The notes under the pieces: generated by a model
The model's database searches: none
What the model was told of the DNA's origin: nothing
What the model saw: the letters and a program-made list of their open reading frames with translations, nothing else
In this document: positions 1-60,501 of the stretch, in pieces
Layout of the letters: the number at the start of each line of letters is the position of its first letter
Position numbering within the stretch: position 1 is the first letter of the stretch
Made by a program: the position numbers and the translations under genes
Assembly (NCBI GenBank): GCA_031259665.1
Contig: JAIRLD010000035.1
Location: 1 to 60,501 of the forward strand
Length of the DNA: 60,501 nucleotides
Origin: Puniceicoccales bacterium
GTDB lineage: Bacteria; Verrucomicrobiota; Verrucomicrobiia; Opitutales; LL51
Direction of reading: 5' to 3'

Positions 1-205
1 CGCGCAAACCCTGCGCAAATTGCGCAGGGTTTGCGCGTCACTTAATTTTTCTTTTTTTAAATTAGCGGCCCCGCGGCGAAGCCGCGGGCCGGGCCTTTGG
101 CCCCTTGCGGATTGATCCAGTGGCGATGCCACTGGATCAATCCGCAAATCCAGGTCCAGGAGGCGGTGCCTCCTGGCGAGGATTCTAAGGGCGCGCAGCC
201 CTTAG
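1..205. repeat. Composite GC-rich multi-hairpin intergenic repeat, cluster R1 (cut by window edge)
   Basis: Perfect 37-nt palindrome at 1-37, then a T-rich spacer and hairpins at about 67-90 (cccgcggc-gaa-gccgcggg), 107-145, 156-176 and 185-205 (ctaaggg-N7-cccttag). The same modules recur in the same order at 4268-4765, 7503-7763 and 60355-60501, and inverted at 58805-59172. Confidence 0.85.
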
Positions 206-223
206 ACCCAAAAGGGAAAATTC

Positions 224-1321
224 TCAATACACATCCCGTTGGTAACGATTTTCTTCCTTTAATTGCTGCAGAAAATTCTCCGGTATATCCATACCCCCAT
301 AGCGATGGATGATTTCAAGTAATGCGCGCTCCACATCCTTCGCCATGTGAGCCGCCTCACCGCAGACGTAGAAATAGGCGCCATTGCGTAACCAATGCCA
401 AAGCTCCTCTCCCCGCTCGCGCATGCGATCCTGAACGTAGATCTTATAATCCTGATCGCGAGAAAATGCTAAATCCAAATACACCAGGTCGTCTGAAGCT
501 TGCCAATGTTCAAATTCTTCCCGATAGTAAAAGTTTGACGCCCGATACTGCTCGCCGAAAAATAACCAGTTCCGACCAACAATCTCCCCCCTTGCACGTA
601 AAACTGCCCGCTCCTGTAAAAACGCGCGGAAAGGTGCGATGCCCGTCCCCGGCCCAACCATAATAATGTCCTTCGAGCTATCCACGGGCAATTTAAACTT
701 CGAATGGGCAATGAACGCCGGTATGGGTTGACGCATGGATAATCGATGGCATAGATAGTGGGAAGCCACCCCATGGCGCTCCTGTTTTCTGAAATTTTCA
801 TAGCGAACGACGACGATCGCCAAATCCATACGATCCGCCCGTAGTGCCGTCGCCGAAGCGATGGAGTAAAGGCGCGGCTTCATTTTTTTGAGGAGAGGCA
901 GCAGCGCCTCCGCCGTCAACTTTACGGAGGGAAATAAATCGATCACATCGCACAAGGATGCCGTCTGCAGCGCATCCTCCGCGCGATACCGATCAAACAC
1001 ATCTCCGTCCTGGCCACCCAACTGCCCGCGAATGACTTCTAGAAAATGCTCGGTCAAATGCGTTACGCAGTACTGTTTCTGAAGCAGCTCCCGTAGCGCA
1101 ACGCCATTGAGTACTTGTCTGCCATCAATCCCCCAATGGACTAAAATTTTTTCGACCATACCCGGATCATTTTCCGGCCAAAACGCAGCCGAATCCCCAC
1201 ACCGATAATTGAAATCCTCACCAGAAGTCCGTTCAAAGGTAAGCTGAAAAGCCTCCTTCGAGCTACCCGATTGCGATAATAACTGTTTTCCCACCAACTG
1301 AAGCGTCAACGTGTCCTGCAT
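224..1321 (-). CDS. CysJ-like NADPH-dependent flavoprotein, FAD/NADPH-binding (FNR-type) domain only
   Basis: 365-aa ORF with an RLYSIAS FAD-binding motif, a GPGTGIAPFR NADPH-binding motif and the C-terminal RYQRDVY typical of sulfite reductase alpha/diflavin reductases. No flavodoxin domain is present. Confidence 0.8.
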   Translation of the reverse strand: MQDTLTLQLVGKQLLSQSGSSKEAFQLTFERTSGEDFNYRCGDSAAFWPENDPGMVEKILVHWGIDGRQVLNGVALRELLQKQYCVTHLTEHFLEVIRGQLGGQDGDVFDRYRAEDALQTASLCDVIDLFPSVKLTAEALLPLLKKMKPRLYSIASATALRADRMDLAIVVVRYENFRKQERHGVASHYLCHRLSMRQPIPAFIAHSKFKLPVDSSKDIIMVGPGTGIAPFRAFLQERAVLRARGEIVGRNWLFFGEQYRASNFYYREEFEHWQASDDLVYLDLAFSRDQDYKIYVQDRMRERGEELWHWLRNGAYFYVCGEAAHMAKDVERALLEIIHRYGGMDIPENFLQQLKEENRYQRDVY

Positions 1322-1322
1322 A

Positions 1323-3077
1323 CTAGTGGTCCAAAATATTCATCGTTACCGAATGATCCTCTTCCTTCGTTGTCTTATTTCCCAATTCGTCAACCTCATT
1401 TTTAATTCCATCGTCAAAATCTTCCCCGTTCGTCGTCTTACTCTCTGATTCGTCAGCCTCACGCTCTTCCCCATCGCTAAAATTGCTATCCTCAACCAAT
1501 GGAGAAACAATGTTATCGTCTGGAGCCGCTAAGGTCGTCGTTTGTGCAATACTGAGCGTCCCATCGGATAATTTTTCAACCGCCGTTTCCATTTTTTCTA
1601 ACGGAATGATAGACCGTTCAACTGACTTCACTGCCACCCATTCGCCTACTTTAGCAGCATGAGGAAAAATTTTAGGATTTAACAATAACGTTCCATTGTC
1701 GTAATGGACGACGTATCCCTCGCGAATGAGCCAATCTAATCCCTCCAAAACTTCTTTTTCCGGAAGATGATTTGCTTCGATGTAGTCCCTTTGTAGGGTC
1801 GGCAATGTGATCGTTTCGCAGGATTCTAAAAAGTCAATCAGCGCTTGAATACTCGCTTCAAACACATCACTCTCCGTACGGAATTTTCGCTTGGCCGCAC
1901 AAACATAAGAAATTCCTTCCTTACCTTTCCGATACATGCTGAATCCAGCTCGGCGAAAACCGTAGCGCAAATTACTCGCCGTATCGAAGGGAAAGTTCCG
2001 TTGGCGTTGGAGGAAAAATTGGATCGCATGTACGATGGCCCGGGATGGCATCGACTCGAAGGCCGTTCCTGCAATGCGAATGGTCGTCACCTCCCGAAGA
2101 ATTCGATCCTTAAAGTGCTGCAAAAGATAGTTTTTCGCCCCATCTAGCGAATCGCGGGGTGTTAAATCTGTCACCGTCTCGTCGATCACTTTGGGCACAT
2201 AGGTCACCCGACGACTCATTTGCTGAATCCAATTCTGAATATCGCTCTCCTCCTTCGTTGTCTCGATCTTAGCAATAAACCGCTCGAATGGTACCGAATG
2301 AATTTCCGATTCAAAATGGGCACGTAGAATTGCCCGATACCGGTGGTAATTGGGAGCGGAAAGCAACTTTTTAGTGATACCGCAACGGTGTACACAGGTA
2401 AATCGCCCCTTGGGTGCTTCGACGACCTCCTCTACTACGTCGAAAAACTCTTCGATATGATGCTGCAAAATGTAAGCCATTGCCTCGTGCTCCGAAGAAA
2501 ATATCCAATCGTCCAATAGCGATAGATAGAGCGGTAAACGAACCCCTTCCCGATCTGGCCTCCGGCGCACCGCCGCCACAAAACGCTCCGGTTTCTGTAA
2601 AATTAATCGCGCTACCGCAAAAAGTTCATAGGTCTTGCAACTCTTTCGCATCTCGTCGATCAACAAATTGAACGACGCATCCTCCTGATAAAATTGTACC
2701 TCAAATGGAGGGAGTATGACTCTACTTTCGTGCCTCCGATTCTCAAAACGATGACTGCGACGCTCTCCGGACGGACGCCCTTCCCCTTCGCGAGACTCAC
2801 GGACATCGAAAACCACCGGCTGAATGCGATCGGAAGTGCGATCGGAAGTGCTACGTCGCCTTACCGGACGACGCTTCAGAAATCCGCGATTGGAACGCGG
2901 TGCCGATTCACTCTGACTCCAACGCGTACCAAATGTTAACCCAGCTAAATCCTTTAGATCACCCAAAATCGTCCCATCCGGAACGGTCGAATCTCCACCG
3001 ATTACGGAATTTCCCTCTCCAAACTGCTCCGCCGGTGCGAACGCGTCTTCCTCTAAAAATGTTTCATTTTCACTCAT
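1323..3077 (-). CDS. Hypothetical protein (Arg-rich N-terminal third, acidic C-terminal tail)
   Basis: 584-aa ORF whose stop lies 1 nt from the start of the CysJ-like gene, suggesting co-transcription. I recognise no family motif. Confidence 0.6.
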   Translation of the reverse strand: MSENETFLEEDAFAPAEQFGEGNSVIGGDSTVPDGTILGDLKDLAGLTFGTRWSQSESAPRSNRGFLKRRPVRRRSTSDRTSDRIQPVVFDVRESREGEGRPSGERRSHRFENRRHESRVILPPFEVQFYQEDASFNLLIDEMRKSCKTYELFAVARLILQKPERFVAAVRRRPDREGVRLPLYLSLLDDWIFSSEHEAMAYILQHHIEEFFDVVEEVVEAPKGRFTCVHRCGITKKLLSAPNYHRYRAILRAHFESEIHSVPFERFIAKIETTKEESDIQNWIQQMSRRVTYVPKVIDETVTDLTPRDSLDGAKNYLLQHFKDRILREVTTIRIAGTAFESMPSRAIVHAIQFFLQRQRNFPFDTASNLRYGFRRAGFSMYRKGKEGISYVCAAKRKFRTESDVFEASIQALIDFLESCETITLPTLQRDYIEANHLPEKEVLEGLDWLIREGYVVHYDNGTLLLNPKIFPHAAKVGEWVAVKSVERSIIPLEKMETAVEKLSDGTLSIAQTTTLAAPDDNIVSPLVEDSNFSDGEEREADESESKTTNGEDFDDGIKNEVDELGNKTTKEEDHSVTMNILDH

Positions 3078-3235
3078 TTTAACCGAACCTTACTAAAACT
3101 TTCCACACATACTTCACCGTCCCTAATCTTTTCAATTACCCGTTCCAATGCCATTCGAACAATACTCCTCATTAAAAAGTCAGGAACAGCACTAATGATC
3201 TTATCTCCTTTAGCAACTCAATTTTTGACGATTTT

Positions 3236-4213
3236 TCAAACAATTCTTTCCACTAACATTTGCGTTTCGAGTCCCGGAAAGCGTTCGGAAAAAATTTGTG
3301 ATTCCGGAGTAGAATTGAGGAGATGGGTAACCATACCCATTTTGGCGTCCAAATTATCGATTAGAGAAACAAAAATTGCCTCGGGCGTCGCCGGTAGAAC
3401 GGCCGCACCATATTCCAATTGGCCCTGATGGCTGAGAATGATATGTTCGAGGCGTTCAAGCCAATTGGGATCGAGTTCATTTTTAATCCCAGCACGGCGA
3501 ACGATCCGATAACCGAGGACGATATGCCCCTGTAAGTTACCTATTTTGGTTCGCGAAACGGCGAGGTCGCCCTCGTATTCGTCCACCTTGCCCACATCGT
3601 GCAATAGCATGCCCGCTAGGGCAAGATCACTGGGAATATCCGTGTAAAATTTCAACAGCGCAACCCCCGCACGCGTCACATGTACCGTATGTTCGAGTAA
3701 TCCGGATTTATAGGCGTGGTGCATGGATTTTGCCGCAACACTCGTAAAAAACTTATCGCCAAGTTCCTCGAGAACCGCATGGACAGTATTTTTAAGTTGT
3801 GGATTCTGAATGCTTTCGACATAGGTATAGAGTTCCACCTTCAAGTCCTGAGGATCTTCCGCGGTTGTTTGTTCCAACTGGGCATACCAGTTACCCGCCT
3901 GAATTTCTTTATCCGACAGTCTACGAGTAGAGAGAATATCGGGACTAAAAGTGCCTTGGTAGTAGCGGCTCATACCTTCGATGAAAATGATATCGCCGGG
4001 AGTACTCGCTTGGAAAAAGTTAAAGGTGGATGTATTAGAAAAACTAGTAAAACTAAAGGAAGAGAACTTATCGCCGACTTCGATTCTGAGGAATTCGGAA
4101 CCATTTTTAGCATTTCTCCGTTCGATTTTTTTGATAACGACGATGGATTTAAAAACCACCGTTTGACCTTCGGGGATCGTTTTAAGTTCGAGAGTATTTG
4201 AAAATTTTTCCAT
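3236..4213 (-). CDS. yhaM: YhaM-like 3'-5' exoribonuclease (OB-fold plus HD domain)
   Basis: 325 aa with an N-terminal OB-fold-like segment (VVIKKIERRNAKNGSEFLRIEVGD) and an HD-domain signature (HTVHV...LLHDVGK). Length and architecture match YhaM. Confidence 0.7.
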   Translation of the reverse strand: MEKFSNTLELKTIPEGQTVVFKSIVVIKKIERRNAKNGSEFLRIEVGDKFSSFSFTSFSNTSTFNFFQASTPGDIIFIEGMSRYYQGTFSPDILSTRRLSDKEIQAGNWYAQLEQTTAEDPQDLKVELYTYVESIQNPQLKNTVHAVLEELGDKFFTSVAAKSMHHAYKSGLLEHTVHVTRAGVALLKFYTDIPSDLALAGMLLHDVGKVDEYEGDLAVSRTKIGNLQGHIVLGYRIVRRAGIKNELDPNWLERLEHIILSHQGQLEYGAAVLPATPEAIFVSLIDNLDAKMGMVTHLLNSTPESQIFSERFPGLETQMLVERIV

Positions 4214-4267
4214 ACATTAAAAAAAAGGGAAAAAATAAGAGAAGCAAACCAGAAAATTAGTATAAGT

Positions 4268-4765
4268 CCGCTCCGGCTGCCCAGAGGGTTGCGGGAGTCC
4301 AGAAGGCGGAGCCCTCTGGACTCCCGCAAGGAGGCTGTTTGTGGGGCTCCGCCCCATACCCCGCAAGGAGTCACAGACTCCTTGCCCTCCTTTGGCGGCC
4401 GGCCCTCGTCGCAGTCTGCGACGAGGGCCAGCCGCAAGGTCAAGTTTTTTCTCTTAGTTACGCGCTATCCCTGTACAATTTATACAGGGATAGCGCGTAA
4501 ATTAATCTTTTTTTTCTTTTTCAGGCCTGCCCCGCGGCGTAGCCGCGGGGCAGGCCTTTGGGCCCTCTGCGGTTTGATCCAGTGGCATCGCCACTGGATC
4601 AAACCGCAAGGGTCCAAAGGACCAGCCCGGCACTTCGTGCCGGGCTGACTTTTTTTATGTATATTTTTATGCGCAATCTGAGCGCAATTTGCGCTTAGAT
4701 TGCGCAGTTAAAAAAAAGATCAAGCTGCGCGCAAACTCTGTACAAATTACACAAGGTTCGCACAG
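4268..4765. repeat. Composite multi-hairpin repeat, cluster R2 (most complete copy)
   Basis: Ordered hairpins include caaggagtc-aca-gactccttg, ggccctcgtcgc-agt-gcgacgagggcc, a palindrome at 4458-4500, gcctgccccgcggc-gta-gccgcggggcaggc and one at 4569-4607. It continues with agcccggcac-ttc-gtgccgggct, a palindrome at 4670-4706 and a degenerate palindrome near 4727-4763. Confidence 0.85.
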
Positions 4766-4946
4766 CCAAAGAACAACCCAAAAATGGCTGAGTTTATGCG
4801 CAATGCGCAAAAACTCGACTAACAATTGGCCTTGGAAGAAAAACAACCGTTGTCAAATCGCCTTTTGAAAAAACAATTGGAGAAAAAATTTAAATCTTTG
4901 CATTTTTCGCTTGATATAAATTATAGATTCTTAAAATGTATAGATT

Positions 4947-5831
4947 ATGTCAATGCGTAAATATATTAACAGAGTAAGCAGTAAGCCAGCTAATGTCAAG
5001 CTAAAAAATAAAAAATCTTTCACCCTACTCGAAGTCGTCTTCACGATCACAATCATCGGTATCTTATTAGCTATTTTTTTGCCCGTAATGAGTGCAATCA
5101 AACTCAACGCCCAAAAACTAAAAGATACTGCCAATCTGAAAAAAATTGCAACAGCCTGGTACGAATATGCGGTAAATCAAGGCAATTCTATGGATCTTAG
5201 GGAAACCAGTCCAAAAGACGAATGCTCGGATTACGGTATATGGTTTGCTCTGTCTCTGGCTGGCTGTGCCCAAACAACCGGCAAATTCCATCGATCAAAA
5301 AGCTTCTTAAATGACCCTAATGCATACGTCTCACCAAGCGATAAATACGCCTCCGAAGTAGTTAGCGAATATATCGCACGCGGTTCGGATAATACGGAAG
5401 AAAGTGACTTAATATATAATTTCGGCTGGAATCACAAAAATAATGATTTTAATGCCGAAAATGATACCGCTACGTCAAACGCTAAATTCTTTTTTAGCTA
5501 CTGTACCATCGGTAACCTCGATGCTTCTGTTCCTCTCGTAACCACCCCTCTTGCCTTTACGCGCGGGTTAAAGTCTAATGGCACTTGGGATGAAAAATAT
5601 GGACTCTATGGCTCAAAAGGCGGCTATGTCGTCTTTTGCGATGGTCATATAACCTGGTTTGATGGTAGTAAACCAGCAAAATTTCTTCATTGGAATGGGG
5701 AACAATATACAACAGATATTCGACAAGCAATACCAAATGTAGCAAAAATCGGCAATGGAAGCGTACAAACTTCACTAACTGGACAATATGATAATATAGT
5801 TATCTGGGGAAACGGTACCGGTGGTGACTAA
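4947..5831 (+). CDS. Prepilin-type N-terminal cleavage/methylation domain protein (type II secretion/type IV pilin-like, PVC-style)
   Basis: The N-terminus KKSFTLLEVVFTITIIGILLAIFLP matches the class III signal/methylation motif. The C-terminal GGYVVFCDGHITWF resembles the conserved 'F-x-DG-H/S-V' end of DUF1559-type pseudopilins. Confidence 0.75.
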   Translation: MSMRKYINRVSSKPANVKLKNKKSFTLLEVVFTITIIGILLAIFLPVMSAIKLNAQKLKDTANLKKIATAWYEYAVNQGNSMDLRETSPKDECSDYGIWFALSLAGCAQTTGKFHRSKSFLNDPNAYVSPSDKYASEVVSEYIARGSDNTEESDLIYNFGWNHKNNDFNAENDTATSNAKFFFSYCTIGNLDASVPLVTTPLAFTRGLKSNGTWDEKYGLYGSKGGYVVFCDGHITWFDGSKPAKFLHWNGEQYTTDIRQAIPNVAKIGNGSVQTSLTGQYDNIVIWGNGTGGD

Positions 5832-5920
5832 AAAAATACTTATAAATGTTATGTTTTTTGCGAAAATATAAATTATTGTCATTTTTTTATATACCGCCCA
5901 CCTCATTCTTTACATAAATA

Positions 5921-7438
5921 TCAAAACAATTTCCTATCCAGGGATCGATAATGGATGGCCTCCAGTAAATGCCTTTCCGAAATATTTTCCGCTTCCTCTA
6001 AATCTGCAATCGTCCGCGCCACCTTCAATATGCGATCGTGAGCCCGTGCCGATAAGCCTAACGTCTCTATCGCCGATGTTAAAAGTAATTCACAGGCTCC
6101 ACCTAAAGAACAGTACTCCCTCAAATCTCCCTGGCTCATCTTCGCATTCGTAAAATTATTGGCCCGTTTTCGCCGCTTTTGAACCTCCCGAGCCCTAATT
6201 ACCCGCCCCCGTATTACCGCAGAATTCTCCGCCGGCTGTTGATAACGCAATTCCGATGTGTCAATCGGACGCACATCGACGTGAAGATCGATGCGATCCA
6301 ATAATGGCCCACTAATCTTCGAACGGTAACGCTGAATCTGTCCCGGTGAACAAAGACACTCCCGCTTCGAATCTCCTAAAAGTCCACAAGGACACGGATT
6401 CATCGCCGCTATTAACATGAAAGAACAAGGAAATTGTACCTTCGCCGCACTGCGCGATATGGCAATAAATCCGTCCTCCAAAGGCTGTCGCAATACCTCT
6501 AACGTCGATCGCCGAAATTCCGGTAGCTCATCCAAAAATAATACACCATTGTGCGCTAAAGAAATTTCCCCGGGTATCGGATATTTCCCTCCCCCCAGTA
6601 ACCCAACGTCGCTAATCGTGTGATGCGGCGCCCGGAATGGTCGCCTAACTTCCCCAATCGAATTCACTCTCTGACACGAAGAGTATATGGATAAAATCTC
6701 TAAAAATTCCTCCAACGTCGGCGTCGGCATAATCGTCGGTATACGCTTCGCAATCATCGACTTCCCAGATCCCGGCGTCCCAACCATCAGTAAATTATGC
6801 CCACCCGCTACGGCAACTTCTACCGCCCTCCGTAACGCTTTTTGTCCCTTTACATCGGAAAAATCAACGTCAAAATAACGCTCCATCATCTCTACCGTAA
6901 ATCGCATATTCATCTTCGATAACACTACCTCATGGGACAAAAATTGAACGACCTCCTCCAAAGAGTTCGCCGCGAAAATCTCAATGTCATGAACAAAAGC
7001 TGCCGTCTCCGCAGAAACCTTCGGCAAAATTAACTTCTTACGATATTTTCTCGCCTGCATGGCTAAAGCAATACATCCCGCAATGGGTAGCAATTCCCCA
7101 GATAAATTCAATTCCCCAGCAATGATAAAATCATTCAAATCAGGTAAATTTGCTTGCCCCGTGCTCTTAATCACCCCTAACGCTATCGGTAAATCGTAAA
7201 TCGGTCCCTCTTTTCGTAAATTCCCCGGCGATAAATTGACAACAGTACGCGTCTTTGGCATCAAAAATCCATTGTTCATCAGCGCAGAACCTACACGATC
7301 CTGCGATTCTTTAACCGCTGCATCCGGTAGCCCAACGGTGATAAATCGGGGCTCCCCAGGCAATCCCGTATTAACTTCAACTAAAATGGGTATACTTTCA
7401 ATGCCAACAACCGCTCCAGAATGAACCTTCGATAACAT
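5921..7438 (-). CDS. comM: YifB/ComM family Mg-chelatase-like AAA+ ATPase
   Basis: 505 aa with an N-terminal Lon-protease-like ChlI domain ([18 protein letters not shown]), a Walker A motif (GTPGSGKS), a Walker B motif ([11 protein letters not shown]) and a C-terminal Mg-chelatase domain. Confidence 0.9.
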
Positions 7439-7502
7439 GTATCCATACCGCTAATATGTTTAAAAAATGTCAAGAAAAAATATTAAAATAATCTCAATGG
7501 TT

Positions 7503-7763
7503 TCGCCCTCTGGACTCCCCAAAGGAGGTTGCTGTGGGGCTCCGATTATCCAGGGGGGGGCTCCTCCCCCCTGACCCCACGCAAGGAGTCATGGCCTCCT
7601 TGACCTCATTTTGCGGCCGAGCCCTGCGCAAGTAAGCGCCGGGCTCGGCCGCAAGGTCAAGTTTATTTTAGTTAAGCGCAACTCCTGTGCAGTTTGCACA
7701 GGAGTTGCGCTTAACTTGATTTTTCTTTTTTAAATCAGCTGCCCCGCGACGCAGCCGCGGGGG
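7503..7763. repeat. Composite multi-hairpin repeat, cluster R3
   Basis: Contains caaggagtc-atg-gcctccttg, gcggccgagccc...gggctcggccgc, a palindrome at 7671-7713 (ttaagcgcaactcctgtgca-gtt-tgcacaggagttgcgcttaa), a T-rich spacer and ccccgcg...cgcgggg. Module order matches R2. Confidence 0.85.
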
Positions 7764-7962
7764 CTTCAAAAATATCCCCCTATTAGACTGCGTTATAATC
7801 GCAGAAATATTTTGATCCGTCAAGTATTCTTTTGATTTTTTCGATTTTCATGCCCTCCAAACTATTTCCCATCATCGACGAAACCTATGGACGCGAAAAA
7901 ATTTTTTAATCCAATAATCCAATTGCCAAAGGCGTTAAATCGTTTTTCCTTCGGCAAAGGTT

Positions 7963-9492
7963 ATGAAGAAATTTTATCTCACCACAGCCATCGATTATGC
8001 CAATGGACATCCACATATCGGCCACGCCTATGAGAAAATTTTGGCCGACGTAATTTGCCGGACAAAACGCTTACTCAACTATGACGTGCACTTCCTAACG
8101 GGCCTCGATGAACACGGACAAAAAGTCGAACAAACCGCTAAAAAACACGGTATTACCCCCCAAATACTCTGCGATTCCATTGCCCAAGAATTCATCGATA
8201 TGTGTACCTTTCTCCATATCTCCTACGACGATTATATCCGTACCACCCAGCCCCGCCATAAAGCGATTGTTCGGGACATTCTCCAAAAACTTTTCGACAA
8301 AAATGATATCTATAAAGCAGAATACACGGGATTTTATAGCACGCGCGTGGAACGATTTCTTCAGGAGAAAGATAAGGTGGATGGCGTTTGGCCGGAAAAC
8401 GAATTCGGTCAGGTCATGGAAATTACGGAGACGAATTATTTTTTCAAATTAAATCCCCATAAACAATGGCTCATCGATTACATCACCTCTCACGAGAATT
8501 TTATTTTCCCAAAATTTCGCGCCAAACAGGTGCTGGAATTTTTAAGGGAAGATATCAATGACCTCTGTATCTCACGCCCTAAAAACCGCCTTGCCTGGGG
8601 AATCGAATTGCCCTTTGATCCGGAATACGTAACCTATGTCTGGTTCGACGCCCTGATTAATTATATCTCCGCAGTGGGCTACGGCACGGAAAACTTCTCC
8701 GAATTTTGGCCAGTAGATTACCACGTCATTGGCAAAGATATTCTCGTCCCCGCTCACGCCATCTATTGGCCAATTATGCTCCATGCTCTCGATCTACCAA
8801 TGCCTAAAACGTTTCTAGCTCACGGTTGGTGGCTCTGTTCCGGAGAAAAAATGTCCAAAAGTGTGGGCAATGTGGTCGATCCGCTCGACTACGCTAAACA
8901 ATTTGGCCCAGATGCCTTCCGTTACTTCGTAATCCGTGAAATGACGGTTGGTCAAGATAGTGATTTTTCTCATGAACTCTTCCTGTCACGCTATAATAAT
9001 GATCTCGGTAATGACCTCGGTAATCTCGTAAGCCGAACTCATAATATGCTCCAACGCTACTGCAAAAACACTATTCCAAAAATTGCCCCATTGGAATCCC
9101 CGGAAAATGATCTGATTAACCTCTGGTCCAAAACCCGCGATAGTACACTCGATGCCTATGATCGACTCCAATTCCATACGGCATTAGAAGATATTTTCAC
9201 ATTCATAGGAGCTATTAACAAATTTTTAGAAATCCGTGCCCCCTGGAAACTCGCCAAATCTGATAAACCCAAAGATCGGGAACGCCTAGATACAGTACTG
9301 GCGGTTTCTTCCGAAGCAATCCGTCTAGCGGCAACGATCCTAGCTCCTATCTTACCTATTGTTTCTCAACAAATTCTTGAAATCTTTCAGGTCAAAGCAA
9401 TCGCTTGGGGGAAACAATTGGAATGGAATAATGAATATCTGTTCAATCGATCCCTCTCAGCAGACTCAATTATCCTCTTCCCAAGATTCTAA
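7963..9492 (+). CDS. metG: Methionyl-tRNA synthetase (short form, no C-terminal tRNA-binding domain)
   Basis: Class I HIGH motif (HIGHAYE), KMSKS motif and a typical MetG core and anticodon-binding region. It ends ...LFPRF. Confidence 0.95.
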   Translation: MKKFYLTTAIDYANGHPHIGHAYEKILADVICRTKRLLNYDVHFLTGLDEHGQKVEQTAKKHGITPQILCDSIAQEFIDMCTFLHISYDDYIRTTQPRHKAIVRDILQKLFDKNDIYKAEYTGFYSTRVERFLQEKDKVDGVWPENEFGQVMEITETNYFFKLNPHKQWLIDYITSHENFIFPKFRAKQVLEFLREDINDLCISRPKNRLAWGIELPFDPEYVTYVWFDALINYISAVGYGTENFSEFWPVDYHVIGKDILVPAHAIYWPIMLHALDLPMPKTFLAHGWWLCSGEKMSKSVGNVVDPLDYAKQFGPDAFRYFVIREMTVGQDSDFSHELFLSRYNNDLGNDLGNLVSRTHNMLQRYCKNTIPKIAPLESPENDLINLWSKTRDSTLDAYDRLQFHTALEDIFTFIGAINKFLEIRAPWKLAKSDKPKDRERLDTVLAVSSEAIRLAATILAPILPIVSQQILEIFQVKAIAWGKQLEWNNEYLFNRSLSADSIILFPRF

Positions 9493-9509
9493 GGGCGAGC
9501 AACCCTTAG
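9489..9509. terminator. Bidirectional hairpin between convergent metG and the translocator operon end
   Basis: ctaaggg-cgagcaa-cccttag contains the metG TAA stop (9490-9492). It ends 1 nt before the TGA (9511-9513) of the convergent ORF. It is the same hairpin module as 185-205 and (inverted) about 58824-58845. Confidence 0.6.
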
Positions 9510-9510
9510 C

Positions 9511-21000: not shown

Positions 21001-24000
21001 TTAGCATATCTCGCTCTGAGTTCCAATGGGTCACCTGCCCATTAGTTAGGTAGCTCTTCGGTTTATTAGTAAAGTTATTAACAAAAGTATCCGTTATACA
21101 ATAACGCCCCGCATTGACTTTATTATTCGTATAATTGAAAGCATCATTGATTTCATCTTTAAACGGCACAATAACATCAGCTTCTGCATTAGCTAAACTA
21201 AAATCAGTGGCCGTAACAACATTGGTATAAGCTTTTAAATAGGCCGTATTGCTTACGGAAACCGAGTCTGTAGGCTTCATTAGGATATCCCGAAGGAAGG
21301 AAACCAAACTTCCCGCTTGAACTTGGTTCGAATCCTTACCACCACTCTGTGGCCAACCGCTGGGATTACTATCTTGTGAATATGGTGCCAAATTTAATAC
21401 CACCGGTTCCGTCACATTGGTCATCGTCTCCGCCGCATGTAATTGACTCGCATTTAATCCCGTCTTGTCCAAAAATTCTACCGTCGTGTTCCGAAGCGGA
21501 TCAAACGGAGAAACCGGCTTCTCCGCTAGCTTTTGCGTCTTCTCCTGGATCATCTCAATCATCGCCGGCGTCTTGTAATTCGAATTCTCAAAGAAACAAA
21601 GACGATCCCGCGCCATGTAAATCGGTACCTCCATGTTCTTCGTCACCTGCTCCACGTAATTCATCATCAAATCATTCTTCGGTAATTTCTCCTTCGCTAG
21701 CTTATAAATATACCCCTCCGTCGAAGTTTCCGCCCCATCCGCTTTGTACCGAAATAAATTCTGTAACGCATTGTGGCGCTGCACGTCCTTGAAAAGAACA
21801 CCGTCCACTCCCCACTCCGGCGCATCCGTCTCACTCCTCGCCTTCCCCCATTTACACTCAATCCCACTCCCCGTTCCATCGGAATTTTTAACCGTAAATA
21901 AATAGGACAATGGCTTCGTAATGGGCCCACCCGATTTAGGAGTCCATTGGTGGCTCGTGTAGGAACCAAGGGTACTCGCCAAATCGAGTACGCATTTCTC
22001 AATCTCTCCCTTCACATTGTTGTAACGAAATAAAAACTCATGGCTAATCAGCGGACTATCTCCACTCGATCGCACGAAATCGCATAGACGCAACGCGTGC
22101 TCCCCAGTCGACAATTTAACAAACTGTACCGTAATTTTTTCTTGTGTGCGAATAAATTGTACATTATCTTCCTTAAATATAATTTCATTGCCGATTTTTC
22201 CGTAGTTGTTGTAAGCGTATTCCAAAAGCGCAATCTTGCCGTAAACCTCAACCTGGCCTTCGATCACCTTAATCTTATCCGCCGTGATCTCCTTCAACTT
22301 CTTGACCATCTCCCCTAATTTTTCCTTCAAAGTATCCATTTGTGGCGAAATCACCGATACACTGTCTACCCCCTGCGCCTTCTTCGCTTCCTCCTCCTTA
22401 GCCTGATCCTCTAAATCCCAACTCAAACGTAAAGTCTCTAAACCCACTACCATCTCCTCAAACAACGTATAGCAAGTCTCATAAATTTCCTTATCGTAGT
22501 CCGCACCAGATTGATCATTCTTTTTATTTTTGGTCCCTTTTACCTCTTGTACCAATTTTCCAACCGCTAAAGATAAATCTCCACCAAAAAATTCTTCGTG
22601 ACTGATAATGTCGCCAAAATGGTTGTGGAGAACCGTATTGATTAACGCTATGCGCTGAAGAAAAATATTCTGCTCCTCCGAAGAAACTTTATATGCTTCC
22701 ACCTCATCGCGTAACCCACGGTAATACTTCAACCACTCCTCATTACTACTGATCAGTATTCGCTTCGTATACTCATCAAATACTTCCGCCAAAGCTCCTC
22801 CCCCATCCGATCGATACTCCGGATGCTCCCGCAAAGCTACTACGCCTAACTCGTCCTTCTGATCGTAGACCGCAACCGCTTTGCTATAAATATCGAGATT
22901 CCCATTGATAGCCTCTAAATGCTCTTTTATTTTACCTCCCAGTGCTCCGTATAGCGTTCGACTATCGCTGTTATCGATATTATCGATCAGCGTTTCCACA
23001 TGCTCCAAAGTCTGCCCAAATGACTTGACATAAACATCTCGAGTAAGTGCTTCATCGTCGTCTTCTGTAACCATTGCCAAATCTTTCACCGGGATATATC
23101 TCAATTGTGTCCCCTTTTGATACAACGCATCCTTGTTGTATAATTTCCCATCGGAACCGCGAAGTTGAATTACTTTTGAATCACAATAGAGATCATCCCG
23201 CGCTGTCGAAAAATCACCCTCATATTTGTAGAAAAGCCCATCACCTACTACGCTCCCATTCTGTTTAGCTAATTCAACAAAATCATATTTCGTGCCGTAA
23301 ACATAAAGTGTATCCACAGCCAAACTACTGACAAAATACGCCTCCTCATTCGGATCACGCTTTATATAATAGACATCGCGCAATTTAATGAAATTGGGAT
23401 CGCTTTTCACGGCATTCCATTTGTAATACCCGGTTGTTTCGGCACGAACGATTGCGCCCGCCTCATCAGGAGTATAGCATCCAGCAGTACCATCAATCGT
23501 TATCTTTTTTTCTTGACCAAAGTAGGCTTCGGGTTTGCCTGTTTTTGTATCGATTTGATAACACAAAATACTGCCATTCGCATCCACTTGATACAATGAG
23601 ACGAGATTATCTATAGTAACCGATTTGCCATAGGCATCGACACAAAAGGATTGAATTTTGGCCTTGGGATCAGTACCGATATAGAGATCACTTTTTCTAA
23701 CATATTCTTCGCCAATTTTAATGCGATCTCCAAGGTTGCTCTCATCAACATAAATGAATTTAGTCGGATTAGGTATCACAACTGCACCGGTTCCCGTACC
23801 GGTTTTAAACGCATAAACGCCCGTAATTTTAGTTGTCGCTGCCGGACCAACGCATAGTTGCGAAGTCGTCTCGGTCTGTGTGGCGTAATACTGGCCATCA
23901 TCACCCTTCAGAAAGTAACCTTCTTTTACCTCATTCGTTACACTCTGGCGATAGGCAAATTCATAATTTTTAAAAATATTGTCTGCAGCTAAGGATGTTA

Positions 24001-27000
24001 ACGTGGTACTCGCCTTCTTCAAATAAGCGAAGCCTAGAAAATCACTATAGGAACCATCGATGGAAATTTTCAAATTCGTAGTACTATAAAGCTTATTATC
24101 GGTACCCTTTAGGTAGCAATTCTCAGTCGCTGATGTCGCATATGTTTGAGCAGTAGTATTAATGGTGACGTTGTAGACCGAAAATTTTCCATTTTCCGTA
24201 CTATATCCATCAACTTTTATGGCTTTCGTTGCATCATATGTGCTTAAATCTTCTCCCACTGGAACAAGGTAGGGCGCCATGTAAGCGCCATTGCTACTTT
24301 GCAATTCGGTTAGAGCGCCGTCAAATCTCGTCAATTTTCCATTTTTTTTGACAACAAGTTGAAAATCTTGCAAATTATAGTACTGGCCTCCGGCTTTGAC
24401 AGCTTTGGATAATTGTCCTTGAAGTTCCGTATAAACGGGTGAGTCATTTTTTTCAATTGTATATTGATTAAATAATCCCGATCCGCTAACACTTCCCCCT
24501 TCAGCGGGTTTGACCAATACATTATTACTTGTATTCAAGTAAAATGGAATATTGGAGTTATTGTCATTCAATGCCCGATAACATACCTGTCCCGCCTCAT
24601 TTTTATAATTCACTTTTAGGGTGATATCACCACGCCTTCGATCGTAGTATTTGTCTCCTATTTTGACAAAATTTCCACTCGCATTCAACGATACTGTATA
24701 TTGTTCCGTTGGCTTGGAAACCCGCACAAATTCTGTTCCATTTTTCATGAAAATGTTGCTTAATCCCTGTTTATCGAGCGCCAAACCTGATCCAGTTTCG
24801 CCGCTTACATTCACATCATTGAGACCATACAATAGACCATCTTCTCCTTCGACGTTCATGACCTTTGCAGTATATAAATTTTTATCTTTTACCTCTGTCA
24901 CAACTGCATTATTAGATCCGACCACAAATATGCCATCCAGTCCTGCTATTCCACCAGCTACGGTTGCTTCTTTTTTGACCATTACTTTGCCGCTCGCATC
25001 CTTAGTAGGTACGTAGGTATTACCACTACTTAACTTTACATACTCTTTTTCCCCATCTTTTATTTGTATATTGCTGTTCTCAGAAATCGCTATGTAACGA
25101 TTTCCTGGAAACAGTAACTTACCTCCCGCGCTAATGCTATCACTACTCCCAACGGTCTTAATTTTGTAATACTGTCCCGAATATTGCGCGTAAACCTCCT
25201 CCTTTATTACCTGAACTAGTGTAGATTCTTGCAAGACAAACCAATTCCCTGAGCCTGATACTAAATTATAGTCTGCATATAGTTTTTTAGCGCTGGTACC
25301 GCTCACATCATGATAAATTCCATCTTCGCCATGTGCATAAGAACCATTTGTACTTTTGAAGGGAGTCACAAAACTTGTTCCAGTATCCGTATTTTCGCTA
25401 GCACGTATCAATTGTTTATTGGTCGTATCATTGATAAAAAGGTTACTATATGTCACTTCTTCCAAAACGTAGGGCTGCCAACTCGTAACAGCGAGATCTG
25501 TCGCGGTTCCCGTTTTATACAAACCCGTATCCTCTACTTTTGCTATCAAAACTTTACTTGAATTAGCGACGATCATACCATAAAAGCCAACTATCCCACT
25601 CGTTGTATCATTAATTTCTTTTTTAATCTTTAAATTGCCCGACTCATTCTTAATGGATTCATATGTATCGCTAGCGCTTAGCTTGACATATTCTCTTTCT
25701 GTGCGCGCTATTTTTTCATTGCTTCCGCTTATCGTTATGTAACGATCTCCTACTTGTAAAGGTATATTATCGGCTAAAATGCTGGCGCCTGCTCCTACTG
25801 TTTGAATTTCATAGTAAGATGTATTACGTTGCGCATAAAGTTTCACAGGATTTTCTACCGTAGCCAACGTGGAACTTTGAAGGACATAACAAGTATCGGT
25901 ATCCGTCGACAATTGATAATCCGCATATAGTTTATGGGTAGCGCCGGTTCCGCTAATCTGATAATAGGTTCCATTGGTACCGCATACAAAGGAGCCGTTT
26001 AAACCCGTTTGTGGAGCCCTTTTAAAACTATTCGTATACCCAAATTCTTCACCATTCGTTGTCTTAATTTTGACATCATTTAATTTATAATATCCTCCAT
26101 CACTCGCCTGCACATAATCGTTGGCTGGCGTTATTCCTGAACCTGTTTTAAGTTTGAATCCTTGGGCCACGTTAGTCGTTCCACTCTTTTTTATCGGTAA
26201 ATATTTCCCATTGGTGTAGATACAATCGCCTTCGATCGGAGTAACCCCTTCTTCCTTTTTATACTTACTCTCCGGATGAGGAACGTAAAGATATTCATCT
26301 TTGCTATCAACTGTTCGCTTTATGTAGCGGCGATCGGGAAATTCTATGCGATATTCTTTATCGCCGGTTCCAGTAAAATAATACTCGTCCGAATTCCCAA
26401 CAAGAACGTACTGCTTCAATATATCTGAATAGATATACACCTCTTTGTTTTCCGCTGTAAAGCCTTCCGGGTTGTTATTGGCCAAAACATACCGCTCATA
26501 GGTGACAGGTACCACCAAATAGGGATCATCGCGCGTGACATACTTTTCACCGGTGCCCTTCTGATACAATTTCGTACCGAAAAACTTTTTTTCATTCTGC
26601 GTTGAACGATAGAAGAGATTTGCAGGCGTAGCACTAGAACAAGTAATCTGCTCTCCGCTTTCCAAGATATATTTTTTGTTTGATCCTTCGACTGCTTCCC
26701 CTACAATTTTATAGTATGTTCCTTCGACAGTTTTCTTCTCTTCATCCGATTCATTACCGGTCAATTCTGCCTCTTTGTAGTAATATTTTGTGTAAACATC
26801 ATCAACTTTGTAATATTGTCCCTCATCACCGATGATGAAATAGTCTCGATCGTTGGCGAGAGGTCCTTGAAGATCGGGAAGATCTTTAGCGGCAACTTCG
26901 GCATATTCTTTTAGAGTTGCTCTGTAGCAAAATGTGTCATTGCTATTCAAATCGATGTATCGAATGACATCCTTATCGTACACCTTACGTTTTAAATGGT

Positions 27001-30000
27001 AACGTACTATATCATAATAGGTCCCATCTTCACCTAAAACGAAGTAGCTTTTATAGGAATTTGAAACAGGTTGCGTTATCGTATCTGTGGTCAATACATA
27101 GGTTTGGTTACTGTTTTCATTTCCTTCGATTTGTTCAGCTTGGCTGATTTGTTCATATATTATGTTTGGAGCTAGGATACGAACATGTTGTTCCGGTGAA
27201 AGTTGGACAAAGGCAACTTCTTGCTCTGCTAATTTAAAATATTGACCATTACTATAGACATATTGCTTATTTTGCTGCACATCATACTGAATATAGCCTC
27301 CTCTTTCCGCCGGTTCCCGGTAGAGCCAACCCGTATCATTGACACTATGTCCTTGCATAATCTGATTGTCGGATTCGAAATAATGGGGGTGGGAATCGAT
27401 GATTTTGATATCGCCCTGATAGGGTTTAATTTTTTCTGAAAGTGTCTGGATATTGGCATCGTCTCCGCAGGTATAATATGTTTCATACGTCTTAGTAGCA
27501 ACATCAAAAATAGTATTATACTTAGTTCTAGCCGAATTTAATTCGGTTTCACTACTATTCCACTCGGGATATTTTTTTTGCAAAAATATCATGAAACAGG
27601 CCGTATTGAATGCCCGAAATATATTGGCGATGGTCTTGTCTGACGTTATTTTTTGATTAATTGCATCGATAATGTTTTTGATTGCTTTATAGATGCCCGT
27701 ATTCTCATAGTTTGCCTCGTCCGCATAATCACCATTGGATAGTTTTTGTAATGTCTCTGCTAAAGAATCTGCTCCCGTTTCTGTTAATTTTCCTTGAATC
27801 GTATTATAACAATCGACCAATTTGTTGTATTCATTTTTTGCCTCTTCGGCGTTATTGCCTATGGCAGATATATCTTTGGCAACCGTTGTCAATGTTGTTA
27901 AGACAGCAATTGCTTCCTGCGTCGTCGTATTGGTAGGTGGCTTCAATACGTTCCAGAGTAATCGATTTAGCTCTTTAAAGTTTGATCGGAGATCCGTTAG
28001 TTGCTGAAAATTGGCATTGGCACTGCTATTTACGTTACTTTGCAATGTATTTACGTTTTTCAGTAAAGCATTGCCAAAGGTTGAAACCGTATTGGCAGCG
28101 TAATATTTTTGCAAAGTTTCATCGGAACCAAAATTTGAAAATAGGTTTTCAATATACTCATTTATATTTTTAACGATTTCTTCGACACTACCTGCATCAA
28201 TTTGGCCTGTAGGTGTTGGAAAAGTTGTTGCATATTGTGTTTGTAAACCTATTCTTTCTACTTCATTTTCACCGAGATGAGGATACATTTTTTCCAATAG
28301 GAGAAGGTAGTACTGGGGCCGTGCTTTTTCAAAAGCCGTTTGAATCTCTGTAAAACAAGCTCGCAATTTAGTAGCATCTTCTTCTAGAAGACCTGCTGTC
28401 AATGCTGAGTTATTTATTGTTGTGATAATTGCTCCAAATGCGTTATTGATAGCATCCAAATTTGCCTGTGTCGGTTCCCCTACAAATAATATTATGGAGC
28501 TATTAAGTGCGGCTATATTTGTATTGATTGTATCTGCCAAATCTCCCATTTTTTGAATAATCAGCAATGGTACATCTGAAGCATTTAGATCATGTAATAA
28601 TTTATCCAAAGAAATTTGGGAAATGCTTGTTATTTGGGGAATTGTGCCATCCGCTATATATTCTTGGAAGCCATCGTATAAACTGTGCACACATTGCTCT
28701 ACTTCTTCTTTGTAATTATCGAATATTTTCGAAAATGTTTCAAATTTATCCTGTTTTACATTCACATCAATGCCCATTTTGATACTACTTAAACCAACGC
28801 CTCCTATTGAATTTCCAGGATATAGGGATTGGAAAATAGCGTCCAATGTCTCTCCGGAAGTGTCACTTTGGGCAATATAGGCTTTATGGAGCAAAGTTTT
28901 CAAAGCATTTACTTCATCCGCAGGCAAATATTTTTCACAGAGCTCATCATCGGAAGTTTCTAAGTCTTCCCAGTGGCCAAAAATGGAGCAAAGCAATTCG
29001 ATTTCCTCCCGCGTTGCGGTACCTGAACCACTAAGTTTAGGAAAAATTCCGAGATAGGTTAAGGCCTCAAAGCGATACAAATTCTCAATTAAATGATCCA
29101 TATAATCATTGTGTGCCTTGATTTGATCGGAGCTCCACGTAATAGGCAGAACACTAATATAATACGGCGTATTTGGCTGTATGGATTGACCGGGTTCCGG
29201 TTTTTGAACGCAAGAATAGTTATTTTTTAGCGTCTGAATTTTCGCATCAATCTTTAGACGCAACTGTGCATGGATCATTAAAAACACTTCCCGATAGGCG
29301 GATCCAGTGGAATTCTCACTATTGAAAACATTTTTTAAAATCGTCAGGAGTCCCTCCGCAGAAGCGAGACTCGTTTGTAAAGCATTTTTCTGCGTAGCAT
29401 GGGCATTGGGATTGTCGGCATCATAGGCGGCAACGAAATTATCGATTGCCGTTTGGATTGCTCCCGTTAACGCTCCGGATTTGATCAATGTACTTTGAAA
29501 AAATCCCATCATATCATTGTAGGCTTCGACCAAAATACTCATGCTGTGATTTTCATTATTTTTATTAATATCAGTAACCGTAAGATCTTCGATAGCCTGG
29601 AGGTCGACAATGGCAGTATCAACTAATTCAGGTGATGCTGCAAACATCTCATCCGAGAAACTCTTTAGGGCGTTGAGGAGTTCATTCGGTTCCGATCCTA
29701 TCCCCAGTAGGCTATCCGATATCTGGCTTAAATTATAAATATACTCGACTTCCTGGGATACTTCTGTAAAAATTCCTCCCAGTGATGTTCCGATATGGTT
29801 TGTATCGACTAGATCGAAAAGCTTCTGTATACTATCACCTAACAATGCAGCACTCGAAATACCCATACCGCCTGCTTGTTCCAATAATGTTAGAACTTTA
29901 TCGAGTGTGAGTGTTGCGGCATCATTTTTAAACACCGAAATACCGGAATAGGGTAACTCTTCCGATCCTGGAATCGGTTCTTCTCCGTACAAAAATTTTT

Positions 30001-33000
30001 GGATTATTTCTCTTCCATTCGCATTTCCTAATTTTTCTTGCAAAGTATTTACTAGCAACAACTTCTCAATTGTCGCACTACAGCTCAGAATATCTCTTAT
30101 TATCTCTACAACTTCCGGATCGAGAAGATCGTCATTGTCGTCATTTCTTATTCCTTGTCCAAGACAATTATCTAATTGTGTAGAAAATTCTTTTAATTTC
30201 GCCAGGTTCAGTGAAGGTTCAGCGCGAATAGCAGCCAAGGTACCAGCAATCGTCTCATTCCACTCATTCTCACTCATTGCACTCCCTGCCCCTACTCGAC
30301 TTTGATAAGCAGTATAGTTGGCATCGGTACATAATGCAATATGCTCTTTTAATAAATCAAGGTTATCGAGGATAGCTTCTGCGTTTTGTAAACGTTCTTC
30401 GATGATTGTCTTTTGTAGAACGTTGGCTGTATTTTTATTGCCATTTAGCGCGTCCGTTACTTTGGTTTTTGCTGTCGCTAAATTACAATTTTGTAAACCT
30501 GACAAAGCAGTATCCAATTCAGTTTGTGCCTTTGCATTAAAAATAGCTGTCAATTTCTCGCTATAATCTTCAATGGCTGTGGAAACAAAACTCAATATGT
30601 CTGGCAATGAATCCGTACCGGAATTGCCAATTTTAACGGTACCGTCAAATACCTCCAACAAATTAAAAATATCGTGGGTTGTGGAATCAAAAATTTTATC
30701 CGTATCTGTATTTGCTTCTGTTATTTTTTCATCACTCAACGCATTTTTAATCGTTTCGAGTGTCAGTGTCACTTGGTCACCATCGAATTCATAGGGAGCA
30801 ACCAAAGCATTTACGATGTCGTAGCGCGCTTTCTCCTTCATCGGCAAGGCTTGCTGTACCATCATGTTTTTTACTTTAGTTTCAATTGCGCTTTTCTCAT
30901 CATCGGATAAAGTGTGACCAGTGCCGTCAATCTTGTTTGCCGCCGTTAAGACATCAATCCATTCTTCATCGACTTCTAGTTCATCCTTCAATCTATCCAG
31001 GGACAATACAGTCTCCGACATGGTCCATGTAGGACTATCTATTGCCGAACATATTGCTTCATATTGCGTTTGTAATGCTTCAAAAAGAGCTTGTTGCTCG
31101 CTATAACCATTTAATTCTGGGGTCAAATATCCATTTGTTTGAAGCGATTCTACCAGAATGCTTAAAGCTCCATTAAAATCTTCCGTACTAATCTCCGTAT
31201 CGTTCTTAGCGAAAAGATTATATGTATAGGTATCCAAAATACATTGCCAGTAGGTATCGACATATTTTTCGTCATAAGTAACAAGGAGAGTTGTAACATC
31301 CTCAATCTCAACAGATGGATCAATTGTTTCACTTTCAGGATATTTTACAACTTCTTCGTTGATTGCCGTTATTTCCGCATCATCCCAAGTATAATATGCC
31401 TCCGGTGAAATGGTCGTTTCTGTCTCTGCGGTTAATGCCCTCTTCAAAGATGTATCACTTTCTATTCCTTCGTTATCCGTTTGTTGTAAAAATCCTACTA
31501 TCTCGATATCATCGCTGCCAGCTGTATCAATTTCCAAACAATGTTTATCAAATGCTTCGAGTATTTCTTTTAATTGAGCCACACTACTGCTGGAAAAATT
31601 GTTCTTATCGGTAATCCCATCGAGTGCCTTTAAAAACAAATATTGGAATGCTTTTTTGTCGTCTGCTGAACCAAGCCCCTCATAAACTGTTTTTATTCGA
31701 TCTGCCAATGCTCCGCTACTATCCGTTTGCCCCCAAAATGCAGTCCAATTTGTTAAATTGTTTCCATAGGAAGTAATACTTCCATTCGTATCGTAGGTAA
31801 CATTTCCAAAAGCATCTGTAAATAATGTTATTGTATTGGTAATGGAATTTTCTTCAGTATTGTCCCATGTATCATAATTAAACCCAGTTCTTTGGAGAAA
31901 GTAAGTGCTCGCCGGATGGGCTGGTGGTTGTGTTCCTATTATAGCTGAATTTTTTGTTTCCAATGATGTGATTACATCAGTTAAAAGTTCTATCAATAAA
32001 TCTTTTTTTCCAGGTTTTGTATCTTCAGTTTCATTCGCATCATAAAATACGTAGGGATTAGTAGAATTATCACCCGAGAAAAGATATATGGATGTTGAGT
32101 CAGGGGTAGCAGCTATGGCACATAATAGAGCTTTAAACGCTTCCAGTTGTGCCTGCGTACATTGATCATTGGCATCTTTGAAAGCATCCTTCAATCCATT
32201 GACAACCTGATAGCGGAAATTCGCCAGTATCTGATTGATGTAAACTTCTAACTCTTCCTGATCGGTCTCAGTAACTATAATGGTTATATCATTCGGTAAA
32301 TCCGTATCATCCGCTTCCAGAGTTACATTTTGATCCGTTTCCCTAAATGTCGCATTCTCTATTTTTCCCAAAAGGTCTCCAAAAAAATCATTGAGCGGCT
32401 CAAGTTGATCAGGCGTTACACTTCGGTCTGCAGAAGCTTCGATAGCAGTCCTCAGATCAGCCAGAATGGTATCTAGTTTAGGAACAGCTGCATCATCACC
32501 AATATCCGTTTTTGTTAAAGTATTATAAATATTTGCTTTTAAACTTTTTATGTAGTTTTCCTTGGTAGCTTCCGTGTCAGAGTAAGCTAATTCGCCGACA
32601 ATCTTTGCTGTAACTTCAGTCTCGTCATTTACATCAGCAAAAACATAGCTTTCTGCCAATTGCCAGAAGTTTTCTGTATCCAAAAGTCCCTGAAATATTT
32701 CACTAGCATCTTCGATTTTCGATTTCGTTCCGTAGGCATACACCCCCTGATACATCTCCAATAAAGACAAATCTGGCTTGTTGACTAAAGCTGTAACTTG
32801 GGCATTAAGTTCATCCGTAAAAATACTTCCCGTGACATCAATGATGTAGGCTTTTAGAAAATCAATCGCCACGTAATCATTTTCACTATAATCACCTAGG
32901 CGATCGACGATATTAACAACCATTTGATTGTTAAACGATTGATATAATTCGATCTCTGCCGTGATAAGGGATTGTAATTTTTCTACATCGCTTGATGTTA

Positions 33001-36000
33001 AAAATGTTTTGACCATATCCACACCATTCCCACTTTGAACAACATAGAATTCCGTTGCGCTCGTTGTATCCTTGAATTTCCCGATGAGGAACGATTGGCC
33101 ATTTAATGTGACTGATTGAACATGCGCAGTATCTGCCGACAAATCACTACTAATCTTACTCCAATCGATGACGCCATTGATTAATAAATTGTTTTGTTCG
33201 TTTGATGTTAGCTCTTGTATAGTCTTTTTCACTTCATTAAGAGGATCCAATATTGCCTCTATTTTTGCGCGTAAGCTTGTATCTGATATACCATAACTCG
33301 CGAGCAAATTACCTTTAGCAGTAGTAATACCATCTGGAACAGTCGGTTCTGGAGTCTCGGCTTCACTTGGAACAGTCGGTTCAGCTTCGGCTTCAGCCAA
33401 GGCAGTGAGAGCAGTTTTATAGGATTCTACAGCTGCCGCAAGACTATCCGATGATGGAGAAGTGCCATCTAGACAAAAGTCATTGACAATTGTATTGTAA
33501 ACCGATGTAAATTGACTCACAAACCATCGCGAACGATCATAGGCACTGTCGGCTTGTGGGATAACGTCCCCTCCTCCATCTATCCTAGAGCCAATCACTG
33601 GAACGGGAGTAATACCTGAGGTAGGTCCTTCTCCGTTTATAATAATGTTACAGATGACATCATATAATTCCCCAAAGTTTAATACCCTCGGAACACCCGG
33701 CATATCTGTAAAATATGGCCCGGGAACCCTTTGTATATCTGTGAAATATTGACAATTTTCAGGCATAAGTTCTGCTACAGAAGGATTCTCCGTCTTAACC
33801 TCACCATCTACTGCATCTTTGAGTGTACCCGTTTCCGATGTATCCGTATACTTAACGGGTGAAAGAGTACTACCATCGTAGGTAGCTCGATCGATCATAT
33901 CGAATAACTTTAGACAATCCGCTTTTGTAATTGTAAAACTTCTGCTCTCCGTACTACCCAGTTCTTCTTGATCGATAAACCCCCTTAATATCGTCCTCAG
34001 CATATCTAAGTTGGTAAAATTCGTATTCCAAGTGGAGGGTACGATCGCAGACAACAGGTTATATAAAGTTGTTTTTTTACTTTGCCGTAAAACATCAACC
34101 AACCATTGTAAAACCTCATTACCATGAGCCGCCCCTAAATCTGTCAATTTATTATTTAGATCCGTCCCGAATTGTGTGCCACTTTTGATTTTCCCCATGT
34201 AGTCGTCGCCCTCAAGCTTGTTTTCCAATGCCGTTAATTGGCTATGCATCGCCTCAAAGGCAACTATGGCATCAACAGTACTCCCTATTGTCCCATCGAA
34301 TATCTTTAAATAGTTTGCGACTTCTATGCCCTTTAAGAACCCAATGGCCTCATTGTAGGCGCTCGCAACTTGATTGAATAAATAGACATACTGATCCTTC
34401 TCGATGGAAGTCTCATTGTAAATATTAAAATCTGAAGAAAGTGGTGATATGAGTTGTAAATTATTAATCGCATTTGTTAATGCGGTTACCCCGCCTGTTG
34501 AAGTCACGCCGACTAAATCCGCTATGGCAGTATTTAAAGTATTGAAATTCGCCTCATATGCTTCAAATTTGCTCGCGGGATCGTAGCTCGCATTAGTAAA
34601 AATTTCCCTCAGACTATTTACCCCATCGGCCTCCAACTTCGATAAAATACCCTGTACGTAATGCTCATCTCCAACAGTACCAATGTCACTCAAATTGCAG
34701 TCACCTTTGAGCGGTAACAAATTAATGCCAAAATTAGCAATCAGTGAATAACTCGCCTCATCAGTTTCTAAAAATTTAATCAATTTATTTAAAATAACTT
34801 CTAGACTTGTTCTTTCTGATGCAAACGCTTTTAAGTCTTCCAATAGGCAATTATAGGGTGAATCGTCTCCGCTTCTGGCCGTATACCAAGTGGGGTACTT
34901 CTTTTGTTCTTTTTCGATGAAAAATGCAACTTCAATATGGTCTAAAAAGGTCAATAAATCATTGATCGCATTCTTAAGATTTGTCTCATTGGTGATACTC
35001 CCCGCCTGTGTTAGATTAATTTCACCATATATACTATCTATATTCCCTCTGATTGCATTCAATTCAACTTGGATATCATCAAAGACCTCATCCGCTGTAG
35101 CTAGGCCGGCACTTTTAAGGTTTGTTATTAAATTTCCCGCCGGATTTACAAGTCCCTTCAAACCGGTACTGAGTTCATTGTAGGTATCAATAAATGTGTT
35201 GACGGTATAGGCATAACCGCCACCATCATCGAAGGTCTTGGTTGCAAAAACTAAATCACCTAAACTAGTCCCAAGCGTATCACAGTGATCTGAGGTCGAC
35301 AGATCTATAAACGTCTCAAACGCGCTATTTAAAGCATAAACCGATGCGTGAACGGCAGTCATCTGCGCCTTGATGTCCGCTGCCGCATGGGTTAAAACAC
35401 TTTTGGCTAAATCTTCGACCCCCTTCGCCACATAGGTGTCGCTTTTTATCGTCGGGTAAACGTTAGCAAACAGGGTCAAAAGTGAAAAATCAATGCTGTT
35501 GGAACTAATGTATTTCGTTAACTGTGAAAATAGGGAAGTTCCATCCGTATAGGGAATGTGCTCGCAGGAAACGAGTAATCGCTTAAATTGCGATAGGAGC
35601 TCCTCTTTGTCGTATAAATCCGATGTCTTATAGGCCTCAATCGCATTTAAAATTTCCGCAACGGGGATATTGATATCCTCATTGGAATTATACTTGGTCA
35701 CGTGCTCGACGATCCCCTTGGCATATAGATAGGCTCCCGCTTCCTCGTCGTACTCCTTTTCCCCATTTAGACTGACAATGCTCGTATCGACTGTCCCTGA
35801 AGCGTATTCGCCATTGTCAGTGGTACGCATAATTTCATGGTCGACGGCCATACTGTAAATTTTATTGACCAGTAACTGGCGTTTAACAGTATCCGAACGC
35901 CAACCGGCAACCGTTTCGTCCAAAAGATAGGCATTCAGTTGCTTTTTGAATTCCTTAGCTTTTTTATACTCCAAAAACAAATCAATAGCTTCCAATTCCC

Positions 36001-38911
36001 GCTTTAATGCGATTTGTTCGCCGCGTATTCCCTCCAAAATGGCTTCCGCAAAGATATCGTCACCACCCGCTAAATCCGTATATTTTTCGAGTAAATGCAT
36101 CAGCTCGATGCTGTAGTCGCTGATATCGTACTTCTTAGAATCCCGATAACACTTGACTCCATATTTCTCGTAAACATCGATGTAGTCTGCTAAAAGCGCA
36201 GAAATATTGAGAGCCGATCGATCCGCCTTGAAAAATGAAGAAAATAAATCATATTGATTATTCAATTTAGGGTGACGATGGGACGTATTATCCTCAAACA
36301 GGTAGACTTCCCCACGGCACGGAAAAGATTGTATCGTGTCATAATATTGACCATAATTCGTACGCAATTCCTCAATTTTCTCCATCAAAAGCGTACTCAC
36401 ACTCTTGCTACTTTTAGCTTTCTCCGTTCCAAACCACCCTCCCAGTAATTTTGTGAATTTCACAAAATCATTATAAATAATAGGCTCGTAGTGGTCCTTC
36501 AAAATCTTGGCGTAGGTGTATTCCAAAAACTTTTCCGCTTCGTTACTGCTAGCCGAAACTTGAACGCCATTAATCGTTGCAATTTTTTGTCCGAAAATCA
36601 GAGACTGTAAATCCCGTAGTTGCGCTTCAACCTTATCCTTCATCGCCAATACCAGTGTCTCTTCGGAAATCTGCTTCTTAATGGCAACCACTAGGGGCGA
36701 TTGATCTTCCCGATAATTTTCGTCTAATTTTAATATTTTTTGTATAATTACGGTAGCATGCTGCCGCATGGTAGTATCTTTAATAAAAACGTATTTTCCC
36801 TCCAATTCCTTTCGGGTTACTTCGTCGGCTCCACCGGATAAAAATAAATTCAATCCATCATTGATCCAATCCTTGATCGGTAAATTCGTAAGGGATCCAT
36901 TGATCAACGAAGACAGTAGATCGCCACTACTGCTGCTATTGTCCTTACCTAGAACCGTTGCGTCTAAAACGCGATTGACGATGTAAGATTCCAAATCGGG
37001 AAGGAAATTCCCCGATAATGCATAGCGTAACTTTTCCCGTTCTCCCTGGGCAGCATTATTGACCATCGGGAAAATCGCTTTAATTTCATCGCGAACCTTT
37101 GAAGTCTTCAATTCGCTAACGAGTGTTGTATGTACCGCTTGTTTAATCGATTCCCGTACGCGCTGATCAACATACCGCTTAATGGCAAATGCATCTCCAT
37201 TTAAATAATTGGTTACATTTTCAAATGTACTATTGCTTTCTGCTAGGGGTTTATAATCCGTTATCAACCCATCCACCGTTAACTCTGCAGGTAAATGATT
37301 TTCATTTTTCAATAGAATTAATTGACTTTTGACGTATTTTAACGCTTTTCGCAAGGTTTGGAATTGGTCTCCTGTCAACGGTTCGCCTATATCCGTAAAT
37401 TTTATACCACCACTAATCTGATCATAGGATTCCTTACTGAGATAATGATCGATCTGGCTAATTTGGCATCGCAATTTATATTTGCGCGCCTCCTTAAGGA
37501 CGAGATCGCCCACCAGAGAGAGAAATAATTCGCGAATTTCATTCCGCATGCTATCCAGAGTATTATCTTTATCCGTTGCCTCAAAATAACCTTTGCTAAC
37601 AAAATCATCGAAAACTTGACCGGCTAAGTTTCTAACATTATTACTTCCCGAATAGGTTACGGATACCCCATCGTTATTACCATTGAGATAAGCTTCTATT
37701 TTTTCTGAAATTTTTTCCTTAATTCTATTATCTATTTCTTCATTCGTCTCACCATCCAATATGTCCGCATGACTCTGGAGAGATTTTAATGCCGCTGATA
37801 CCCCAACCATGAGTAAATCGCGGCATAATGCATCGGCAACGGTCTCACTATCAGTTCCGTTAACTTTTTTTACGAAAAAGGTCCCCAGCAATTTGCGAAG
37901 ATTATAGGCAATGGTCTGATCCGCCAAATCGATCGCACTAATTTTATCCTTATAGAGTAAAGTGGACGTTTTTTCCGCGATGAGATCCCTAAGATAATAT
38001 AAGGGCACCGATTGAATACCATCCCGTTTTTCCACATCCGTAGCGTCATCTTCCAAACTAATTTTGTCATCATTGACATAGATGAATTGCGTACTGAGAT
38101 GGTTCTTCACCATGTAGTAATTCACATAGGCGACGATTTCTGCCCAACTCAATGGATTACTACCGCCCGAGGTAGGTAAATCGGGAGCAAAAACGATTTC
38201 TCTTAAAAAATCTTCGGTCGTACTTTTCCAAACGCTATCTTGCTTCTGAATCTCGGGATTGGTTAGTCGCTCACGCAACGAAGTATTCACATTGAGAAAC
38301 TGTGTATCGTCCAATTGGTAGCCCGTATTGCTGAAAAAAGTATCGTGGGAAAGAAAGGTAAGCCATTCGACATTCGCCTTCGATAATCCTCTTTCATCCG
38401 TCGCCGGATTATCCCATGTATAATTCACTGGTTTCGGTATATCCGGTTTTTTCGTTTTAAACTCCAATGCACTGTACCCCGGTCCATCCGCTGCGGTCAA
38501 TGTTTCGTCGACGGGATGAAGTACTAAGGTAGGTAATGCACCTATATTCTTCGTATAATCCCGATTGATAGCACTTTCTCGTGGTCTCGGTAGCCCTTCG
38601 ATAACGGGCTCCGTAATATTCGGAAATAGGTCATTCACAACACCCTTTGTCATATCCGGTGGATAGAATATTGGTGGTTCCGAAATCCCCATACTAATGG
38701 CCGAAGGGACCGATCCCGGATAGTCGATATGGTCCGGTTTTGGCATCGGCACATTCGCACCCTCAGCGATATTCATTTCGACTTCATAGAACGAGAACGT
38801 CTTGTCCGGATTGAAGGGATTATTGCGAGGATCTGTCGGATCCAATAAATCAGGAGCCATTTTCCCCAGTGTCCCATCCGCGTAGTCTTTAGGATCAACT
38901 CTTATTCCCAT
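12074..38911 (-). CDS. Giant 8,945-aa protein of unknown family embedded in the T3SS translocator operon (candidate giant T3SS substrate)
   Basis: A single 26.8-kb stop-free frame in AT-rich DNA, with AGGAGG 8 nt upstream of ATG 38911. There is no Sec-type N-terminus. PDLLDP lies at aa 20-25, a Tyr/Gly-rich beta-like central region spans about aa 3825-5277, and a roughly 60-residue bilobed hydrophobic domain lies at about aa 8546-8608. I saw no recognisable enzymatic, RTX, Ig-repeat or NRPS/PKS motifs. Confidence 0.9.
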   Translation of the reverse strand: MGIRVDPKDYADGTLGKMAPDLLDPTDPRNNPFNPDKTFSFYEVEMNIAEGANVPMPKPDHIDYPGSVPSAISMGISEPPIFYPPDMTKGVVNDLFPNITEPVIEGLPRPRESAINRDYTKNIGALPTLVLHPVDETLTAADGPGYSALEFKTKKPDIPKPVNYTWDNPATDERGLSKANVEWLTFLSHDTFFSNTGYQLDDTQFLNVNTSLRERLTNPEIQKQDSVWKSTTEDFLREIVFAPDLPTSGGSNPLSWAEIVAYVNYYMVKNHLSTQFIYVNDDKISLEDDATDVEKRDGIQSVPLYYLRDLIAEKTSTLLYKDKISAIDLADQTIAYNLRKLLGTFFVKKVNGTDSETVADALCRDLLMVGVSAALKSLQSHADILDGETNEEIDNRIKEKISEKIEAYLNGNNDGVSVTYSGSNNVRNLAGQVFDDFVSKGYFEATDKDNTLDSMRNEIRELFLSLVGDLVLKEARKYKLRCQISQIDHYLSKESYDQISGGIKFTDIGEPLTGDQFQTLRKALKYVKSQLILLKNENHLPAELTVDGLITDYKPLAESNSTFENVTNYLNGDAFAIKRYVDQRVRESIKQAVHTTLVSELKTSKVRDEIKAIFPMVNNAAQGEREKLRYALSGNFLPDLESYIVNRVLDATVLGKDNSSSSGDLLSSLINGSLTNLPIKDWINDGLNLFLSGGADEVTRKELEGKYVFIKDTTMRQHATVIIQKILKLDENYREDQSPLVVAIKKQISEETLVLAMKDKVEAQLRDLQSLIFGQKIATINGVQVSASSNEAEKFLEYTYAKILKDHYEPIIYNDFVKFTKLLGGWFGTEKAKSSKSVSTLLMEKIEELRTNYGQYYDTIQSFPCRGEVYLFEDNTSHRHPKLNNQYDLFSSFFKADRSALNISALLADYIDVYEKYGVKCYRDSKKYDISDYSIELMHLLEKYTDLAGGDDIFAEAILEGIRGEQIALKRELEAIDLFLEYKKAKEFKKQLNAYLLDETVAGWRSDTVKRQLLVNKIYSMAVDHEIMRTTDNGEYASGTVDTSIVSLNGEKEYDEEAGAYLYAKGIVEHVTKYNSNEDINIPVAEILNAIEAYKTSDLYDKEELLSQFKRLLVSCEHIPYTDGTSLFSQLTKYISSNSIDFSLLTLFANVYPTIKSDTYVAKGVEDLAKSVLTHAAADIKAQMTAVHASVYALNSAFETFIDLSTSDHCDTLGTSLGDLVFATKTFDDGGGYAYTVNTFIDTYNELSTGLKGLVNPAGNLITNLKSAGLATADEVFDDIQVELNAIRGNIDSIYGEINLTQAGSITNETNLKNAINDLLTFLDHIEVAFFIEKEQKKYPTWYTARSGDDSPYNCLLEDLKAFASERTSLEVILNKLIKFLETDEASYSLIANFGINLLPLKGDCNLSDIGTVGDEHYVQGILSKLEADGVNSLREIFTNASYDPASKFEAYEANFNTLNTAIADLVGVTSTGGVTALTNAINNLQLISPLSSDFNIYNETSIEKDQYVYLFNQVASAYNEAIGFLKGIEVANYLKIFDGTIGSTVDAIVAFEAMHSQLTALENKLEGDDYMGKIKSGTQFGTDLNNKLTDLGAAHGNEVLQWLVDVLRQSKKTTLYNLLSAIVPSTWNTNFTNLDMLRTILRGFIDQEELGSTESRSFTITKADCLKLFDMIDRATYDGSTLSPVKYTDTSETGTLKDAVDGEVKTENPSVAELMPENCQYFTDIQRVPGPYFTDMPGVPRVLNFGELYDVICNIIINGEGPTSGITPVPVIGSRIDGGGDVIPQADSAYDRSRWFVSQFTSVYNTIVNDFCLDGTSPSSDSLAAAVESYKTALTALAEAEAEPTVPSEAETPEPTVPDGITTAKGNLLASYGISDTSLRAKIEAILDPLNEVKKTIQELTSNEQNNLLINGVIDWSKISSDLSADTAHVQSVTLNGQSFLIGKFKDTTSATEFYVVQSGNGVDMVKTFLTSSDVEKLQSLITAEIELYQSFNNQMVVNIVDRLGDYSENDYVAIDFLKAYIIDVTGSIFTDELNAQVTALVNKPDLSLLEMYQGVYAYGTKSKIEDASEIFQGLLDTENFWQLAESYVFADVNDETEVTAKIVGELAYSDTEATKENYIKSLKANIYNTLTKTDIGDDAAVPKLDTILADLRTAIEASADRSVTPDQLEPLNDFFGDLLGKIENATFRETDQNVTLEADDTDLPNDITIIVTETDQEELEVYINQILANFRYQVVNGLKDAFKDANDQCTQAQLEAFKALLCAIAATPDSTSIYLFSGDNSTNPYVFYDANETEDTKPGKKDLLIELLTDVITSLETKNSAIIGTQPPAHPASTYFLQRTGFNYDTWDNTEENSITNTITLFTDAFGNVTYDTNGSITSYGNNLTNWTAFWGQTDSSGALADRIKTVYEGLGSADDKKAFQYLFLKALDGITDKNNFSSSSVAQLKEILEAFDKHCLEIDTAGSDDIEIVGFLQQTDNEGIESDTSLKRALTAETETTISPEAYYTWDDAEITAINEEVVKYPESETIDPSVEIEDVTTLLVTYDEKYVDTYWQCILDTYTYNLFAKNDTEISTEDFNGALSILVESLQTNGYLTPELNGYSEQQALFEALQTQYEAICSAIDSPTWTMSETVLSLDRLKDELEVDEEWIDVLTAANKIDGTGHTLSDDEKSAIETKVKNMMVQQALPMKEKARYDIVNALVAPYEFDGDQVTLTLETIKNALSDEKITEANTDTDKIFDSTTHDIFNLLEVFDGTVKIGNSGTDSLPDILSFVSTAIEDYSEKLTAIFNAKAQTELDTALSGLQNCNLATAKTKVTDALNGNKNTANVLQKTIIEERLQNAEAILDNLDLLKEHIALCTDANYTAYQSRVGAGSAMSENEWNETIAGTLAAIRAEPSLNLAKLKEFSTQLDNCLGQGIRNDDNDDLLDPEVVEIIRDILSCSATIEKLLLVNTLQEKLGNANGREIIQKFLYGEEPIPGSEELPYSGISVFKNDAATLTLDKVLTLLEQAGGMGISSAALLGDSIQKLFDLVDTNHIGTSLGGIFTEVSQEVEYIYNLSQISDSLLGIGSEPNELLNALKSFSDEMFAASPELVDTAIVDLQAIEDLTVTDINKNNENHSMSILVEAYNDMMGFFQSTLIKSGALTGAIQTAIDNFVAAYDADNPNAHATQKNALQTSLASAEGLLTILKNVFNSENSTGSAYREVFLMIHAQLRLKIDAKIQTLKNNYSCVQKPEPGQSIQPNTPYYISVLPITWSSDQIKAHNDYMDHLIENLYRFEALTYLGIFPKLSGSGTATREEIELLCSIFGHWEDLETSDDELCEKYLPADEVNALKTLLHKAYIAQSDTSGETLDAIFQSLYPGNSIGGVGLSSIKMGIDVNVKQDKFETFSKIFDNYKEEVEQCVHSLYDGFQEYIADGTIPQITSISQISLDKLLHDLNASDVPLLIIQKMGDLADTINTNIAALNSSIILFVGEPTQANLDAINNAFGAIITTINNSALTAGLLEEDATKLRACFTEIQTAFEKARPQYYLLLLEKMYPHLGENEVERIGLQTQYATTFPTPTGQIDAGSVEEIVKNINEYIENLFSNFGSDETLQKYYAANTVSTFGNALLKNVNTLQSNVNSSANANFQQLTDLRSNFKELNRLLWNVLKPPTNTTTQEAIAVLTTLTTVAKDISAIGNNAEEAKNEYNKLVDCYNTIQGKLTETGADSLAETLQKLSNGDYADEANYENTGIYKAIKNIIDAINQKITSDKTIANIFRAFNTACFMIFLQKKYPEWNSSETELNSARTKYNTIFDVATKTYETYYTCGDDANIQTLSEKIKPYQGDIKIIDSHPHYFESDNQIMQGHSVNDTGWLYREPAERGGYIQYDVQQNKQYVYSNGQYFKLAEQEVAFVQLSPEQHVRILAPNIIYEQISQAEQIEGNENSNQTYVLTTDTITQPVSNSYKSYFVLGEDGTYYDIVRYHLKRKVYDKDVIRYIDLNSNDTFCYRATLKEYAEVAAKDLPDLQGPLANDRDYFIIGDEGQYYKVDDVYTKYYYKEAELTGNESDEEKKTVEGTYYKIVGEAVEGSNKKYILESGEQITCSSATPANLFYRSTQNEKKFFGTKLYQKGTGEKYVTRDDPYLVVPVTYERYVLANNNPEGFTAENKEVYIYSDILKQYVLVGNSDEYYFTGTGDKEYRIEFPDRRYIKRTVDSKDEYLYVPHPESKYKKEEGVTPIEGDCIYTNGKYLPIKKSGTTNVAQGFKLKTGSGITPANDYVQASDGGYYKLNDVKIKTTNGEEFGYTNSFKRAPQTGLNGSFVCGTNGTYYQISGTGATHKLYADYQLSTDTDTCYVLQSSTLATVENPVKLYAQRNTSYYEIQTVGAGASILADNIPLQVGDRYITISGSNEKIARTEREYVKLSASDTYESIKNESGNLKIKKEINDTTSGIVGFYGMIVANSSKVLIAKVEDTGLYKTGTATDLAVTSWQPYVLEEVTYSNLFINDTTNKQLIRASENTDTGTSFVTPFKSTNGSYAHGEDGIYHDVSGTSAKKLYADYNLVSGSGNWFVLQESTLVQVIKEEVYAQYSGQYYKIKTVGSSDSISAGGKLLFPGNRYIAISENSNIQIKDGEKEYVKLSSGNTYVPTKDASGKVMVKKEATVAGGIAGLDGIFVVGSNNAVVTEVKDKNLYTAKVMNVEGEDGLLYGLNDVNVSGETGSGLALDKQGLSNIFMKNGTEFVRVSKPTEQYTVSLNASGNFVKIGDKYYDRRRGDITLKVNYKNEAGQVCYRALNDNNSNIPFYLNTSNNVLVKPAEGGSVSGSGLFNQYTIEKNDSPVYTELQGQLSKAVKAGGQYYNLQDFQLVVKKNGKLTRFDGALTELQSSNGAYMAPYLVPVGEDLSTYDATKAIKVDGYSTENGKFSVYNVTINTTAQTYATSATENCYLKGTDNKLYSTTNLKISIDGSYSDFLGFAYLKKASTTLTSLAADNIFKNYEFAYRQSVTNEVKEGYFLKGDDGQYYATQTETTSQLCVGPAATTKITGVYAFKTGTGTGAVVIPNPTKFIYVDESNLGDRIKIGEEYVRKSDLYIGTDPKAKIQSFCVDAYGKSVTIDNLVSLYQVDANGSILCYQIDTKTGKPEAYFGQEKKITIDGTAGCYTPDEAGAIVRAETTGYYKWNAVKSDPNFIKLRDVYYIKRDPNEEAYFVSSLAVDTLYVYGTKYDFVELAKQNGSVVGDGLFYKYEGDFSTARDDLYCDSKVIQLRGSDGKLYNKDALYQKGTQLRYIPVKDLAMVTEDDDEALTRDVYVKSFGQTLEHVETLIDNIDNSDSRTLYGALGGKIKEHLEAINGNLDIYSKAVAVYDQKDELGVVALREHPEYRSDGGGALAEVFDEYTKRILISSNEEWLKYYRGLRDEVEAYKVSSEEQNIFLQRIALINTVLHNHFGDIISHEEFFGGDLSLAVGKLVQEVKGTKNKKNDQSGADYDKEIYETCYTLFEEMVVGLETLRLSWDLEDQAKEEEAKKAQGVDSVSVISPQMDTLKEKLGEMVKKLKEITADKIKVIEGQVEVYGKIALLEYAYNNYGKIGNEIIFKEDNVQFIRTQEKITVQFVKLSTGEHALRLCDFVRSSGDSPLISHEFLFRYNNVKGEIEKCVLDLASTLGSYTSHQWTPKSGGPITKPLSYLFTVKNSDGTGSGIECKWGKARSETDAPEWGVDGVLFKDVQRHNALQNLFRYKADGAETSTEGYIYKLAKEKLPKNDLMMNYVEQVTKNMEVPIYMARDRLCFFENSNYKTPAMIEMIQEKTQKLAEKPVSPFDPLRNTTVEFLDKTGLNASQLHAAETMTNVTEPVVLNLAPYSQDSNPSGWPQSGGKDSNQVQAGSLVSFLRDILMKPTDSVSVSNTAYLKAYTNVVTATDFSLANAEADVIVPFKDEINDAFNYTNNKVNAGRYCITDTFVNNFTNKPKSYLTNGQVTHWNSERDMLINGGVNQFDPGYPNVHDGNYVQWSVRVVSGDQGTCTKNAWDAFKRGISFDGVHIGNYNGGQLDSRQWSFRGDTGGVFLYTPSSSNGGSGNYNPVSWLNNCTEYGDSSNKKKYISGGSGKWTGTGCDMAEGIVHIGATMSAWAGVANNRFDKFRAGYRAIKTAYNKTDTGFSAARTTINNIINKIRAGQWNDVSESNRGALYLINRFDLTTLEKVVIPTQFDIGAKDAQNQPILENADQGAWNGTNYTTLYNQRVTDLEQVIKVINYFKTNIIPKINELNTAITTFNATTGEGILDAATNVETKVTALETVIDIVLGEGENYLGDYRNNNDYPVTENLYTLLNSFKSNVVSVRISVAAQKGDIDKLYRASKSLFFALNNLEAQYKDWRSDPIEHQSMLAAIGELKKDTTNYSAAIQSSTITPIYNYVDQYWVHESLYSEWRNYNKDDSINKYNASALVTAGKTITERVKELQAAYSGWTKSKIIQHELLKQCYKILKNADLPGANAEEEKANLMNFKNSIRSSNSDKFDPTTAAQNFFCDLFIKIYEYPVKERNSVPPRCNSILSAASDDFEPLAIRTIRQGDTTTSHVAVFTPVDNTIAFEEPAQGTIPKSHWESAKIVLDNLDVTGEDSLTDYLDKQASELAKRTNRIGKNGFYKIKLLLDEIAAKIEIYRLLQGSANQNIALALTEWYNAIVDYAAQYIKISLQEHINDHLWDATDAKIPYEEIGNATDAAGIATLNSNWKITSVTSIEGTMLKHIQLNSAFNIQYLYSANNQSGLTTINTLKSSFLDADNKIKNTFMNVTSTLEEIKTFQGCLTNLLQQYNNLTEEQKKGYNSNTIEAYIQRLEESISNNLCAYDVSTDITTLKITELPEMTEKLLVKCLKQLDNLKKRFESLKITREVNTFYDWFVNIEKLYYDWRINSVSREKLLKQLDLFKNIKFEFELPKAIANDQALTVDNVEIKSYPNMMAMMTQITEAVTNINDIVKGTVGVDINQTKRAAANTALTNDTNGAMAKLEAAKTSGEFRSIDDYFTCKGIIDGLESVLDDIPTTGELTVDKATALKIKMASSEEITQMASNSSYFLSMIIDHIGEIKDHIKLFDITMPTNNDKKEYEKIADRYGFTGDCDHDQVAVIRLMDKIRVTIEDEFRAANNNRGSELLAAKISGRAISFSVGDIKGSDDRMKKYHQCWYDFERYASYLVTNFVHQNGDKKMANGTNAGIALTNCGYATTDFGNIAKGTESGGRLLTYYTVPGSGNNSVANRKARLNTACSNFTAIDYGTEFIDFKLDCLKIYKELFLGESVFQNIRGYMAPRGAYLAVCDYVNYLFEKYPGWRNDTDVNTNLRKALTDLKGANLYQQMNLSYEISSDIRKTVSSTGNIGSTYCSYIGATVNRASSNLSDYISILSNDIYGYDLFEDAEAIYNSRLSTINDALETVLGNGNYDYTALFDTKSDTLLSGGAIITDDDQMIQLIKQLESVVTGWNRQDEGSTKKIFNELNKDGVYFLQSDNSYVYNGTAAAVPKTAYPRDGTVKTIAGETTTYEICKDGSVVSTETKKTADTVRNRIITNELLSVIDSLKNVYLNGAAIKKVGEVYYRLQMAEYVYAMAGKEASDVGWCALNGTKFLKNNGYYTFKMGDVNFICGIQNGEIKIVQITSAEKSDLANREMTWFEKKKNLQGVFYKYTDSSQADPVLTAEEFSITADGKTYYSSGGGFFDSNGTEVGYDGEGFLLDEEGARIVKTVTNSSGSSSYVAYRVDGISSDLLGVDYNPTTKTEIESSSGTLERYGMRFGSHRGMFAANAQYLLDEDAHALFVEEFNTIGTNFGIEYASWKKDISNELFSNSSKSFSAKIAQFAAMFSSLSDILGRHDVKRYNDKLAYSDEELMLKMINTVIKNFDKADNDFKNFANIATRGKEYYTILNKIAIAKSSGNIEAANQYIAELAPKKRDYENAKTNAAKEKGSFPAYVKSLSKSLSEAASQMKYLLSIQRSPSVRAQLITSYTYSVKRCEVAENILSASIGIDSVGEEVENFVANSGLQKDFANIATLIQNGNSKYSERPVLSLAEIWGVEKDAKMCEYGGWRGDSRDALLYQSVLNEFTKRTYFQKSEELPLIGSDGVKTYITQMGTTLETYIEELKKYEIYSGIFQDVYVLDVIKDGRKCKIAGIGFNEIIKEHANWFIDSSRKVDFQAALKDLSTDLDLIINSYDSKGELKGQMDAVLLQKIKNFREYLGSRDDIDKKTYIGRVKDFIPYNENKKSEAQYKYKLQSMELNAVIAKYNAKKLDFEEYKKQIDELKQTGPLDDYIAKLRGFLSYSQQLDLYQKSLLQMVPIRYANYRGGWHKLADLSDTQLKETNGSTYCRMIYGYKKNGEVCFIEDYDPNDSITEPVYVEMNSIWHGDYSHYGVMFRLMAILYEKFTTQKNMLEELLKEIQANNEKISEANKYLAKINKVQAQAARQGENARAVIPADVILFFKKNNIPMASEFFSNDADIATYENSNFNKRMTFLEEKNKGVSNVLTYLSQGKLKSGDAASSNMMLADLTNSDLLELGSLKEICDQTDCVNDNYKKVSDRVKKADPVAGLVAALTILAVVALAAVALVAIFVPGLGALAIAGLIALAAGGVASLVMAGIAGADHGNPVAFHATDQVMGGDQDKLLYAYWSNRNKIKADNPTAQIRSTLNHYTQALIARMDGDCLPHPCSLEGISTNKLHPNDSAFNGFQLDDWAPASMGWGATGHYKYLANKIGDAAGLSSNDFTSGSNQWMIESFDMLAHQKFYGSDKGVGKENYTSPDYDYNALILIYKLEALADTYGDPVAQIAVNYLTGGLKVAETIDALNGLSDPTIGDAVLGQALTSEDVKMIKTYIDGKNLFTEDEDIPDYEKKTLTQCWTEKDDIKAVLNKLYGDGSKGLNADEVSLWSENMRMHIDKITTNGQTLSTKMQRMMQRCNETTSLATQMLKSIGDLWKQLTGNIR
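13085..13275 (-). other. Bilobed hydrophobic (two-helix membrane hairpin) domain of the giant protein
   Basis: Encodes VAGLVAALTILAVVALAAVALVAIFVPGLGALAIAGLIALAAGGVASLVMAGIAG. This is the only long hydrophobic stretch I could find in the 8,945 aa. Confidence 0.7.
20440..21215 (-). other. Gly/Trp/Asn/Cys-rich probable globular beta domain inside the giant protein
   Basis: The segment ...RYCITDTFVNNF...VHDGNYVQWSVRVVSGDQGTCTKNAWDAFKRGISFDGVHIGNYNGGQLDSRQWSFRGDTGGVFLY...GKWTGTGCDMAEGIVHIGATMSAWAG... contrasts with the helical-looking flanks. The family is unknown. Confidence 0.4.
23080..27440 (-). other. Central Tyr/Gly/Lys/Thr-rich beta-repeat-like region of the giant protein
   Basis: A short degenerate motif recurs about every 40-70 aa: G-x-YYK/YYE/YYQ followed by V/I-x-D/G (GTYYDIV, GQYYKVDDV, GTYYKIVGE, GGYYKLNDV, GTYYQISG, TSYYEIQTV, GQYYKIKTV, GQYYNLQDF, GQYYATQTE, TGYYKWNAV). 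Confidence 0.6.
24760..26040 (-). repeat. Tandem duplication (2 x about 640 nt / about 213 aa) within the giant ORF
   Basis: Unit 1 reads ...NGTYYQISGTGATHKLYADYQLSTDTDTCYVLQSSTLATV...YAQRNTSYYEIQTVGAGASI...GDRYITISGSNEKI...EREYVKLSASDTYESIKNESGNLKIKKE...VEDTGLYKTG. Unit 2 reads ...DGIYHDVSGTSAKKLYADYNLVSGSGNWFVLQESTLVQV...YAQYSGQYYKIKTVGSSDSI...GNRYIAISENSNIQ...EKEYVKLSSGNTYVPTKDASGKVMVKKE...VKDKNLYTAK. Confidence 0.8.
38837..38854 (-). other. PxLxxP hexapeptide (PDLLDP, aa 20-25 of giant protein), candidate class II chaperone-binding motif
   Basis: Reverse complement of 38837-38860 reads ATG GCT CCT GAT TTA TTG GAT CCG = M A P D L L D P. Confidence 0.35.
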
Positions 38912-38995
38912 TTTTTTTCCTCCTATTTCTTTGTTTTTTTATGAATTATATTTTTATTTTTTTATTTATTTTGCCTGTAATTGAAAATTTTTAAC

Positions 38996-53511: not shown

Positions 53512-54846
53512 ATGAAAGTGATGAAGTTAGTAACTATTTTTTTGTGGATCATTGTTGGATTTGTGGTAATGTTATTTGTTAAGTCTCATTACTCGCCCGT
53601 ATCTCTACCAAAAATAAAACTGGGCATCGATGTATTGGAAGAACGGGGGTTCGACATACTGCAAAATAAAAACATTGGCATTCTGACGAATCAGGCAGGA
53701 GTCGATTCAAAGGGTGAGTTGACATGGTCCATCTTAAAAAATACGCCCGGTATTCATTTGAAAGCTATTTTTGCCCCCGTACACGGTTTGGAAGGCAAAT
53801 TCATGTCGCTGGAAACATTTTACAATGACGAAATCGATGACATTCCCGTATATTCTGTTTTTGCATCCAATTCCCGTCCGAAGGATGAATGGCTGAAGGG
53901 ACTGGATACTGTAGTGGTGGATTTGCAAGGGGTAGGGATTCGCTACTACAACTATTGGGCATTCATGGTTTACATGATGGCGGCCTGCTTTGAAAATGGG
54001 ATTGAAGTCATCGTCTTAGATCGACCCAATCCACTGGGTGGACATTACATAGGTGGACCCATTATGGATCCGGAAAATACGTCCGTTTGGGGACCCATTG
54101 CGGGGTTACCGCTTTTTCACGGATTGACGATCGGTGAACTGGCCAATTATTGTAAAAATTTACCCGGTGGAATCGTTGCCCATAAACTTACGGAAACGGG
54201 AGTGCCTCATTTGGGACTGGAGGTATCTCCTGAAACACTTGCTGAAGGGAAATTAACCGTCATTCCCATGAGAGACTGGAAGCGCAACATGCTTTGGCAG
54301 GATACAGGATTGGACTGGGTTGGAACTTCACCTTATATTACCAATCTACAGTCCGTTTACGAATATGCCTTTACGGCATTATCTTCTTTTGTATCCATGA
54401 GTTATTACGAAACATGTTCTTTTTTAAAGTTCGAACCTTCCTGGGAAACAAGGCGACCGTGGTCAATATTTTCTTCCCGCTACGTCACAGCAACGGCAAT
54501 TATACGCTATTTTGAAAATGAAATCCCTAAAAAGCAGAAGCTAGGATTTTCTTTATCGGTTACAGGAAAGCATCACAATTCCGTTGAAATTTCAGTAAAA
54601 GATATTCGGAAAGTTACTCCCGGACTTTTCGGTTTAGAGATGTTAGCCCTTTCTCAAAAATATGCACGTTTCTATATCGATAATCAGGAAAGTATTCAAC
54701 TGGTTGCTAGTCACATGGGTGATAAAGAATTGTTAAACAAACTAAAAAAATCAGAACGCATTAGTGTGAATTATTTTAGAGATAAATGGGCAAATCAAGC
54801 CTTGCAATTTGTCGAAAAAGTCAAACCCTACCTTTTATATGAATAA
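53512..54846 (+). CDS. DUF1343 family protein (NamZ/YbbC-like exo-beta-N-acetylmuramidase), membrane-anchored
   Basis: N-terminal TM/signal (LVTIFLWIIVGFVVMLFV), then LGIDVL...IGILTNQAGVD, VVVDLQGVGIRYYNY, VLDRPNPLGG and GLTIGELA, which are the hallmark DUF1343 blocks. Confidence 0.8.
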   Translation: MKVMKLVTIFLWIIVGFVVMLFVKSHYSPVSLPKIKLGIDVLEERGFDILQNKNIGILTNQAGVDSKGELTWSILKNTPGIHLKAIFAPVHGLEGKFMSLETFYNDEIDDIPVYSVFASNSRPKDEWLKGLDTVVVDLQGVGIRYYNYWAFMVYMMAACFENGIEVIVLDRPNPLGGHYIGGPIMDPENTSVWGPIAGLPLFHGLTIGELANYCKNLPGGIVAHKLTETGVPHLGLEVSPETLAEGKLTVIPMRDWKRNMLWQDTGLDWVGTSPYITNLQSVYEYAFTALSSFVSMSYYETCSFLKFEPSWETRRPWSIFSSRYVTATAIIRYFENEIPKKQKLGFSLSVTGKHHNSVEISVKDIRKVTPGLFGLEMLALSQKYARFYIDNQESIQLVASHMGDKELLNKLKKSERISVNYFRDKWANQALQFVEKVKPYLLYE

Positions 54847-54849
54847 TTC

Positions 54850-56328
54850 TTGCTATTTCATGAGGTATTGTTTTTTTTTGTATTGGTATTTCTAGGGGGA
54901 TGCTGTAGAGGAAATCATCTGGAGCTGGGTATTGATATCGCTCAGAAGCAAAAGTTTTCGATTTTAAAAAAGAAGAAGGTGGCGCTTCTGACTCATTCTG
55001 CCGCAATGGACAGCAAGGGGAAATTGACGCTTGATATTCTTGCGGAGAGTAATGCTTTTCAGTTAAAGGCCGTTTTATTACCGGAACACGATGGCGGCTT
55101 CGATGACAAAAAATTGGAAGAACTTAAAAAGAAAAAGATCGATGTCTATTGTACCCATACGTCGACGAGCCGTTCACCACAAATAGAATGGCTAAAAGAC
55201 ATCGATATAGTCGTTGCGGACGTACATGATATTGGAATGCGTTATTACACTTATATTGCCAGTGTACTTTATGCTATGGCTAAGACTTTTAACGCGGGAA
55301 AGGAATTTATAATTTTTGACCGGACTAATCCGTTAGGTGACTCCATAGGCGGTCCGATTGTGAATGAAAAATATGTTTCTTTTTTAGCGCCAGTTTCTAG
55401 AATGCCTTTACGCCACGGTATGACGGTTGGGGAAATGGCGAATTACATTAAAAATCGCAGAGAAAATTTTGAAGTCAAATGCGACTGTGGAATGAAAGAA
55501 TGTGATCATGGTATTTTTTGCGACAAGGCAACATTAAAAAAGGGGAAATTAACAATTGTCAAAGTAAAGGGCTGGAATCGTAAAAAAAACCTCACGGAAA
55601 CGGGATCTTACAAGAAGGATTCAAAAATCGATTTTTCCCCATGGATCAAAAATGTTGCTTCTATTTTTGATTATGCAACGCTTTCCTTTTCGGTACTTTT
55701 GGCGAGTAGTTCCATTGATTTTATCGATACGCATAAAAATCCTAAATTTCCCGAAAGAAATTTCAAAACATTCGCATCGCCCCACATGAAATCTTCGGAA
55801 ATTTTAGACCATTTAAAAAAGCGATATCCGGAAAGCCTTACGGGTTACACGCTTGTTCCCACGAAAATCGAGAGAACAGTGGCGGGAAAAGTGGAAACAC
55901 TGGATGGGTTAGATCTAACGATTAAAAATTTCTCACAGACGAAACCGGATTTTTTGAATCTTGCGCTCTATTCGCTGGCGCAGGAATGGGTGCCAAAATG
56001 TGACTGGGAAGCGTTTGAAAAGACCATTGCTACGGGAAATTCCACGCAAGCGACGGCGGCAGCGCCTCCACAACCTAACGCAGTGACTCCCCTTTCGACG
56101 CGTGATTTGAAAAAATTGACATCGGATCAGCAAAAAGGTTTGCGGAAAGCGAAATGGGATCGGCTTACCCAATCGCAGCGGAAGCTGCTGCAAAAGCACA
56201 TCGGTGACGATGAGTTTCTCAATAAATTATTTAATGGCGAATCAATCGATGTGGTATATTTTCGTAACAAGTGGGATCGCGAAGCGACTAGTTTTTACAA
56301 CAAAACTAAGAAACATTACTTCTATTAG
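54850..56328 (+). CDS. Second DUF1343/NamZ-like paralog, lipoprotein-like N-terminus, extended C-terminus
   Basis: TTG start. The N-terminus VLVFLGGCC is lipobox-like. The blocks LGIDIA...VALLTHSAAMD, VVADVHDIGMRYYTY, FDRTNPLGD and GMTVGEMA follow. Confidence 0.75.
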   Translation: MLFHEVLFFFVLVFLGGCCRGNHLELGIDIAQKQKFSILKKKKVALLTHSAAMDSKGKLTLDILAESNAFQLKAVLLPEHDGGFDDKKLEELKKKKIDVYCTHTSTSRSPQIEWLKDIDIVVADVHDIGMRYYTYIASVLYAMAKTFNAGKEFIIFDRTNPLGDSIGGPIVNEKYVSFLAPVSRMPLRHGMTVGEMANYIKNRRENFEVKCDCGMKECDHGIFCDKATLKKGKLTIVKVKGWNRKKNLTETGSYKKDSKIDFSPWIKNVASIFDYATLSFSVLLASSSIDFIDTHKNPKFPERNFKTFASPHMKSSEILDHLKKRYPESLTGYTLVPTKIERTVAGKVETLDGLDLTIKNFSQTKPDFLNLALYSLAQEWVPKCDWEAFEKTIATGNSTQATAAAPPQPNAVTPLSTRDLKKLTSDQQKGLRKAKWDRLTQSQRKLLQKHIGDDEFLNKLFNGESIDVVYFRNKWDREATSFYNKTKKHYFY

Positions 56329-56392
56329 TCTTTCAAATTCCTGCAAAAAATGCTTGTCAAAGAAACACTTAAAACGATGCTAGGAGACATTA

Positions 56393-56468
<76 letters not shown>

Positions 56469-56686
56469 CCTATTATGGGTATTATAGTATGACATAATTG
56501 GCACTTTCGACTTTTTACGGTGTTCTATTTCTATGGGTAAAAATATTTCCTAAAAAACGTTTAACAAACCGAGCAATAGTTTCAAGGCTAGGGAGTGTGA
56601 GGAGGGGCGAGGATCGCGTCAGCGCACAGACCTTTTATTATCGCTAAGTCATTACAAAATAATAGTTAAATATTAATATTCCTTGT

Positions 56687-58759
56687 TTAGGAATTTATTG
56701 CTGCTTCCCGCCTTTGGATTTCATTTTGAATGATCCTTTGAATTTCTTCATCATGGACTTTCATTCTTCGCAGATCTTCGAGGGAGAGTTGTGTCAAAAG
56801 AGCATCCAAAGAAAAACTTTCGATTTGCGCAATTCCATCCCCCTGTTGCCGCACCCAATCGATGGCCATTAAATTCGACATCAAATCGACCGCATTACGT
56901 TCTTCCCGAGTAGGCGATATACTCAATGTTCCCAATTGTCCATGGCCAACAACCATTATATTCCCTGTATCGTTCAATTTTTTGCTTTCATCATTTCGAA
57001 GTGCATCCATATGGAATATTGATTTTATGGCTCCCAATAGCCGAAGGAAAATCCCTGTAATCAAACTTTCTCTATGGGAAAATTCACTACTATCCCTTGC
57101 AAAGGATTTGCCTCCTTCATCGAAAATGCAGGTCAACGTACTCGCCTGCGTCTTTTGGTGTTGGACGCGTTCTTCCTCTGTGGATGAGTTGCTCAGTGGT
57201 TTAATAAAAGTCTCATTGGGCAAATTGGAACCGAGTCCCCCATCCATGAATGTATGGGGAGTTTGAACCTGGGCACCTCCGGGTTGATATTGTGTTAAAT
57301 TCATTTCAACGGCCTTAAAGGCTCCCGGTAAAGCCATCGAAATACGCGTTGCGTAAGCGATGGGCAAATCGGGTGTATTTTGCGCATCGAAATAGATTTC
57401 TTTTCCATCCGTTGCATCCCAGCCGGTTAGTATAATCTCTTTAAAATTATTTTCAATACCTTCGCCACGGATTTTTCCTAAAAGTTCCAAATCTTTAAAG
57501 GTTAATAGGGAACTCTCTTCGCGGGGAAAAGTAACTTCTGCCGTTAAATTTCTGAGGCGACTCAATTCATGGAGTGCAAAAACATTGTTTGTTTGGGCTA
57601 GAAAATTCTGTACTGCCGGTTGTTGCAAAAATTTCCTGGCATTTTTAGCGGTTACGGTATCGATTGCCTGGATGACGCCGGCGGCATTACCCATCAACCC
57701 GAGGCCCGAAAACATACCTTCGAGGGCAGGATAATTTTTCACAGACTCTTTACTTTTTGCTTTACCTATACCAGCTTGGATCTCGTCACAAAAATTACCG
57801 AGTGCTTCAGGAGGGGTACCAAACCCTATGGCGACAGCGGCAATGGCACCCGCTGAACTGCCGGAAACGACCTTCAACTGATTTAATTTACCTGCTTTTG
57901 TGAGTGCTTCGAGTGCTCCCGCATAGCCAAATCCTTTACCACCTCCTCCGCGCAGACAAAGATTTTCAATGGCCACTTCCCTTTGTAGCACAAATTTATC
58001 CCCCGCTCGAGCAATCATTGGTGGCGCCTCTCGATGGGGCGGTCTAGGATTAAATTTATTTTCAAGGGCAAGGACGAGATCATCGACCAAAACATCTAGG
58101 GAGATAATTTGCATACGCACATCGTAATTCCTATCATTCTGCATTACTTTTGCCGCTTCAAGCAAATGGATTGAAAAATTACGAATTTCTTCCTGTAATT
58201 TTTCTAACTGTTCCGGAGGAACGCATTGTTGTAAGGTTTCAACTTTTTTTAGGAAATTATTCTGACACATTTCGGGAAGATTTTTTAATACATCCTTAGG
58301 AATTTTATTGCCCAGACGTGCTCCCTGAACGATTTTTGTCCAGGATATATCCGTTGATTCCGTTCTGGATTTTGCATTATTTTCCGGTTGTTTGATCGAA
58401 TTTGCATTTGCAAATTTTTGCAAATCCTTTTCGGCATCTCGAATGGTTGCGTCAAATTGTTGTTCAATTTCCTGAGAAAACTGATGGTCAGCTTTTTGAC
58501 CGAACGCATGAATTTGATTCAGCCAATCTTTAGCTTTTTTATCAAATTCTTCCAGCGCAGAAGGATGCATTTGAGTCAAATCGATTCTAGCGATAACATG
58601 GGCACATTCCCTTAATTTTTGTTTTACGAATTCGTTCTGAGTTGTGGCATAAACCTGTGAAAAATGCTCAAAAATTTTCGATCCGGAAGCTTGAAAAACT
58701 TTTTCAGCTCCCATAAGTTGATGCATTAGATCGATTCCTTTATCTTCAGTGATTTGCAT
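56687..58759 (-). CDS. Patatin-like phospholipase (ExoU/VipD-type architecture), candidate secreted effector
   Basis: 690 aa with no signal peptide. The oxyanion motif GGGGKG lies at 57931-57954, the nucleophile GSSAG at 57848-57865 and the catalytic Asp in FMDGGLGS at 57227-57250. There is an N-terminal non-catalytic region of about 270 aa and a C-terminal region of about 180 aa. Confidence 0.8.
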   Translation of the reverse strand: MQITEDKGIDLMHQLMGAEKVFQASGSKIFEHFSQVYATTQNEFVKQKLRECAHVIARIDLTQMHPSALEEFDKKAKDWLNQIHAFGQKADHQFSQEIEQQFDATIRDAEKDLQKFANANSIKQPENNAKSRTESTDISWTKIVQGARLGNKIPKDVLKNLPEMCQNNFLKKVETLQQCVPPEQLEKLQEEIRNFSIHLLEAAKVMQNDRNYDVRMQIISLDVLVDDLVLALENKFNPRPPHREAPPMIARAGDKFVLQREVAIENLCLRGGGGKGFGYAGALEALTKAGKLNQLKVVSGSSAGAIAAVAIGFGTPPEALGNFCDEIQAGIGKAKSKESVKNYPALEGMFSGLGLMGNAAGVIQAIDTVTAKNARKFLQQPAVQNFLAQTNNVFALHELSRLRNLTAEVTFPREESSLLTFKDLELLGKIRGEGIENNFKEIILTGWDATDGKEIYFDAQNTPDLPIAYATRISMALPGAFKAVEMNLTQYQPGGAQVQTPHTFMDGGLGSNLPNETFIKPLSNSSTEEERVQHQKTQASTLTCIFDEGGKSFARDSSEFSHRESLITGIFLRLLGAIKSIFHMDALRNDESKKLNDTGNIMVVGHGQLGTLSISPTREERNAVDLMSNLMAIDWVRQQGDGIAQIESFSLDALLTQLSLEDLRRMKVHDEEIQRIIQNEIQRREAAINS

Positions 58760-58804
58760 GAACTGAATATAATTTGGTAAATAAATTTTGCAATATTATT
58801 TCGA

Positions 58805-59172
58805 AGGGCAGAGCCTTCTAGGACTAAGGGCTGCGTGTCCTTAGAATCCACGCCAGGAGGCACCGCCCCTGGACCTGGGTTTGCGGATTGATCCAGTGGC
58901 TTTGCCACTGGATCAATCCGCAGGGGCCAGAGGCCCGCCCCGCGGCGAAGCCGCGGGGCTGCTAATTTAAGAAAAGAAAAATTAAGTGACGCGCAAATCC
59001 TGCGCAAATTGCGCAGGGTTTGCGCGTCATTAAAGGAAAAAACAAGTCAGAGAGTCTATTCTTGCCCCTTACGGCCGAGCCCGGCGCAGCATGCGCCGGG
59101 CTCCGGCCGCCGAAGGAGGTCAAGGAGTCCATGACTCCTTGATGGAGCCCAGGGGGCGGAGCCCTCTGGGCA
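58805..59172. repeat. Composite multi-hairpin repeat, cluster R4 (inverted relative to R1/R2)
   Basis: It contains the reverse-orientation series of the same modules: ctaaggg...ccttag, ccaggaggc...gcccctgg, the 39-nt hairpin at 58883-58921, ccccgcggc-gaa-gccgcgggg and a palindrome at 58988-59028. These are followed by gccgagcccggcgc-agcat-gcgccgggctccggc and caaggagtc-cat-gactccttg. It overlaps the ogt 3' end. Confidence 0.85.
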
Positions 59173-59650
59173 GAATTTTGTGTTTTACTTCAAGGGTAAG
59201 TAATTTTTGTTTTAGGTCCAAACCACCTCCGTAGCCGACGAGATTTCCCGAAGTTCCGATGACGCGATGGCAGGGAACGATGATGGGAATGGGATTATTA
59301 TGGTTCGCCATACCAACGGCACGGGCACCTTTTGGAATACCAATTTGCTTGGCAATTTCCTTATAAGAGCAGGTCACACCATAGGGAATTTTAATCAACC
59401 GTTCCCAAACGCTTTTCTGAAAATTTGTCCCCTTCAATAGAATTTGAATGTTGAAAACTTTTCGTTCACCGCGTAGATACTCCTGGATTTGATGAAAAAC
59501 ATTTTTTATTTCCTTTGTTTCACATTCGACAAATTGATCGCTTTCCAATGAATTTAGACGATCTTCATAAAAAATATTTGTTAAAAATTTTTCTTCCATT
59601 GCAATTGCAATTCGCCCTACTTCGGTTTCGTAAAAATAAATATTTTGCAT
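59120..59650 (-). CDS. ogt: Methylated-DNA-protein-cysteine methyltransferase (Ogt/MGMT)
   Basis: Active-site PCHRVIG, helix-turn-helix YKEIAKQIG and GGGLDLKQKLLTLE. The last 22 or so codons (VKHKILPRGLRPLGSIKESWTP) are encoded by repeat cluster R4. Confidence 0.9.
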   Translation of the reverse strand: MQNIYFYETEVGRIAIAMEEKFLTNIFYEDRLNSLESDQFVECETKEIKNVFHQIQEYLRGERKVFNIQILLKGTNFQKSVWERLIKIPYGVTCSYKEIAKQIGIPKGARAVGMANHNNPIPIIVPCHRVIGTSGNLVGYGGGLDLKQKLLTLEVKHKILPRGLRPLGSIKESWTP

Positions 59651-59667
59651 TGTACACCTTCGAAAAA

Positions 59668-60396
59668 ATGATTCATTGCTTTATGCAATTGGAGATTAAA
59701 AAGCAACTATATGAACTCACCGATCGGGATTACCAGAAATTTTCACAAAAATTAAATCCCGATGGAAAAAATATTCTGGGCATCCGATTGCCGAATTTGC
59801 GTAAAATAGCCAAGCAAATTGTAAAATCCGATTGGGAAACTTATCTCCGTACAGCTACAGACGATTCCTTCGAAGAAATTTTGCTCCAGGGCCTTGTTAT
59901 CGGTTATATTCGCACTCCCATCGAAAAATACTTACAATTAATTAAAGATTTCATTCCCAAAATCGACAATTGGGCAATCTGTGATACCTTTTGCGGAACG
60001 ATAAAAATTAGACCTAAGGATAGCGACATTGTTTGGAATTTTTTACAACCATTTTTCCGAGATGATCGGCCATTTTTCTTACGTTTTGCCCTAGTCATGC
60101 TCTTTAAGTTTATTGATGAAAAATATATTGCTGATATTTTTGCAACTATTTCTAAAATTCACTCCGATAATCGTTACGTCAAACTTGCCATTGCCTGGTT
60201 AACCGGGGAGTGCTGTGTCCATTTTCACGAGAAAACAATTAAATTTTTGGAGTCTAAAGTGCTCGATTCCTATGTACAAAATATCGCCATTCGAAAAATT
60301 ACGGAATCTTTTCGCATTCCCTTTAATGTTAAAATACGGATAAAACAATGCAAACCTGCCAGAGGGCTCTGGCTACCCAGAGAGCTCGGCCGCTAG
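59668..60396 (+). CDS. DNA alkylation repair protein (AlkD-like HEAT-repeat family)
   Basis: YQKFSQKLNPDGKNILGIRLPNLRKIAK, EEILLQGLVIGY and IDNWAICDTFCG are typical of the DNA_alkylation family. I moved the start to ATG 59668 (or 59683) to avoid overlap with divergent ogt. The last 15 or so codons lie in repeat cluster R5. Confidence 0.75.
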   Translation: MIHCFMQLEIKKQLYELTDRDYQKFSQKLNPDGKNILGIRLPNLRKIAKQIVKSDWETYLRTATDDSFEEILLQGLVIGYIRTPIEKYLQLIKDFIPKIDNWAICDTFCGTIKIRPKDSDIVWNFLQPFFRDDRPFFLRFALVMLFKFIDEKYIADIFATISKIHSDNRYVKLAIAWLTGECCVHFHEKTIKFLESKVLDSYVQNIAIRKITESFRIPFNVKIRIKQCKPARGLWLPRELGR

Positions 60397-60501
60397 GGTC
60401 AAGTTAGCCCCCGCGGCTTCGCCGCGGGGGTTGCTTTTTTTATTTTAATAAAAGTGTTTTTTTAAATCACCGGCCCCGCCCTCTCGTCGCTTCGCGACGA
60501 G
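60355..60501. repeat. Composite multi-hairpin repeat, cluster R5 (cut by window edge)
   Basis: ccagagggctctgg, ggccgc...ggtcaagtt and cccccgcggc-ttc-gccgcggggg are followed by a T-run (terminator-like on the plus strand). It then continues with ggccccgccctctcgtcgc-ttc-gcgacgag... Confidence 0.8.

Follow-up and report, generated by a model that had tools for sequence, protein, structure and literature searches.

A composite palindromic repeat of ordered GC-rich hairpins in Puniceicoccales from the lower-termite gut

Positions 4268–4765 of the DNA analysed here, a stretch of 60,501 nt referred to as the window, carry a string of GC-rich hairpins that differ in sequence from their counterparts elsewhere in the window and yet keep their stems paired. 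This raises the question of what such a string is, and of what keeps its stems paired. An earlier note had quoted the hairpins of five clusters of this kind; reading of the sequence and a repeat search confirmed them at their positions, the search returning the hairpin sets as families of direct and inverted repeats. The window contains 13 perfect GC-rich hairpins (stem of at least 9 bp, stem GC content of at least 55%), every one of them within the five clusters, and these account for 2.5% of its length. The GC content is 58% in the clusters versus 42% in the remainder of the window, and the folding z-score is -15.9 for 58805–59175 (minus strand, as DNA) and -19.9 for 4268–4765 (as RNA). The confinement of the hairpins to the clusters, the GC contrast and the folding z-scores together exclude chance. 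No coding gene was found inside the clusters.

Modules and copies of the element

When the copies of the window were aligned with those of a related genome, they formed a single non-coding element of about 360 nt. About ten distinct, GC-rich and nearly perfect palindromes are joined in it by short conserved linkers and one T-rich spacer, in the order H0-H1-H2-H3-(H4)-H5-T tract-H6-H7-H8-H9-H10, H4 being optional. The consensus modules read as follows: H0, CCAGAGGGCTCCGCCCTCTGG; H1, GTGGGGC-TCC-GCCCCAC; H2, CAAGGAGTC-NNN-GACTCCTTG; H3, with an 18-bp stem, GCGGCCGAGCCCGGCGCG...; H5, the long palindrome to which the T-rich spacer is adjacent, GCGCAAACCCTGCGCAA-N-TTGCGCAGGGTTTGCGC; H6, GCCCCGCGGC-GAA-GCCGCGGGGC; H7, GGGCC-TNT-GGCCC; H8, GCGGWTTGATCCAGTGGC-NNN-GCCACTGGATCAAWCCGC; and H10, CTAAGGGC-GCGCA-GCCCTTAG. 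Single modules measure 21–43 nt, with stems of up to 18–20 bp and loops that are mostly of 3 nt. The linkers between the modules are conserved, non-palindromic and polar, and contain a recurring CCGCAAGG motif. With about ten palindromes in a fixed order, the element is indeed more elaborate than classic REPs, as had been proposed from the window alone.

The copies and their modules are given in Table 1. The proposal that the same modules follow each other in the same order in all five clusters holds for 1–215, 4268–4650, 7503–7763 and 58805–59172, whereas the cluster at 60355–60501 is partial and rearranged. Four forms of the element were found: full-length copies, copies with the left and right blocks but without the centre (H4-H7), copies consisting of the right part only and copies consisting of the left part only. 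In addition, some copies carry alternative modules in the H6, H9 and H10 slots. The element thus decays through the loss or exchange of entire modules. The H8 slot of one relative, L025, holds a different hairpin with an 18-bp stem and a 3-nt loop (TCGTCCGGCACCTCGGGC...), the arm of which is identical to H8 at 8 of 18 positions in a count made by eye; the adjoining modules are recognisable. This unrelated stem is an example of a slot that is conserved in geometry and free in sequence.

Table 1. Copies of the element in the window, their modules and the neighbouring genes. Module rows follow the copy to which they belong.
Feature	Position	Strand	Description	Profile positions	E value
Copy A	1–215	+	right ~55% of the element, truncated by the window start	163–359	1.3e-60
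A, H5	1–37		palindrome		
A, spacer	38–65		T-rich		
A, H6	66–90				
A, H7	91–103				
A, H8	105–147				
A, H9	149–178				
A, H10	184–206				
FAD/NAD oxidoreductase gene	224–1321	-			
HD-domain gene	3236–4213	-			
Copy B	4268–4765	+	locus in question; nearly full, with two extra H5-type palindromes	8–331	3e-87
B, H0	4291–4327				
B, H1	4341–4357				
B, H2	4363–4385				
B, H3	4396–4435				
B, H5	4458–4500				
B, T tract	4501–4522				
B, H6	4523–4557				
B, H8	4568–4608				
B, alternative H6-type hairpin	4623–4647		followed by T7, terminator-like		
B, second H5-type palindrome	4670–4706				
B, third H5	4710–4762		degenerate and inverted, with A tract		
Pilin-like gene	4947–5831	+			
ComM gene	5921–7438	-			
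Copy C	7503–7763	+	left and centre parts, without H7-H10	8–252	1.4e-63
C, H0			remnant		
C, H1					
C, extra G/C hairpin	7551–7575				
C, H2	7582–7602				
C, H3	7613–7651				
C, H5	7671–7715				
C, T tract					
C, H6	7740–7762				
Copy E	58805–59172	-	full-length	25–359	8.7e-106
E, H10	58824–58844				
E, H9	58853–58872				
E, H8	58882–58922				
E, H7	58925–58937				
E, H6	58937–58959				
E, spacer			between H6 and H5		
E, H5	58988–59028				
E, H4	about 59037–59060				
E, H3	59072–59108				
E, H2	59120–59140				
E, H0	59149–59172				
Copy F	60355–60501	+	partial, rearranged, truncated by the window end; no H5		
F, H0-like	60357–60372				
F, H3			3' part, with GGCCGC(A/T)AGGGTCAAG linker		
F, H6	60408–60430				
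F, spacer			T-rich		
F, H6-type hairpin	from 60472				

Copy number, relatives and genomic position

When 185,579 species genomes were scanned for exact matches to GATCCAGTGGCNNNGCCACTGGATC, the H8 pattern, 24 loci were returned, all of them in one MAG, Puniceicoccales bacterium Pcl387_bin18, from the gut of a lower termite. This fragmented MAG contains at least 27 exact copies of H8, and many of its contigs end within copies of the element, as expected of a dispersed repeat. Positions 58820–60501 of the window are 91.5% identical to the orthologous part of the MAG, indicating a sister species as the source of the window. When the window and 146 kb of the MAG (207 kb together) were searched with a profile, 67 non-overlapping segments forming 52 clusters were obtained, amounting to 9.5 kb of the MAG sequence sampled and 1.25 kb of window sequence. 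The matches span 200–350 nt with E values of 1e-60 to 1e-114, and the order of linkers and spacer is constant among them. The element was also found in five further relatives (L025, L027, L030, L031 and L032), which come from JGI termite-gut-type metagenomes and another MAG and are the closest by ComM (87–91% identical). Their ComM loci contain 1.9–12.8 perfect GC-rich hairpins per 10 kb, compared with 2.15 in the window. Copies are therefore not confined to the window. Three loci in which ComM is 80%, 77% and 71% identical (L083, L028 and L084, respectively; 53 kb in total) gave no profile match even at E = 1 and contained no GC-rich perfect hairpin. When metagenome contigs were scanned with the H2 pattern, 50 loci were obtained, of which only L060 has more of the element (an H1-linker-H2 block); three others showed a weak profile match over the matched hairpin alone and the remaining 46 no profile match. 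The element has multiplied in one sublineage of lower-termite-gut Puniceicoccales. We found no account of this repeat family in the literature on Puniceicoccales, Nucleococcus and the REPs of Verrucomicrobia.

All 52 clusters are intergenic, some of them overlapping gene ends only. Element ends that face the 3' end of a gene (n = 46) lie at a median distance of 23.5 nt from it, while those facing a 5' end (n = 31) lie at a median distance of 99 nt and have a narrow mode between 71 and 81 nt. At ComM, where copy C is found immediately upstream of the promoter, the 5' distance puts the element directly upstream of a conserved TTGACA box. Typically, a copy fills the gap from one stop codon to the following promoter, about 20 nt past the stop and about 75–80 nt before the start, just outside the -35 box. 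The end of copy A is 25 nt away from the FAD/NAD oxidoreductase stop codon. Copy B is flanked by two divergent genes, encoding an HD-domain protein and a pilin-like protein, and copy F begins at the stop codon of a DNA-alkylation-repair gene. In the case of copy E, the Ogt gene ends within the element: its final 17 codons and its stop codon are encoded by H0-H2. Since gene 3' ends are faced 27 times by the right end of the element and 19 times by its left end, its orientation with respect to transcription is nearly random.

An ortholog of copy C is present in all five relatives named above and absent from L028, L083 and L084. The spacer between MreB and ComM measures about 105–115 nt in the latter three versus 505 nt in L032, in which an element block of about 390 nt is inserted into A/T-rich sequence immediately 5' of the -35 box; this was the one clean pair of filled and empty sites found. 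Unlike the window, L083 has no copy after the FAD/NAD oxidoreductase gene. The order of the genes adjacent to ComM varies among close relatives, with an element at every junction. Orthologs of copies E and F were identified in L014, from the related MAG (7645–8000 and 6290–6450, respectively). Both copies that are comparable between the window and the MAG have therefore been retained in place, indicating that the expansion predates the split between the two.

Covariation and inversion of hairpins

Pairing was compared with 500 shuffles for three modules. In H8, 98.1% of the cells are paired and 7 of the 18 pairs have changed on both sides; in H5 the corresponding values are 93.5% and 11 of 18, and no shuffle reached the observed values for either module. 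In H3, 94.6% of the cells are paired and at least five pairs have changed on both sides, figures that are lower bounds, one structure pair falling on a gap column. The number of pairs in H3 was reached by three of the 500 shuffles, and the paired cells or the covariation score by none, further pair types excepted. The copies thus do differ while keeping their pairing through compensatory changes, as the earlier note had observed. A fold of the whole-element alignment contained 63 pairs, 22 of them covarying; 62 of the 63 belong to local hairpins, and no long-range helix between modules was predicted.

An RNA made from one strand is expected to tolerate G.U pairs and to purge A.C. On the top strand of the element, single mismatches in H2, H3, H5, H6 and H8 amounted to 42 G.T versus 37 A.C; H9, H1 and H7 were left out of this tally because the alignment register made their counts unreliable. 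The loops, the variation of which had been described as free, turned out to be related by inversion: the cGATg and cATCg forms of H8 are reverse complements of each other, and the 12 triplets found in H8 loops include five such pairs (GAT/ATC, AAC/GTT, GAA/TTC, AAT/ATT and GAC/GTC; simulation P about 0.0007). Reverse-complement loop pairs were also found in H3 (two) and in H5 (three).

Comparison of copy E with its ortholog in L014 revealed the same behaviour at a single site. H5 of one copy is the exact reverse complement of the other over 39 nt, an inversion that accounts at once for the shift of the mismatch and for the different base at the centre. The loops read TTC versus GAA in H6 and CTCCG versus CGGAG in H0, and H3 shows two compensated pairs. 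These differences between orthologous copies indicate that hairpins have been inverted in place within about 8% sequence divergence. The T-G pair at 58988–59028 is real, but the assignment to plus-strand RNA that had been attached to it does not stand, since the L014 hairpin is its exact reverse complement and G.T and A.C mismatches are balanced. Some loops are skewed in orientation (GAA 18 versus TTC 4 in H6; TTC 15 versus GAA 2 in H3; TCC only in H1), and the element, with 92.9% identity between orthologues versus 85–92% at third codon positions, is no more diverged than these. The loop skew, the polar linkers and the low divergence may reflect some strand-specific constraint or mere recent common ancestry.

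Replication template switching in inverted repeats leads to homogenisation of the arms, multi-base compensatory changes and inversion of the spacer or loop (PMC8794818, PMC8604942). As paired changes and loop inversion are the signature of this process, covariation alone does not show structural selection. Selection on RNA structure, as read from the window by the earlier note, is not supported, in view of the balance of G.T and A.C, the occurrence of both orientations, the inversion of hairpins and the restriction of pairing to local hairpins.

Known repeat families and the origin of the element

The suggested resemblance to REP, BIME and MITE elements is supported, and the family is dispersed, modular and multi-copy. 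As in the REPs and BIMEs of Enterobacteria and Pseudomonas, GC-rich extragenic hairpin palindromes of 20–40 nt (here 21–43 nt, in 52 of 52 intergenic clusters, with at least 27 H8 in the MAG) occur in many copies, mostly just 3' of genes and in either orientation; they form mosaic clusters with conserved linker motifs, have neither terminal inverted repeats nor target duplications, and preserve their stems by paired changes. The present stems differ from those of REPs in being longer (up to 18–20 bp) and nearly perfect, with 3-nt loops. Whereas a BIME consists of a single REP type in alternating orientation, about ten palindromes of fixed order and polarity compose the unit of about 360 nt described here, the mosaic structure and the variable modules being shared. 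Inspection revealed no GTAG/CGTC tag conserved in any aligned module: CGTC stands beside H5 in a few copies only (e.g. window 1–40 and 58988–59030, L014), and others have GTAA, GGCA or TTAA. GTAG REPs have been described in Opitutus terrae (PMC3733652); identity with REPs tagged in this way was rejected, the tag not being conserved. The search for a cognate RAYT gene, which the earlier note had proposed, gave no match in 289 kb of the clade (tblastn with two approximate consensus queries, best E = 1.5; a weak negative), and no transposase Pfam domain was detected in the window ORFs scanned or in the called genes of L025–L032, L083 and L084. As neither a RAYT-like gene nor a conserved tag was found in the available sequence, which also sets the element apart from REPs and BIMEs, its membership in a family of REPs mobilised by RAYT is unproven.

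MITEs such as Correia/NEMIS, ERIC and RUP are, like the element, non-autonomous, non-coding, dispersed intergenic units (100–600 nt); they are co-transcribed with their neighbours and can supply gene ends. However, their defining features are inverted repeats at the termini and duplication of the target site. Local alignment of end against end remained within the shuffle range in 8 of 9 full copies, and no target-site duplication was seen at the L032 versus L083/L028/L084 site, the one clean site, or in the flanks of 9 copies; the element is therefore not a classical MITE. The BOX elements of Streptococcus pneumoniae are modular intergenic repeats (boxA, boxB in variable number, boxC) that fold strongly and have no transposase of their own. 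The element is likewise a modular intergenic composite with variable presence of its modules; BOX has three module types and the element ten, the host phylum is different and no sequence relation is expected. To our knowledge, in-place inversion of hairpins has not been described for BOX. The Rickettsia palindromic elements (RPE) are likewise palindromic repeats that have multiplied in a lineage associated with a host and can add coding sequence, as at the end of Ogt. They differ from the element, which is intergenic or overlaps gene ends only, in lying in frame inside genes and consisting of a single long palindrome with a CGTC tag. Finally, template-switch (quasipalindrome) mutation produces the pattern observed here, that is arm homogenisation, compensatory changes and loop inversion (PMC8794818, PMC8604942). 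It is a mutational process and not an element family, and explains the upkeep of the hairpins but not the spread of the element.

We consider it probable, at roughly 0.7, that the element is a lineage-specific, non-coding, interspersed composite palindromic repeat of the REP/BIME/MITE kind, the stems of which are kept perfect and flipped by template switching. In its behaviour it would resemble selfish DNA of the REP/BIME type more than a structured RNA gene. The palindromes would extrude as hairpins in single-stranded DNA at replication, and template switching across them would copy one arm from the other, producing paired changes and perfect stems; it would also invert loops or entire hairpins. 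Covariation would then be largely a mutational by-product, possibly strengthened by selection for hairpin stability on one strand or the other. By analogy, the leading candidates for spread would be a trans-acting HUH/Y1 (RAYT-like) enzyme with single-stranded hairpins as its substrate, or copying by recombination. For the host, probable secondary effects are the presence of hairpins in 3' UTRs, the replacement of gene 3' ends and the supply of homology for genome rearrangement. By their sequence, H5 with its T tract and the hairpin at 4623–4647 with T7 would fit the intrinsic terminator pattern on the top strand of the element, and H5 plus T tract is probably a strand-specific, terminator-like module.

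It is unlikely, although it deserves some weight, that the element is instead a structured RNA cassette under RNA-level selection, a 3' UTR or small RNA in which hairpins stabilise the mRNA and H5 with its U tract terminates transcription. The strong covariation of H8, H5 and H3, the start of the majority of copies at most about 25 nt from a stop codon, the terminator score of H5 plus T tract, the skew of some loops and the CCGCAAGG linker motif, which could be a GCAA tetraloop, all agree with such a cassette. However, given the 27 versus 19 orientation, about half of the copies would be transcribed as the terminator-less strand; in many places the element runs antiparallel to the gene upstream of it or is flanked by divergent genes, and at copies B and C there is nothing to terminate. 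Neither the near equality of G.T and A.C nor the in-place inversion of hairpins and loops is expected of it, any more than the mostly 3-nt loops, the prediction of local helices only or the free loss and swapping of modules; the generic marks of a structured RNA (G.U bias, fixed orientation, long-range helices) are lacking. At the gathering score, Rfam 15 matched only a tRNA-Lys in the window, and at a relaxed threshold the element regions gave only sub-threshold matches, mostly to generic hairpins (e.g. miRNA precursors). That the clusters are no more than a few palindromic terminators of independent origin, which resemble each other by chance or through convergence, has a negligible probability. 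Single hairpins such as 4623–4647 with T7 do resemble ordinary terminators, but a lack of common origin is refuted by the repeat families, by profile matches over 200–350 nt and by the constant order of modules, with their conserved non-palindromic linkers and spacer, as well as by the 52 clusters in 207 kb and the copies between divergent genes.

Arrays of sites bound by dimeric proteins (a recombinase or, as at BIMEs, nucleoid-associated proteins, gyrase or IHF), in which palindromy is selected for chromosome organisation or rearrangement, would account for palindromes that are perfect and symmetric on both strands and for the element at each ComM-region breakpoint between close relatives; BIMEs do bind such proteins (PMC2817692). 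Sequence-specific sites would however not be expected to have arms that are free to vary provided that they still pair, as in the H8 slot of L025 (8 of 18 positions identical), which suggests that arm sequence is irrelevant and hairpin geometry conserved. Moreover, ten different palindromes would need many different proteins, and no cognate gene was seen nearby; we regard this explanation as very unlikely. The chances are also slim that the element is a new mobile unit, a string of hairpins moved as single-stranded DNA by an HUH-type or other enzyme that reads geometry and not sequence, or that it spreads without a transposase through template switching and recombination. Less likely within this alternative, the top strand would give a modular RNA that serves a trans-acting system as guide or scaffold. 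The fixed order of the ten slots would then be functionally required and not historical.

A composite palindromic repeat of this kind calls for caution with covariation, because paired substitutions and apparently free loops in perfect DNA palindromes can stem from template switching. Here one hairpin has the opposite orientation in its orthologous copy, and evidence of the R-scape type alone would miscall the element as a structured RNA. The family records a recent expansion within an uncultured lineage of termite-gut Verrucomicrobia. As it breaks MAG assemblies, sits at ComM synteny breakpoints and rewrites at least one gene 3' end, the element matters for the assembly, annotation and genome rearrangement of these symbionts. 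If a mobilising enzyme is found, it would represent an unusually complex substrate for REP-like mobilisation.

Repeat element beside ComM and Ogt

The gene adjoining the ComM promoter was found to differ when the window (5900-7963) was compared with close relatives (loci L025, L027, L030, L031 and L032), the alternatives being MetRS, MreB/MreC and a pseudouridine synthase. In every sequenced flank the junction beside ComM was occupied by the repeat element, within which the L027 and L030 sequences stop. This variable neighbourhood, together with the presence of the element at the junction, suggests a repeat-associated rearrangement.

At another copy, the Ogt/MGMT ORF extends 53 nt into the element, so that hairpins H0-H2 encode its final 17 codons and stop (tail LPRGLRPLGSIKESWTP*). 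This tail is not the same in the orthologous MAG copy.

An isolated H1-CCCGCAAGG-H2 block was detected on an unrelated metagenome contig (Ga0315281_10403314, positions 367-425), the remainder of the element being absent around it. Elsewhere, the two-hairpin block may occur as a smaller unit.

Other genes of the window

Features of the window
Feature	Position	Strand	Remark
8945-aa ORF	12074-38911	-	single ORF
Locus listed with it	11562-12158	-	
Locus listed with it	40246-42351	-	
Tandem paralogues	42700-48200		
12-nt-period repeat	50251-50349		short, in frame; AGGAGGGGCCTC...
12-nt-period repeat	50919-51087		short, in frame; GGTGCCGGTGTC...
NamZ-type exo-beta-N-acetylmuramidases	53512-56328	+	two paralogues, side by side
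tRNA-Lys(CTT)	56393-56468		after NamZ-type pair
Ogt/MGMT end in repeat	59120-59172	-	

The short tandem paralogues, recovered by the repeat search as direct-repeat families D1-D7, D9, D10, D12, D15 and D16, had no Pfam match; each unit conserves its upstream region and an AT-rich terminator-like hairpin, AAAAAACCGGAGACTTGAAAATCTCCGATT. The ORFs holding the 12-nt-period tandem repeats, also without Pfam match, encode low-complexity repeat proteins.

When the two ends of the 8945-aa ORF were tested, no Pfam domain scored above threshold, an EspA-like match being sub-threshold only. Since genes for a TPR protein and a FHIPEP (SctV/FlhA-type) export gate lie nearby, the ORF possibly encodes a giant protein that is secreted or type-III-related.

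Follow-up and report, generated by a model that had tools for sequence, protein, structure and literature searches.

A conserved, tyrosine-rich and predicted beta-rich core in a giant protein encoded among type III secretion genes of a Puniceicoccales bacterium

The window analysed here, a stretch of 60,501 nucleotides from a Puniceicoccales bacterium, carries a giant open reading frame (ORF) set among type III secretion genes. There, sctY, sctV and an ORF of 413 aa precede the giant, which is followed by an LcrH-like chaperone gene and two putative translocator genes:

42348..42752, minus strand: sctY-like chaperone gene (NF052415, 72.5 bits, cut-off 70)
40246..42351, minus strand: sctV, the export gate gene upstream of the giant (Pfam FHIPEP, E = 2e-226; TIGR01399 hrcV, 878 bits, cut-off 692)
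38996..40237, minus strand: ORF of 413 aa separating sctV from the giant, without a family match
12074..38911, minus strand: giant ORF (8,945 aa), lacking an N-terminal hydrophobic signal of the Sec type
11562..12158, minus strand: class II chaperone gene of the LcrH/SycD type, immediately downstream of the giant (TIGR02552, 96.3 bits, cut-off 104.8)
9511..11575, minus strand: two ORFs of 397 aa (with Gly/Ala-rich hydrophobic stretches) and 285 aa, with no family match

The LcrH-like gene is also matched by the SicA, SscA and SscB models and by Pfam TPR_3 (28.0 bits, cut-off 20.7), and the 397-aa and 285-aa ORFs look like putative translocators only by their position and hydrophobic stretches. 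SctJ, SctU and two secretins are encoded elsewhere in the genome. Orthologous giant frames of 8,280-9,836 aa are present in relatives, all intact and with zero internal stops. With a length of 27-30 kb in genomes of 0.6-1.15 Mb, the gene makes up 2.3% of this assembly and, at 29.5 kb, 3.4% of the closed 878-kb genome of one relative (G003). Three regions of the giant matter for what follows:

23042..27364, minus strand: Tyr/Gly-rich, beta-rich core, aa ~3850-5290 (composition, low helical moment, AlphaFold2 strands, conservation)
13550..13768, minus strand: weak SseB/EspA-like segment, aa 8382-8454 (NCBIfam translocon_SseB, E = 1.6e-5)
13094..13264, minus strand: 57-aa hydrophobic stretch, aa 8550-8606, a candidate transmembrane hairpin, with like runs in the G003 orthologue

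Composition and amphipathic periodicity indirectly indicate that the flanks of the core are largely helical. A previous sequence-only reading had described them as poor in proline and glycine, which is not uniformly so, exceptions being the first 200 aa of the giant (Pro 13%) and two islands in the C-terminal flank, one Gly/Trp-rich (aa ~5900-6160) and one Gly/Tyr-rich (aa ~7400-7720); this flank measures ~3,670 aa and not the ~3,200 aa given before. The abrupt change in composition that the same reading placed at about aa 3825-5277 (in frame at 23081-27439) is borne out in 200-aa windows. Across aa 3801-5400, Tyr reaches 7-12% and Gly 7.5-10.5% in most windows, compared with ~4% and ~5% over most of the flanks, the exceptions in the core being Tyr at aa 4601-4800 (5.5%) and Gly at aa 3801-4000 (5.0%), while Leu falls from 9-13% outside to 4.5-8.5% inside. 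A Tyr-rich, Leu-poor central block is also found in the orthologues of 9,836 and 9,458 aa.

The beta-rich character that had been proposed for the core agrees with its structure predictions, and the loss of helical amphipathicity provides independent support: the helical hydrophobic moment (100 degrees) is 0.49-0.63 in the core and 0.79 ± 0.10 elsewhere, a drop of ~2 SD. AlphaFold2, run on alignments of 8 sequences, predicted hardly any secondary structure other than strands over aa 3841-4300 and aa 4470-5290. The pLDDT lies below 50 for ~60% of the core, as is expected from an alignment of only 8 sequences, and this low-confidence remainder is likewise dominated by strands. Two all-beta domains were modelled with confidence:

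24755..25444, minus strand: domain 1, aa 4490-4719 (pLDDT 75-91; two G-x-Y-Y/H hairpins)
24155..24472, minus strand: domain 2, aa 4814-4919 (pLDDT 80-87; one G-x-YY hairpin)

Each of these confident domains spans 100-230 aa; their strands are 3-16 residues long and show no repeating coil pattern.

A short motif recurs in the core, exemplified by one copy:

26993..27046, minus strand: hairpin motif YFVLGEDGTYYDIVRYHL, aa 3956-3973, with invariant G and Y columns

Nine more copies start at aa 4024, 4058, 4265, 4307, 4358, 4524, 4572, 4835 and 4999, and in many modules the hairpin follows the consensus [YF]-x-x-G-[ED]-[DE]-G-x-Y-Y-x-[IVL]. The recurrence of G-x-YY-type blocks noted before is genuine: eight of the nine G.YY copies of the whole protein lie inside the core, compared with 0.95 ± 0.96 in shuffled cores, the stricter motif of the sequence-only reading occurs five times against 0.01 expected, and the motif G and Y are invariant columns among 8 orthologues sharing 37-86% identity. 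A spacing of 40-70 residues, in turn, does not hold, since the gaps are irregular (74, 68, 33, 208, 42, 217, 48, 263 and 164 aa; 33-265 aa overall). Three motif copies fall within the confident AlphaFold2 domains and each forms a beta-hairpin there. In domain 1, the motifs at aa 4524-4541 and 4572-4588 lie on the strand-turn-strand units E56-59/E64-66 and E95-108/E111-117, and in domain 2 the hairpin is made of strands E367-371/E374-377. In these models the motif is a hairpin whose turn contains the Gly and whose second strand carries the pair of Tyr.

Hairpins of this kind are reminiscent of the aromatic hairpin in cell-wall-binding/YG repeats, and within its first 250 aa the core has motif copies 33-74 aa apart, which could be taken to favour the regular beta-solenoid, beta-propeller or choline-binding-like tandem repeat originally proposed. 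However, Fourier analysis of Tyr, Gly and aromatic positions in the core found no period between 2 and 400 aa above the shuffled maximum, and hhalign comparison of core segments with each other yielded, besides one strong duplication, only motif matches of 10-25 aa and no blade-like repeats. Profiles for RHS/YD, CW_binding, Choline_bind, Kelch and WD40 had no match in the 8 orthologues at Pfam E <= 10, and the NCBIfam scan contained no RHS repeat. A Pfam scan of the core by itself likewise lacked RHS, CW_binding and Choline_bind families. Tachylectin (E = 0.0015) and FG-GAP_3 (E = 0.0035) gave sub-threshold matches in one of the 8 orthologues each, which for that reason we regard as chance level; no repeat-family profile was found in more than one orthologue at E <= 10. 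A cell-wall/choline-binding repeat is therefore rejected on the missing profile match, the absence of a ~20-aa tandem period and the motif spacing, an Rhs/YD repeat on the absence of the family from the Pfam and NCBIfam scans, a beta-propeller (Kelch, WD40, FG-GAP, Tachylectin) with its four to eight blades of 40-60 aa on the absence of a consistent profile, periodicity or blade-like repeats, and a regular beta-solenoid with coils of 18-30 aa on the absence of a period and on the irregular, up to 16-residue strands of the confident domains. Overall, a tandem-repeat architecture appears very improbable.

Relatives of the core were likewise not found in Pfam, NCBIfam, PHROG, PDB sequences or Foldseek, where the whole-model search was uninformative, and HMMER, run exhaustively over 1.84 billion representative proteins, returned 9 matches, all from its own family. 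In a further explanation, the beta block is a lectin-like carbohydrate-binding array whose paired Tyr stack the sugars of host glycans or lignocellulose fragments. It draws on a Tyr content of 8-12%, on the invariant YY pairs on hairpins and on the general observation that the aromatic hairpins of cell-wall-binding/YG repeats are binding sites for choline or glucans. Nevertheless, no carbohydrate-binding-module or lectin profile was consistent across the 8 orthologues, Foldseek returned nothing, and the conservation would be accounted for just as well by Tyr with a structural role in the protein interior, so that we hold a lectin function to be improbable.

Instead of periodic repeats, the core contains modules of different age and origin:

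26006..26725, minus strand: oldest N-terminal core module, aa 4063-4302, common to the G064 giant
25511..26014, minus strand: first copy of the duplicated module (copy 1), aa 4300-4467, confined to the G000/G199/G091 sublineage
24866..25363, minus strand: duplicated module copy 2, aa 4517-4682, the copy aligning best to single-copy relatives
23042..23464, minus strand: oldest C-terminal core module, aa 5150-5290, common to the G064 giant

The two duplicated copies form the only strong long repeat (45% identity, E = 5e-24, hhalign probability 99%), and copy 1 is absent from P0003 and most loci. Two relatives, P0003 and P0004, carry an insert at aa 4074-4088 that is paralogous to aa 4815-4904 (E 1e-6 to 1e-3), and insertion hot spots in the core are located at aa 4074-4088, 4826 and 4901. 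A collinear giant of 5,129 aa from a second family (G064) shares no more of the core than its two end modules (aa 574-850 of the G064 giant match aa 4063-4302 with BLASTP E = 1e-11), and three genomes of family f37 also match the N-terminal one weakly. The core has grown by module duplication and insertion, by a 170-aa unit in one sublineage and a 90-aa unit in another, and the end modules are older than the rest. Together with the predicted structures, this describes the core as a conserved beta-rich region built as a chain of dissimilar modules of ~90-230 aa and not as a periodic repeat.

The core is under purifying selection, with a dN/dS of 0.31 compared with 0.48 in the N-terminal flank, and its identity to P0003/P0004 is 57-74%, compared with 45-64% for aa 1400-3800. 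It is conserved in 16 out of 401 genomes of the order; in family f1, with genomes of 0.6-1.15 Mb, 12 of 16 genomes have it. The related records are Puniceicoccales MAGs. These data also bear on the explanation that the core is of low complexity or intrinsically disordered, or that the ORF is an artefact, for which the low AlphaFold2 confidence over more than half of the core could be quoted. Set against it are more than 100 invariant columns in aa 3841-4300 alone, the low dN/dS, the two confidently modelled domains and the matches in 16 genomes, all in stop-free frames and one in a closed genome, which leave this explanation with almost negligible probability.

Regarding function, we consider it fairly probable that the core is the folded, beta-rich middle of a lineage-restricted, secretion-linked giant fibre, and a ligand-binding or spacer role within this long, mainly helical fibre is plausible. 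As expected of a type III substrate, the giant is encoded with injectisome genes and beside a chaperone gene. In a Puniceicoccales bacterium that lives in the termite gut and is obligately associated with its host, the injectisome may export the giant or serve as its site of assembly. The largely helical flanks would make up a long rod, and outside the cell the Tyr-rich beta block would refold into a rigid, aromatic-surfaced region, which might attach to some structure of the protist presumed to be the host or keep the remaining parts of the fibre apart. Substrates of type III systems pass through the channel in unfolded form, and domains with a stable fold can obstruct it; moreover, 8,945 aa far exceeds any type III substrate known to us. 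Size and folded domains count against this reading, as do the SseB and LcrH scores, which lie below the curated cut-offs.

The same structure could also belong to a giant that is not exported and serves as a scaffold, either in the cytoplasm or anchored in the inner membrane through its 57-aa hydrophobic stretch, with the beta block as an internal spacer or oligomerisation region. Size and stable beta domains, awkward for type III export, and the hydrophobic anchor near the C-terminus fit this alternative, and operon position alone is no proof of export. Yet the sctV-giant order is kept in the four relatives checked (G003, G069, G112 and G064), and in three genera of two families the gene has sctV on one side and a translocator-type chaperone gene on the other. 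Furthermore, the SseB profile matches the aa 8382-8454 segment in 4 out of 4 orthologues, weakly, with a best E of 1.1e-7 (here 24.9 bits, far below the curated cut-off of 155; Pfam EspA, E = 5e-4, 20.4 bits against 23.4), and the retention of so long a gene in such small genomes would argue for a host-facing role. On this evidence, a non-exported scaffold is unlikely.

Genomes of 0.6-1.15 Mb normally lose all but essential genes, and this lineage keeps a 27-30 kb gene in a type III operon despite its small genome. Since the beta block is among the better conserved parts and is without relatives outside the family, it is a candidate for the host-recognition part. An intranuclear symbiont of termite protists, Ca. 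Nucleococcus, has a reported genome of ~1 Mb (PMC8204192). If exported, the giant would stretch current ideas of injectisome capacity and give access to the interaction of Nucleococcus-type symbionts with protist cells; if not, its new families of beta domains would still merit structure determination.

Several known systems may be compared with the giant by name. Like cell-wall/choline-binding and YG repeats (CW_binding_1, PF01473; glucan-binding proteins; C-termini of large clostridial toxins), the core contains short aromatic beta-hairpins in which Gly sits at or beside the turn and Tyr-Tyr on the following strand. In those proteins, however, repeats of ~20 aa are strictly tandem and stack into a solenoid, whereas here the hairpins are scattered in unrelated modules, so that the motif is a choline-binding/YG-type hairpin in shape only. 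Giant RTX adhesins (LapA, SiiE, the Marinomonas ice-binding adhesin) are similarly huge, with a long extender, a distinct beta-rich region that may bind ligands and varying module number, but their rods consist of tandem Ig-like beta-sandwiches followed by a C-terminal RTX/T1SS signal; the giant is mostly helical-looking and lies in a type III operon, and Pfam and NCBIfam scans gave no Ig-like or RTX match. SctE-class translocators and chlamydial Inc proteins recall the 57-aa hydrophobic run, which fits a two-helix hairpin, the adjacent class II chaperone gene and the PVC-superphylum organism. Unlike in these, the stretch lies 8,550 aa from the N-terminus, and neither translocator profiles nor the neighbouring translocator-like ORFs showed sequence similarity to the giant. 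With EspA/SseB and the Salmonella SPI-2 order sseB-sscA-sseC-sseD, the locus may share the weak SseB/EspA-like segment, which is followed by an SscA/LcrH-like gene and two small genes, although EspA and SseB, at ~190 aa, are about 45 times shorter and lack the hydrophobic stretch and the 1,450-aa beta block. A quite doubtful but consequential reading is that the giant is an EspA/SseB-derived injectisome tip or filament protein enlarged ~45-fold, exported as a fibre hundreds of nanometres long by an obligate, possibly intranuclear symbiont of termite-gut protists, with the orphan beta block as a host-binding head diversified by module duplication; it would then be by far the largest type III substrate known and represent a new mode of tethering symbiont to host.

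The block delimited by the sequence-only reading corresponds to aa 3825-5277 of an 8,945-aa protein (hereafter the giant) and is in frame at 23081-27439 of the window. The abrupt compositional shift claimed there was borne out in 200-aa windows, in which Tyr and Gly rise and Leu falls. Across most of aa 3801-5400, Tyr amounts to 7-12% (with an exception of 5.5% at aa 4601-4800) and Gly to 7.5-10.5% (5.0% at aa 3801-4000), compared with about 4% and about 5%, respectively, in most of the rest of the giant, while Leu drops from 9-13% to 4.5-8.5% in this core. Helical periodicity, expressed as the mean hydrophobic moment for a 100-degree turn, was 0.49-0.63 in the core versus 0.79 ± 0.10 elsewhere, and the beta moment (170 degrees) was highest relative to the helical one (100 degrees) at aa 4201-5200. 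The flanks, described as helical-looking and poor in Pro and Gly, are less uniform than proposed, with a Pro-rich N-terminus (aa 1-200), Gly-rich islands and a hydrophobic run.

Features of the giant
12074-38911, minus strand: the giant, a single ORF of 8,945 codons
aa 3956, 4024, 4058, 4265, 4307, 4358, 4524, 4572, 4835 and 4999: starts of the ten copies of the core motif
aa 4490-4719: first confidently predicted all-beta domain (pLDDT 75-91), the conserved copy of a duplicated module
aa 4814-4919: second confidently predicted all-beta domain (pLDDT 80-87)
aa ~5900-6160: Gly/Trp-rich island
aa ~7400-7720 (window 15752-16714): second Gly/Tyr-rich island, with back-to-back hairpin-like motifs (ADGKTYYSSGGGFFDSNGTEVGYDGEGFLLDEEGARIV)
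aa 8550-8606: hydrophobic run of 57 aa

The G-x-YY motif noticed in the core proved to be real: G.YY occurs nine times in the giant, eight of them inside the core (0.95 in shuffled cores), and the strict form G-x-YY-[KEQ]-[IVL]-x-[DGT] was observed five times against 0.01 expected, the consensus being [YF]-x-x-G-[ED]-[DE]-G-x-Y-Y-x-[IVL]. Its supposed recurrence every 40-70 residues did not hold, since the actual gaps range from 33 to 265 aa, and when the distribution of Tyr, Gly and aromatic residues was scanned by Fourier analysis, no period between 2 and 400 aa exceeded the shuffled-sequence maximum. An HMM built from the ten copies recovered only its own seeds, and neither the 7,500 aa of flanks nor shuffled sequences contained a copy scoring above 4 bits; as this model is circular, it was used solely to show the absence of such copies there. 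Unmasked self-BLAST of the whole giant returned the identity match alone, while masked sliding-window BLAST and segment-versus-segment hhalign (4-sequence alignment) revealed one strong long repeat, aa 4300-4467 versus aa 4517-4682 (45% identity, E = 5e-24, hhalign probability 99%), the remaining internal matches being motif-centred stretches of 10-25 aa (hhalign probability 50-86%).

When the core and every member of both core alignments were scanned with Pfam at E <= 10, each family listed was matched by at most one of the eight members, RHS, CW_binding, Kelch and WD40 being unmatched in these scans; the core had no match in NCBIfam or PHROGs, and PDB-sequence profile searches, run with the two core alignments and the C-terminal one, returned no significant match. 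Membership in the proposed solenoid, propeller, Rhs or choline-binding classes fails on the tests that define them, period and profiles, and the likeness of the core to such repeats is at the level of one hairpin and nothing beyond. The motifs of the island at aa ~7400-7720 are closer in look to cell-wall-binding repeats than any core segment; this island lacks a Pfam or PHROG match and lies within the portion best conserved with the giant of a second family. Just past the core, phrog_31241 (unknown function) weakly matches aa 5526-5588 (window ~22150-22335, E = 7e-5), a region that is helical-looking by composition.

AlphaFold2 models were built from 8-sequence alignments comprising the window and seven loci. 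The aa 3841-4300 model consists nearly entirely of short strands (mean pLDDT 45.6, reaching 60-76 only near aa 3901-4000 and 4140-4190), and the aa 4470-5290 model (mean pLDDT 52.3) contains the two confident all-beta domains. Each of the three motif copies within these domains is predicted to form a strand-turn-strand, its Gly residues making up part of the turn and its Y-Y/H lying in the second strand. Based on these strands and domains, the motif hairpins, and the invariance of the motif G and Y among orthologues of 37-86% identity (8-sequence alignments), the core is beta-rich in the models where assessable, and the low pLDDT elsewhere in it probably reflects the shallow alignment and not disorder. 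Foldseek searches with the whole 821-aa model, low-confidence parts included, against PDB and BFVD gave TM-scores below 0.1 throughout; the matches, to coronavirus spikes and phage fibres, are generic for extended, beta-rich, low-confidence models and were dismissed.

The core is narrowly distributed. When 1.84 billion representative proteins were searched exhaustively by HMMER with aa 3900-5099 as the query, nine proteins were recovered, all of them collinear giants or giant fragments, and a word-indexed search retrieved three partial giants whose annotation is to Puniceicoccales MAGs (78, 57 and 54% identity). By six-frame search, 16 of the 401 genomes of the order carry the core, including 10 of 13 same-genus and 2 of 3 sister-genus genomes, with weak matches in three genomes of the second family; all matches lie in stop-free open frames, the longest of 9,836, 9,458, 8,378 and 8,280 aa. 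The named records of relatives are all Puniceicoccales MAGs apart from one 'uncultured Verrucomicrobia' MAG, and no relative was found in the JGI metagenome contigs scanned. All genomes with the core are small (0.6-1.15 Mb), and the giant gene takes up 26.8 kb of the 1.15-Mb assembly studied here (2.3%) and about 29.5 kb of the closed 878-kb genome G003 (3.4%). Ca. Nucleococcus, an intranuclear symbiont of termite protists, is reported to have a genome of about 1 Mb and to be part of a Verrucomicrobia termite cluster (PMC8204192), within which we infer the window's genome to fall. The open-access papers searched contained no prior account of the giant, and none of a type III secretion system in symbionts of the Nucleococcus type.

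The core is closer to the relatives P0003 and P0004 (57-74% identity) than aa 1400-3800 are (45-64%). Its dN/dS against the closest relative (Nei-Gojobori) is 0.31, compared with 0.48 for the N-terminal flank and 0.23 for the next 580 aa. Two copies of the 170-aa module occur only in the sublineage of the window's genome, G199 and G091, copy 2 (aa 4517-4682) being the one that aligns better with single-copy relatives. With 45% identity between the copies (window 24866-26014) and three species-level genomes sharing it, the duplication is old, not recent. P0003 and P0004 carry an additional insert of 150-175 aa at aa 4074-4088 that is distantly paralogous to aa 4815-4904, in the second confident domain (E between 1e-6 and 1e-3), and some relatives have short inserts at aa 4826 and 4901 that are helical-looking by eye. 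The sister-genus orthologue, of G069 (L030+L031), has at its own aa ~6300-6650 about 350 aa of low-complexity sequence (37% Ala) that the window's giant lacks. The giant of G064, a small-genome member of the second family, is a shorter, collinear 5,129-aa frame downstream of sctV (L032, G064:C19:26000-45900). What the two giants have in common is the first 190 aa, the C-terminal 1,500 aa (28-38% identity over these ends) and, from the core, only aa 4063-4302 and 5150-5584; this marks the two ends of the giant as its ancient functional parts. The G064 giant also contains a Tyr-rich block of its own, unrelated to the core and with a motif of the same type, for which hhalign comparison with the core alignments was negative. 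Judged from the duplication, the inserts and this pattern of sharing, the core appears to consist of two old end modules between which lineage-specific material has accreted. Along the giant gene (12074-38911), dS against the closest orthologue (L021, G199) is strongly mosaic, from 0.03-0.06 at aa 400-1300 to 0.35-0.53 at aa 2800-3100 and over most of aa 3700-5800, with dips to 0.13 at aa 3101-3400 and 0.18 at aa 4901-5200, suggesting that different lineages have recently recombined, or undergone gene conversion, within the gene.

The giant gene is part of a type III secretion operon.

Neighbours of the giant gene
42348-42752, minus strand, upstream: SctY-like chaperone gene (72.5 bits, cut-off 70 bits)
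40246-42351, minus strand, upstream: sctV (Pfam FHIPEP, E = 2e-226; TIGR01399, 878 bits, cut-off 692 bits)
upstream, minus strand: 413-aa ORF, no family match
11562-12158, downstream: LcrH/SycD-type TPR chaperone gene (TIGR02552, 96 bits, slightly under the 104.8-bit cut-off; Pfam TPR_3 above cut-off)
downstream: two ORFs of 397 aa, with Gly/Ala-rich hydrophobic stretches, and 285 aa

SctJ, SctU and two secretins are encoded on other contigs of the same assembly (1.15 Mb, 88% complete), and sctV lies directly upstream of the giant in G003, G069, G112 and G064, spanning three genera and two families. An N-terminal hydrophobic signal was absent from the giant on direct inspection of its sequence. 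Near its C-terminus, the SseB translocon model weakly matches aa 8382-8454 (window 13550-13768; E = 1.6e-5, far under cut-off), a match found again in four of four orthologues (35-59% identity; best E = 1.1e-7), and Pfam EspA matches at E = 5e-4; no similarity was found between the C-terminal 668 aa and the two downstream translocator-like ORFs. The gene order is reminiscent of sseB-sscA-sseC-sseD, since the SseB/EspA-like segment of the giant is followed by a gene for an SscA/LcrH-like chaperone and then by two small ORFs (9511-12158). Our best reading is that the giant is a putative secretion-linked fibre, whose beta block would fold and serve either for binding or as a spacer. Against this, its size and its stably folded beta domains sit poorly with export by an injectisome, and the two key profile matches both score under their cut-offs. 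The main rival is a non-exported, membrane-anchored scaffold.
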